Shown here: piece after piece, positions 1 to 32,000 of the stretch
How positions within the stretch are numbered: position 1 is the first letter of the stretch
How the letters are laid out: each line of letters opens with the position of its first letter
Source of the DNA: Archaeoglobus fulgidus DSM 4304
GTDB lineage: Archaea; Halobacteriota; Archaeoglobi; Archaeoglobales; Archaeoglobaceae
NCBI RefSeq assembly: GCF_000008665.1
Contig: NC_000917.1
Span: 1,230,001 to 1,262,000, forward strand
Length of the DNA stretch: 32,000 bases
Reading direction: 5' to 3'
Position numbers and translations under genes: made by a program
The notes under the pieces: model-generated
The model's input: the letters and a program-made list of their open reading frames with translations, nothing else
The model's database searches: none
Told to the model about the DNA's origin: nothing

Positions 1-159
1 GTCCCTAATCATCTCCTGCGCAATTTCGGAGCACATGAAGAGGTGATCCCTGACAACGCTAACCCCCTCACTGCTCTTCGCAAACTCCACCAGCTCATCA
101 ATATCGACGTTTGAAGAGATGTTCTCACCGCAGTGACACACGTAAACGCCAATTTTCAT
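1..159 (-). CDS. hdrA: Heterodisulfide reductase subunit A-like flavoprotein, N-terminal fragment (gene runs off the window start)
   Basis: My translation of the minus strand from the ATG at 157-159 gives MKIGVYVCHCGENISSNVDIDELVEFAKSSEGVSVVRDHLFMCSEIAQEMIRD. I associate the IGV(F/Y)VCHCGxNI...C pattern with the N-terminal Fe-S module of HdrA. It lies directly downstream of a Vht-type hydrogenase operon. Confidence 0.55.
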   Translation of the reverse strand, partial: MKIGVYVCHCGENISSNVDIDELVEFAKSSEGVSVVRDHLFMCSEIAQEMIRD

Positions 160-162
160 CCA

Positions 163-176
163 AATTCATTTGAATT
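163..176. promoter_or_regulatory. 14-bp palindrome aattca-tt-tgaatt, 4-17 nt upstream of the hdrA-like start codon
   Basis: Read directly: aattcatttgaatt is its own reverse complement apart from the central tt. A TATA-like ttttataaa lies at 191-199. Confidence 0.3.
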
Positions 177-298
177 CCAGCTTTAAATCATTTTATAAAT
201 AATTACATACATGAAAAATTGTAAAAGTTAATAGATGCATGAAAAATTGTGCAATTTTTAGTTGAAAAAAGTTAATAAATTAATATGTTAACTAACTT

Positions 299-805
299 TT
301 ATGTGGGAGCTGGCTTTAGTCGTTGGACTCGCGTTCTTCGGATCCTCGCTCTTCTACCTGATGAGGGAGTGACCAGTTTAACAATTCTTTTTACCACTTT
401 TTTTACGGCCTCCTCAGCTTCAGAGGACATCTCAGAAAACTCTGCAAGGTTTTTCACCTCTGCACCGATGAGAATCACTCTGGGCATTGCCTGAATCGCA
501 CTCATCGCCGATATGGCGTAGAAAATGTCGAGGTCGTGGATTGACGCAATTTTCCTTTTCAGCACTCTCTCGACCGGTAACCTGTAAACTCTCCCCGGCT
601 TTCCGCCGAAATTGACCGCATCAACTATCACAACGACGTCGTAAAAAAAGAAGTAATTCACGAGATCAAAGCTTCCCGTTCCACCATCCATCACGGTGAC
701 GTTTTTTGGCAGCCTTCTTCGCTTGAGCTCCTCCACAACTCTGATGCCGAGGCCATCATCACCCATCAGCGGGTTCCCTACTCCCACGACCAGAATCCGA
801 GACAA
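299..805 (-). CDS. vhtD: [NiFe]-hydrogenase maturation endopeptidase (HyaD/HybD/VhtD family)
   Basis: 168-aa ORF starting MSRILVVGVGNPLMGDDGLG (GxGNxxxxDDGxG signature). It is the last gene of the hydrogenase operon and overlaps the cytochrome b gene by 47 nt. Confidence 0.85.
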   Translation of the reverse strand: MSRILVVGVGNPLMGDDGLGIRVVEELKRRRLPKNVTVMDGGTGSFDLVNYFFFYDVVVIVDAVNFGGKPGRVYRLPVERVLKRKIASIHDLDIFYAISAMSAIQAMPRVILIGAEVKNLAEFSEMSSEAEEAVKKVVKRIVKLVTPSSGRRARIRRTRVQRLKPAPT

Positions 806-1454
806 CTTTTTCCCTCCTGTAGCCGCTTATCATTGATGACAGCGTTCCGAATATCGTTGCTGCGTAGGCGTGCATTATCATCACTGTTGCATAGAGAAAC
901 ATCGTCAGCCTGTGAAGACCTCTTATGAATGCGTAGCTGTTGTCAGTCCCGAAAAGTAATCCCATCTTCTCGGCAGCAGAATACACCGGGCCGAAGTATT
1001 CAGGATAGAGCATTGCCAGCCCCGTAATCCCTATGATTGCCGTAAGAAGTACATACGTCCAGAAGACGAGCACCTGACTTGGGATTATTTTCTCAACATA
1101 TTCCCTCCTTCTTGGGTCGTAGGCTCTTGGGTCGCCAACATGTCCACCCTTTATCCACGCAACAGCCTCCTCCAATACGAACTTGATGCTGTAGGGTATC
1201 CTTGAAGGTTTGATCCACTTCCACTCCTCTGCGATGCTGAAGTACATGAACAGAGTCCACAGCCCAGCGAAGACGAAGCTCATCCTTATGTGAAGTGCGT
1301 AAGCATCATCGAAAAGGGTAAACCCAAAAAGTTTTGAGAGCTGCATTCCTGAGAGGGCGGTGATTATCCCAGTAACCACTATTCCCCAGTGGCAGCTCCT
1401 CACAAACTTCGAGTGCCTTTCAACGGCCACACTTCCGCATTTCTTGCACTCCAT
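759..1454 (-). CDS. vhtC: Hydrogenase-associated b-type cytochrome membrane subunit
   Basis: 231-aa hydrophobic ORF with several predicted TM helices and conserved His residues. It sits between the large subunit and the protease, as in Vht/Vho operons. Confidence 0.7.
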   Translation of the reverse strand: MECKKCGSVAVERHSKFVRSCHWGIVVTGIITALSGMQLSKLFGFTLFDDAYALHIRMSFVFAGLWTLFMYFSIAEEWKWIKPSRIPYSIKFVLEEAVAWIKGGHVGDPRAYDPRRREYVEKIIPSQVLVFWTYVLLTAIIGITGLAMLYPEYFGPVYSAAEKMGLLFGTDNSYAFIRGLHRLTMFLYATVMIMHAYAATIFGTLSSMISGYRREKVVSDSGRGSREPADG

Positions 1455-1455
1455 A

Positions 1456-3165
1456 CTACCTCACCACGTGGACAGCGCAGGCAATGCACGGGTCGAAGCT
1501 TCTGACGACCATCAGGGTGAGAGAGGTGTTGTAAATCTGGCCGTTCAGCCTTTCAATGTTCAGCTCTGCAAGGCCGAGGGGTGTTAGGGCTGCAGCTAAG
1601 GCATCTCCCCAGCTCATCGCTCCCAAACCCAAGGCGGAGAGGTCAACGTCCTTTTCGGGGTAGATGGCGTTGCAGATTTCAGGTACACTCAGATTTGGCA
1701 GCCAAGTACCCTCTAATGCTGTTTCAACTGGCCCGGGCTGCCCGAAATCGTCTCTTGGGCTTAGATTCCACGTGCTTGGCACAACACACTGGTAGTTGGC
1801 TATTTTGTGGTCTTTAACTTTAATGTAGTGCAGCAAACCTCCTCTTGGCGCATCCCAGAGGCCAAAACCCTCGCCCTCCTTCGGCACATTCCTGTAGTTG
1901 GTAACCTTCTGGTTGGTGTAGGATTTCAGCTCAAGCAACCACTCAAAGACTTTCTGCGAAGTTAAGATTGTAAGAGCGACTCTCGCAGCGAGCCTGTCAA
2001 TAACAGACCCCTTTGGATTTAGCACCTCATACTCAAAGTAGCCGTGGTCTTCTCCAGTCACAGGATTGCGGATGGGTATCTTCCATCTTGTGCCGTAAGT
2101 GTTGAGCATTCTGGCAAGCGGTCCCACTTCATAAACCTTTCCGTCGTATCTGGGAGCCTTCAACCACGAGTATGCTTCAGATTTGTTTTTATCAGGTTTA
2201 GGTGCGTCCTCATCTTTCGGATTAAGCCCGCTCTCATTGTCGTACCACGAATACCTGACATATTCAGCTATTTTTGAGATGTCAAGGGGCTTTGAGCTTC
2301 CATCCCACGCTCCAGCGTGTATCAGAGCGCTGCTCCTCTTTGAAGGTGAATCAAGCACTGAAAGCCAGTCATCGTAGTTCTCATGATCGGGGAAGAGGCC
2401 GTAGCTGAGGAAGTTTCCTGTTGACGCCCCAACATCCTGAAGCCCCCTGAAGTTGATGTCGAGGAGTGAGCTTACCGCCTCACCAACCTTCTCGTTGGCC
2501 TCAAGGAGGTTGTAGAAATCCTTGACCATCGTTTCAGCAACCCACCTCCATATTTCGAACATTCTGGCAAGAGAGGAGGCAATTCTGTCCTCAGTCGGCC
2601 TGACCGCCATACCTCCCGGATACTCGCTCTGGTGGTGGGGGAACTTTCCTCCCCAGATTGCGACAATTTCGTTGGCCTTCCTCTGTATCTCAAGAGCACC
2701 AACGTAGCTTGAGCCGATTCCCAGCTTCGAGACACCTTCCTTTCCAAGTGCCGGAGGCACCATGGGTGGATACTTGCAAACAACCCCGAGTTCGGGGCCG
2801 AGAAGAATGTAAGAGTGGATTATGTGGTCGTAAATGTAGTAAGCTCCGTGAAGAACGTTTCTTATTAGAACAGCCACCGGTGTGGGTGTGACGTTAAATG
2901 CCGCCTCTATCGCCTGAATGGATGCTTCCGCATGCGGAGCGGGACAAACACCGCAAATTCTCTGAGTTATAATCCAGGCATCTCTTGGGTCTCTCCCTCT
3001 CAAAATCGTCTCCCATCCCCTGAATAGGGTTCCGCTGCAGTAAGCCTCCTTAACAACATCCCACTCTCCCGTGGAGGTTTTTAGCTTTTCTGGAGAGAGC
3101 TCAACTCTGAGATGACCCTCTATTCTCGTTACGGGGTCAATAACTATCCTGCTCATCCTTCTCAC
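1456..3165 (-). CDS. vhtA: [NiFe]-hydrogenase large subunit (Vht/Vho type, group 1)
   Basis: 569 aa. N-terminal Ni-ligand motif RICGVCPAPH and C-terminal DPCIACAVH followed by a 3-residue tail VVR. Confidence 0.9.
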   Translation of the reverse strand: MRRMSRIVIDPVTRIEGHLRVELSPEKLKTSTGEWDVVKEAYCSGTLFRGWETILRGRDPRDAWIITQRICGVCPAPHAEASIQAIEAAFNVTPTPVAVLIRNVLHGAYYIYDHIIHSYILLGPELGVVCKYPPMVPPALGKEGVSKLGIGSSYVGALEIQRKANEIVAIWGGKFPHHQSEYPGGMAVRPTEDRIASSLARMFEIWRWVAETMVKDFYNLLEANEKVGEAVSSLLDINFRGLQDVGASTGNFLSYGLFPDHENYDDWLSVLDSPSKRSSALIHAGAWDGSSKPLDISKIAEYVRYSWYDNESGLNPKDEDAPKPDKNKSEAYSWLKAPRYDGKVYEVGPLARMLNTYGTRWKIPIRNPVTGEDHGYFEYEVLNPKGSVIDRLAARVALTILTSQKVFEWLLELKSYTNQKVTNYRNVPKEGEGFGLWDAPRGGLLHYIKVKDHKIANYQCVVPSTWNLSPRDDFGQPGPVETALEGTWLPNLSVPEICNAIYPEKDVDLSALGLGAMSWGDALAAALTPLGLAELNIERLNGQIYNTSLTLMVVRSFDPCIACAVHVVR

Positions 3166-4198
3166 CTCTCAGTTTTCTTCTCACCGCATGAACGCCAATT
3201 CCCACTGCGGTTGCACCAAAGATGCCAGCCCCAAGCGTTGTTGGATTCAACCCGAGGAAGCTGGGGATTGACGGGAGCTCAGCGTAGAAGGGTGAGAACT
3301 TGTCCGGCCATCCCGGCTCTGAGCATGCAATGCATGGGGCCCCTGCTTCGACGCAGTAGCTGGTCTTGCCGTTCCACCTTCTCGAGGGGCAGTCTGTAAA
3401 GGCAACAGGCCCCTTGCATCCAATCTTGAATCTGCATCCATCTCCGTTTCCGGGCTCCTCAATGAAGACTCCTCTGTCATACAGAGGTCTGTAGGGGCAG
3501 AGCTCGTCATGCATGTTTGTGCCAAAAAGGGCCTTTGGCCTGCCATGCTCGTCAAGGTCAATCTTAGCCCCCATTATTACAGCTGAAAGAATGATGACGA
3601 CATGCTCCCCATTAACGGGACAGAGAGGAAGATTGATAACGGGCTTTGCAATACCTTCCTCTCTCAGGAACTCTGAAAGTCCCATCGCCCCGGTAGGATT
3701 TGGATTTGCCGCAGGTATGCCTCCAAAGGTTGCACACTGGCCGACAGCAACTATGGCATCAGCAACCTCTGCGGCCTCCCTAACGTGCTCCCTGAAGTCC
3801 TTTCCTGCTACCACACAGTAACCGGGTTTCTGGACAGCCCCTTCAACAACAAGAATCCTCTTGCCCTTCTCTCCAGCTTTCCACCTCTCCTTAAGCTTTT
3901 CAGCGAGTGTTCCTGAGGCTGGATGTATCGTTTCCATGTAGTCGGGAAGAGCTATCGGCAATCCAGACGTCCCAACGATAATCTCAGTTAGAATCTGCAC
4001 CAAATCCGGATTCGACGCTTGAGCAAAGGATACCGTGCATCCCGTGCACGCTGCCCCGTTCAGCCAGCAAATGTGCCAGTAATCCTTCTTTGCCTCAACT
4101 GCTCTCACTATGTCCCCTTTATACGCGCTCAGAAAAGCTGAGGCACCCATGGCCGCAACAAGCTTCATAAAATTCCTTCGGGTAAGGCTCATCATCAC
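3137..4198 (-). CDS. vhtG: [NiFe]-hydrogenase small subunit with twin-arginine (Tat) signal peptide
   Basis: 353 aa. N-terminus MMMSLTRRNFMKLVAAMGASAFLSA (RR motif plus hydrophobic stretch) and Cys clusters such as CTGC and CIAC. GGAGGG lies just upstream, and the first codon is GTG followed by two ATGs. Confidence 0.9.
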   Translation of the reverse strand: MMMSLTRRNFMKLVAAMGASAFLSAYKGDIVRAVEAKKDYWHICWLNGAACTGCTVSFAQASNPDLVQILTEIIVGTSGLPIALPDYMETIHPASGTLAEKLKERWKAGEKGKRILVVEGAVQKPGYCVVAGKDFREHVREAAEVADAIVAVGQCATFGGIPAANPNPTGAMGLSEFLREEGIAKPVINLPLCPVNGEHVVIILSAVIMGAKIDLDEHGRPKALFGTNMHDELCPYRPLYDRGVFIEEPGNGDGCRFKIGCKGPVAFTDCPSRRWNGKTSYCVEAGAPCIACSEPGWPDKFSPFYAELPSIPSFLGLNPTTLGAGIFGATAVGIGVHAVRRKLRGEKDEQDSY

Positions 4199-4312
4199 AG
4201 ACCCTCCATTTTTATCCTTAGCATTTTCAATTAATAAAAAAGATTTCCATTAAAAAAAATGCAGAAAAGTTAATATTTTTAATTTCTTATTCTTTTTTAA
4301 ATGCATTTAAAA
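4199..4312 (-). promoter_or_regulatory. AT-rich promoter region of the vht operon
   Basis: 114 bp of very AT-rich sequence with several TATA-like runs between the wHTH gene stop and the vhtG start. It contains aaaagttaata (4265-4275), which is also present twice upstream of hdrA. Confidence 0.4.
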
Positions 4313-4606
4313 TCATGTATCATTTTCCATAATATCGATAATGCTCTTGATTTGCTGGGCAATCTTCTGCCCTTTATCAGTCAACCTTATAATTTTTGTT
4401 CGACCCTCAAGTTCGCATTCGACCATTTTTGCCTCTTCAAATTTTTTTATAATCAGCCAAACGTAGCTGTGAGGGCTGTTTACCTTGCTGGCAATGTATT
4501 GGATGTAAACGTCATTACCGCCAAGGCTTTCATAATAGATTGTCATCAAAATCTCAAGCGCTTTTTCTTTAAAGAGAAGCTTGATTCTTTCGTCCTCCAC
4601 CCTCAT
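4313..4606 (-). CDS. Small winged-helix (ArsR/MarR-like) DNA-binding protein
   Basis: 97 aa. The pattern ...IASKVNSPHSYVWLIIKKFEEAKMVECELEGRTKIIRLTDKG resembles an HTH followed by a beta-wing. It is AT-rich relative to its neighbours. Confidence 0.55.
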   Translation of the reverse strand: MRVEDERIKLLFKEKALEILMTIYYESLGGNDVYIQYIASKVNSPHSYVWLIIKKFEEAKMVECELEGRTKIIRLTDKGQKIAQQIKSIIDIMENDT

Positions 4607-4612
4607 CGAAAA

Positions 4613-4632
4613 AATTGTACAAATCTACAATT
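4613..4632. promoter_or_regulatory. Inverted repeat aattgta-N6-tacaatt, 7-26 nt upstream of the wHTH gene start (candidate autoregulatory operator)
   Basis: Read directly: aattgtacaaatctacaatt, with two perfect 7-bp arms. Confidence 0.3.
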
Positions 4633-4715
4633 AAAAAACTTTACTTCCTAAAAAATCGCAATCCAATTTGTCTGCGTCTGAGGTTTTTAAACCCATAATC
4701 CAAAAAAGCAACAAC

Positions 4716-4740
4716 TGTGATATCCCGAATTAATTTCACT
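4716..4740. repeat. IS terminal inverted repeat (transposase 3' side)
   Basis: Sequence tgtgatatcccgaattaatttcact. The transposase stop codon lies inside it. Confidence 0.8.
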
Positions 4741-5635
4741 CCTCAAACAACCACCTCCCGTACTCAAACACCCTTTCAGCAGGTAGCTTCCTCAAAAAGG
4801 CCTGATAGGGAGTCTCCAATTCGTCGAAATTCAGGCTCATGTGAGGCTTAACGTAATTGTACCAATAAATGAACTCATCCAAAGAATCAAACAGATGGAT
4901 CTTCTGCTCCATCAAACCAAAGAACCTCTCTATCTTTCCATTCGTTTGTGGATGGTTTATTCTGGCAAGAACATGCCTTACTCCATTCTCGGCCAAAAAC
5001 TCCCTGAATCTATGCTTGGCCTTCTCTCTGCTTTTAGCTGCAACAAACTGAGTTCCGTGATCTGTGAGGATCTCATCCGGAATGCCATACTCCCTGAATC
5101 CCACTTTCAGGACTCTAATCGTGTTCTCAGTCGTAGCTGAATCGAAGACTCCGTAACAAGTAATAAAGCGGGAAGCATCATCCATGAAGGCTATAATCCA
5201 TTTCTCTCCAAGCCTCTTCCAGTCTCCCTGCCATAAAGACATTGAGTGGGTTCTTTCGTATCTAACCCATTTCCTTCGTTTCTTCTTGCTCATGTTCTCC
5301 TCCACCAAACCGTGTTTGAGTAAAACTTTGTAGATTGTATTATGGGAGATGTGGATGCCGTAATCCCTTTCTATCAGCCTTTCCAATGGTACTGGGCTGA
5401 GTCTGTATTTTTTGTAGGCCTGCAGGATTATTTGCTCTGTCTTTTCGTCAATTGGTTTGGGCTTTCTTCCTGCTTGTTTGAGTTCTGGAATCTGGCCAGT
5501 TTCCTCATATTGTTTTTTAAGCTGGTAGATTCTTCTTGGTGTAACTCTCATCACAGCGGCTATTTCCTTTACTGGAGCTCCCTTGTCAAGCTGTCTGATT
5601 ATCCACCTGATCTTTTTGTTCGTTAGTTTTCTCAC
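4736..5635 (-). CDS. IS transposase (HTH + rve/DDE integrase core)
   Basis: Motifs WQGDW...FMDDASRF...TDHGTQF...HPQTNGKIERF. The 340-aa track ORF runs past the IS boundary at 5678, so I place the start at the in-IS GTG at 5633-5635, giving MRKLTNKKIRWIIRQL. Confidence 0.85.
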   Translation of the reverse strand: MRKLTNKKIRWIIRQLDKGAPVKEIAAVMRVTPRRIYQLKKQYEETGQIPELKQAGRKPKPIDEKTEQIILQAYKKYRLSPVPLERLIERDYGIHISHNTIYKVLLKHGLVEENMSKKKRRKWVRYERTHSMSLWQGDWKRLGEKWIIAFMDDASRFITCYGVFDSATTENTIRVLKVGFREYGIPDEILTDHGTQFVAAKSREKAKHRFREFLAENGVRHVLARINHPQTNGKIERFFGLMEQKIHLFDSLDEFIYWYNYVKPHMSLNFDELETPYQAFLRKLPAERVFEYGRWLFEE

Positions 5636-5653
5636 ATGAAGTGGGTGTTTAGT

Positions 5654-5678
5654 AGTGAAATAATTTAGGGATACTACA
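5654..5678. repeat. IS terminal inverted repeat (transposase 5' side)
   Basis: The reverse complement reads tgtagtatccctaaattatttcact, matching the other end at 20 of 25 positions. Confidence 0.75.
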
Positions 5679-5789
5679 TCGCTGATTCCCAAAGCTGAAA
5701 TTAAAGAGGTAAGGAATGCGGCGCATCTGGCAAAGATAGAGAATCCAGAGGAGTTCAACCTCTACGTAGTGGAATTTCTAAAGAGATAG
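5679..5789 (+). pseudogene. Orphan 3' fragment of an alpha/beta-hydrolase gene, truncated by the IS
   Basis: My translation starting at the IS edge gives SLIPKAEIKEVRNAAHLAKIENPEEFNLYVVEFLKR*. This is a typical alpha/beta-hydrolase C-terminus, with the catalytic-His region followed by E-x-PEEF. No matching 5' part exists on the other IS flank. Confidence 0.5.
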
Positions 5790-5824
5790 TAAAATTTTTA
5801 AATGTTGAGGATAAAATTAGGTAA

Positions 5825-6193
5825 ATGAAGCAAAAGCCGAGAGTGCTGATTGTGGAGGACGATGCGGCCATTCTCGAGGCAGTTCAGCTGATGATCTCGG
5901 ACAGATACAATCTGCTCACTGCCACAAACGGCGAGGAAGCTGTAAGGCTTTACAAGATGTTCAAGCCCGACATTGTCCTTATGGATATTGCCATGCCTGT
6001 AATGGATGGAGTTGAGGCAGCGAAGGAAATTAAAAAATTCGACCCAGATGCAAAGATTATCGGCATTACAGCCTATGCCAGACGGAGGGGGCAGGAGCTG
6101 CTCGATGCTGGCGCTTTAGAAATTCTTGAAAAGCCCTTCACAAGGAAGAAGCTTCTGGAAACAATTGAAAAGTACCTTCCGTCTGAGGAGTAG
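5825..6193 (+). CDS. Stand-alone CheY-like response-regulator receiver domain
   Basis: 122 aa. Acidic pocket VEDD, phospho-acceptor context IVLMDIAMP, GITAY and EKPF motifs. No output domain. Confidence 0.85.
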   Translation: MKQKPRVLIVEDDAAILEAVQLMISDRYNLLTATNGEEAVRLYKMFKPDIVLMDIAMPVMDGVEAAKEIKKFDPDAKIIGITAYARRRGQELLDAGALEILEKPFTRKKLLETIEKYLPSEE

Positions 6194-6259
6194 CCATTTT
6201 ATCCTCTATCTCCCCACTTACCCCATCTCTTGGAGTAGGTGTCGTCCTTCTCCCTCACC

Positions 6260-6712
6260 CTACCTATCACCTCCGACGTAGTCTTCGAGAAATATAACGT
6301 CAAAATCCTTCTCCACTTTGTCGGGCATCTCCTTCTCTCTCTTTCTGAAAACTGCTTTGCAGTTTTTCAGCTTGGACAGGGCGAGGACGTAGCAGTCCGC
6401 AAGGGCGAGGCCGTATCGAAGTTTAACTTTAGCTGCCTCAACGTCGAGCTCGGTTGAGCAGACAACTTCCACTGCGGGGTGCCTTTGTAGCCACTCAACG
6501 AACTCCACGGACTTTTCAAGCCACTCTTCGATACCTGCTTCCCTCAGCACTCTCGCAGTGACGTAGCAGATCTCTGCTATGGTGACGTAGGGTAGAAGAA
6601 CCTCAAGCTGCCCAATAGAGTTGATTACATTTCTTGCTACATCGTGGAGCGGAGACTTCCTGTCAATGTAGTCAACAAATACGCCGGTGTCAATCACCGC
6701 CTTCGACACCAA
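6260..6712 (-). CDS. vapC: PIN-domain ribonuclease toxin (VapC family)
   Basis: 150 aa. N-terminal AVIDTGVFVDY with a conserved Asp and acidic residues later in the sequence. It overlaps the 3' end of an AbrB-type antitoxin frame. The start codon is TTG, or a nearby GTG. Confidence 0.7.
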   Translation of the reverse strand: MVSKAVIDTGVFVDYIDRKSPLHDVARNVINSIGQLEVLLPYVTIAEICYVTARVLREAGIEEWLEKSVEFVEWLQRHPAVEVVCSTELDVEAAKVKLRYGLALADCYVLALSKLKNCKAVFRKREKEMPDKVEKDFDVIFLEDYVGGDR

Positions 6713-6949
6713 GATCCCTCAGGAGTTTTCTCATTCTTTCCTCGTCGATTTTTCTGGACTCTTTCAATATCTGCTCAGACCTCTCTCCGAGATCGACGAA
6801 AATGTCCGGTGGTTCGGGAGAAGGTTCGAGGATTATCTTCTTGCCCTCCAAGTGAACGTTCATGACCGTTCCGGGCTTTATCCCCAGTGCATCCCTTATC
6901 TCTTCGGTATGACTATCTGCCCCTTTGAGGAGGTTTTGACCTTTGGCAT
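6690..6949 (-). pseudogene. vapB: AbrB/SpoVT-type antitoxin (VapB), disrupted by a 1-nt frameshift
   Basis: The minus strand from the ATG at 6947-6949 reads MPKVKTSSKGQIVIPKR* with the stop at 6896-6898. The adjacent frame continues EIRDALGIKPGTVMNVHLEGKKIILEPSPEPPDIFVDLGERSEQILKESRKIDEERMRKLLRDLGVEGGD*. Together they form a canonical SpoVT/AbrB antitoxin that lacks one G near 6900-6902. Confidence 0.6.
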
Positions 6950-7251
6950 AATTTGAGTAAGACGGAGTATTACTTAAGTCTTACCTCGAAATGAGCTTCA
7001 ATCCTCGGATATCTCCCTCATCGCCTTTGCCCATCAGATGCCCGCCCATTTCCGTTTATTCGTTACTTCACCTTTCCGTATAGCTCAACAACGTCATTCT
7101 TCCCCTTTCTCTGCTCAGAAGGAAAAGCAATGGCCACTGGCAAATCAAAGCCGCTCGCAACGACATCAATCTCAAAGCAGGGGTAAACCCACCAGTTGTT
7201 CATGATATTTTATTCACAATCTCACTTATTAACCTTCCCCCAACTAAGGCT

Positions 7252-9198
7252 GTGAAAGAGTTCATAGAGGGGTTGATCAGGCTAACAGAGGTTGAGAGAG
7301 ATGCTCAGATTTCCGCAATGATGGATGAGATAAGGCGGTTGAGCGGAGAGAAGAGAGAAAGGAAGGGGAGGGCTGTTCTGGGGCTGAGAGGTAAGGTGGT
7401 TGGAGAAGAGCTTGGCTTCAAGCTTGTAAGGTACGGGAGGAGGAAAGCAATAGAGACCGAGATTTCTGTTGGAGATGAAGTGCTAATCAGCAGAGGTGAC
7501 CCGCTGAAAAGCGATTTGAGAGGAGTTGTGGTAGAGAAGGGGAGCAGATACCTTACCGTCTCTCTCGAATCCGTTCCGGAGTGGGCGCTGAGGGATGTAA
7601 GAATTGATTTGTATGCCAGCGACCTCACCTTCAAGAGGTGGATTGAAAACCTTGAGAATCTGACGGAAAATGGAAAGAGGGCGCTGAAATTTGCCCTTGG
7701 CCTTGAAGAGCCCTCCAAAACAGAATGTGAAGACTTCAAGCCTTTCGACTCTTCCTTAAACAGAGCGCAGCTCAAAGCTGTTGGCTGTGCCGTCTCAACT
7801 GACGACTTCTTCCTCATTCACGGCCCCTTTGGAACAGGAAAGACGAGAACAGTTGTTGAGGTGGTAAGGCAGCTCGTTAAGAGGGGTGAGAGAGTTCTCG
7901 TTACAGCTGAAAGCAACACCGCCGTTGACAACCTCGTTGAGCTTCTCTCAGACATGAAAATCGTCAGGCTCGGCCACCCTTCGAGGGTTGAGAAAAGGCT
8001 TAAGGAGCACACCCTTGCCTCCCTCGTCCTCAACCACCCCGATTACAAGAGGATTGAGGAAATTAAGGGGAAGATTGAGGAGATTGAAAGAAGAATGGAA
8101 AGGCTGACCAAGCCATCCCCCCAATTGAGGCGTGGTCTGAGCGATGAGGAGATTTTAAGGCTTGCCAGAAGCAACAGAGGGGCGAGAGGTGTTGCAGCTA
8201 AAAAAATAAGGTCGATGGCAGAGTGGATTGAGGCGAGAAAGGCTCTTGACCAGCTTTACACGGAGATGAAGGAAGAGGAGGAGAGAATCGTTAAGGAGAT
8301 CATTGAGGAGAGCGATGTTGTGATTTCGACAAACTCCTCCGCCTTTTTGCTCGAAGAAAGCTTTGATACTGCAGTAATTGACGAAGCAAGTCAGGCAACG
8401 ATTCCAAGCGTTCTAATACCAATAAACAGGGCGAGGAAGTTCATCCTTGCTGGAGACCACCGACAGCTCCCGCCAACGGTAATGAAGGCAGAGAAGCTTT
8501 CAGAGACTCTCTTCGAGAAGCTAATTGAGCTCTACCCTGAAAAATCCCAGCTTCTAAACGTTCAGTACAGGATGAATGAGAAACTGATGGAGTTTCCAAG
8601 CAGGGAGTTCTACGGCGGAAGGATAGTGGCGCATGAGAGCTGCACAGCGATAGCCTTAAGCCAGATAGCGAAGAGAGAGGCTGAGAAGCTGAGAGAGATA
8701 CTTGGAGATGAGCCCCTGGTGTTCATAGACACCTCAAAATGCAAGAACAGGTGGGAGGGAAAGCTTGCGGATTCAACGTCTAGGTACAACAGGCTTGAGG
8801 CAGAAATTGTGACAGAAATCGTTACCGAGTTGCTGAAAATGGGCTTAAAAAAGGAGCAGATTGGAGTTATAACCCCCTACGATGACCAGGTTGACCTGCT
8901 GAGGGAGAAGGTTGACGTGGAGGTCAGCAGCGTTGACGGATTTCAAGGGAGGGAGAAGGAGGTTATAATCATTTCATTCGTCAGAAGCAACAGGAAGAGA
9001 GAGATTGGCTTCCTTGATGACCTGAGAAGGCTGAACGTTTCACTGACGAGGGCGAGAAGGAAGCTGATAATGGTTGGCGATTCGGAAACTCTAAGTGTTA
9101 ATGGCACCTATGCAAGGCTGATAGATCACGTCAAAAGAAAGGGTGTTTACGTTGAGCTGGATAAAAATGGGAAGCTTGGTGGCAATCCGAAGGGCTGA
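7252..9198 (+). CDS. Superfamily-1 helicase, Upf1/IGHMBP2/Sen1-like (AAA_11/AAA_12 type)
   Basis: 648 aa. Walker A GPFGTGKT, DEASQ, GDHRQLPPTV, VDGFQGREKEVIIISFVRSN and LNVSLTRARRKLIMVGD. GTG start. Confidence 0.85.
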   Translation: MKEFIEGLIRLTEVERDAQISAMMDEIRRLSGEKRERKGRAVLGLRGKVVGEELGFKLVRYGRRKAIETEISVGDEVLISRGDPLKSDLRGVVVEKGSRYLTVSLESVPEWALRDVRIDLYASDLTFKRWIENLENLTENGKRALKFALGLEEPSKTECEDFKPFDSSLNRAQLKAVGCAVSTDDFFLIHGPFGTGKTRTVVEVVRQLVKRGERVLVTAESNTAVDNLVELLSDMKIVRLGHPSRVEKRLKEHTLASLVLNHPDYKRIEEIKGKIEEIERRMERLTKPSPQLRRGLSDEEILRLARSNRGARGVAAKKIRSMAEWIEARKALDQLYTEMKEEEERIVKEIIEESDVVISTNSSAFLLEESFDTAVIDEASQATIPSVLIPINRARKFILAGDHRQLPPTVMKAEKLSETLFEKLIELYPEKSQLLNVQYRMNEKLMEFPSREFYGGRIVAHESCTAIALSQIAKREAEKLREILGDEPLVFIDTSKCKNRWEGKLADSTSRYNRLEAEIVTEIVTELLKMGLKKEQIGVITPYDDQVDLLREKVDVEVSSVDGFQGREKEVIIISFVRSNRKREIGFLDDLRRLNVSLTRARRKLIMVGDSETLSVNGTYARLIDHVKRKGVYVELDKNGKLGGNPKG

Positions 9199-9329
9199 GG
9201 AGTCAAACCGATTATTTAAAGCCTCGCCAATTATCTCAAGGCACGCTTAAGCAGAGGATCTTTGATAAAATCATCAAACCAAAATCGAAGGTAGCAATAA
9301 TTCTGATTAGGTAAAATCTACAAAAAACT

Positions 9330-10040
9330 TCAATCAACAATACCCATGCAGAGCTTCTCAAACTTCTCGTGCTCCAGAAGCTCGTTCGCAGTTCCGTTGA
9401 AAGCAACCCTACCGCTGACAAGCAGATAAGCATTATCGCTGATTTCTAAAGCTCTCTGCACATTCTGCTCGACCAGCAGGATTGTGAGCTTCAGGTCATC
9501 CCTCAGCTTCAGAATTCTGTCGAAGATTATCTCCGCAAACTTTGGCGATAGCTGAGCTGTTGGCTCATCCAGCATGAGAACGTTGGCCTTTCTCACCAGA
9601 GCTGTGGCCATTGCCAGCATCTGCCTCTCTCCACCGCTCAGCGTTCCAGCTTTCCTTTTCATGAAGGCCCTTAGCTCAGGGAAGGCATCGAGAGCTGCAT
9701 CAATCCTGTCCTTCACCTCTTCCTTGTCAACTGTGTAGGCGGCAATCTTCAGGTTCTCTTCAACAGTGAGGTTGGCGAAGACGTTGTCCGTCTGAGGGAG
9801 ATAGGCGATTCCCAGCTTTGTTCTTGTGTGGGGGGGCAGTGAGGTTATCTCTCCCCCGTTTAGGAAAACCTGTCCCGAGTGAACGGTGGCGAGGCCGAAA
9901 ATTGATTTGAGCAGCGTTGACTTTCCTGAGCCGTTAGGGCCAACTACCGCTGTAATTGAGTTCTTCTTTATGTCCGCATCCACATCGAAGAGGATGTGGA
10001 GTTCCTTATACCCCGCATTCAATTTCACTGTCCTGAGCAC
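9330..10040 (-). CDS. livF: Branched-chain amino-acid ABC transporter ATP-binding protein (LivF type)
   Basis: 236 aa. Walker [10 protein letters not shown], signature LSGGERQ, Walker B LMLDEP. Confidence 0.85.
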
Positions 10041-10779
10041 CGAGATACACCTCCACCACTTTCGGATTGTTCAGGATGTCCTCCTCCTTGCCCTCTGCAA
10101 TCACACTGCCGTTGGCCATAACGTATATGTGGTCTGTGTATTTAAGCACTATGTCCAGCCTGTGCTCGACGATGAGAAAGCTGACACCCATCTTTTTAAG
10201 CTCAACGAACCTCTCAAGCATGCTGTGAGACAGAACTGGATTTACTCCTGCTATTGGCTCGTCCATTATAAGCAGCTTTGCATCCTTCATCATCGCCCTC
10301 GCCACTTCCAGCAGCTTCAGCTGCCCGCCACTCAGGTTTTGAGCTTCACTGTCCCACAGGTGGTCGAGCTTCAGGAATTCTAAAATCCTGAAGGCTTTCT
10401 CAACTATTTCCTCCTCCTCTTTCAGCCATCTGCCGCTCACTGAGTGAAAGATGCGCTCTCCGTATCCTTCAGGAGCTATCAGCAAGTTTTCGAGCACGGT
10501 CATCTTTTTCAGCGGCTGGGGGATCTGAAAGGTCCTGACTATGCCCAGTCTGCTGATTTCGTGGGGAGGCTTGTTGGTTATGTCCTTTCCCTCAAAGAAA
10601 ACCTTGCCCTCATCCGCTCTGTAGAAACCAGAAACGGTGTTGATGAAGGTCGTCTTTCCGCTGCCGTTTGGGCCGATGACGAGCGTTATACTGCCCTTTT
10701 CCACACCAATATTGACTCTGTTCAAAGCCTTGAGACCGTCAAAAAATTTGGAAAGATTTTGAGTTTGTAAAATCTTCAT
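10006..10779 (-). CDS. livG: Branched-chain amino-acid ABC transporter ATP-binding protein (LivG type)
   Basis: Walker [23 protein letters not shown] and a C-terminal ...VVEVYLG. I place the start at the ATG at 10777-10779 (MKILQTQNL), which overlaps the livK stop as ATGA. The track ORF extends a further 17 codons upstream. Confidence 0.85.
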
Positions 10780-12053
10780 AGCCACTCTATCTTGTTTTCC
10801 GTGAACTTCCAAATGCCGGCAGTCTGCCACTTGCAGTCCTGAGTTACTTCGTAGATTGCGTAGTCACCGCTTGCTCTGTCATTCCACTCGTTGAGCTTTA
10901 TGTAACCCGAGACCGGCTTTACTCCGTACTCTCCCTTGCTGTACTTCTCCGTCACTTCGGGAATCTTGGCGTTCATAGCATCTGGATCGTAGCTGCCCTT
11001 CTCCTTAACGACCTCAATGTAGCTGAGAACCAGCACCCATGCCGCATCGTAGGCGTTTAGAGCGTACTGGTAGGGCGAATCTCCGAACCCTCTCTCCTTG
11101 TACTTCTTCGCCAGCTGCTCATAGGCTTCTCCTTTTGATTCGAAGAGCGTGCTCAGCATTCTGACTTTGCTCGCCTTGTCGCAGACTTCGAGCATTTTAT
11201 CGCTCAGCGCAGTACCATCGCAGCCCAGCCACAGGACGTTCAGCAGTGGGCTGTCATCCTTGGTCTGAGCGAGCATTGTCGCCGCCTCTTCGTAGCTGAA
11301 AGCTACAACGGCAACTTCTGAAGCGTCATACTTCTGGAGAGCGTCGTTCAGCTTGCTTTCGAGCGTCGCGATGTACGGGGAGAAGTCCGCCGGTGGTGGT
11401 GACGGATATTCTACCGGTTCGCCAACGATTTCAATTCCTGCTGCATCGAGCTTGGGTTTAATAGTCTCATAAAGCCCCTTACCCCAGTCGTTTCCGGTGT
11501 AGGTTATGATTACTGCCTTAATGCCAAGGTCCTTGAGTTCAGCCGTTATTGCGTCAGTCTGCAGGTCGTCAGTACCAACAAATCTGAAGATGTACTTCTT
11601 ATCTTCGGGCTTGGTAATTCCGAGGAGGCTGGGCAGCAATGTGGAAGACGGTGAGATTATTATTATTTTGTTTGACTGTACATACCCCTTTATATTGCTC
11701 ACTTCTCCGCTACCCATTGGCCCTATAACAAGGTTAATCCCTTTAGAATGCAGGCTCTGAATCTTTTCAAGAGCTATCTTTGGGTCAACCTTGGTGTCCT
11801 CGACGTAGAACTCCACAGTGTAGGGCAAACCCTTCTCCTCAAGATACGCGTTTATATCTTCCTTCGCAATTTCCAGCGTGTTCTTGATGCTGTTTCCGTA
11901 GGTTGTCAGCGGGCCGGAGAGGTCAATCATCACGCCTATTTTTATTGCTGTTTTCTGACCCTCCCCCGGCTTCTGCTCTGCTGGTTGTGCACAGAGCGCA
12001 AGCACTACAGCCATTAATACGGCCGCCAAAACTATTTTGTTCCCCCTTCGCAT
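10776..12053 (-). CDS. livK: Branched-chain amino-acid ABC transporter substrate-binding protein (LivK/BraC type, secreted or lipid-anchored)
   Basis: 425 aa. Signal sequence MRRGNKIVLAAVLMAVVLALCAQP with a Cys after the hydrophobic core. The mature part has a type-I periplasmic-binding fold pattern (IKIGVMIDLSGP...). Confidence 0.8.
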   Translation of the reverse strand: MRRGNKIVLAAVLMAVVLALCAQPAEQKPGEGQKTAIKIGVMIDLSGPLTTYGNSIKNTLEIAKEDINAYLEEKGLPYTVEFYVEDTKVDPKIALEKIQSLHSKGINLVIGPMGSGEVSNIKGYVQSNKIIIISPSSTLLPSLLGITKPEDKKYIFRFVGTDDLQTDAITAELKDLGIKAVIITYTGNDWGKGLYETIKPKLDAAGIEIVGEPVEYPSPPPADFSPYIATLESKLNDALQKYDASEVAVVAFSYEEAATMLAQTKDDSPLLNVLWLGCDGTALSDKMLEVCDKASKVRMLSTLFESKGEAYEQLAKKYKERGFGDSPYQYALNAYDAAWVLVLSYIEVVKEKGSYDPDAMNAKIPEVTEKYSKGEYGVKPVSGYIKLNEWNDRASGDYAIYEVTQDCKWQTAGIWKFTENKIEWL

Positions 12054-12068
12054 AGCGTTTATACAACG

Positions 12069-12080
12069 TTAAAATTTTAA
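12069..12080. promoter_or_regulatory. Perfect 12-bp AT palindrome ttaaaattttaa in the 50-bp divergent livK/livH intergenic region (candidate shared bidirectional TATA element)
   Basis: Read directly. Its centre lies about 22 nt from the livK ATG (12053) and about 30 nt from the livH ATG (12104). Confidence 0.4.
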
Positions 12081-12103
12081 AACTTTACTAAAGCTCGGAG
12101 TCT

Positions 12104-13042
12104 ATGGATACTATTTCATCTTTCGAGATCGTCAAAAATATTATCGAAGGGTCTCTCATATACTCCAACCTTCTCGTATTGCTGAGCATAGGGCTCACCA
12201 TTACCTACATAACTACGGCAGTTCCCAACTTCGCGCAGGGGAGCTTCGCAATATTTGGCTCATACGTGGCCCTGACCATGCTGAGGCTTTTTGGCATCCA
12301 CCCCTACGCTTCTTTGCCCGTTGCTTTTGCACTTGGCGGTTTGCTTGGCATTGCAACCTACATCCTCATCCTGCGCCCGCTCATCAGGCGCGGCGCCTCC
12401 GTAGTGATTTTGATGATTGCAACGCTGGCCTTTGACTTGATTCTCCTTGGCATTATTGGCTCATACTCTGAAACTCTCGCAACCATAACCAGAAAATCCG
12501 CCTCGAAGTTCACCTTTATCCCGACAGACTTCAAGATGTTTTCCTTCTCCGCCTCACTCTTCGTTTCTTCCCTGGTTATAATTATTGTTCTCGCATCACT
12601 CGTAACGCTGCTTTACAAAACAAAGTTCGGAGTTGCCCTGAGGGCCTCGATGGAGAACCCCGCTCTGGCTGAGGTGATGGGTGTCAATGTGGAGTACACG
12701 AGGCTCTTCTCGTGGTTTCTTTCAGGCGCTTTGGCTGCGATGGCGGGGTGTCTGCTGCCATTCAAGTACGAAATAGTTCCGAGCACGGGTGCAATCATCA
12801 TTGTCTCCATATTTGCTTCGAGCATTGTCGGGGGGCTTTCAACAATCTACGGAGCATTGCTCGGAGGCTACATAATAGGATTTTCGGAGACAAGTGTTAC
12901 TTACGCACTTTCCTCTGTGTTCGGAACAGGAGTTTTGCTCTACGGCAGAGTTGTTTCGTTGCTGGTGCTAGTCGCAACACTTATCCTCGCCCCCAAGGGC
13001 CTTACAGGTGTGAAGTGGAGGAGGTTGCTATGGAGCAGATAA
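12104..13042 (+). CDS. livH: Branched-chain amino-acid ABC transporter permease (LivH type)
   Basis: 312-aa polytopic membrane protein, divergent from livKGF. Confidence 0.8.
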   Translation: MDTISSFEIVKNIIEGSLIYSNLLVLLSIGLTITYITTAVPNFAQGSFAIFGSYVALTMLRLFGIHPYASLPVAFALGGLLGIATYILILRPLIRRGASVVILMIATLAFDLILLGIIGSYSETLATITRKSASKFTFIPTDFKMFSFSASLFVSSLVIIIVLASLVTLLYKTKFGVALRASMENPALAEVMGVNVEYTRLFSWFLSGALAAMAGCLLPFKYEIVPSTGAIIIVSIFASSIVGGLSTIYGALLGGYIIGFSETSVTYALSSVFGTGVLLYGRVVSLLVLVATLILAPKGLTGVKWRRLLWSR

Positions 13043-14061
13043 TACTCAACCTAGCACTATGGTTTGGTCTATACACAATCGTCAGCCTAAGCCTGAACAT
13101 AGAGTACGGATTCGCCGGAATCCCCAACTTTGGAAGAGCTTTAGCCGTGCTGATGGGAGCCTTTACGGTTGGAGGACTAGTCAACAGACTCCTGATGCTG
13201 GCCTTTAACATTCAGGGTGGGGAGCTCAAAGAAGCTACGGGCAGGCTGGCTTCCACTGTCAATGAGATTATAGCCAACAACCCGGCCTTCGGAATCGGGC
13301 TTATTCTGCTGTCCGTTGTTCTTGCGATGATAATAGGAGCCGTTACGGGAGCTCTCTTCATACTGCCGAGCGCGAAGCTCTCTGAAGACTATCTGGCCAT
13401 CACGCTGCTTGCAATAAGTGAGGTTGCTTTCATGGTTTTCTACTACCACACGGGGATAATCGGAGGCTATTACGGCGTTTCGGTTCCCGACGTCCTCGCC
13501 TTTCTGCCCGGACAGTACAGATCACACGCTTTTGCCGTGATAGCCCTCCTTTTTGCACTTTTGGTGTACATTTTTGTTGAGAGGCTGTTGAACTCCCCCT
13601 ACGGCAGACTTCTGAGGGCGATGAGGGAGAACGAGAGCGTCGTCGAGGCTATGGGCAAGAGCGTGATGACTCTGAGAATCAAAACCGCTGCAATCGGCTC
13701 ATCGATTGCGGCAATTGCAGGCGCTCTTTTCTCCCTTTACTCTGTCAACGTCATTGCAACGAGCTTTTCTAGGGTGGAGTGGACATTCTACCCCTTCCTG
13801 ATGGTTCTGCTTGGTGGGGCGGGTAACAACAGAGGTGTTGTGGTCGGAACCTTCACCTTCGTTCTTGTGAAGATATTGCTGACCATGTACAAGTACGAGA
13901 TAAAGAGCGCCCTGATGCTGCCCTTCGAGGCTGTTTGGCTGGAGTACATACTCTTCGGTCTGCTGATGTACTTCGTACTGCTTTACAGGCCAGAGGGGCT
14001 GATAAAGGAGAAACCAATATTTTCTAAAGTCATCCTGAAGAAGGTAAAAGGGAAGGCATGA
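13030..14061 (+). CDS. livM: Branched-chain amino-acid ABC transporter permease (LivM type)
   Basis: Start placed at the ATG at 13030 (MEQIILNLALWFGLYTIV), overlapping the livH stop. The 12712 start in the track is an out-of-frame read-through of livH. Confidence 0.8.
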   Translation: MEQIILNLALWFGLYTIVSLSLNIEYGFAGIPNFGRALAVLMGAFTVGGLVNRLLMLAFNIQGGELKEATGRLASTVNEIIANNPAFGIGLILLSVVLAMIIGAVTGALFILPSAKLSEDYLAITLLAISEVAFMVFYYHTGIIGGYYGVSVPDVLAFLPGQYRSHAFAVIALLFALLVYIFVERLLNSPYGRLLRAMRENESVVEAMGKSVMTLRIKTAAIGSSIAAIAGALFSLYSVNVIATSFSRVEWTFYPFLMVLLGGAGNNRGVVVGTFTFVLVKILLTMYKYEIKSALMLPFEAVWLEYILFGLLMYFVLLYRPEGLIKEKPIFSKVILKKVKGKA

Positions 14062-14453
14062 ACGTTGAGTTTGTTAGGGATGAGGGTATAGCGATAGAGC
14101 TCAATGGCAGAAGTTACTACGTTAGGGCGTCCCACTTAGGAGTTAAAGATGGGAAGATACTGCTCTGCCTCGACTTCGCTGCCCCCACAGCCTTAGAGCC
14201 TGTCAAAACCTTCCTGAAAAGCTACTCAAAAATCAGGGGGGCGAGGTATGCGGTTTTGATCAGCGGTGAAGAAAGGTGGATTTACGACAACTATTTGGGG
14301 CGAGAAGTTGACGAGGTTGAGGAAAGAGTAGTGGAGGTTAGGGCTGAGGAGAAGGATTATAGACTTGCCGCAGCCTTCTACGCCTTAATCCACTGCGAGT
14401 GTGGTGTTGGAGATGAAGGTAATTGCCTTTGTGGGCTACCCCCTGAGTGGTAA
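14058..14453 (+). CDS. Hypothetical 131-aa protein with a C-terminal H-C-x-C-x7-C-x-C cluster
   Basis: ATGA overlap with the livM stop. Sequence ends ...ALIHCECGVGDEGNCLCGLPPEW. I recognise no family. Confidence 0.5.
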   Translation: MNVEFVRDEGIAIELNGRSYYVRASHLGVKDGKILLCLDFAAPTALEPVKTFLKSYSKIRGARYAVLISGEERWIYDNYLGREVDEVEERVVEVRAEEKDYRLAAAFYALIHCECGVGDEGNCLCGLPPEW

Positions 14454-15372
14454 GAGCACCGCTGCAGAAGTTGCGAGGGAGCTTGGACTTCCTGTTGTCG
14501 TTATGGGCGATGTTGTCAGAGAAGAAGCTGCAAGAAGGGGGCTCGAGCTCACAGACGAGAATCTGGGGAAAGTGGCGAGGGAGCTGAGAGAGAAAGAGGG
14601 GATGGACGCGATAGCCAAGAGATGCATACCGAAAATCCGGGAGCTTCTGAAAGAGCATGGCGTGGTTGTTGTTGACGGAATAAGGGGAGTGGCTGAAGTA
14701 GAGAGGTTCAAAAAGGCTTTTGGTGATGATTTCGTCCTCATCGCCATCGAGTGTCCGCTGGAAGTTAGGTTTGAAAGAGTTAAGATGAGGAAGAGAAGCG
14801 ACGACGTTTCGAGCATTGAGGAACTGAAGGAAAGGGACAGGAGAGAGGAGAGTTGGGGGCTGAAAGAAGCGATGGAGATGGCAGACTTCACAGTGGAGAA
14901 TACGGGCAGCTACGAGGATTTCGTCGAGAAAATCAGGCAGATTCTGCTCAAGCTAGCAAAGAACGTTGAGATTGAAATCAGAACCAAGATTCATCCCACG
15001 GAAAGCGAGGACAAAGTTCTGAAAGCCATCAGAAACATTTTCCCAGATGCGGAGATAGAGATCAGCGAGGAGGGGGAGGTTTACGGCAGAGCTTACAGCC
15101 TTGATAGGTTCAGAGAACTGCTCAGAAAGCAGAGAATCCTCGACACCGCGAGGAGCGAAATACTTAAAGGTAGGAACGGGAAGGAGGTCACGATTTACCT
15201 GAACAAGCAGACGGCGACGGTTTCCAGAATCAACTTCTGCGATGAGAATGCAGTGCTGTCACCCATTAAGGTTACCTTCAGGCTGAACAACATTCCCTTT
15301 TCGAGATTTCTGGACTATATCGCTCCCGAGACAAAGGATGGGAGGCCTGTCAAGGAGATTGACAAGTTATGA
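14413..15372 (+). CDS. Fusion of a P-loop nucleotide kinase-like domain (UPF0200, dephospho-CoA-kinase-like) and a UPF0201/COG1491-type predicted RNA-binding domain
   Basis: MKVIAFVGYPLSGKSTAAE P-loop at the N-terminus. The C-terminal ~135 aa (IEIRTKIHPTESEDKVLKAI...) matches the small archaeal UPF0201 pattern. I prefer the ATG at 14413 to the GTG at 14401. Confidence 0.7.
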   Translation: MKVIAFVGYPLSGKSTAAEVARELGLPVVVMGDVVREEAARRGLELTDENLGKVARELREKEGMDAIAKRCIPKIRELLKEHGVVVVDGIRGVAEVERFKKAFGDDFVLIAIECPLEVRFERVKMRKRSDDVSSIEELKERDRREESWGLKEAMEMADFTVENTGSYEDFVEKIRQILLKLAKNVEIEIRTKIHPTESEDKVLKAIRNIFPDAEIEISEEGEVYGRAYSLDRFRELLRKQRILDTARSEILKGRNGKEVTIYLNKQTATVSRINFCDENAVLSPIKVTFRLNNIPFSRFLDYIAPETKDGRPVKEIDKL

Positions 15373-15857
15373 ACGCAATTCACCGCATTCTGATGACAAC
15401 GGATGGCTCGATAACGGCGATTATTGAGGCTGTAACGCAGAAAAAGGTGGAGGTTGAGACGCTGGAGCAAAAGATTATCAGAGCTGACAGAGAGCTTGCA
15501 GAGCTCCTCGAAATAGATGAGGGGGATGAGGTGAACTACAGGGTTGTTTACCTCAGGGCAAATGGGGAGATATACGCCAAGGCCATCTCCTTCACACCCC
15601 TCAAAAGGCTCGAAAACAGCTTCAGGGAGGATTTGATGAGAGCAGACATCCCTATCGGAAAGATCATGAGAAAGCACAACATAGAGGCGAGGAGAGAGAT
15701 TAGGTGGAGCAGGGTTGAGGAGGCTGATTTAGCTCTCGCCAAGGAGCTTGGAATTGCCGATAGGAGAGTGATTTCAAGAAACTACAACATTATACACCGC
15801 GGGAAGGTTTTGATAAACATAACGGAGTTCTTTCCGATGGAGAGGTTCCGGATATAA
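15369..15857 (+). CDS. Chorismate-lyase/UTRA-fold family protein (DUF98-like)
   Basis: 162 aa. The N-terminus ILMTTDGSITAIIEA is the pattern I associate with the DUF98/chorismate pyruvate-lyase family. ATGA overlap with the upstream gene. Confidence 0.45.
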   Translation: MNAIHRILMTTDGSITAIIEAVTQKKVEVETLEQKIIRADRELAELLEIDEGDEVNYRVVYLRANGEIYAKAISFTPLKRLENSFREDLMRADIPIGKIMRKHNIEARREIRWSRVEEADLALAKELGIADRRVISRNYNIIHRGKVLINITEFFPMERFRI

Positions 15858-15874
15858 TTGAACTTTATCAAAAA

Positions 15875-16809
15875 TTACTTGTGAATGAGGTCAGCAACAA
15901 CCTCAATCGCCTCTGCAAGCCTGTATGAAGGTCGGTTTATTATGTCCGCATCGACGACGTAAACCCTCCCTTCCTTCACGGCCTTAATTCCGCTCAACCT
16001 GTCATCGCTTACAACCCACTCGTAAACGACGTCTTTTCCTCCACCCATCCCCGAGCCGCTGCTGACAATAATCACGTCTGGATTGGCTGCAATCAAGTCC
16101 TCAACACTCACTGTTCTCCAGCCATCAAAGTTAAAGACGTTCTCACCTCCAGCAAGCCTTATCACCTCATCGATGAACGTGTTCTTCCCGCTAACCCATA
16201 TCGGGTCATACCAAAGGATGTGGGCAACCCTGACTTCGGCTTGTCCTTCATACTCTCTCTAACCTTCTCAATCCTCTCAAGCATTTCTTGAACAAGCTTC
16301 GTGGCGTTCTCCTTCTCTCCAGTAGCTACTCCAATCAGAATAATGTCCTTCATCACATCCTCAACGCTTTTCGGGTCAAAGGCTATCACCGTCAAGCCCA
16401 TCCTTCTCAGCGTTTCTATGTTCTCGATTCCGTTGCCGTATGTGGCAACGACAAGGTCGGGTTTGAGGGAAACCACCTTCTCTATATTTATCGTCGTGTA
16501 TCCGCCAATGCTCACAAGCTCTCCCTTCTTCTTTTTTTCCACCACCTCGGGCGGGTAATTGCAGTAGTCCGTCACTCCCACAACCCTATCACCCGCACCA
16601 ATAGCGAAGAGAATTTCCGTGTTGCTTGGAGCGAGAGACACTATTCTCTGCGGATTTCCCTCGTTAATGGTGTAGCCTGTATCATCCACCGGTGTGGCGT
16701 TGAGAATTTCCGTTAGGTTGAAAGATGTATGCTCCTCCGCCGGTTTGGATGAGCAGAGAGGAAGAATGGCGGCGATTAAAAGTAAAAGTAAGATTGTGTG
16801 CTTCCTCAT
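15875..16809 (-). pseudogene. btuF: Corrinoid/iron-complex ABC transporter substrate-binding protein (BtuF/FhuD class), split by a 1-nt frameshift
   Basis: N-terminal ORF 16162-16809 has a lipobox-like signal LLIAAILPLCSS and RIVSLAPSNTEILFAIGAGDRVVGVTDYCNYP. C-terminal ORF 15875-16165 reads IRLAGGENVF...NPDVIIV.... The adjacent frame reads straight through as ...KPK|VRVAHILWYDPIWVSGKNTFIDEVIRLAGG, so one base is missing near 16233-16236. Confidence 0.7.
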
Positions 16810-19226
16810 GTTTTTCTCCTTAAAAGGGCTGCAGTTAAAGCTAATGCCGCAATTGCTGCAGCTGATGAAAAGCCGGGAGTGGATTTTCTCTCAGCAGCTG
16901 CCGTAGTTGTGGTGGTAGCAGTTGTGGTGGTGGTTGTAGTAGATGCCGTTGCAGTAGTGGTGGTAGTAGCGGTGATTGCAGGAGCGGTAGCAACAGATGC
17001 GTTCACCTTAATCGGGTGCGGCTTTCCCAGCAATGCAATGATGGCTGAAACTGTCATGAAACCGGGATTGGAGGTCTGATACTTTGTGTACTTGAAGTAG
17101 CCGTCCTCCGTCTGAAGGCTAAGCAGATGCTCCACCACACTCGTGTTGTTCTTTGCCCACTCCATCGGATTGACTCCCGCGGCAACGAGGGCCTGTATCG
17201 TCCAAGCATCACTGGCAGCGTTGCTTGCTGAACTCCCGAAGTACCTCATCCCACCATCGTCGTTCTGTCCGGTCTTGAGGTAATCAAGGGCTTTTTTGAT
17301 CACATCCGAATCTCTTGGCTCCTCTGCAGCTATCAGAGCCTCAATCGCTGCTGCAGTGTCGTCGAAGTCGCTCTCCTCCCCCGCACTCCAGGCGAATCCC
17401 CCATCGACATCCTGCTGAGCTTTCAGCCACTCTGCAGATGCTGTTGTGTTCTCACCAACCGATGCCAGGGCGATGATTCCCCAGATGGTCTTGTAGGTGA
17501 AGTCCCCTATCTGCCCGTTTTCCTTCATGTAGGACTTCAGCTTTCCCACGAGGTCAACGCCTGCAAAGTTCCTCGGATTCTCGTTTGCGTAAACAAGGGC
17601 CAGTATGGTTCTCGCGTAGTCCTCAGCCCCCATCGTGCCCATCTCATCTTTCAGCCTTTCCCTCACAAAGTCGATGGGGCTTTTTCCGTTTTTAACCCAC
17701 TCATGGGGGTCCTGACCTGCAGCAACTATGGCCATGATTGCCCACGCGGTCGCAGAAATGCTGCTGTTCTCACCCGGATTCGCAAACCCACCATCATCGT
17801 TTTGAATCGTCCTGAGCCAGTCCAGGGCCTTCTGGATTCTCGCATCAGTTACATTGAGGGGGAAGCTGTCCCACTTGATGGTTATCGCAATAACGCTGAG
17901 GGATTCCGTTTCGGCGGAGTAGTAGAGGTAATTCTCATCCTTCCCGGTTTTCTCCGTCGGCAGCTCGAACCAGCTTCCGTTGTACTTCATGAGAACCACT
18001 TCCCTACCCTCGGCAACGTCTTTGGGAACTCTGAAATCAATAGTCGCCTTCAAAGAGTCGTTTGCCGTAATCTCAAACCACCTGTAAAACGTTCCGTAAA
18101 CCACACCCGGAGGGATGTGGGACTCTGCAATAACCACCTGCACAGGTTTTTCCGATTCGAAAGTCAGGCCGGTTATTGACAGGTTTGTCATTAGCTGTTC
18201 GGAAGGAATTACCTTCGTCTTACCGGGCTGAATGGTGATAACCTGCCCCGTGAGGTTCAGGTGAATTCCCGGCTCGCTGACGTTTACGGCCTTTGTGATG
18301 GTGTCAGAGAGGGCATCGTTGTCGAAGACTGTGAGGGAGACTTCATACGTTCCCGGCTCGGAGTAAATGTGAGTTACGGAAACCCCCCTTCCGCTTTTTC
18401 CGTCCCCGAAGTTCCAGATGTAATCCGTTATCTGGCCATCGTCAACCGACTTGGAGGCATTGAACACAACCTCCTCTCCCGCAACGGGGTTTGCTGGGGA
18501 GAACGTAAAGTCGGCCACCGGTGGAATCTTTGACGGCCAGATTATGCTGACGGTAATTTCATAGCTGTCCCCTATGTCTATGTATATCTTGAAGGGTGAG
18601 GAGTCAGGGGTGTCGCTCATGCTTCTGGAGAAGTACCAGACTATCCTATCTCCGGGATAGACTCTTTTCTCTGTAGCCGCAACTCCCGGCAACGGCTCGT
18701 TAGGGTAGTTGACCCAGTACATCCAGCCTGAAGTCTCCCCTATATCCCCCTTGCACAAATCCCTCACGCATTTTACGAAGATTCCCCAGTCGGTAAGTTC
18801 GGGAGTTATGGAGAATCCCATTATTTCCGATGCCTTTTTCAGCGCTCCGTAAGCGGTTCTCCACTCAACTTCTTTGCCAAGAACTTCGAACGTCCCGTAG
18901 GGAAGGTACTGCTTAGAAGTAGTGCCTCCTCCACCACTGCTGCCACTGCTGCAGGTTGTAACCTGCAGAGTTTTGGTGACCTGCTCATCTCCTGCCATGG
19001 CGATTACAACAAGCTCTCCAGGAACTCTCGGCTTGAAGTAAGCGGGATTTGATGGTGAAACTTCAGCGAAAACTGGTGTGCCTGAATTCATTCTGAAAAC
19101 AATTGTTGCTTCCTTGTCAGTTACAACTTCAACCGGTTTATCCACACACCCCCCGCTCACGTCGAGAGTGAGAGCGGAGGCGGGGGTCAGGATGAGAAGA
19201 ATAAATAAAGCCGCCAGCAGGCGCAT
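16806..19226 (-). CDS. Secreted multidomain surface protein: signal peptide, DUF4430-like (transcobalamin beta-domain-like) module, PKD domain, PGF-pre-PGF-like domain, prenyltransferase/terpene-cyclase-like alpha/alpha repeats, Thr-rich linker, PGF-CTERM anchor
   Basis: 806 aa.
- DUF4430-like: GWMYWVNYPNEPLPGVAATEKRVYPGDRIVWYF.
- PKD: FTFSPANPVAGEEVVFNASKSVDDGQITDYIWNFGDG...GTYEVSLTVFDNDALSD.
- Repeated L(K/R)xxQNDDGGF motifs.
- C-terminus TATTTTTATASTTTTTTTATTTTT...STPGFSSAAAIAALALTAALLRRKT. Confidence 0.8.
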   Translation of the reverse strand: MRLLAALFILLILTPASALTLDVSGGCVDKPVEVVTDKEATIVFRMNSGTPVFAEVSPSNPAYFKPRVPGELVVIAMAGDEQVTKTLQVTTCSSGSSGGGGTTSKQYLPYGTFEVLGKEVEWRTAYGALKKASEIMGFSITPELTDWGIFVKCVRDLCKGDIGETSGWMYWVNYPNEPLPGVAATEKRVYPGDRIVWYFSRSMSDTPDSSPFKIYIDIGDSYEITVSIIWPSKIPPVADFTFSPANPVAGEEVVFNASKSVDDGQITDYIWNFGDGKSGRGVSVTHIYSEPGTYEVSLTVFDNDALSDTITKAVNVSEPGIHLNLTGQVITIQPGKTKVIPSEQLMTNLSITGLTFESEKPVQVVIAESHIPPGVVYGTFYRWFEITANDSLKATIDFRVPKDVAEGREVVLMKYNGSWFELPTEKTGKDENYLYYSAETESLSVIAITIKWDSFPLNVTDARIQKALDWLRTIQNDDGGFANPGENSSISATAWAIMAIVAAGQDPHEWVKNGKSPIDFVRERLKDEMGTMGAEDYARTILALVYANENPRNFAGVDLVGKLKSYMKENGQIGDFTYKTIWGIIALASVGENTTASAEWLKAQQDVDGGFAWSAGEESDFDDTAAAIEALIAAEEPRDSDVIKKALDYLKTGQNDDGGMRYFGSSASNAASDAWTIQALVAAGVNPMEWAKNNTSVVEHLLSLQTEDGYFKYTKYQTSNPGFMTVSAIIALLGKPHPIKVNASVATAPAITATTTTTATASTTTTTTTATTTTTAAAERKSTPGFSSAAAIAALALTAALLRRKT

Positions 19227-21067
19227 CAGCTCACCTCACAGCTTGCCGGGCCATAGAGGTGAATCAGGTTGGCAGGATACTCGCTGAACCTGTAAACTCC
19301 TGCATAGAGGCTGTAAGTCCCCTGATCAGCAAGCTGCGGGATGTGGATGAGCACCGGAACTCTCAGCTCCTCTCCCGCATTGAGGCGGAAGGTTGAGATG
19401 CCAGCTATCGCCTCCCCCTGCTCACCCACACCGCTCACAACGACGACATACCAGTCAGTAGAGGCAGAGGTTACATTCACCCACGCCGTTATGTTCCCTC
19501 CCCTGTTCCCGTTTGAAAGCTCAAGAGATGAGATACCTGCTGGTTTTACATCAGCATTAATTTTCAGCAGAATTAGGCAGCTGTTGAGGCTGCTTCCGTC
19601 TCCGTAGCAGTAATATACAGTTTCCTTCTGGTTTAGGTTGTATCGGTCAGCTCCAACAGATATTTGCCCGGTTTCGTTCCATACACTCCAGTAAATCCAG
19701 TTACCGTCAATTTGATCGGTTCCGAGGCCCATGATGGTTTTTATGAAGAAACCGTACTGGGAATACCAGCTGTCATCAAGACTTACCTCAAACCAGACCT
19801 TTGCTCCATTCACCGTATGATTTTCAGACTCATAAAGCGCTCCGAGAGCCGTTGTTCTGTTAACTTCATAGCTGTTTCCGTTGACGAGAACCTCGAACTT
19901 TCCGGGAATCAGCGTAACGTTAAACTCGAAGCTTCCAGATGTCTCGAAGCAGTAAACGTATCCGCTGTCGGCCCCGATGAAAAGCTTATTTTCAGCTATG
20001 AACGGTGACGACATGATGTTGTAGTAGCTCCCCGAAGGGGGAGATAAGCGGTAATACCACAGCACTTCACCGCTGAGCGCATCAACAGCATAAAGCGTTC
20101 CCTCAGGTGTGTTTGTGGCGAAGTAAACAACACCGCCCGCGACAGCAGGCGACGAGTCAATCTTTCCGTTAACAGCAGTCTCCCATTTCTTCGTGCCGTC
20201 GCTGGCGTTAAAGCAGTAGAGCTTACCATCTGATCCGATGTAAACATTCCCGTAAGCAACGGCCGCCGTTGACATCGTTCCGCTAAAGGCTACACTCCAG
20301 GCTTCGGTTCCGTCGAGATTCACGGCATAAAGTTTGGTTTCTGTGGCAACGTAAACTCTCTGTCCATCTGTTGAGGGAGAGTTGGTGATTTTGCCATCAA
20401 CCGGAAACTTCCACTGCTCCACTCCGCTCTCATTCACGGCAACCAGAAGGCCGTTCCCGCTTTCATTGCCTGCGAAGAACACCAGACCTTTAAATGCTGA
20501 TGGCGAGGTGTAGGGACCAATCTCCCCTCCTGTGGTGTAACGCCACACCACATTGCCGTCAGAATCGATCTTCCAGAGCGTTCCGTTGGAGAACGTTGTA
20601 ACGTAAACCGACCCGTTGTAAACGAGCGGTGATGATGCAATGCCCCACCACAAGGGGGAGCTTTCAAGCTTTACCGCCTTGACAATATCGCCACTTGCCG
20701 CATCTACATAATACAGCATTCCGGTAATGTCACCCACAACCAGCAGGTTTCCGAAGACAGCTACGCTGGATGCGCCGGAGATTGTCGCGTTTCTCCACTC
20801 CACGCTGCCGGTTGTGGCGTTGAGAGAGTAAAGTCCGGGCTGCCAGTCACCCCAGCCGAACCAGTTTGTGACGTAAATGTGACCGTTGTAGTAAACAGGT
20901 GACGCTCCCACAAGCCCGGTCAGCTGAGTTTTCCAGGCGAGGTGTGGGATAATCTCCCCACTCGCCGTGAAATTCCCTGTCCTCTGCACGTCCCCGTGAA
21001 ACGTGGTGGCACTCGCTGCTGCAGTAAGCATTATTAACGTGAGTGAAATCAATGCAAATTTCCTCAT
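19226..21067 (-). CDS. Secreted PQQ-like beta-propeller protein with a C-terminal DUF4430-like module and a CARDB/Ig-like domain
   Basis: 613 aa. Signal peptide MRKFALISLTLIMLTAAASA. Repeated blades (SPVYYNGHIYV, SPLVYNGSVYV, SSPAVAGGVVYF, SSPFIAENKLFIG). The DUF4430-like stretch is GFFIKTIMGLGTDQIDGNWIYWSVWNETGQISVGADRYNLNQKETVYYCYG. Its stop overlaps the start of the next gene. Confidence 0.8.
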   Translation of the reverse strand: MRKFALISLTLIMLTAAASATTFHGDVQRTGNFTASGEIIPHLAWKTQLTGLVGASPVYYNGHIYVTNWFGWGDWQPGLYSLNATTGSVEWRNATISGASSVAVFGNLLVVGDITGMLYYVDAASGDIVKAVKLESSPLWWGIASSPLVYNGSVYVTTFSNGTLWKIDSDGNVVWRYTTGGEIGPYTSPSAFKGLVFFAGNESGNGLLVAVNESGVEQWKFPVDGKITNSPSTDGQRVYVATETKLYAVNLDGTEAWSVAFSGTMSTAAVAYGNVYIGSDGKLYCFNASDGTKKWETAVNGKIDSSPAVAGGVVYFATNTPEGTLYAVDALSGEVLWYYRLSPPSGSYYNIMSSPFIAENKLFIGADSGYVYCFETSGSFEFNVTLIPGKFEVLVNGNSYEVNRTTALGALYESENHTVNGAKVWFEVSLDDSWYSQYGFFIKTIMGLGTDQIDGNWIYWSVWNETGQISVGADRYNLNQKETVYYCYGDGSSLNSCLILLKINADVKPAGISSLELSNGNRGGNITAWVNVTSASTDWYVVVVSGVGEQGEAIAGISTFRLNAGEELRVPVLIHIPQLADQGTYSLYAGVYRFSEYPANLIHLYGPASCEVS

Positions 21068-21089
21068 GCTCCAAAAATTCGGATTTCAA

Positions 21090-21098
21090 TTTATAAAG
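21090..21098 (-). promoter_or_regulatory. TATA-like box (tttataaa on the minus strand) about 25-30 nt upstream of the beta-propeller gene ATG
   Basis: The 85-bp AT-rich gap 21068-21152 is the only sizeable intergenic gap in the 15.9-25.3 kb minus-strand block. Confidence 0.4.
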
Positions 21099-21152
21099 TT
21101 TTCCAGATAACTTGATACAAAATAAAGCATATTTGATTTGCTACCACGGAGC

Positions 21153-21719
21153 TTACCACCTCGCCAGGCTGTCCTTCACCGCCTCCCCAGCACATCTCCA
21201 GAGCTTCTGCCCAACTTCACTCGCAGGACCGCAGTACCTGTGATACCCCCCCTTCTGAGTGCATAGCACCACAACCGCGTCGGTGTTCGTGCCCGTGAAG
21301 TTGTGCCCCTCTTCCAGCAAAGCCTTCGTTTTTGCCTCAGTTGCAGTTATAATGGCGTTGAGCATCGCAGCCCTGCTCATCCTGCACTCGAAAACCGCTA
21401 TTATGTTTATCGTCCCTACCCTCTCATTTGGATTCATGACTCCCGCAGTGGCGAACACCGTCACCTCTCCGCAGCCTTTCACGCTGAGCTTCTCGATGGG
21501 AACGGAGGTGAGCAGGCCAAAGTAGGATTTGAGCCCGTATCCCCTCGCAACCTTTCTGAGGTACTCTGCAGGCTCCATCGAGTGGAATTCCTCGCTTACA
21601 GTGTGGTTGAACGCATGTCTCACTCTCTTCCACCCTCCCAGCAACCCCGTGCTGACGCCGAAGAAGTCTCCCGAAACCACCAGAGTTCTTTCGTCAACCC
21701 AGTAATTTTCGTACGGCAT
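21153..21719 (-). CDS. cbiZ: Adenosylcobinamide amidohydrolase (CbiZ family)
   Basis: 188 aa. Stretches VSTGLLGGW, GTINIIAV, AMLNAIITATEAKTKALLE and FTGTNTDAVVV fit my recollection of the CbiZ family. Located in a btuCD context. Confidence 0.65.
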   Translation of the reverse strand: MPYENYWVDERTLVVSGDFFGVSTGLLGGWKRVRHAFNHTVSEEFHSMEPAEYLRKVARGYGLKSYFGLLTSVPIEKLSVKGCGEVTVFATAGVMNPNERVGTINIIAVFECRMSRAAMLNAIITATEAKTKALLEEGHNFTGTNTDAVVVLCTQKGGYHRYCGPASEVGQKLWRCAGEAVKDSLARW

Positions 21720-22911
21720 CCAGAACCTCCTCTTCCCTTTTCACAACCACCGCTTTTTCCAGAATTTTAATATAAAGCTCCTCCGCCTCCTTTCCGGCAA
21801 AATTTCGTTCTTTAAAGGGAGTTCTGTCAACCACAACGAGCTTGCCGAGGTTTGCTGCATGCAATGCTGCAAGAAGATTCCTGTAGTTCCCCTTTCCAAC
21901 GCTCAGGTTCGCCAGCACAACCGCATCGCTCTTCTCAATCATCTCTATGTTTTTCTGATGCGAAGAGTCGCTTATCGGTGAAAATGGGGCTTCGTCAACA
22001 ACCTCTCCCAGCTCAACCGCGTTCTCCCAGTCGGAATCAAGGATGTTCACAACCCCCGCGGAAACCTTGTATCCTACCTCCCTGAGCATGTGCATGATTG
22101 CTCCACCACTCCCCCCTCCGCATATGACGTGAACCCTCCTCAAACCGTTCGGAACCTTCAGCTTCGGGGCGATGTAAACCCCCCTTCCGTATTTTCTGAC
22201 AACAACGTCAGCCCCAAAAACATCCCTTATGCTCTCCTCCGTAATGACATCCTCCGGCCTTCCCGCGTAGACAACAACACCGTCCTTTACCATCAGAATT
22301 TTGGTTGCAAAGGAGGATGCGAGGTTTATGTCGTGTATTGCAACTATTGCAGCCTTTCCCTGCTCCACCTTGCTCCTTACAATCTCCATTATCTCAATCT
22401 GCGCCGCTATGTCTAAATGGGCTGTTGGCTCGTCGAGCAGCATTATTTCGGGCTGCTGGGCAAAAACCCTCGCAAGCATAACCTTCTGCCTCTCTCCACC
22501 GCTGAGCTCCGAGAAAAGCCTGTCGGCCATTTTCTCCATCCCAACCTCCTTCAGAGCTTCCATCGCTGCTCTGTAATCCTCCTCTTTAGGCCTCTTTAAC
22601 CCGCTCAGATAGGGAGTTCTGCCGAGCATCACGACATCAATGACCTTTAAATTCGTCATCGGTGTGTCCTGCGGAAGAAAGCCGAGCTTTCTGGCAGCTT
22701 CCTCAGCACTGCCAACTTCCCTGCCGTCAAGCAAAACCACTCCCTTAAGGGGCTTGAGCATTCCGAATATCGTTCTCAGCATCGTGGTCTTGCCGCTCCC
22801 GTTGGGGCCGAGCAGGGCGAGAAGCTCTCCCTCCCCCACCTCAAAGGTTACGTCCTTCAGCACCTCTCTGCTCCCCAGCTTTACGCTGACTCCCTTCACC
22901 ACGAGCCTCAT
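21694..22911 (-). CDS. btuD: Corrinoid/iron-complex ABC transporter ATP-binding protein (BtuD/FepC class) fused to a ~150-aa C-terminal domain of unknown function
   Basis: 405 aa. Walker [27 protein letters not shown]. The extra C-terminal part starts RVHVICGGGSGGAIMHMLREVGYKVSAGVV..., which resembles a Rossmann-like glycine loop. Confidence 0.8.
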   Translation of the reverse strand: MRLVVKGVSVKLGSREVLKDVTFEVGEGELLALLGPNGSGKTTMLRTIFGMLKPLKGVVLLDGREVGSAEEAARKLGFLPQDTPMTNLKVIDVVMLGRTPYLSGLKRPKEEDYRAAMEALKEVGMEKMADRLFSELSGGERQKVMLARVFAQQPEIMLLDEPTAHLDIAAQIEIMEIVRSKVEQGKAAIVAIHDINLASSFATKILMVKDGVVVYAGRPEDVITEESIRDVFGADVVVRKYGRGVYIAPKLKVPNGLRRVHVICGGGSGGAIMHMLREVGYKVSAGVVNILDSDWENAVELGEVVDEAPFSPISDSSHQKNIEMIEKSDAVVLANLSVGKGNYRNLLAALHAANLGKLVVVDRTPFKERNFAGKEAEELYIKILEKAVVVKREEEVLDAVRKLLG

Positions 22912-23894
22912 ACCGACCTCCTCATCAGCAGGTAGAGGAAAAACGGCCCTCCGAGCATGGCCGTTATCGCCCCCACAGGCAGCTCACCGCTCGTTGAAAT
23001 TCTGGCAACGACGTCGATGAGCGGCATGAAAGCCGTGGAGAGGAATATTGTGGAGGGGAGAAGCTTCTGGTGCTCCTCTCCCACCAGTATCCTCATTGTG
23101 TGGGGAACGATTATGCCAACAAAGCCTATGACACCGCTGATCGCAACGGTTGTTGAAGTAAGAAGAGCAACGACAGCTATCAGGGACTTCCTGAAGCTTT
23201 CGACGTTTATCCCCACCGCTGCAGCGTGCTCATCGCCGAGCAAAAGGGCGTTAAGGTTCCATGAGGTAATCAGGAGGTAGAGCAGCCCGGCAATGGTAAT
23301 GGGCAGGGCGAAAAGCACCTCTTCAACGAAGGGGTTCGAGAAGCTTCCCATGAGCCAGAAAATCACTTTGTGCATGCTTTGAGCGGAGAAGTAAATTAGA
23401 ACGGAAGTTAAACCGGAGAAGAAGCTTGCTATGGCAACCCCGGCAAGAAGAATTGCGTACGTCTGATCCCGAAATTTTGAGGATGAGCCAATTAGATAAA
23501 CGACGTATGCGGTAATAAGAGCGGAGAAAAAGGCCATTCCGATTCTTGAGTAAATAGTCTCAATGCCAAGAGCAACCGAAAGGGCAGCGCCAACACTCGC
23601 CCCGCTCGCCACCCCAAGAACGTAGGGCTCGGCAAGTGGATTTCTGAACAGAGCCTGCATGGCACAGCCGGATGCAGAGAGAGACGCTCCGGCTATCACC
23701 GCCATCAGATACCTCGGCAGTCTGTAGCTGAGAACGATTTTTGTTGCAGTCTCATCGGCATTTCCCGTAATAACCTGAAAGAGGTATGTATAGCCCCCGC
23801 TCCCCACTCCAAGGGAGAGCAGCAGAGCGAGAAGATTCAGTGCGAGCAGGGCTGCTACAACTTTACCCTTCACGAAGTCAAAAGAATTGGTCAT
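22908..23894 (-). CDS. btuC: Corrinoid/iron-complex ABC transporter permease (FecCD/BtuC family)
   Basis: 328-aa polytopic protein. Typical FecCD stretches (RNPLAEPYVLGVASGASVGAA, ...GAITAMLGGPFFLYLLMRR). ATGA-type overlap with btuD. Confidence 0.85.
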   Translation of the reverse strand: MTNSFDFVKGKVVAALLALNLLALLLSLGVGSGGYTYLFQVITGNADETATKIVLSYRLPRYLMAVIAGASLSASGCAMQALFRNPLAEPYVLGVASGASVGAALSVALGIETIYSRIGMAFFSALITAYVVYLIGSSSKFRDQTYAILLAGVAIASFFSGLTSVLIYFSAQSMHKVIFWLMGSFSNPFVEEVLFALPITIAGLLYLLITSWNLNALLLGDEHAAAVGINVESFRKSLIAVVALLTSTTVAISGVIGFVGIIVPHTMRILVGEEHQKLLPSTIFLSTAFMPLIDVVARISTSGELPVGAITAMLGGPFFLYLLMRRSV

Positions 23895-23913
23895 CAGATA
23901 AACTTTTTCCGAA

Positions 23914-24573
23914 CTAAATCCTCCTGCCCTTCACCCTGTCAAGGTCAAACTTCGCCTTCTCGCTTATGTGCATCACAGCCAGCGTTCCCGCCATAACGGG
24001 GTCGCTTATGACCACATCAGCAACATCTGGCACACTGCCGAACATGCTGAGCGAAATGACCCTAATGCCGCTCTTTCTCAGCTTTTTGACCTCCTCCGTT
24101 ATCTTTCCACCCATTATACCTCCTGCAAGAACGAGAACCTCTGCCCTGTGGAGCCTTGAAACCGCCTTAACTGCCTCCGCAATCTCTTCTTCACCAACAA
24201 CGGGCATTGTGTCAACGCTAATCCTCTCTCCCCTCAAATTGTGCCTGTCTGCCTCGCTTATAGCTCCTATTGCGACCTGCGAAACCAGTGCTCCTCCACC
24301 AAGAATTATAACTCTCTTCCCGAAAACCCTCTCAAAGGACTCCTCCTCCTCGATTTCAATTATGTAGTCGAAGGTCTTAACCCTTTCAAGAATTTTCTCG
24401 AAATCCCCACCCTCAATCTCGAAGTAAATCAGAGCTTTTCCCTCGTGCTCTCCATGCTTGATTAAGAAGGTCTGAGCGAAGGTTATGTTCCCCCCTTCCT
24501 CTGCTATGATTGTCGTCAGATCCCTCAGCACCCCAATCTTGTTCTCTGCAATTATTCTGAGCCCCCTCAGCAT
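23914..24573 (-). CDS. ACT-domain protein with a C-terminal alpha/beta domain (conserved archaeal, function unknown)
   Basis: 219 aa. The N-terminus LRIIAENKIGVLRDLTTIIAEEGGNITFAQTF is a typical ACT beta-alpha-beta pattern. Confidence 0.55.
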   Translation of the reverse strand: MLRGLRIIAENKIGVLRDLTTIIAEEGGNITFAQTFLIKHGEHEGKALIYFEIEGGDFEKILERVKTFDYIIEIEEEESFERVFGKRVIILGGGALVSQVAIGAISEADRHNLRGERISVDTMPVVGEEEIAEAVKAVSRLHRAEVLVLAGGIMGGKITEEVKKLRKSGIRVISLSMFGSVPDVADVVISDPVMAGTLAVMHISEKAKFDLDRVKGRRI

Positions 24574-24827
24574 CAGAACCTCGCCCCTGTGAGGGTTTTC
24601 GTTTCAATCACACCGTCAATGGACCTTATCTTGTTCACAACGACATCGCTGAGCTCCTCAAAGCTCCTCACAACAACTTTGGCAATCAAATCGTACTCCC
24701 CGAAAAGGGGATAAAGCTCCTCAACCTCATCAAGTGCTGCAAGTGCGTCATAAACTTTCCTCTCCTTTCCGGGAGAGACCTTTATTAGAACGAATCCGAG
24801 AGCCATGATTTGAGTAACCTCTGACAA
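24573..24827 (-). CDS. Stand-alone Lrp/AsnC-type ligand-binding (RAM) domain protein
   Basis: 84 aa. ALGFVLIKVSPGKERKVYDALAALDEVEELYPLFGEYDLIAKVVV....IDGVIETKTL is the AsnC C-terminal domain pattern without an HTH. Confidence 0.65.
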   Translation of the reverse strand: MSEVTQIMALGFVLIKVSPGKERKVYDALAALDEVEELYPLFGEYDLIAKVVVRSFEELSDVVVNKIRSIDGVIETKTLTGARF

Positions 24828-24835
24828 TTTTAACT

Positions 24836-25300
24836 TTATCCAAAGAACTGCTTCCAGATTTTGTCCTTAATGTGGTGTATGTTCTTCACAGCCTTACCTT
24901 TCCCCCTTACCATCTCCTCTCCATTGCAGAGCGCCACCCCAACGGCAATCGGACTGTCCTTGCCCTCGACTGTCACAAATACAAAGTCACCTTCCTTTAT
25001 CCTCTCGTCCGCATAAACGATGCCCGGCTTCATAACGTCCGCACCGTTCATCACGAACTTCAGCGCCCCCTCATCAACTGTCACCCTGTACTTTTCCGGC
25101 TTGAGCTTTATGGCCCCGTAAACGGAGAGGTAGTATCTTCCGTCGTAGTTGATGACCAGAGGTTCGTTATCAACCAAGATTACCTTTATGCTGCCAAAGT
25201 CAACTTCGTCCATCTCGCCCTCAACCCTGGCCCCGGCGTTTTCCTCCACCTCAGCACTAACCTTCTTTGCCTCCTTCTTCCTGAGCCTCCTGCGTCGCAT
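24836..25300 (-). CDS. PUA-domain RNA-binding protein (archaeal MCT-1/Tma20-like)
   Basis: 154 aa. NGADVMKPGIV...GDFVFVTVEGKDSPIAVGVAL...KGKAVKNIHHIKDKIW. Confidence 0.7.
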   Translation of the reverse strand: MRRRRLRKKEAKKVSAEVEENAGARVEGEMDEVDFGSIKVILVDNEPLVINYDGRYYLSVYGAIKLKPEKYRVTVDEGALKFVMNGADVMKPGIVYADERIKEGDFVFVTVEGKDSPIAVGVALCNGEEMVRGKGKAVKNIHHIKDKIWKQFFG

Positions 25301-25317
25301 AGCGGATTTAGGCGAGA

Positions 25318-25333
25318 CTTTAAAAATATTTAT
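25318..25333 (-). promoter_or_regulatory. TATA-like element (aaatatttttaaag on the minus strand) about 20-30 nt upstream of the PUA gene ATG, abutting the stop codon of the Res-like helicase gene
   Basis: Read directly in the 32-bp gap 25301-25332. Confidence 0.4.
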
Positions 25334-27660
25334 CAGTTACCACTCCCCACGGATTCAGCCATACTTACGTAAAATTTCTGAACGTAATCCTTTAAGACTG
25401 CCAAAACAATTTCTTGGAACTTTCTCAGCCCATCAAACGACTTTATCTTTAGTTTTCCGTTGTTATTCTCAATGCCTATCCCATCCATCTCGCTCAAAAA
25501 CAACCGGTACTTGTTTGATTTGGCTATTCGCCTTAATGTGTCAGCATCCACAATGAGGTTGTAGAATCCTCTTGTGATTTTGAAGTTTATGATTTCCGAG
25601 CGCACGTATTGCCAATCGATTAGCTCGAAATACTCTTCAGGAACCTCTACTGGATTGTCCGTTACCGTTTCAGCAGCTCCAACCTTCAATCCGTGCGCTA
25701 CAGTAATTTTAGGCCTCAAATCAATCTTAATCGTCTCCAGAATATCTTCCTCAAATCTGAGCTTCACGGGATAATCAAAACCATCCTTTGTTGTGTAAAT
25801 TCCATCTTCCCGTTTTTCGGGACGGTTGAGCCTAATTGCTAACTCCTCGTAATCCACTTCCTCATTTGATATCGCCCTCAGGAATGCGTTAATGTAGTCG
25901 GCGTTTAGCCCAAAAATGAAAAGCGTCTGCAGAACCTTGAGTTTGTAGTCCGGATTTTCCTCCCTTTTCAAAGAGAAGTTCTTCCCCTTCAGCCTTACAC
26001 CCCTTCCAAAGAGCTGGATGATCTGAGGCCCCTCCCCCTTCCCCATGTTGATTAAAACCATGTTAGAAACTCTCCATGAGTTCCAGCCCTCCACAAATTT
26101 TTTCGAACCAATTAGTATATTTATCGAAGAATTGTTTTCGTTAACTTCGAAAAACAAGGAATGGCTGAAATGGTCCTCTTTGACATCCATCTCTGAAATC
26201 AACTTTTTCAGTGTGCCTACATCACCAACATTAACGACGCCGAAATAGCTTTCAGCCGTGGAAATCTTGAGCCCCAACTCCCCATCGGCATTATTTATTT
26301 CGTAAACCTCCAGCCTCCCCTTACCGCCAAATACTTTCCGATAAACGTTTTCCACAAGAGAATCGACGTCGAGATTTCTTATGAACTCGAACTTTCCCTC
26401 AAAAATATCGTTCCCGTTGGTGTCCAAAAGTCCAGACTCGCCTTTCAGGATTTTCGCAGCGTTCTCTTTCAGATACCTTTCATCCCTTGCTATTCTTTCC
26501 AGATACTGAATTACCCTAACTACATCTGAATTTATTCCCTTTCCAGCGACCCTGCTACCAACAAAAACCCACAGGGGTTTCTCTATGCTGTAAGCTCTCA
26601 GCTCATCCCTGTATCTTTCAAAAACTTCCAGTTGCTCGTAAAAAGACAGCAATGCTGCAGTAAGTAGCAAATCTCTCTGCGTTTCTGTGTAGGCGTCTTC
26701 TCTTATGTTGTAAACGTAGAAGTCCTTTCCGTATCCGTCTGCGTAGAAGTACTTGTAGGAGTAATCGAAAATGATTGCCTTCGCGTATTCCTCAAGCAAA
26801 TCCCTGTTCTTACCCACAACCTGCCCGAAAGTTGCGGAGTACTCAAATATAAACCCGTTCTTTCCTATCTCCTCCCTCAGCTTTTTCCACTTCTGCTCCT
26901 CCGACTTCTGCCCCTTATGTCCCTCGTCGATAAACACCAGGTTTTTACCGTCAAAATAAGAAACGTCAACAGTCACACCTCTCCCCCTCTTCTCTTCAGT
27001 CAGCTTGTGGATGTCTATTACCAGAATCTCTCCGTCTTTCGTTTTCAGGTTGTCAACATTCCCATCGTACAGCTTGCATGGAATGCCGCTCAGCCTCAAT
27101 TCCTCGTAATGCTGCCTGGACAGTCCTTCGTTGGGTGTTATCAGAATTACGTTGTCCCAGCGGTTCTTCGAATATTTTAACATTTGCCAGTAGTTTATGT
27201 GCATTACAAGGGTCTTTCCGCTTCCCGTCGCCATCCAGAAGGCAAGCTTCCTGAGGTCCTCTTCTGTGAAAGGGGCTACTTTCTTTTTGCTTTTTTTGCT
27301 GTAGTTATCCAGAAACGTGTTGAGGTCGCTTAGAAATCGACTTCTGTCGTTGTAATACGCATCCAGAAAGATTTCTGTGAACAAAACAGCTAGATACTGG
27401 AAGTATTTGAGGTTGAAGCTCTGCTGTCTTCTATTTCGCCTTAATCTCTCAACATACTCCCTTATTGCCTCATCGTATTTTATTAAGTCCCTTTCCCAAT
27501 CCGGCCTTAATCGGATTAGGAGGTCAGCAAAATAGCTTCTACCGGAAGCATCGTAGCCCTCCAGCGCGTCTTTCAGCTTCTCTCTCAGCTCGTTGAAATG
27601 ATTAATACCGAAAAGGTTGAGAAAGTATTTGTTCAGAATCAAATACTGCTCAAGCCTCAT
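25333..27660 (-). CDS. Type III restriction Res-like SF2 helicase/translocase (no obvious nuclease domain)
   Basis: Walker A WMATGSGKT (27211-27231), DEGH (26917-26928), SAT, KFVEGWNSWRV and QLFGRGVRL. I prefer the ATG at 27658-27660 (MRLEQYLILN), which has GGAGGG 7 nt upstream, to the TTG at 27738 used in the track. Confidence 0.8.
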   Translation of the reverse strand: MRLEQYLILNKYFLNLFGINHFNELREKLKDALEGYDASGRSYFADLLIRLRPDWERDLIKYDEAIREYVERLRRNRRQQSFNLKYFQYLAVLFTEIFLDAYYNDRSRFLSDLNTFLDNYSKKSKKKVAPFTEEDLRKLAFWMATGSGKTLVMHINYWQMLKYSKNRWDNVILITPNEGLSRQHYEELRLSGIPCKLYDGNVDNLKTKDGEILVIDIHKLTEEKRGRGVTVDVSYFDGKNLVFIDEGHKGQKSEEQKWKKLREEIGKNGFIFEYSATFGQVVGKNRDLLEEYAKAIIFDYSYKYFYADGYGKDFYVYNIREDAYTETQRDLLLTAALLSFYEQLEVFERYRDELRAYSIEKPLWVFVGSRVAGKGINSDVVRVIQYLERIARDERYLKENAAKILKGESGLLDTNGNDIFEGKFEFIRNLDVDSLVENVYRKVFGGKGRLEVYEINNADGELGLKISTAESYFGVVNVGDVGTLKKLISEMDVKEDHFSHSLFFEVNENNSSINILIGSKKFVEGWNSWRVSNMVLINMGKGEGPQIIQLFGRGVRLKGKNFSLKREENPDYKLKVLQTLFIFGLNADYINAFLRAISNEEVDYEELAIRLNRPEKREDGIYTTKDGFDYPVKLRFEEDILETIKIDLRPKITVAHGLKVGAAETVTDNPVEVPEEYFELIDWQYVRSEIINFKITRGFYNLIVDADTLRRIAKSNKYRLFLSEMDGIGIENNNGKLKIKSFDGLRKFQEIVLAVLKDYVQKFYVSMAESVGSGN

Positions 27661-27752
27661 TTCATACCCTCCAGTACTATATCTCAGGAGCTTGAGCTTT
27701 CTCTTAAATTTTTCCCCAAAAATTGTGAAAACAGACAAGGAGAGTCGAGGCG

Positions 27753-28217
27753 TCAGACCGCGTAATCAAGTATTTCATCAGTATCCAGGTTCAATAATGG
27801 GGGTAATTCACTTTTTTCCACTTCCACATCATTCAACCTGATAATTGCGGAGTTATCGGGATTCGTGTTAGAAAATGACAAACGATAATAACCCAAATAT
27901 TTGTACTCTGCTAAGGATTTGGGATTTTTCGGCCTCTCCTTTGGAGCCGAATTAAAATATTGCTCTGCCTCTGAAAAAATTTTGTTCATTGTATCAATAA
28001 ACTCAAGCCTATCCGACCGTATTTCCGAATTGTTAGTTAATTCTTCTACGAAAATAAAATATCCTGTGCAATAGTTAAGAAATATCCAGCGGATTGGCCC
28101 TATATAATCAAATTTAGACACTATATCCTCTCCCATGACTTGTTTCAAGTTAGACCCACGATAAAAGGACCTTTCACTTTCTGTTTTTTTGTAGTTTAAT
28201 TTTTTCTGCAGTCCCAT
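27753..28217 (-). CDS. Hypothetical 154-aa protein, no recognisable family. It may be the C-terminal half of a split or frameshifted gene together with 28196-28630
   Basis: ATG-initiated ORF in a very AT-rich stretch. It overlaps the upstream ORF by 22 nt and lies in the -1 frame relative to it. Confidence 0.45.
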   Translation of the reverse strand: MGLQKKLNYKKTESERSFYRGSNLKQVMGEDIVSKFDYIGPIRWIFLNYCTGYFIFVEELTNNSEIRSDRLEFIDTMNKIFSEAEQYFNSAPKERPKNPKSLAEYKYLGYYRLSFSNTNPDNSAIIRLNDVEVEKSELPPLLNLDTDEILDYAV

Positions 28218-28630
28218 AGCATTTTCAACATATATTCCTCTATTTGAAAATCTTTAAAAATTTTATAATTCTCTAGTTTATAAACTATGTAATCCTCAAT
28301 GTTTACTCTCACCTTTTCATTTTTGTCATTTAGAAAATATACTGTTCCATCCTCCAGAACATAAAGCACGTCAGTGCCCAAAAACTTCCATTCACTTAGA
28401 TCGTTTATCAAAAACTCGTTGAACAACATAAATATCACCCTCTGTGGAAGGCGAAGTTTAGCATTCAGGCTATTTTTTTCTTCTACGAAAAAGAACACTT
28501 TCTTTTTCTTGCTGAGAAATACAAAATCGATATCCTGAGTGACCAATCCCTCGTATGCAGATTTCAAATTTTTCCTCATCCAAACTGAGAAGCTGTCCAT
28601 TGACAAGCTCATTGCCAACCCGGGCAACAT
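28196..28630 (-). CDS. Hypothetical 144-aa protein with a PD-(D/E)xK-like nuclease motif
   Basis: ...GLVTQDIDFVFLSKKKKVFFFVEEKNSLNAKLRLPQ... contains D35-x14-E50-x-K52 embedded in beta-strand-like hydrophobic runs, followed by a Gln, as in restriction-endonuclease-fold cores. Confidence 0.45.
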   Translation of the reverse strand: MLPGLAMSLSMDSFSVWMRKNLKSAYEGLVTQDIDFVFLSKKKKVFFFVEEKNSLNAKLRLPQRVIFMLFNEFLINDLSEWKFLGTDVLYVLEDGTVYFLNDKNEKVRVNIEDYIVYKLENYKIFKDFQIEEYMLKMLWDCRKN

Positions 28631-28646
28631 GCTACCATCTATTATA

Positions 28647-31556
28647 TCAATTTTGTGGTGTAAACATCAACGATTTAAACAACGACTCTATTGGCCTGAA
28701 GCCCTTTACCGCTGCATCCCCATTAATGTAAATCTCGTCGGGTTCAAACCCATTTACGTTGCTCTCGATAACCTCTCTGTCTTTCTTCCAATCTATGCCC
28801 ACAACGCTTCTCCAAACAATAGAAATCCTTTTTCCATCTTTTTCTCCAAAAACAAAAACGTATTTTCTTCCGTTCTCTTCCAAAAACCTGTACTTGGCCA
28901 CATTCAAGCCAAGTAAATAATTGAAGGTCTCAACCAAGTCGGCATTAACCACCTTTTGCCGGTAGTTCTCCATGATTCTCAGCCTGTAGCTAAAGGGGTC
29001 TACCAGCTCATCAATGTCGAGGAACGTCTTGCTGTGCTTGGTTTCCCATTCGAGCATGTATCTGACAAAATAATCTGTGAAATCGTACAGTACTCTCTGC
29101 ACCTCCCCAAACTCAACGTTTTCCAGCGCATCCTCGTACTGCTCCAGCGTGTGGTATTTGAAAAACCCTCCCGCCGTTTTTTCGTTGTATTTTTCCCTGA
29201 CGTCCTTCTCCTTGCTTATGCCGGACTTGTCGTAGAACAGAACCTTTTTCATTCTCGGCAAAACCACTGACCAAAAGTGTTCTCCCATCTCAACGCCAAT
29301 CCACTTTCTTCTGAGTTTCTGGGCAACCGCCGTTGTCGTTCCCGAGCCGAGAAAGAAGTCCAGAACCAGATCACCCTCGTTGGATGTCGATTCTATGACG
29401 CGCTTCAGTAGAATTTCGGAGTTTTCAGTGGAGAACTTGAAGCCGTCGGAATAGGATGGGATGTCCTTCCAGTTGTCGGTTATCTTAACCTCATCGGAGG
29501 TTAGATACTCAACCTTCCAGTCATCTCCGCCGCAGTTTAAGCACCTGTCAATTTTTGTGACACCGAAAACGGCTGTCTCTGGTTTTATGTCAAAGTACTT
29601 GAACGCCTCAGTTTTACTTGCCAAAATCTTATTTCTGAACTTTTCTTTCGACTCCTCTTCGTCCCAGTAATAAACGGCCCCGCATTTTTTGCACTTCAGT
29701 CTCAAAAAGTGTTCTTTCAGGAGTTTGTCCACCTTCTCCTGCACCAATGAAAAATGCTGCCCCTTCGGTGGATACAGAACTTTCCCGAAGAACGTCCTTT
29801 CCGGCGGATTCCTCTCCCCCTGGTTTAAAAAGCCCGTCCATTTGAAGTCCACGAGACTTCTCTTCCTGTACAGGTCCCTTCTCAAATAATTGTCCGATTT
29901 TGAATAAAAGAGCAGATACTCGCTCTCAACTTCAAACTTGTTGGGTGTGCCTATGCTCTGCCTCTTTCTGTTCACTATGATTTCGTTTCTGTAGTTGTCC
30001 TTGCCGAATATCTCATTCAACAAAAGCTTTAAGTAGGCGTTGCCGTTGTAATCACACCTGACGAAAATACTACCCCTTTCGTTCAGCAACTCCCTCCCAA
30101 GCCTGATTCTGTTTTCAAGCATCGTTATCCACGTTGCATCCTTGTAACCAACCTTATAGAGAAAGTCAGCTTCCTGCTCTTTGTTGAAGGGAGGGTCGAT
30201 GTAGATCGTCTGAACCTTTTCGTAGTACTTGCTCAGCAGCAGATTTAAGGCGTGAAAGTTCTCGCTTTTTATCAAAACACCATCCAAAATCTCATCCAAA
30301 TCATTTTCCCTGGTTAAAGCGTCCACCAATTTCCACTTAAAGCTCTCGCTGAAATGTCTCGTGTCAATCGGCAGCTTTTTCCACTCCTTTCCCTCCAGAG
30401 TGTGGCCGGAAAGGAGGTCGCCTTTTCCCTTAACTTCGATGCCGAAAAGCTCCCTCCACTCCTCTCTCTGCCTTTCGTTGCTCAAAATCTCGTCAAGAAT
30501 GCTTTCTAGGAACTCTTCTCCAGCATACTCCTTAATCCTGTCCAGTGTGATTACGTAATGCGTATCAACAACGAACTTCTTCTTTTCCCAGAGCCTCTTC
30601 TGAAAGTTTTCAATCTGCGCCAGAAAATCGATTATCTTCAGAGCGATTCTTCTGAAAACCCTCATTCCAGCAAGGTAAAGTCTCAGCCTCTCAAAATATT
30701 TGCTCTCCTCCAAAACCTGCAGGTCCTCCAGCTGCAAAAACTCGTTTTTAATGTAAAAGTCCAATTCACGCTCCAGAAATCCCCTCAAATCCCTGTGAAT
30801 GAAATAGTCTGTCGTGTTTCTTCTGGTGTAATTGTAGAGATGCCTTTCAATGTAACTCCTGCCCTTCTGGGAGTTCGGGTCTTTTTCGAAGATTAGTCTT
30901 GCCAAACTTTTTTCCGGAATCTTTCTCTGCAAAATCCTAACCGTTTCCTCGTTGATTCTATCCTGCGTTATTCGCTTGAACCTTTTCTCTTCCTCCTCAG
31001 TAAGACCTCTGTATTCAAAGTATATGTTCAGCTCCCTCCTCTCCTCGTCGAAGTCCGCTATTTTTTCACTTAAAACGAAAAACTTCCTCTCCGGTGACTT
31101 TATGTTGCCCTTCTCCTCCTCTGCCTCCACAACTCTAAAGTTAACGGTCAACTCCTTAACCCTAAACGTGTACCTCCCGAAGCATTCGGTGGTTTTTACG
31201 TAATATTGATCCTTGTTTGCCCAGTAAAGCAAAACCTCCTCACCGTTGTAGGGAACGACGTACTTTTCATTCCTTCCGTATCTCCTTTTGCTTATGAAGT
31301 CGCCTTTGTCATAGTACCTTGAGAAGAACGTTATCAGATGATTGTAAACCTCCTTCTCCAGCTCTTCAGCCAATTTCAGCTGATTTTCAATTTCCTCAAT
31401 TAAATCCTTCTCGATGAACCTTTCAATCTCCTCCCGCCTGTAGTTCATTATCCTGTAGATGCCAAAGTCCAGATCAGCATTCTCGAATTGAAACATTTCT
31501 CTTAAATTTGCCTTCAATTTCTCTTTCAGGTCGCTTTTGCCCTCCATACTACCCAT
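28647..31556 (-). CDS. Large beta-class (N6-adenine/N4-cytosine, PF01555-type, Mod-like) DNA methyltransferase with a ~440-aa N-terminal extension, a Cys4 zinc ribbon in the target-recognition region and a ~200-aa C-terminal extension
   Basis: 969 aa. Motif IV IYIDPPFN (DPPF at 30186-30197) precedes motif I LVLDFFLGSGTTTAVAQKL. CKKCG...CLNCG (29532-29693) lies between them. N-terminal conserved-looking blocks are DLDFGIYRIMN and YVVPYNGEEVLLYWANKDQYYVKT. Confidence 0.85.
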   Translation of the reverse strand: MGSMEGKSDLKEKLKANLREMFQFENADLDFGIYRIMNYRREEIERFIEKDLIEEIENQLKLAEELEKEVYNHLITFFSRYYDKGDFISKRRYGRNEKYVVPYNGEEVLLYWANKDQYYVKTTECFGRYTFRVKELTVNFRVVEAEEEKGNIKSPERKFFVLSEKIADFDEERRELNIYFEYRGLTEEEEKRFKRITQDRINEETVRILQRKIPEKSLARLIFEKDPNSQKGRSYIERHLYNYTRRNTTDYFIHRDLRGFLERELDFYIKNEFLQLEDLQVLEESKYFERLRLYLAGMRVFRRIALKIIDFLAQIENFQKRLWEKKKFVVDTHYVITLDRIKEYAGEEFLESILDEILSNERQREEWRELFGIEVKGKGDLLSGHTLEGKEWKKLPIDTRHFSESFKWKLVDALTRENDLDEILDGVLIKSENFHALNLLLSKYYEKVQTIYIDPPFNKEQEADFLYKVGYKDATWITMLENRIRLGRELLNERGSIFVRCDYNGNAYLKLLLNEIFGKDNYRNEIIVNRKRQSIGTPNKFEVESEYLLFYSKSDNYLRRDLYRKRSLVDFKWTGFLNQGERNPPERTFFGKVLYPPKGQHFSLVQEKVDKLLKEHFLRLKCKKCGAVYYWDEEESKEKFRNKILASKTEAFKYFDIKPETAVFGVTKIDRCLNCGGDDWKVEYLTSDEVKITDNWKDIPSYSDGFKFSTENSEILLKRVIESTSNEGDLVLDFFLGSGTTTAVAQKLRRKWIGVEMGEHFWSVVLPRMKKVLFYDKSGISKEKDVREKYNEKTAGGFFKYHTLEQYEDALENVEFGEVQRVLYDFTDYFVRYMLEWETKHSKTFLDIDELVDPFSYRLRIMENYRQKVVNADLVETFNYLLGLNVAKYRFLEENGRKYVFVFGEKDGKRISIVWRSVVGIDWKKDREVIESNVNGFEPDEIYINGDAAVKGFRPIESLFKSLMFTPQN

Positions 31557-31624
31557 CCCTTAGTCTTTAGTCTTATTATCCTACCACCCATTCATTTTTG
31601 AGCGTATCGGTTTCGTGTTCGAGA

Positions 31625-32000
31625 TGTGATATCCCGAATTAATTTCACTCCTCAAACAACCACCTCCCGTACTCAAACACCCTTTCAGCAGGTAGCTTCC
31701 TCAAAAAGGCCTGATAGGGAGTCTCCAATTCGTCGAAATTCAGGCTCATGTGAGGCTTAACGTAATTGTACCAATAAATGAACTCATCCAAAGAATCAAA
31801 CAGATGGATCTTCTGCTCCATCAAACCAAAGAACCTCTCTATCTTTCCATTCGTTTGTGGATGGTTTATTCTGGCAAGAACATGCCTTACTCCATTCTCG
31901 GCCAAAAACTCCCTGAATCTATGCTTGGCCTTCTCTCTGCTTTTAGCTGCAACAAACTGAGTTCCGTGATCTGTGAGGATCTCATCCGGAATGCCATACT
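31625..32000 (-). mobile_element. Second copy of the 963-bp IS (partial, cut by the window end), same orientation as copy 1
   Basis: By my base-by-base reading, 31625-32000 is identical to 4716-5091. Confidence 0.85.
31645..32000 (-). CDS. IS transposase, C-terminal part (gene continues beyond the window end)
   Basis: Translation is identical to the C-terminus of the 4736-5635 transposase (...HPQTNGKIERFFGLMEQKIHLF...). Confidence 0.85.
   Translation of the reverse strand, partial: YGIPDEILTDHGTQFVAAKSREKAKHRFREFLAENGVRHVLARINHPQTNGKIERFFGLMEQKIHLFDSLDEFIYWYNYVKPHMSLNFDELETPYQAFLRKLPAERVFEYGRWLFEE

Follow-up and report, generated by a model that had tools for sequence, protein, structure and literature searches.

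Organization of the locus

The window, a stretch of 32,000 nucleotides of Archaeoglobus fulgidus DSM 4304 (NC_000917.1, positions 1,230,001 to 1,262,000), carries a cluster of minus-strand genes, listed from upstream to downstream together with one intergenic region.

22908..23894, minus strand: btuC, permease of a type II ABC importer (FecCD, E 2e-85)
21694..22911, minus strand: btuD, ATPase with C-terminal extension (NCBIfam NF007082)
21153..21719, minus strand: cbiZ, adenosylcobinamide amidohydrolase (PF01955, E 7e-43)
21068..21152, minus strand: AT-rich, conserved intergenic region between cbiZ and the 613-aa gene (sequence and alignment with nine Archaeoglobus relatives)
19226..21067, minus strand: 613-aa secreted protein with signal peptide, PQQ/BamB-type beta-propeller, DUF4430/SLBB domain and C-terminal Ig-like sandwich
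16806..19226, minus strand: 806-aa secreted, C-terminally anchored protein
15875..16809, minus strand: btuF-type substrate-binding protein gene, interrupted (two Peripla_BP_2 fragments of 215 and 96 aa)

Both large open reading frames were confirmed at these positions, and the 613-aa product is 100% identical to A. fulgidus WP_086975916.1. The stop codon of the 613-aa frame overlaps the start of the 806-aa frame by 1 nt (gcTGATGcgc; TGATG), while a 4-nt overlap (ATGA) joins the stop of the latter to the start of btuF; btuD and btuC also overlap by 4 nt. The first-pass annotation had described the two large genes as co-directional, sharing stop/start overlaps with each other and with btuF, and located directly downstream of btuC, btuD and cbiZ. 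The junctions bear this out, and the upstream genes were recovered on the same strand by profile matches.

Between cbiZ and the 613-aa gene a TATA-like box, TTTATAAA, is present at 21090-21097. The alignment with nine Archaeoglobus relatives revealed conserved blocks and a TATA-like element approximately 26 nt upstream of the 613 ATG. Judged from these elements, the intergenic region is a probable internal promoter for 613-806-btuF.

Importer genes, cbiZ and btuF

The best NCBIfam match of BtuC was the vitamin B12 permease BtuC (NF007081) with 272 bits, siderophore permeases reaching 203 bits. For BtuD it was the corrinoid ABC transporter ATPase NF007082 (E 2e-89, spanning aa 2-368); the MJ0874 domain PF27219 is recorded on a gene identical to btuD in one of the surveyed loci (L086). 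Intact A. fulgidus BtuF scored 122.6 bits with the BtuF model, 75.5 bits with heme IsdE and at most 55.6 bits with siderophore models. All of these transporter matches lie under the NCBIfam equivalog cut-offs, and on these scores the transporter appears to fit the corrinoid type better than the heme or siderophore type. An importer of the iron-siderophore type had been named in advance as evidence against corrinoid uptake; here the corrinoid models outscored the siderophore models for both BtuC and BtuF. The role of CbiZ in archaeal cobinamide salvage has been described (PMC3541065).

The btuF product carries a lipobox-like signal at its N-terminus. A 1-nt deletion after position 16236, placed by alignment with four relatives, splits the gene into parts of 215 and 96 aa, and btuF is unbroken (311 aa) in other A. 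fulgidus genomes. This frameshift had been missed in the earlier annotation. The pathway may consequently be impaired in this strain, unless the frameshift is an assembly error.

Domain architecture of the 613-aa and 806-aa proteins

Both proteins possess signal peptides, and they contain 12 and 14 N-X-S/T sequons. The following domains could be delimited, all on the minus strand.

19940..20995: beta-propeller of the 613-aa protein, about aa 25-376 (PQQ_2, E 4e-37)
19562..19936: DUF4430/SLBB (transcobalamin beta-domain-like) of the 613-aa protein, about aa 378-502 (hhalign, orthologues, AF2)
19229..19555: Ig-like beta-sandwich at the C-terminus of the 613-aa protein, about aa 505-613 (AF2 model)
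18951..19169: Ig-like beta-sandwich at the N-terminus of the 806-aa protein, aa 20-92, with a Gly/Ser linker after it (AF2)
18531..18914: DUF4430/SLBB of the 806-aa protein, aa 105-232 (PF14478)
18276..18524: PKD domain of the 806-aa protein, aa 235-317 (PF18911, E 1e-19, match 235-315)
17874..18269: PGF-pre-PGF beta-sandwich of the 806-aa protein, aa 320-451 (TIGR04213 and AF2)
17013..17864: alpha/alpha toroid of the 806-aa protein, aa 455-738 (PF13243 and PF00432 above gathering score)
16884..17003: Thr-rich linker of the 806-aa protein, aa 742-781 (20 Thr in 40 residues, pLDDT about 30)
16809..16883: PGF-CTERM-like sorting signal of the 806-aa protein (PGF, hydrophobic helix, RRKT; read from sequence)

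The PQQ-like propeller predicted for the 613-aa protein was recovered, with a further match to BamB TIGR03300 (E 2e-35, under cut-off). Its predicted DUF4430 domain holds as well, although the Pfam scan gave no DUF4430 match in this copy: PF14478 was matched by 53 of 67 orthologues, and hhalign of the 613 family (aa 382-502) with the DUF4430 region of the 806 family gave a probability of 99.9% (E 2e-31), identifying the two domains as paralogues. The AF2 model of this region (pLDDT 93.5) has a beta-grasp-like order of strands and helix. With Foldseek, the C-terminal sandwich resembled Ig-like sandwiches and carbohydrate-binding ones, among them the Wzt carbohydrate-binding domain (target-normalised TM-score 0.55-0.7).

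In the 806-aa protein PF14478 matched aa 124-200 with 27.5 bits (domain alone 33.3) against a gathering score of 23.8, and all 62 homologues matched it too. The N-terminal sandwich, absent from the Pfam matches, was modelled with strands at aa 21-90 (pLDDT about 90) before a linker (94-104) with pLDDT below 50. The inserted PKD and PGF-pre-PGF domains were found as annotated: TIGR04213 matched aa 371-449 with 42 bits against a cut-off of 28, and this region is all-beta in the AF2 model. PKD occurs in 27 of 62 homologues, and the family can thus do without it. The toroid (Prenyltrans/SQHop_cyclase match at aa 458-740) had been credited with four to five prenyltransferase-like repeats, of which four are clear, with Q-x-x-D-G-G-F at aa 471, 601, 650 and 701. 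It also contains an invariant S-D-x-D-D-T motif at aa 619-624 (window 17355-17372).

The Thr-rich stalk, present as described, is presumably O-glycosylated. The tail, PGFSSAAAIAALALTAALLRRKT, is there, and 9 of 62 homologues matched the Pfam PGF-CTERM model at E <= 0.01 (best 1e-8). The scores of this copy nevertheless fell under the curated cut-offs (PF18204, 16.9 vs 18.8; TIGR04126, 19.8 vs 24.5), so that the PGF-CTERM anchor is a plausible assignment. The full-length AF2 model has a pTM of 0.59, with inter-domain geometry carrying no confidence.

Relationship to vitamin B12 carriers

DUF4430 corresponds to transcobalamin's C-terminal domain (PMC4350170, PMC1796856), and this beta domain is the ligand-contacting module of the animal carriers (PMC1796856). 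When the DUF4430 family profile (806) was compared with 177,635 PDB sequences, the best match was the beta domain of haptocorrin (4kki, E 7.7e-4); the TCN2 beta domain was also matched, at a non-significant E = 1. The toroid profile retrieved squalene-hopene cyclase (E 5e-25) and, with the E-values of both in the range 5e-25 to 1e-21, drimenyl diphosphate synthase, as well as prenyltransferases, the transcobalamin alpha domain being absent at E <= 10, and only 2 of 62 homologues of the 806-aa protein touched PF01122, weakly. Foldseek matched the toroid to the single-domain cyclases 8pak and 8paj (about 360 residues) with a target-normalised TM-score of 0.6; with the full 806 model, transcobalamin was absent among the 50 matches listed. 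By sequence the toroid is kin of squalene-hopene cyclases and prenyltransferase beta subunits, with no detectable kinship to the transcobalamin alpha domain. The label transcobalamin-like, given to this protein in the first-pass annotation, is thus valid for the beta domain, and for the alpha domain only as a fold class.

Survey of homologous loci

Homologous loci were surveyed in species-representative genomes. A BtuF-type gene directly followed the 806 homologue in 58 of the 64 archaeal loci with enough downstream sequence, and a 613 homologue directly preceded it in at least 46 of 53 loci. Of 72 archaeal loci, 27 had btuC and 13 had cbiZ at most 10 kb away; co-occurrence with btuFCD and cbiZ, proposed earlier as a check, was thereby observed. 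The complete order btuC-btuD-cbiZ-613-806-btuF occurred in 11 Archaeoglobus-type loci, and the overlapping junctions are preserved in A. sulfaticallidus. In nine Methanomicrobiales loci a single ORF comprises toroid and Peripla_BP_2, and the same fusion was present in 120 of 120 best database matches (Methanoculleus, Methanofollis, Methanoplanus, Methanogenium and others). Other fusions join DUF4430, toroid and binding protein (P0338), propeller, toroid and binding protein (P0269), or propeller, DUF4430 and toroid with BtuF next to it (P0204). BtuF proteins of Methanocalculus carry C-terminal anchors. In one locus (L055) the toroid and BtuF genes have a Diphthami_syn_2 (DUF71) gene as neighbour; one DUF71 subgroup has been tied to B12 salvage (PMC3541065).

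Four of eight loci labelled bacterial have a cobalamin riboswitch (RF00174, 77-126 bits) at the head of a co-directional operon. The operon was annotated in L078, where it encodes DUF4430 proteins, CbiQ, a double ATPase, a toroid protein with SLH, an ECF S component and a second toroid protein; in L079 and L083 three upstream DUF4430 genes were scanned as well. Each riboswitch operon has multiple paralogous DUF4430 genes. Across the four loci, the toroid of the SLH protein and the 806 toroid share 37-40% identity, and the second toroid protein matched PF01122 (Cobalamin_bind) above gathering score. These riboswitch-headed homologues give a link to corrinoids that is independent of the archaea.

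Proposed function

The presence of carrier-related domains in a cluster shared with a B12-type importer makes it most likely that B12-like cofactors are caught outside the cell and handed to the importer. On this sequence evidence, the products of the 613-aa and 806-aa genes probably form an accessory module that works outside the cell in the uptake of corrinoids (cobamide or cobinamide). Both proteins would be exported by their Sec signal peptides, in keeping with the sequons, the Thr-rich stalk and the PGF tail as further signs of an extracellular location. The stalk and the PGF-type C-terminal anchor would hold the 806-aa protein at the surface, and the 613-aa protein, without an anchor, presumably joins it or the S-layer. 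In each, the beta-grasp DUF4430/SLBB domain is a homologue of the beta domain with which transcobalamin, intrinsic factor and haptocorrin bind B12, and one or both of these domains could catch free corrinoid. The 806 toroid might then close over it to give an alpha/beta sandwich like that of the animal carriers, but with permuted parts or parts divided between chains. From there the corrinoid would pass to the BtuF-type lipoprotein of the overlapping downstream gene and on to BtuCD, after which CbiZ may convert imported adenosylcobinamide into adenosylcobyric acid that re-enters cofactor synthesis. The propeller, PKD and Ig-like domains may serve as spacers or scaffolds. The isolated transcobalamin beta domain is said to bind cobalamin and cobinamide (Bloch et al., 2017), and two fragments of intrinsic factor reportedly reassemble around cobalamin (Fedosov et al., 2004), which makes a split or permuted alpha/beta clamp plausible.

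For the DUF4430/SLBB family the idea of B12 scavenging is not new: it was predicted by Burroughs et al. in 2007, who cited an Archaeoglobus protein (PMC1796856). They noted that the anaerobic route of B12 synthesis is often present in archaea with these proteins, and suggested a distinct metabolite as a possible target of scavenging by the archaeal proteins (PMC1796856). Binding data for prokaryotic members of the DUF4430/SLBB-toroid family were not found in the literature. The corrinoid-scavenging reading was also that of the first-pass annotation, and the in-silico checks, synteny, fusions, riboswitches and haptocorrin match have all been favourable to it.

Capture of another tetrapyrrole or iron chelate (heme, F430, sirohydrochlorin-type or iron-siderophore) for a Peripla_BP_2/FecCD importer resembling BtuFCD is considered unlikely. 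Such systems also carry heme and siderophores, and the corrinoid-model matches stay under the equivalog cut-offs, but BtuC, BtuD and BtuF score clearly higher with the corrinoid models, and cbiZ lies in the cluster here and in the 13 archaeal loci. F430 is used by methanogens and ANME-related lineages, in which the family is often found, and the distinct metabolite of Burroughs et al. (PMC1796856) would also be accommodated; against this stand the cobalamin riboswitches over homologues in four loci labelled bacterial, the DUF71 gene with its tie to B12 salvage and the match of the beta-domain profile to haptocorrin. In L. sakei, deletion of an ECF operon encoding split transcobalamin alpha- and beta-like proteins (Lsa1839/1840) reportedly affects heme uptake, but that assignment is based on docking and deletion of the whole operon.

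It is a little less probable still that the two proteins are ligand-free envelope scaffolds positioning BtuF in the S-layer space, with DUF4430 and toroid as protein-protein or glycan-binding modules. Adhesion-type domains are abundant (PKD, PGF-pre-PGF, Ig-like sandwiches, BamB-like propeller), tethering by such accessory domains has been proposed (PMC1796856), and the toroid-BtuF fusions can be read as anchoring because a C-terminal membrane anchor sits on the fused proteins. However, the core conserved in archaea and bacteria is DUF4430 plus toroid and not the adhesion domains, the beta domain of the animal carriers contacts the ligand, and BtuF is self-anchored, by the lipobox-like signal here and C-terminally in Methanocalculus. 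Riboswitch control and several paralogous DUF4430 genes per operon also match ligand capture better. A toroid acting as an enzyme on envelope isoprenoid lipids (single-domain class II terpene cyclase or prenyltransferase-like), with an incidental linkage to btuF, is very improbable, despite the strong similarity to squalene-hopene cyclase and drimenyl diphosphate synthase and the structural match to 8pak and 8paj. The invariant S-D-x-D-D-T resembles the DxDDTA motif of class II cyclases, but it occupies the repeat position held by S-x-x-x-T/D-A-W in the other toroid repeats, and may therefore be structural or ligand-binding. Moreover, the 806-aa protein is predicted to be exported and anchored outside the cell, the BtuF linkage is maintained up to gene fusion, and homologues in loci labelled bacterial stand under B12 riboswitches. 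Corrinoid capture remains the preferred reading.

Comparison with known systems

The BtuC, BtuD, BtuF-type and CbiZ core in the window is the same as in Halobacterium salvage (Woodson and Escalante-Semerena; PMC3541065), and the window BtuD shares the long C-terminal extension matching NF007082 with archaeal BtuFCD/CbiZ salvage. No extracellular accessory proteins were found described for the Halobacterium system, whereas here the 613-aa and 806-aa genes lie between cbiZ and btuF.

The Bacteroides proteins BtuG, BtuH and BtuJ, which feed the outer-membrane BtuB, follow a like functional logic, being surface-anchored corrinoid binders of high affinity that are encoded beside the transporter and form an extracellular relay. 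BtuG2, a seven-bladed lipoprotein capping the TonB-dependent transporter (PMC10404256), is a beta-propeller like that of the 613-aa protein. The parallel drawn earlier with BtuG holds for the propeller fold class and not for kinship: the archaeal propeller is of PQQ_2/BamB type and homology between BtuG and the archaeal module was not detected. The archaeal module also operates without an outer membrane, its proposed recipient being the binding protein of an ABC importer.

With the prokaryotic SLBB proteins of Burroughs et al. 2007 (PMC1796856) the archaeal module has in common the pairing of DUF4430/SLBB with an alpha/alpha toroid, whichever comes first and whether or not they share a chain. 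Signal peptides, surface anchoring, an operon encoding a further, paralogous SLBB protein, fusions to beta-propeller and Ig domains, and predicted scavenging of B12 or its precursors are common to both as well. The bacterial systems, both theirs and the loci labelled bacterial here, employ ECF-type transporters (CbiQ/CbiO plus S component) and SLH or LPXTG anchors, whereas the archaeal module is combined with a BtuF-type binding protein and BtuCD, even as a toroid-BtuF fusion, lies beside cbiZ and has a PGF-type anchor. Heme is assigned to L. sakei Lsa1839/Lsa1840, in contrast to the corrinoid proposed for the archaeal module; this heme uptake is the sole experimental claim for related split alpha/beta proteins.

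With the secreted animal carriers (TCN2, intrinsic factor and haptocorrin TCN1) the archaeal module shares a homologous beta domain (PF14478; 4kki as best PDB match), the combination of an alpha/alpha toroid with a beta-grasp domain and, as proposed, a ligand position between the two. It differs in having beta before alpha in the 806-aa protein, with PKD and PGF-pre-PGF inserted, in the further beta domain carried by the separate propeller protein, and in a toroid of squalene-cyclase/prenyltransferase type with undetectable sequence kinship to PF01122. The 806-aa protein is also predicted to be membrane-anchored, and while the animal carriers use a receptor for endocytosis, the archaeal module would feed an ABC importer.

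Organization of the gene cluster

ORF calls placed the genes of two secreted proteins, of 613 and 806 aa, between btuC, btuD and cbiZ on one side and a BtuF-type gene on the other (window positions):

22908-23894, minus strand: btuC, in the co-directional cluster
21694-22911, minus strand: btuD, in the co-directional cluster
21153-21719: cbiZ, overlapping btuD; archaeal cobinamide-salvage amidohydrolase
21068-21152: gap of 85 nt between cbiZ and the 613-aa ORF
19226-21067, minus strand: 613-aa ORF
16806-19226, minus strand: 806-aa ORF
15875-16809, minus strand: BtuF-type binding-protein gene

The stop of the 613-aa ORF and the start of the 806-aa ORF share TGATG, and the 806 stop and the btuF start share ATGA, as the first-pass annotation had described; its observation of ORFs, overlaps and domains was confirmed in all parts by ORF calls, Pfam/NCBIfam and hhalign. 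The 613-aa protein is 100% identical to an Archaeoglobus fulgidus protein in database comparison, and other A. fulgidus genomes show the gene order of the window. An Rfam scan of the whole window returned no known RNA element, so riboswitches and other known RNA elements are absent there. The cbiZ-613 intergenic region (21068-21152) is conserved in an alignment of nine Archaeoglobus relatives and contains a block GCAAATCAAA...CTTTA together with a GGAAAA-TTTATAAA element; the TATA-like TTTATAAA lies about 26 nt ahead of the 613 ATG. This promoter-like block appears to be an internal promoter, from which a leaderless transcript may arise, and the region perhaps holds a regulator site. The unrelated neighbours at 759-4198, 4736-5758 and 25333-31556 are the genes of a NiFe hydrogenase (small subunit, large subunit and cytochrome b), an IS element that encodes an rve integrase, and a pair of DNA methylase and ResIII helicase genes resembling a restriction-modification system. 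At 9330-14061 lies a Liv-type amino-acid ABC transporter.

In btuF (16230-16240) one base is lost in a short A run after 16236 (CCGA-AGTC, against GAAAGT or GAGGGT in relatives), which yields pieces of 215 and 96 aa. The same split occurs in A. fulgidus assembly GCA_900069765.1. The gene is intact in four relatives and in three other A. fulgidus assemblies, where it encodes 311 aa; these intact genes and the single missing base rule out a programmed or species-typical split. In A. fulgidus DSM 8774 (CP006577.1, locus L087, 4156-5374) it is btuD that is split (291 + 133 aa) instead of btuF, and the btuC call is shorter (282 aa). Lesions within one transporter differ between A. fulgidus assemblies and may be assembly (sequencing) errors or real, ongoing decay.

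Domain architecture of the secreted proteins

The 806-aa protein is composed as follows:

N-terminus: signal peptide
aa 20-92: Ig-like sandwich, without family assignment
between Ig-like sandwich and DUF4430: Gly/Ser linker
aa 105-232: DUF4430 (Pfam core aa 124-200)
aa 235-315: PKD
between PKD and toroid: PGF-pre-PGF (TIGR04213, 42 bits against a cut-off of 28)
aa 455-738: alpha/alpha toroid (PF13243, 60.5 bits, and PF00432, 54.4 bits, both above gathering score)
after the toroid: Thr-rich stretch of 40 residues, half of them Thr
C-terminus: tail PGF-hydrophobic-RRKT, a tripartite signal seen in the sequence

PF14478 (DUF4430) scores 27.5 bits with the full-length protein and 33.3 bits with the isolated domain (gathering score 23.8), and the toroid carries four clear Q-x-x-D-G-G-F repeats. 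The DUF4430 module, the prenyltransferase-like repeats and the permuted order with inserted domains were thus read correctly in the first-pass annotation. For the PGF-CTERM signal that it had proposed, the Thr-rich stalk and the tripartite tail are visible, but the tail falls just under the curated cut-offs (PF18204, 16.9 against 18.8; TIGR04126, 19.8 against 24.5). The Pfam PGF-CTERM model matches 9 of 62 homologues of the 806-aa protein at E <= 0.01, and no archaeosortase A gene (artA) was found within the 32-kb window. In the AF2 model built on the 62 homologues the individual domains are predicted with confidence (mean pLDDT 86), but their arrangement is not (pTM 0.59). Toroid aa 622-765 have as best NCBIfam match the 'SCO2321 family membrane protein' (101 bits, cut-off 300), a Streptomyces family that may belong with these exported toroids as a further branch.

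In the 613-aa protein the following parts were recognized:

N-terminus: Sec signal peptide, without lipobox
after the signal peptide: PQQ_2/BamB-type propeller
C-terminal 240 residues: beta-grasp-like domain and Ig-like sandwich (AF2, pLDDT 93.5)

The expected PQQ-like propeller was therefore found. The DUF4430 domain, also claimed for this protein, was recovered at the family level: the window copy gives no Pfam match to DUF4430 (last 231 aa, E <= 10), PF14478 matches 53 of 67 orthologues, and aa 382-502 of the 613 family align with the 806-family DUF4430 region at 99.9% probability (hhalign profile-profile, E 2e-31). Against PDB sequences, the C-terminal profile of the 613 family returned a weak match to 3u7z alone (E 0.24), and Foldseek with the C-terminal model was dominated by Ig-like and carbohydrate-binding sandwiches and was uninformative on the DUF4430 part. 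The family ends, without a membrane anchor, in a conserved C-E-V-S (window 19229-19243) whose penultimate Val is invariant and which could be a disulfide, processing or attachment site. One orthologue (A2 member) has two tandem DUF4430 domains ahead of the Ig-like domain, and several homologues carry the JGI annotation 'cobaltochelatase CobN'.

Conservation and gene fusions

A survey of one genome per species gave 80 loci; record titles label 72 of them archaeal (Archaeoglobi, Methanomicrobiales, Methanosarcinales) and the other 8 bacterial. Neighbours in these loci were counted by tblastn with the window proteins. The association with btuFCD and cbiZ extends to other archaea. A BtuF-type gene lies directly downstream of the 806 homologue on the same strand in 58 of the 64 archaeal loci with enough sequence, and a 613-type gene directly upstream in at least 46 of 53 loci; btuC and cbiZ lie within 10 kb in 27 and 13 of the 72 archaeal loci, respectively, and 11 Archaeoglobus-type loci have the full gene order of the window. 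By these counts the conserved core is 613-806-btuF, which fits the promoter-like block ahead of the 613 start. Locus L055, labelled Desulfobacteria bacterium, looks archaeal in gene content and C-terminal anchors, resembles the Methanosarcinales locus L054, and may come from a mis-binned contig.

In nine Methanomicrobiales loci the toroid and the binding protein (Peripla_BP_2) form a single ORF, for example a 651-aa protein of Methanocalculus chunghsingensis. All of its best 120 database matches have this two-part architecture; they come from Methanoculleus, Methanofollis, Methanoplanus, Methanogenium and Methanocorpusculum, complete genomes included. Other homologous chains join DUF4430, toroid and binding protein (P0338), propeller, toroid and binding protein (P0269), or propeller, DUF4430 and toroid, followed by BtuF (P0204). 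In one Methanosarcinales locus the beta and alpha parts are on separate genes. The fusions argue that propeller, DUF4430, toroid and binding protein work as one physical unit.

Evidence for a corrinoid ligand

In four of the eight loci labelled bacterial, a cobalamin riboswitch (77-126 bits) stands at the head of an unbroken, co-directional operon under its control, and the toroid proteins of these loci are 37-40% identical to the 806 toroid. Operon content was determined by Pfam on the operon of locus L078 and on three upstream DUF4430 genes of L079 and L083. Among these genes are those for DUF4430 lipoproteins, for CbiQ and a duplicated ABC ATPase, and for an ECF S component. Two toroid proteins are encoded as well, one with SLH and the other with PF01122 (Cobalamin_bind) above gathering score, besides a DUF4430 + SLH protein.

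The top-scoring NCBIfam models for the BtuC and BtuD of the window are corrinoid-specific, and corrinoid models are the best ligand-specific matches, all under their equivalog cut-offs (BtuC 272/461, BtuD 300/537, BtuF 123/234 bits). Import of an iron-siderophore, the outcome against which the first-pass annotation had set its own reading, finds no favour in these profiles: the intact A. fulgidus BtuF scores 123 bits for BtuF, 76 for heme IsdE and at most 56 for siderophore models, again all under equivalog cut-offs. The C-terminal third of BtuD (window 21694-22200) is an extension of about 150 residues with a PF27219 MJ0874 domain. The corrinoid ATPase model NF007082 covers this extension, which ordinary BtuD and FecE ATPases lack. 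The role of cbiZ in archaeal cobinamide salvage has been described, and a DUF71 subgroup has been linked to B12 salvage (PMC3541065); a Diphthami_syn_2 (DUF71) gene lies between two BtuF genes in L055. Taken together, the coupling to BtuF, the linkage to cbiZ and the riboswitches favour corrinoids.

Proposed function and alternative explanations

It is probable that the 613-aa and 806-aa proteins capture corrinoids and feed them to BtuF. More tentatively, and at somewhat less than even chances, the DUF4430 domains and the toroid may make up a clamp of transcobalamin type, split and permuted, that docks on BtuF and loads it with corrinoid. The exported beta domains would catch the corrinoid, the anchored toroid would close over it, and the ligand would be handed to BtuF and then to BtuCD, with cobinamide being processed by CbiZ. 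A split clamp is plausible because the isolated beta domain of transcobalamin binds cobalamin and cobinamide, and fragments of intrinsic factor reassemble around cobalamin. Homologies, gene linkage, fusions and riboswitch control are established by the comparisons above; the ligand, the geometry of the clamp, the hand-off and the part played by the propeller we infer.

Another tetrapyrrole or an iron chelate as ligand of the module is unlikely, the evidence from BtuF, cbiZ and riboswitches pointing to corrinoids; in its favour are a heme claim for split alpha- and beta-like proteins of L. sakei and the hedge on archaea by Burroughs et al. (PMC1796856). A slightly smaller chance is given to the two proteins being a pure scaffold for BtuF. 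That the toroid is an exported terpene-cyclase-like enzyme is very improbable. Its S-D-F-D-D-T at aa 619-624 (window 17355-17372), which we take to resemble the DxDDTA acid motif of class II terpene cyclases, is invariant in the 62 archaeal homologues and, as S-D-x-D-D-T, in the four toroid proteins of the riboswitch-linked loci, but location and linkage contradict such an enzyme. The toroid is single, sits in an exported protein and has no partner subunit gene nearby. The motif may line the ligand site.

Part of this picture was anticipated by Burroughs, Balaji, Iyer and Aravind in 2007 (PMC1796856), who defined the SLBB superfamily and described prokaryotic SLBB-toroid proteins with either domain order, fusions to Ig domains and propellers, and paired paralogues in operons. 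An Archaeoglobus protein is among those they cited, and their prediction was that B12 or its precursors are scavenged, with the archaeal ligand left undecided. A literature search found no experimental study of corrinoid binding by a prokaryotic DUF4430/SLBB-toroid member. What the present comparison adds is the close coupling, in many cases covalent, to BtuF-type proteins in archaea, together with the linkage to cbiZ and the evidence from riboswitches.

Corrinoids, cofactors that are both scarce and shared, shape anaerobic communities, and extracellular competition for them by archaea and Gram-positives is largely unexplored. If the module binds corrinoids, it would represent a widespread capture layer ahead of BtuFCD and ECF importers in Archaeoglobi, Methanomicrobiales, Methanosarcinales, Syntrophomonas and Clostridia, would settle the ligand question of the 2007 in-silico study, and would offer simple, thermostable models of the transcobalamin and intrinsic-factor alpha/beta clamp and of how it arose in evolution. 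If the clamp is also true, no accessory factor that loads the binding protein of a type II ABC importer would have been described before it, and in the toroid-BtuF fusions that are widespread in Methanomicrobiales the clamp-BtuF complex would exist in covalent form. These fusion proteins are a ready-made complex for structural work.

Comparison with known B12-binding systems

To our knowledge, archaea have neither BtuB nor an outer membrane. The parallel drawn earlier to Bacteroides BtuG holds for the presence of a beta-propeller, and not for the type: BtuG2 is a seven-bladed propeller lipoprotein that caps the TonB-dependent BtuB (PMC10404256) and BtuG-type proteins are encoded beside BtuB, whereas the window propeller is PQQ_2/BamB-type with a Sec signal and no lipobox, and it gave no BtuG family match in Pfam or NCBIfam. 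A DUF4430 domain in Bacteroides BtuH was considered and dropped; the main text of the BtuH paper mentions neither transcobalamin nor Pfam, and reports for the B12-binding domain of BtuH2 only low structural similarity to deposited structures. If true, the clamp would correspond, in archaea and Gram-positives, to the extracellular B12 relay of Bacteroides.

For the animal carriers, the likeness lies in the beta domain. Among all PDB sequences, the top match of the 806-family DUF4430 profile is the beta domain of human haptocorrin (E 7.7e-4), and that of transcobalamin-2 is also matched, non-significantly (E = 1). In the AF2 models of both proteins DUF4430 runs strand-strand-helix, then extra strands, then three more strands, an order compatible with the clade trait of a beta-grasp core in which the helix is followed by an additional beta-hairpin (PMC1796856). 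The toroid profile matched squalene-hopene cyclase (E 5e-25), drimenyl diphosphate synthase and prenyltransferase beta subunits, with no transcobalamin chain in PDB at E <= 10. In Foldseek, single-domain cyclases and GGTase beta rank highest for the toroid, the cyclases 8pak and 8paj with a TM-score (normalised to target) of 0.6. The 50 matches listed for the full 806-aa model comprise PKD, complement/alpha-2-macroglobulin (Ig + TED toroid), squalene-hopene cyclases and prenyltransferases, and transcobalamin is absent among them; a sequential aligner cannot match both transcobalamin domains together because beta precedes alpha in the 806-aa protein. PF01122, the N-terminal alpha6/alpha6 barrel of the eukaryotic carriers, gave no Pfam match in the 806-aa protein and touches 2 of 62 homologues weakly (E 0.003); the PF01122-positive protein of L078 gave no transcobalamin alpha-domain match among PDB sequences.

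The description "transcobalamin-like" is therefore apt for the homologous beta domain, the alpha domain sharing only the fold class and being of cyclase/prenyltransferase type by profile. The animal carriers have alpha then beta in one chain with a short linker, whereas the 806-aa protein has beta, PKD, PGF-pre-PGF and toroid. With a homologous beta domain, a fold-class alpha domain and reversed order, the 613-aa and 806-aa proteins are, as judged from sequence, not members of the eukaryotic carrier family; if the proposed clamp is true, they would form a prokaryotic relative of the animal B12 carriers.

Follow-up and report, generated by a model that had tools for sequence, protein, structure and literature searches.

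What kind of restriction–modification (R-M) system do the four tightly packed ORFs at this Archaeoglobus fulgidus DSM 4304 locus encode? The textbook Type III R-M system has two subunits, EcoP15I and EcoP1I assembling as Mod2Res1; cleavage is ATP-dependent and requires two inversely oriented unmethylated sites, and methylation is the hemimethylation of an asymmetric site. In the window (the whole 32,000-nucleotide stretch of DNA that was analysed), two small ORFs lie between a mod and a res gene, all four being co-directional on the minus strand: mod at 31556..28647 (969 aa, or 966 aa if the second ATG is used); ORF144 at 28630..28196; ORF154 (UniProt AF_1407) at 28217..27753; and res at 27738..25333 from a TTG (801 aa) or 27660..25333 from an ATG (775 aa), the latter being the start position of all Res homologs. 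These coordinates bear out the layout and tight spacing of the original prediction: mod and ORF144 are 16 nt apart, ORF144 and ORF154 overlap by 22 nt, and res begins 14 nt further on at its TTG or 92 nt further on at its ATG.

The cassette is a horizontally acquired, Type III-like R-M islet, as had been suspected from its composition and flanks. Its GC content is 0.33-0.40 at 27.5-28.5 kb and 0.41-0.48 (mostly 0.42-0.45) over the remainder, below the ~0.47-0.56 of the neighbouring genes, in agreement with the AT-richness noted earlier. The expected flanking distances were also found. The stop codon of res is 32 nt from a PUA-domain housekeeping gene (24836..25300, minus strand; Pfam PUA, 1.2e-21; context only), which is the neighbour in all A. 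fulgidus loci, and 68 bp separate the Mod ATG from the end of an IS element (31625..32000, minus strand, extending beyond the window) whose transposase has an rve core (Pfam rve_3, 3.5e-9, in the ORF at 31645-31905). The IS flank is real, with alignment to IS-less A. fulgidus strains beginning at 31624, but it is strain-specific and lies outside the cassette: the IS is present in L004 and absent from L005, L006 and L009, in which a VitK2_biosynth-family gene flanks mod. Because the IS-less strains carry an otherwise 99.8% identical cassette, we rejected the IS as its vehicle.

A Type III Mod is a beta-class N6A/N4C methyltransferase in which motif IV (DPPF/Y) precedes motif I (FxGxG), with the target-recognition region (TRD) between them. 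The 969-aa protein has this order, with 'IYIDPPF' upstream of 'DFFLGSGTT', and it matched Pfam N6_N4_Mtase (9e-38), the PADLOC profile MTase_III PDLC03638 (1.2e-174; Mod residues 17-890, profile positions 11-794/816) and, among PDB sequences, Type III Mods at 3e-17 to 4e-22, EcoP15I Mod being at 3e-17. The assignment to the beta-class Type III Mods made in the original prediction therefore holds. Its description of the N- and C-terminal regions as extra does not, as the same profile coverage and the full-length alignment to relatives (77% to L030, 62% to L001) mark them as normal for the family. Mod appears from its sequence to be an intact, large beta-class N6/N4 DNA methyltransferase.

Res carries a Type III SF2 helicase/ATPase core, matching Pfam ResIII (2.9e-16), DEAD and SWI2_SNF2 as well as PADLOC REase_III (5.2e-126), with the helicase motifs ATGSGKT, DEGH, SAT and QxxGRGxR; there was no match among PDB sequences. 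It has no PD-(D/E)xK endonuclease domain. Relatives with 60-77% identity are 1030-1085 aa long and have a ~265-aa C-terminal nuclease domain with near-invariant E..PD..DxK columns. Homology of the window Res ends after '...KDYVQKFY' (~25369), followed by an unrelated 11-aa tail; its alignment to P0006 stops at around residue 775/1041 and that to the REase_III profile at position 879/1154. A tblastn search with the nuclease domain found it nowhere in the 32-kb window. The predicted Res-type SF2 translocase without a nuclease motif was thus recovered, and the canonical C-terminal Res nuclease that would have argued against the prediction was seen by neither tblastn nor PADLOC. Because the closest relatives carry the C-terminal domain, the comparison indicates that its absence is a secondary loss. 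The truncation is common to all seven A. fulgidus copies, with no indels, and the copies differ in res by nine synonymous and three nonsynonymous changes (pN/pS 0.088, P = 9e-5). Res775 is under strong purifying selection, and on the same value we rejected, for Res, the notion of a neutrally decaying relic.

Alignments show that the two small ORFs are the halves of one ~290-aa gene, X, with ORF144 forming the N-terminal and ORF154 the C-terminal half. A word-indexed search with ORF144 alone returned no homologs; the family emerged only from an exhaustive HMMER search with the fused sequence. The fusion aligns across the junction with a single 283-aa ORF in L030 (E 3e-47) and with ~20 single proteins of 255-305 aa (best E 2e-52), and intact homologs (255-311 aa, ~35 protein clusters) run uninterrupted through the linker at which X is split ('LWDC.G..PP.KTE.ERS'). 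Modelled with AF2, the fusion folds into a single compact unit (pLDDT 91.6, pTM 0.90), and the split sits in its inter-domain linker, the region of lowest internal pLDDT. The four ORFs of the proposed four-gene system exist, but two of them are one gene, and the 154-aa ORF is not the orphan it had seemed. The frameshift is common to all seven A. fulgidus copies, again with no indels among them. Since 24/24 family-invariant residues are kept and both halves are still open, X may still work in A. fulgidus, as two chains or via frameshifting; and because single-domain relatives of 105-185 aa occur naturally, ORF144 alone could be active.

Profile comparison shows X to consist of a small PD-(D/E)xK/VRR-NUC-like domain duplicated in tandem, with hhalign of the N- and C-halves of the family giving a probability of 97.1% (E 7.6e-11). 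Direct BLAST of ORF144 against ORF154 was weak (E 0.13) and, given the hhalign result, we rejected two separate paralogous genes in favour of duplication within one gene. The N-domain (ORF144) has invariant D33, D35, E50, E51 and K52; of these, D35, E50 and K52 do not vary among 34 full-length and 24 single-domain members and lie on adjacent strands of the AF2 model (E29-40 and E45-52), so that a catalytic D...(D/E)xK arrangement is conserved across the family. The C-domain (ORF154) is a degenerate duplicate that has lost the catalytic Lys. With one catalytic-looking copy (D35...E50-x-K52) and one degenerate copy in tandem, X would be a built-in pseudo-dimer with predicted nuclease activity. 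A PD-(D/E)xK-like protein is therefore encoded between mod and res, as the original prediction held, although the 144-aa ORF in which the motif was noticed is half a gene only.

Searched by sequence and by profile, Pfam, PADLOC, NCBIfam and the PDB sequences yielded no match to X or the small ORFs. Among the single-domain relatives, Pfam VRR_NUC matched 4/24 (best 1.2e-4, below the gathering score) and NERD matched one weakly (0.0098). Foldseek against BFVD gave an unnamed protein as the top match (E 5.9e-5), followed by a PD-(D/E)XK protein (5e-3) and a VRR-NUC protein (1.2e-2), with probabilities of 0.85-0.96; against the PDB there was nothing at or below 1e-3, the weak matches being to the CidB/CinB tandem nuclease domains and A. 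fulgidus Hjc. From its motifs, sub-threshold profile matches and modest Foldseek scores, we describe X as nuclease-like. It resembles the VRR-NUC/NERD/Hjc-type minimal PD-(D/E)xK nucleases in its small alpha/beta core, with D...ExK carried by a beta-hairpin, and the CidB/CinB matches liken it to pseudo-dimeric tandem-nuclease proteins. In contrast to the minimal nucleases, X has no match reaching a curated threshold, and it has its own motifs (FS.WMR.NL, WIFVNYCTGYF and NPKS..Y.YLG), a fixed tandem architecture and exclusive linkage to Type III Mod/Res. Nor are ORF144 and ORF154 a relocated Res nuclease domain: hhalign of either half of X against the Res-nuclease alignment gave 0.2-0.3% probability, and BLAST gave nothing.

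The original prediction would have failed had the small ORFs been a toxin-antitoxin pair or unrelated passengers, or had they not accompanied this Mod/Res pair elsewhere. X is one gene with no toxin-antitoxin or PADLOC match, and it co-occurs with Mod and Res in >25 loci besides the window. In archaea and bacteria alike, wherever enough flanking sequence is available, X sits beside the genes of a large Type III Mod and a Res helicase, in the order mod-X-res (L030, L094-L097, L099-L101, L103, L105, L108, L109, L113 and L116) or mod-Res-X (L115 and L117-L122); in L129, a single-domain X lies between Mod and Res. Plain two-gene mod-res relatives exist (L001, L003); in place of such an operon, the window has the conserved, here split, X between the two genes. 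By these comparisons the cassette is a recurrent three-gene, Type III-like form, mod-X-res, and X is a conserved, hitherto unannotated partner protein that presumably cooperates with Mod and Res.

That the junction of mod and res might be a general insertion slot, with X an independent cargo or defence gene such as a solitary restriction-like nuclease, is suggested by the ~40% of loci in this Mod/Res family that have 0.2-3.8 kb inserted there. The inserts include unrelated cargo (AbiEi/AbiEii, Fic/DOC, Schlafen-AlbA_2, HTH-Peptidase_M78, a YhcG PDDEXK nuclease and a Type II REase-like ORF), and L097 nests a whole Type II R-M system plus an MNT/HEPN pair. Unlike that cargo, however, X invariably lies beside a Type III-type Mod gene where a locus has flanks; it occurs in both orders and alongside two Res families of only ~25% identity, while the Mods stay 46-61% identical; its start is usually 2-7 bp after the Mod stop or overlaps it; and the cargo nested in L097 is downstream of X, not between Mod and X. 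We consider independent cargo very unlikely.

What can the A. fulgidus copy still do? The reading that we lean towards is that of an acquired three-gene Type III-like system with an intact Mod, a retained Res motor and both nuclease modules compromised, probably a degraded example of its kind. Mod would methylate an asymmetric site, so that the methylation arm would persist. Res is here reduced to the SF2 ATPase/translocase core by loss of the C-terminal endonuclease, and X is split at its inter-domain linker, where an A-run has lost one A. With damage to both nuclease modules, the cutting arm would be disabled or strongly weakened. We infer a present state in which methylation is kept and cutting impaired. 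Selection has kept the Res motor, plausibly because Mod needs Res to methylate, as in the thermophile m4C Type III enzymes DthLIII and FnoB1III, whose Mod shows no activity unless Res is present (Murray et al. 2021, PMC8259958). Inserts described there imply a mod of ~2.6 kb and a res of ~3 kb (PMC8259958); the likeness to our locus, that of thermophile Type III systems with large genes, is by description and not by sequence. Desulfurobacterium relatives are present in this Res family.

Alternatively, the locus may be functional as it is, with the nuclease-less Res and Mod recruiting X in trans to cut, X being an ORF144 homodimer with or without the ORF154 chain. In at least six lineages, a Res without the nuclease stops no more than ~13 residues from a common boundary, and the nuclease-less alleles of L094 and L116, both X-linked, are only 48% identical to each other; the shared boundary and the X linkage of such divergent alleles hint at a stable functional variant, not decay. 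Three X-linked loci (the window, L094 and L116) have a nuclease-less Res, and in L010 and L012 a nuclease-less Res is accompanied in the same slot by small D..(D/E)xK ORFs (ORF185, with weak Hjc and AHJR-like matches, and ORF251, respectively). Trans cutting would also suit the purifying selection on Res775, the intact invariant residues of X, the position of the split and the natural single-domain homologs. Against this, 17/20 X-linked loci keep the Res nuclease; nuclease-less Res also occurs without any slot ORF (L013, L022, L134); the association, 3/20 among X-linked loci versus 4/70, is not significant (Fisher p = 0.18); two of the three X-linked nuclease-less loci (the window and L116) have a frameshifted X; and a dependence of Mod on Res (PMC8259958) explains the retention of Res equally well. 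We therefore regard recruitment in trans as unlikely. A specific version, in which X docks on Mod and fully takes over cleavage where Res has no nuclease (A. fulgidus, Aquifex pyrophilus, L116), the active A. fulgidus form being two chains or the product of a -1 frameshift at A-AAA-AAT, is similarly doubtful. A systematic replacement of the Res nuclease by slot ORFs was not supported by the same X-linked counts and Fisher test, nor by the nuclease-less loci with an empty slot, and most insert loci keep the domain; as most X loci do so, X is better seen as an additional component than as a systematic substitute.

The split might also be regulatory and not a defect, with full-length X made by programmed -1 frameshifting or transcriptional slippage. 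The site (28205-28199, minus strand) is a perfect X-XXY-YYZ heptamer, A-AAA-AAT, in the zero frame of ORF144 at the ORF overlap, with TAA directly after; a -1 shift there leads into the ORF154 frame and brings back, precisely at the linker, the reading frame used across the family. The split is fixed in all A. fulgidus strains with no further damage, and -1 frameshifting is proven at an identical A-AAA-AAT in another archaeon, in Sulfolobus solfataricus fucA1 (PMC1616953), also at the overlap of two ORFs. In contrast to fucA1, X has no flanking stem-loop at its split: no significant stimulatory RNA structure was found downstream of the heptamer (z = -0.15), the only hairpin starting ~35 nt downstream. 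Nor is the split conserved, since the homologs are single ORFs and in L116, the sole other locus with a split X, the break lies elsewhere in the gene; frameshifting is thus not conserved in the family. It is simpler to suppose that a 7-A run lost one A, and we think regulated frameshifting improbable.

The degraded three-gene reading can be set beside known systems. With EcoP15I and EcoP1I, the family shares a beta-class Mod whose target-recognition region is central, SF2 motifs in Res, a co-directional operon of mod then res, and full-length Res relatives with a C-terminal PD..DxK nuclease; by sequence, the cassette also matches the EcoP15I Mod structure and REBASE-derived Type III profiles. 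It differs in the much larger Mod (~970-1000 aa) and Res (~1040 aa), in the conserved third gene X and, in the window, in the absence of the Res nuclease domain. A conserved third gene has been reported at some Type III loci, encoding a helicase-like ATPase (PMC8259958); that gene is 5' of mod, has no nuclease motif and is not X. In Haemophilus influenzae phasevarions, res is inactivated by mutation and mod retained (PMC1976455), which resembles our reading in that restriction is lost and methylation kept. There, however, res is frameshifted and mod is phase-variable via repeats (PMC1976455), whereas here a domain of res is cleanly deleted, Res is under purifying selection and no repeat tract was noted in mod. 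Our literature searches found nothing on AF1406-AF1409, and no A. fulgidus methylome or expression data.

Type III Mod and Res are themselves known; a conserved nuclease-like third gene in Type III-like loci is previously undescribed. X would give a subset of Type III systems a conserved third component, beside the unexplained ATPase reported in 2021. If X does dock on Mod and replace cutting by Res, mod-X-res loci would constitute a Type III-like system whose nuclease is a separable subunit. The recurrent, clean loss of the Res nuclease with selection on the motor offers a natural test of the surprising finding that some thermophile Mods need Res to methylate; retention of the nuclease-less Res would find its rationale there. 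The split at A-AAA-AAT makes X a candidate second example of -1 frameshifting in archaea. In A. fulgidus, AF1406-AF1409 probably survives as a remnant that can still methylate DNA but is impaired in restriction, a state with consequences for transforming and genetically manipulating this model archaeon.

The cassette is a real Type III-like R-M system with a recurrent three-gene layout, mod-X-res; the third gene, X, encodes a ~290-aa protein for which the libraries and literature searched gave no description. The A. fulgidus locus is a partly degraded copy that keeps an intact Mod and a Res motor under selection. Its four co-directional minus-strand ORFs are present exactly as in the original prediction: Mod (31556..28647; 969 aa), ORF144 (28630..28196), ORF154 (28217..27753; UniProt AF_1407) and Res (27738..25333). 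We take Res as 775 aa, from the Met encoded at 27660, because all Res homologs begin there. The low GC content that had been noted was confirmed: it is 0.33-0.40 at 27.5-28.5 kb, the minimum, and 0.41-0.48 (mostly 0.42-0.45) elsewhere in the cassette, against ~0.47-0.56 in the neighbouring genes. The PUA-domain gene does lie 32 nt from the Res stop, and alignment to other A. fulgidus copies places the IS boundary at 31624, the expected 68 bp from the Mod ATG. Several A. fulgidus strains carry the cassette without the IS, which rules out the IS as part of the cassette and makes it a later neighbour. Relative to six other A. fulgidus copies, the cassette is 99.8% identical, with zero indels.

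Two further features of the region were recorded. A second low-GC stretch lies at 4001-5000 (0.39 versus ~0.50 around it). In strain DSM 8774 (CP006577; L004:13906-15969), the FecCD permease and ABC ATPase downstream of the cassette, corresponding to the region at ~22.9-23.9 kb here, have shorter or split gene calls (282 aa, and 291 + 133 aa) compared to 328 aa and 405 aa in other strains (L005:11013-13213), reflecting either a strain-specific disruption or an annotation difference.

Mod belongs to the beta-class methyltransferases (Pfam N6_N4_Mtase, 9e-38). Its residues 17-890 align over nearly the whole length of a REBASE-derived profile for Type III Mods (PADLOC MTase_III, 1.2e-174), and structures of Type III Mods, EcoP15I among them, are also matched, so the long N- and C-terminal regions that had been taken as large extras are typical of the family. 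Res has helicase domains of the ResIII/DEAD/SWI2_SNF2 type (Pfam) and is hit by the PADLOC profile for Type III Res (5e-126), with an alignment that reaches only profile position 879 of 1154. Its relatives at 60-77% identity are 1030-1085 aa long. Where A. fulgidus Res stops, right after '...KDYVQKFY', these relatives run on for ~265 residues with near-invariant E ... PD ... DxK columns ('NKGETKF ... YPDF ... IDPKG'). Such a C-terminal extension is the classical Res endonuclease. No trace of it was found by tblastn anywhere in the 32-kb window, bearing out the predicted helicase without a nuclease motif. Because the close relatives carry the extension, we read its absence in A. fulgidus as a secondary loss.

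ORF144 and ORF154 turned out to be halves of one gene rather than separate ORFs. Singly, neither has a match in Pfam, PADLOC, NCBIfam or PDB sequences, and ORF144 alone gave zero homologs in a word-indexed search. ORF144 terminates on A-AAA-AAT-TAA, the heptamer directly preceding the stop codon, and since a -1 shift at A-AAA-AAT leads into ORF154, we fused the two for an exhaustive search. Residues ~12-290 of the 292-aa fusion align with ~20 single proteins of 255-305 aa (best E 2e-52, 48% identity). Among other genomes carrying mod-X-res the closest is an Archaeoglobus sp. MAG (L030), whose mod-res gap holds one 283-aa ORF that aligns straight across the ORF144/ORF154 junction (35% identity, E 3e-47). 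A search with the X profile recovered ~35 clusters, all 'hypothetical' and none with a Pfam domain.

The split, which sits in the conserved inter-domain linker 'LWDC.G..PP.KTE.ERS', is accounted for by deletion of a single A in a 7-A stretch. The alternative is programmed recoding, since the heptamer is identical to the A-AAA-AAT shown to drive -1 frameshifting in S. solfataricus fucA1 (PMC1616953). However, there is no stimulatory RNA structure near it (z = -0.15, with a hairpin ~35 nt downstream), X homologs are single uninterrupted ORFs, and L116, the one further split copy, has its break at another site. A simple 1-nt deletion is thus more likely, although low-level -1 frameshifting may still occur. 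The L116 frameshift (L116:6980-7805) is independent, lies inside the motif 'WIFLNYC' and again adjoins a nuclease-less Res (692 aa).

Tested for in other genomes, co-occurrence of the small-ORF region with the methyltransferase and helicase was found. Four independent genomes (Aquifex pyrophilus, Methanocaldococcus sp. 16A, an Armatimonadota MAG and a JGI metagenome) have intact X directly behind a large N6_N4 methyltransferase, with a ResIII helicase next in line. Scanning metagenome contigs with the X profile gave 36 loci, and X is co-directional with and adjoins Mod and Res in every locus with enough flanking sequence, in the order mod-X-res (L030, L094-L097, L099-L101, L103, L105, L108, L109, L113, L116) or mod-Res-X (L115, L117-L122). 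At L129, a single-domain X relative has a 738-aa Mod on one side and an 865-aa Res on the other. X tracks Mod, because it partners two Res families with a mutual identity of only ~25-28% whilst the accompanying Mods are 46-61% identical to the A. fulgidus Mod, and it usually starts only a few bases from where Mod stops. At L131:1899-4581, a single-domain X (171 aa) follows a 719-aa Mod-like methyltransferase and no Res gene comes after it; this Mod-X pair looks like a two-gene R-M. Another three-gene system, L097, has a defence island within its R-M operon: between X and Res (7840-10552) are an MNT/HEPN (NTP_transf_2 + HEPN) pair, a methyltransferase-SNase fusion and an RE_MjaI Type II endonuclease.

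We surveyed 80 genomes carrying this Res family using tblastn. In ~40% of the loci, 0.2-3.8 kb is inserted between mod and res, nearly all of these loci keeping a full-length Res. The inserts are varied defence or toxin-antitoxin cargo (AbiEi/AbiEii; Fic/DOC; Schlafen-AlbA_2 + HATPase_c_4; HTH-Peptidase_M78; DUF1016/YhcG PDDEXK nuclease), as seen among survey loci L014-L093 at L024:1940-3471, L033:4728-5801, L040:3680-5282, L046:526-2133, L055:4133-5290 and L071:4871-5869; a Type II REase-like ORF is also among the inserts. Insert GC is generally like that of the flanks. In this Mod/Res family, the junction between the two genes serves as a slot for cargo. Other loci of the family have different small ORFs in the slot, which carry D..(D/E)xK hairpin motifs: L010:5392-5949 (ORF185; weak Hjc and AHJR-like matches), L012:3297-4052 (ORF251; 'FDIRI...IDVK') and L011:5540-6010 (ORF156; PADLOC REase_II, 3e-10); Res is nuclease-less in L010 and probably in L012.

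X is not a simple replacement for the Res nuclease. The nuclease is kept in 17 of 20 X-linked loci (the exceptions being the A. fulgidus locus, L094 from Aquifex, and L116), nuclease-less Res also occurs without any slot ORF (L013, L022, L134), and statistically the two are not significantly associated (Fisher p = 0.18). Nuclease-less Res proteins from at least six lineages terminate within ~13 residues of a common '...KFY' boundary, that between the helicase and nuclease domains (Res C-terminus at ~25336-25369 here; P0071, P0077, P0111, P0112, P0020 and P0026; L094:7837-9960; L116:7811-9889). As the L094 and L116 proteins share only 48% identity and nevertheless end at one position, shedding of the domain is both clean and recurrent, which suggests that its loss is tolerated, or even selected.

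AlphaFold2 on the family alignment gave a confident single fold for X (pLDDT 91.6, pTM 0.90) of two similar alpha-beta-beta-alpha-beta units. The N- and C-halves match in a profile-profile comparison (97% probability, E 7.6e-11), so X is an internal tandem duplication. D33, D35, E50, E51 and K52 are invariant in the N copy; the C copy retains just one acidic residue and has lost the Lys. Single-domain relatives (105-185 aa) combine motifs of both halves, e.g. 'QDIDWIFVNYCTGNFIIVEEKT' in L129, share the invariant D35, E50 and K52, and look like the ancestral form. Four of 24 have VRR_NUC matches (best 1.2e-4, all sub-threshold) and one a NERD match. Foldseek against viral models gave one significant match (E 5.9e-5), an unnamed 121-aa protein, followed by proteins annotated PD-(D/E)XK and VRR-NUC (probabilities 0.85-0.96). 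These matches and the invariant motif make assignment of X as a PD-(D/E)xK protein well motivated but not proven. Nothing in the PDB was significant by Foldseek, the weak matches including CidB/CinB tandem nucleases, cap-snatching endonucleases, a Cas4-family protein and A. fulgidus Hjc. Profile-profile comparison showed X to be unrelated to the Res nuclease domain.

In A. fulgidus both nuclease-bearing modules are compromised, X being split and the Res nuclease lost, and the locus is probably restriction-impaired. R-M systems usually decay in this direction, losing the nuclease side with Mod intact. A precedent is known from H. influenzae, in which Type III loci have an inactivated res and a retained mod (PMC1976455). 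Neutral drift of the cassette is ruled out by Res, in which 9 of the 12 differences separating this copy from the other six in the species are synonymous (pN/pS 0.088, P = 9e-5). The split X retains 24/24 family-invariant residues, and both halves are still open. Between strains, res (25333-27660) has a pS of 1.85%, ~5x the 0.35% of mod (28647-31556), the X region has 0 differences, and 12/12 res differences set this copy apart from all six others, which suggests that the res segment was imported by recombination.

For DthLIII and FnoB1III, both Type III systems of thermophiles, methylation was 0% with Mod alone and 64-91% with Res co-expressed (PMC8259958). Desulfurobacterium relatives are present in the Res family studied here. 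We infer by analogy that the Res motor would be kept since Mod needs Res to methylate. X presumably functions as a nuclease-like partner, and it is this conserved partner, together with the recurrent nuclease-less Res, that is worth following.

What the first reader, a model, noticed from the sequence alone, without database searches (positions are those of the whole stretch)
28196..28217. Slippery A_AAA_AAT heptamer / A6 run at the overlap of the two small cassette ORFs: split gene, phase switch or -1 frameshift fusion
The 144-aa ORF ends ...TGC AGA AAA AAT TAA. The 154-aa ORF starts 22 nt upstream of that stop and lies exactly in the -1 frame: ATG GGA CTG CAG AAA AAA TTA AAC.

The last two sense codons plus the preceding base form A_AAA_AAT (plus-strand 28199-28205). 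This has the X_XXY_YYZ form of a -1 slippery site and sits immediately before the stop. A -1 slip, or a single extra A in the A6 run, would join the two ORFs into one protein of about 290 aa. That protein would have an N-terminal PD-(D/E)xK-like domain and a C-terminal domain of unknown function, which is the size of a typical stand-alone restriction nuclease.

The nuclease component could therefore be:
- an inactivated gene;
- a homopolymer-controlled ON/OFF switch, as seen for phase-variable R-M genes in bacteria;
- a product of programmed frameshifting.
Basis: seen in the sequence. Interest (0 to 1): 0.65.

Follow-up and report, generated by a model that had tools for sequence, protein, structure and literature searches.

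The report
One-base deletion splitting a restriction-system gene
The two small overlapping ORFs are halves of one ~290-aa nuclease-like gene lying between the methylase and helicase genes of an Archaeoglobus fulgidus Type III restriction system; a one-base loss in a poly-A run (A7 to A6) split it, some wild relatives still carry the intact gene, and the "slippery" site is most likely just a by-product of that ordinary mutation.

Summary
On the minus strand, ORF144 ends ...TGC AGA AAA AAT TAA. ORF154 starts 22 nt upstream of the end of that stop, in the -1 frame.

The two ORFs are halves of one gene, here called X:
- 44 more distant homologous loci or proteins are all single 256-305-aa ORFs that read through the junction without a gap.
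- Near-identical A. fulgidus contigs from four other samples carry A7 and an intact 286-292-aa gene with exactly the predicted junction, ...WDCRKKLNYKK....
- The window (A. fulgidus DSM 4304), strain DSM 8774 and 12 more contigs carry A6.

The tract state follows haplotype. At least 10 flanking SNPs are fixed between the A6 and A7 groups, and no haplotype group contains both lengths. No other lineage has an A-tract or a frameshift at this position, and no RNA structure follows the heptamer.

The break falls in the linker between two homologous PD-(D/E)xK-like domains. The neighbouring Res protein lacks the C-terminal endonuclease domain that its 60-77%-identical homologues have.

Best reading: a stable A7-to-A6 frameshift allele, meaning gene inactivation or fission, in a decaying Type III system.

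Minor rivals that remain untested:
- programmed -1 frameshifting, since the heptamer matches that of Sulfolobus fucA1;
- true phase variation.

The parts
28199..28205 (-). Heptamer A_AAA_AAT in the ORF144 frame. It contains the A6 tract (28200-28205), which is A7 in the intact allele.
   Evidence: sequence. A6 in the window, L001 and L011-L022; A7 in L007-L010.
28196..28198 (-). TAA stop of ORF144. It is created in frame by the 1-nt deletion and lies immediately 3' of the heptamer.
28196..28630 (-). ORF144, the N-terminal domain of X (PD-(D/E)xK-like). D33, D35, E50, E51 and K52 are conserved. The true start is probably the ATG at 28612 or 28600, as judged from homologues and other gene calls.
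27753..28217 (-). ORF154, the C-terminal domain of X. It is a degenerate duplicate of the N-terminal domain (IRWIF...FIFVEEL, with no catalytic Lys). Its ATG arises from the conserved Leu-Trp codons (CTA TGG) and has no Shine-Dalgarno sequence at working distance; the nearest GAGG lies about 19 nt upstream.
   Evidence: hhalign of the N half against the C half: probability 95.8%, E 6.6e-9.
28647..31556 (-). Type III Mod methyltransferase (969 aa), intact.
   Evidence: PF01555, 9e-38. (PADLOC MTase_III, 1.2e-174).
25333..27660 (-). Type III Res helicase subunit. It is 775 aa from the ATG that follows a GGAGG; the mechanical ORF starts at 27738. It lacks the C-terminal PD-DxK endonuclease domain present in its homologues.
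   Evidence: ResIII. (REase_III, 5e-126; profile positions 880-1154 unmatched). (homologues of 1035-1060 aa carry PDF...IDPK)..
28473..28479 (-). Second A7 tract in X. It includes another in-frame A_AAA_AAT, within the EEKNS catalytic motif, and is invariant in all 18 A. fulgidus loci.
28174..28180 (-). Third A7 tract, 16 nt downstream of the stop codon, invariant in all 18 loci.

Best explanation
The site is a genuine, heritable one-base deletion allele (A7 to A6) in a coding poly-A tract of a single gene, X.

X encodes a ~290-aa protein made of two homologous PD-(D/E)xK-like domains. It sits between mod and res in a subset of Type III restriction-modification operons.

The deletion falls in the linker between the two domains. 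It terminates the N-terminal domain at a new TAA and leaves the C-terminal domain in the -1 frame behind a fortuitous ATG.

The reference strain and most sampled A. fulgidus populations carry this split allele. One haplotype clade keeps the intact gene.

The most likely consequence is loss of full-length X, either by inactivation or at best by fission into two weakly expressed domain polypeptides. This happened in an operon whose Res had already lost its endonuclease domain. The restriction arm is therefore decaying while the methyltransferase is kept.

The slippery heptamer next to a stop codon is a by-product of the deletion, not an evolved recoding signal.

- **Shown:** the split, the A6/A7 polymorphism, its linkage to haplotype, the single-ORF state of all homologues, the domain duplication, and the Res truncation.
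- **Inferred:** the direction of the change (A7 ancestral), loss of function, and decay of restriction.
For: - 16 full-length homologues of 260-286 aa cover about 95% of the fused sequence. The alignment crosses the junction without a gap: LWDC[KR]GxPxxKKTExERSxYRGS.
- 28 further loci show one contiguous tblastn frame each, so none is frameshifted.
- The 90%-identity cluster holds both split forms (134-144 aa plus 154 aa) and intact forms (286, 288 and 292 aa) with junction ...WDCRKKLNYKK....
- At the DNA level the only difference at the site is A6 versus A7. A6 is found in the window, L001, L011 (strain DSM 8774) and L012-L022. A7 is found in L007-L010, from four different samples.
- L001 differs from the window at 12 of 9527 positions and still has A6, so this is not a sequencing error.
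- The A6 and A7 groups differ by fixed SNPs on both sides of X: Mod codons 817, 822, 827, 833 and 912, and Res codons 57, 79, 130, 132 and 133. No haplotype group contains both tract lengths.
- Distant homologues have AAA GGA AAT CC... at the equivalent position, with no long A-tract.
- The AlphaFold2 model of the fused protein has pLDDT 89 and pTM 0.88. Confidence dips and no secondary structure is predicted over residues ~138-161, which is where the break lies.
- The Res protein is colinear and 77% identical with residues 1-775 of 1041-aa P0207. The extra C-terminus of P0207 carries PDF...IDPK. About 100 of the listed homologues at 60-77% identity are roughly 1005-1100 aa long.
- Polymorphisms in X are 5 nonsynonymous to 1 synonymous, against 22:24 in Mod plus Res. 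This points to relaxed constraint but is not significant (p = 0.19).
Against: - The A6 allele is widespread, with at least 5 haplotypes and two cultured strains from different sites. Both half-ORFs are still open in all 14 A6 loci, with no secondary stop or indel. This is compatible with retained function, although too few mutations are expected for it to be a real test.
- Total diversity in X within the A6 clade is 6 sites. About 5 would be expected at the constraint level of Mod and Res, and about 11 under strict neutrality (my estimate).
- The heptamer is identical to the experimentally proven archaeal -1 frameshift site of S. solfataricus fucA1 (PMC1616953).
- The break lies exactly at a domain boundary, so two separate chains might still assemble.
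Confidence: 0.62

Rival explanations
1. Gene fission with retained function. ORF144 and ORF154 are both translated, with ORF154 starting from its own ATG by coupling or re-initiation near the ORF144 stop. The two chains associate as a heterodimer that reproduces the pseudo-dimeric fused protein.
For: - The break lies in the low-confidence inter-domain linker of a confidently packed two-domain model (pTM 0.88).
- The two halves are homologous. Roughly 250 single-domain relatives of 110-180 aa exist as stand-alone proteins.
- Both half-ORFs are intact in all 14 A6 loci.
- An ATG lies 22 nt upstream of the end of the ORF144 stop codon.
Against: - The ATG is a by-product of the conserved Leu-Trp codons. 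No Shine-Dalgarno sequence lies within 5-10 nt of it; the nearest GAGG is about 19 nt away, whereas res has GGAGG at 7 nt.
- The N-terminal domain modelled alone loses confidence: pLDDT 78, and 62-66 over residues 11-30 against about 90 in the fused model.
- No other lineage has adopted a split arrangement.
- Substitutions in X are mostly nonsynonymous.
Confidence: 0.15
2. Recoding. In A6 strains a small fraction of ribosomes slip -1 on A_AAA_AAT, helped by the adjacent TAA stop, or RNA polymerase adds an A. Either route would give low-level full-length X.
For: - The heptamer has X_XXY_YYZ form, in the right frame, immediately before a stop.
- It is identical to the fucA1 site of S. solfataricus, which gives about 5% frameshifting in E. 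coli and is used in vivo (PMC1616953; PMC8211752).
- A_AAA_AAC in IS1 also shifts without a strong downstream structure (my own knowledge, not checked here).
- The A6 allele persists with both halves open.
Against: - There is no downstream stimulatory structure. Folds of 69-139 nt give z-scores of -0.1 to +1.6. The only hairpin starts about 28 nt after the stop, and folding was computed at 37 C for an organism that grows near 83 C (growth temperature from my own knowledge).
- The arrangement is not conserved beyond the A6 clade.
- The heptamer arises automatically from the deletion.
- An identical in-frame heptamer elsewhere in ORF144 has no alternative-frame ORF.
- An intact allele coexists in the species.
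Confidence: 0.08
3. Phase variation. The A-tract is a contingency switch that reversibly turns X, and with it restriction, ON (A7) and OFF (A6) within populations.
For: - A length polymorphism of exactly one repeat unit toggles the reading frame among strains more than 99% identical.
- Type III R-M genes are classic phase-variable loci in bacteria (PMC5909438, listed).
- Recombination among haplotypes is visible as a four-gamete violation at alignment columns 768 and 902, so a single origin cannot be proven strictly.
Against: - A tract of 6/7 A is well below the roughly 8-9 nt typical of hypermutable homopolymers (my own knowledge).
- Tract state is perfectly congruent with haplotype clade across 18 loci, with at least 10 linked fixed SNPs.
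- Identical haplotypes from different samples always share the same tract length.
- Two other A7 tracts in the same gene never vary.
- No homologue has an A-tract at this position.
Confidence: 0.08
4. Sequencing or assembly error in a homopolymer, with the real gene intact.
For: Homopolymer miscounts are common. The reference genome is an old Sanger assembly (my own knowledge).
Against: A6 is found in at least 14 independent contigs. These include a second complete genome (CP006577) and metagenome assemblies from several projects, on at least 5 SNP haplotypes.
Confidence: 0.01

Closest known systems
Frameshift-inactivated or split genes of restriction-modification systems (homopolymer indel alleles)
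   Same: A one-base change in a coding mononucleotide run breaks a restriction-arm gene while the methyltransferase stays intact. Intact and broken alleles coexist within the species.
   Different: The broken gene is not res or mod. It is an uncharacterised third gene (X) found in only some Type III operons. The organism is a hyperthermophilic archaeon. The break coincides with a domain boundary.
Sulfolobus solfataricus fucA1 programmed -1 frameshift (PMC1616953)
   Same: An archaeal gene split into two ORFs in 0 and -1 frames, with the identical heptamer A-AAA-AAT in the overlap. Full-length homologues exist elsewhere.
   Different: fucA1 has a flanking putative stem-loop and tandem rare codons, and its frameshift product was shown by mass spectrometry and mutagenesis. 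Here no structure is predicted, the stop codon directly abuts the heptamer, an intact allele exists in the same species, and no product data are available.
Phase-variable Type III mod/res genes of Haemophilus, Neisseria and Helicobacter (phasevarions; PMC5909438)
   Same: Repeat-length change switches the reading frame of a gene in a Type III R-M locus.
   Different: Those tracts are long (tetra- or pentanucleotide repeats, or homopolymers of about 9 or more) and vary within clonal populations. Here the tract is 6/7 A, is stable within haplotypes, and lies in an accessory gene.
Type III R-M systems with a third subunit (helicase-like ATPase 5' of mod; PMC8259958)
   Same: A conserved extra gene co-localised with mod and res in many putative Type III systems, of unknown role.
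   Different: That protein is a large ATPase without a nuclease motif and lies upstream of mod. X is a ~270-aa tandem PD-(D/E)xK-like protein lying between mod and res or after res.

Membership tests
Programmed -1 ribosomal frameshift site | X_XXY_YYZ slippery heptamer in the zero frame at the ORF overlap | tested here: met
   A_AAA_AAT at 28199-28205 in the ORF144 frame. Such heptamers are common, however: 35 in 25.6 kb of ORFs.
Programmed -1 ribosomal frameshift site | Stimulatory RNA structure (hairpin or pseudoknot) 5-9 nt downstream | tested here: not met
   Minimum-free-energy folds of 69-139 nt downstream give z-scores of -0.1 to +1.6. The only hairpin starts about 28 nt after the stop.
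Programmed -1 ribosomal frameshift site | Frameshift arrangement and slippery site conserved among homologues | tested here: not met
   All 44 non-A. fulgidus homologues are single-frame. None has an A-tract at the site. An intact A7 allele exists in the same species.
Programmed -1 ribosomal frameshift site | Trans-frame protein product detected | not testable with these tools
   No proteomic or reporter data were available. A literature search for the locus tags found nothing relevant.
Phase-variable (contingency) locus | Simple-sequence repeat in the coding region whose length change toggles the frame | tested here: met
   The A6/A7 polymorphism switches between split and intact gene.
Phase-variable (contingency) locus | Tract length varies independently of genetic background or within clonal lineages | tested here: not met
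   Among 18 loci, tract state is fully linked to at least 10 flanking fixed SNPs. Identical haplotypes always share the same length. Read-level heterogeneity could not be tested.
Phase-variable (contingency) locus | Tract in the hypermutable length range (homopolymer of about 8-9 or more) | tested here: not met
   The tract is 6 or 7 A. Two other A7 tracts in the same gene are invariant. The threshold itself is from general knowledge.
PD-(D/E)xK nuclease superfamily (N-terminal domain of X) | Conserved D...(D/E)xK catalytic motif on a beta-hairpin | tested here: met
   D33, D35, E50, E51 and K52 are invariant or at least 90% conserved in 17-18 sequences. They lie on predicted strands E29-40 and E45-52.
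PD-(D/E)xK nuclease superfamily (N-terminal domain of X) | Alpha-beta-beta-beta-alpha-beta core fold similar to solved members | tested here: inconclusive
   The top Foldseek hits for the N-terminal domain are PD-(D/E)xK proteins: ACE1 Cas4-family (E 6e-3, probability 0.84), cap-snatching endonucleases, SSO0001, HincII and VRR_NUC. No hit has E below 1e-3 and TM-scores are about 0.3. The full-length model gives no significant hit. One single-domain relative has a sub-threshold Pfam VRR_NUC hit (E 0.006).
Type III restriction-modification system | Beta-class N6/N4 Mod methyltransferase adjacent to res | tested here: met
   PF01555, 9e-38. PADLOC MTase_III, 1.2e-174.
Type III restriction-modification system | Res with SF2 helicase/ATPase motifs | tested here: met
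   ResIII 2.9e-16 and DEAD 2.2e-9. PADLOC REase_III, 5.2e-126.
Type III restriction-modification system | Res carries a C-terminal PD-(D/E)xK endonuclease domain | tested here: not met
   A. fulgidus Res ends at residue 775. Homologues at 60-77% identity are mostly 1005-1100 aa long and carry PDF...IDPK in the extra C-terminus. Res is 775 aa in all A. fulgidus loci.

The most novel reading that the evidence does not exclude
In A6 strains, full-length X is made at a low level by -1 ribosomal frameshifting on A_AAA_AAT. This is the same heptamer as in Sulfolobus fucA1, here abutting a stop codon. It would be the second cellular archaeal -1 frameshift and the first in a euryarchaeon. It would throttle expression of a trans-acting nuclease subunit for a Type III system whose Res has no nuclease domain of its own.
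Probability: 0.06. Interest if true: 0.7.

Novelty: new member of a known kind. Interest (0 to 1): 0.3.

Why it matters
For the finding itself, the result is mostly a clean-up. The overlapping ORF pair in the A. fulgidus reference genome is one gene broken by a homopolymer deletion, and the intact allele is documented in wild populations. Annotations should treat the pair as a frameshifted gene, and the slippery site should not be listed as a recoding candidate without experiments.

Two by-products are of some interest:
- X defines a rare, unannotated family. About 20 two-domain clusters and about 250 single-domain relatives were found, with no Pfam, NCBIfam or PADLOC model. It is a tandem PD-(D/E)xK-like protein found next to Type III Mod, usually with Res, which suggests an undescribed third component of some Type III systems.
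- The natural A6/A7 pair, combined with a Res that lacks its nuclease domain, offers a ready-made comparison for testing what X does.

Tried and rejected
- **Genome collection.** A genome-contig scan with the X alignment found no relatives. The window's own genome did not appear either, and I do not know why; it may be masked or may not be a species representative.
- **Family libraries.** Pfam, NCBIfam and PADLOC scans of ORF144, ORF154 and the fused protein gave nothing significant.
- **Solved structures, by sequence.** A PDB search with the X profile returned only chance-level hits, E at least 0.14. Res as a single sequence had no PDB match.
- **Solved structures, by fold.** Foldseek with the full-length model gave no significant hit; the top hits were DAP epimerases at E 0.05.
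- **Literature.** A search for locus tags AF1406-AF1409 returned only unrelated papers. A search for an A. fulgidus Type III system or methylome found nothing on this organism.
- **Sequencing error.** Rejected, because independent assemblies on different SNP backgrounds share A6.
- **X as the nuclease that replaces a missing Res nuclease, in general.** Rejected as a general rule, because in every other system sampled where the Res C-terminus is on the contig, X co-occurs with a Res that has its own PD-DxK domain. It remains possible in A. fulgidus specifically.
- **Selection test.** Comparing nonsynonymous and synonymous polymorphisms had too few sites to decide (5:1 against 22:24, p = 0.19).

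Full report
**1. Observation**

The reverse complement of window 28196-28217 reads ATGGGACTGCAGAAAAAATTAA.
- ORF144 (28630..28196, minus strand) ends ...TGG GAC TGC AGA AAA AAT TAA.
- ORF154 (28217..27753, minus strand) begins ATG GGA CTG CAG AAA AAA TTA. It is in the -1 frame and overlaps ORF144 by 22 nt.
- The heptamer A_AAA_AAT occupies 28199-28205 and the A6 run 28200-28205.
- Adding one A gives a 292-aa ORF.

**2. Setting**

The window comes from Archaeoglobus fulgidus DSM 4304. The neighbouring ACT-domain protein is AF1403 (PDB 1Y7P), and the exact proteins are recorded on a 2,178,400-bp replicon.

On the minus strand the gene order is Mod, ORF144, ORF154, Res.
- Mod (31556..28647, 969 aa) matches PF01555 and PADLOC MTase_III at 1.2e-174.
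- Res (27660..25333) matches Pfam ResIII and PADLOC REase_III at 5e-126.
- The small ORFs match nothing in Pfam, NCBIfam or PADLOC.

**3. The two ORFs are one gene**

The fused sequence finds 16 single-ORF proteins of 260-286 aa. They are 34-51% identical over about 95% of the query, with E 1e-68 to 4e-26. The alignment runs through the junction with no gap: LWDC[KR]GxPxxKKTExERSxYRGS.

Twenty-eight further loci were examined, from metagenomes and from a Nanopusillus MAG. Each shows one contiguous reading frame.

A full-library profile search found about 20 two-domain clusters and about 250 single-domain relatives of 110-180 aa.

**4. The intact allele exists in the same species**

The 90%-identity cluster of ORF144 and ORF154 also contains 286-, 288- and 292-aa proteins. 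Their junction is exactly ...WDCRKKLNYKK..., and they differ from the window at only two residues.

I fetched DNA for 18 A. fulgidus loci that share the same gene neighbourhood.
- The tract is A6 in the window, L001, L011 (strain DSM 8774, CP006577) and L012-L022.
- The tract is A7 in L007-L010, which come from four different samples.
- L001 differs from the window at 12 of 9527 positions and is A6. Homopolymer sequencing error is therefore excluded.

**5. Stable allele or switch**

The A7 contigs form their own haplotype group. Fixed differences lie on both sides of X: Mod codons 817, 822, 827, 833 and 912, and Res codons 57, 79, 130, 132 and 133.

The A6 contigs fall into at least 5 haplotypes. 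No haplotype group contains both tract lengths.

Two other A7 tracts in the same gene (28473-28479 and 28174-28180) are invariant in all 18 loci.

One change, most simply A7 to A6 because all outgroups are intact, explains the data. Some recombination among haplotypes is visible as a four-gamete violation at alignment columns 768 and 902. A single origin is therefore likely but not strictly proven.

Distant homologues have AAA GGA AAT CCx at the equivalent position. The A-tract itself is specific to A. fulgidus.

**6. Recoding signals**

No stimulatory structure follows the heptamer. Folds of 69-139 nt give z-scores of -0.1 to +1.6, and the only hairpin starts about 28 nt beyond the stop.

In-frame X_XXY_YYZ heptamers are common: 35 in 25.6 kb of long ORFs. 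ORF144 contains a second in-frame A_AAA_AAT with no alternative-frame ORF behind it.

The heptamer plus TAA is exactly what results from deleting one A from AGA AAA AAA TTA.

The heptamer is nevertheless identical to the only experimentally proven cellular archaeal -1 frameshift site, S. solfataricus fucA1. That site gives about 5% frameshifting in E. coli and is required in vivo (PMC1616953; review PMC8211752). Low-level slippage therefore cannot be excluded.

**7. What X is**

AlphaFold2 models the fused protein confidently, with pLDDT 89 and pTM 0.88. It forms two domains joined by a low-confidence segment without predicted secondary structure at residues ~138-161. The frameshift at residue ~144 lies in that linker.

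A profile-profile comparison of the two halves gives probability 95.8% and E 6.6e-9, so the protein is an internal duplication.
- The N-terminal copy keeps D33, D35, E50, E51 and K52 nearly invariant.
- The C-terminal copy has (D/H/R)W...EEL and lacks the lysine.

Fold searches point towards the PD-(D/E)xK superfamily but are not significant.
- The N-terminal domain alone has pLDDT 78. Its best hits are the Cas4-family protein ACE1 (E 6e-3), cap-snatching endonucleases, SSO0001, HincII and VRR_NUC, with TM-scores of about 0.3.
- The full-length model has no significant hit.

**8. Genomic association**

Every locus with a two-domain X and enough flanking sequence also carries a Type III Mod or Res. 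The gene order is Mod-X-Res in the Nanopusillus-like clade and Mod-Res-X in a more distant clade.

In those systems Res is 987-998 aa and ends in a PDF...IDPK domain.

A. fulgidus Res is different.
- It is 775 aa in all strains.
- It is colinear and 77% identical with residues 1-775 of 1041-aa P0207.
- Most of about 100 listed homologues at 60-77% identity are 1005-1100 aa.
- The missing ~266 residues of P0207 contain PDF...IDPK.

The A. fulgidus Res has therefore lost its endonuclease domain.

Its closest Mod-Res relatives (L046, L048) have no X. AfuMod is 59-62% identical to their Mods and 47% identical to the Nanopusillus Mod. X thus looks like an optional, exchangeable accessory gene.

**9. 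Interpretation**

The best-supported reading (confidence about 0.6) is a stable frameshift allele that inactivates or splits X. The operon's restriction arm was already damaged, while Mod is kept.

Weak support comes from the excess of nonsynonymous polymorphisms in X: 5:1 against 22:24 in Mod plus Res (p = 0.19).

The main counter-evidence is that the A6 allele is widespread and both halves remain open in all 14 A6 loci. Too few mutations are expected for this to be decisive.

Rivals, with approximate confidence:
- Functional fission into a heterodimer (about 0.15). The domain-boundary break favours it. The lack of a Shine-Dalgarno sequence at working distance before the fortuitous ATG counts against it, as does the lower confidence of the isolated N-terminal domain.
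- Low-level -1 frameshifting or transcriptional slippage (about 0.08).
- Genuine phase variation (about 0.08).
- Sequencing error (about 0.01).

**10. Novelty**

A homopolymer frameshift in a restriction-system gene is a known kind of event. The case is well documented here, but it is ordinary.

The uncharacterised X family, and the natural pair of A6 and A7 alleles next to a nuclease-less Res, are the parts worth following up.

Noticed in passing
window 25333-27660 (minus strand): The Type III Res subunit is 775 aa and lacks the ~266-aa C-terminal PD-DxK (PDF...IDPK) endonuclease domain present in its 60-77%-identical homologues. Colinearity stops at residue ~764, followed by 11 unrelated codons, a stop, and 32 nt before the next gene. 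The same holds in all A. fulgidus loci examined.
   Followed up: yes
window 4716-5091 and 31625-32000: There is a 100% identical direct repeat of 376 nt running to the window end. It is the end of an IS element encoding an rve-type integrase or transposase (ORF 4736..5758, minus strand). A second copy abuts the upstream side of mod. DSM 8774 (L011) also has an IS there, whereas metagenome contigs have a VitK2_biosynth gene instead.
   Followed up: partly
X family: P0001-P0016, P0056-P0201; loci L002-L006 and L023-L045: X is an unannotated family with no Pfam, NCBIfam or PADLOC model. It is a tandem duplication of a ~130-aa PD-(D/E)xK-like domain and is found next to Type III Mod, usually with Res, in the order Mod-X-Res or Mod-Res-X. 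About 250 single-domain relatives exist, some with an N-terminal zinc ribbon (P0098, P0101, P0128). Two of the single-domain relatives (L044, L045) also lie next to a Mod.
   Followed up: partly
L007:1-126: In one A7 contig, the 126 nt upstream of the X region do not match the 3' end of mod that every other locus has there. This is either an assembly artefact at the contig end or a population in which mod is rearranged or absent.
   Followed up: partly
window 27753-28630, alignment columns 695, 768 and 902: All four allele combinations are present at pairs of SNPs inside X among A. fulgidus haplotypes. This indicates recombination or recurrent mutation within this 0.9-kb gene. The C-domain residue equivalent to the conserved Asp is polymorphic, His or Arg (codon CAC or CGC).
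   Followed up: partly
L006 and L025 (res region); L027:4647: In some Nanopusillus-like X-containing systems the res gene is itself broken into pieces or frames (for example 478 + 283 + 144 aa in L006). Decay of the restriction arm therefore recurs in this group of systems.
   Followed up: no
L002:7840-10552: In one homologous locus, a nucleotidyltransferase/HEPN pair and an MjaI-like Type II R-M pair are inserted between X and res. The Type III operon acts there as a small defence island.
   Followed up: no
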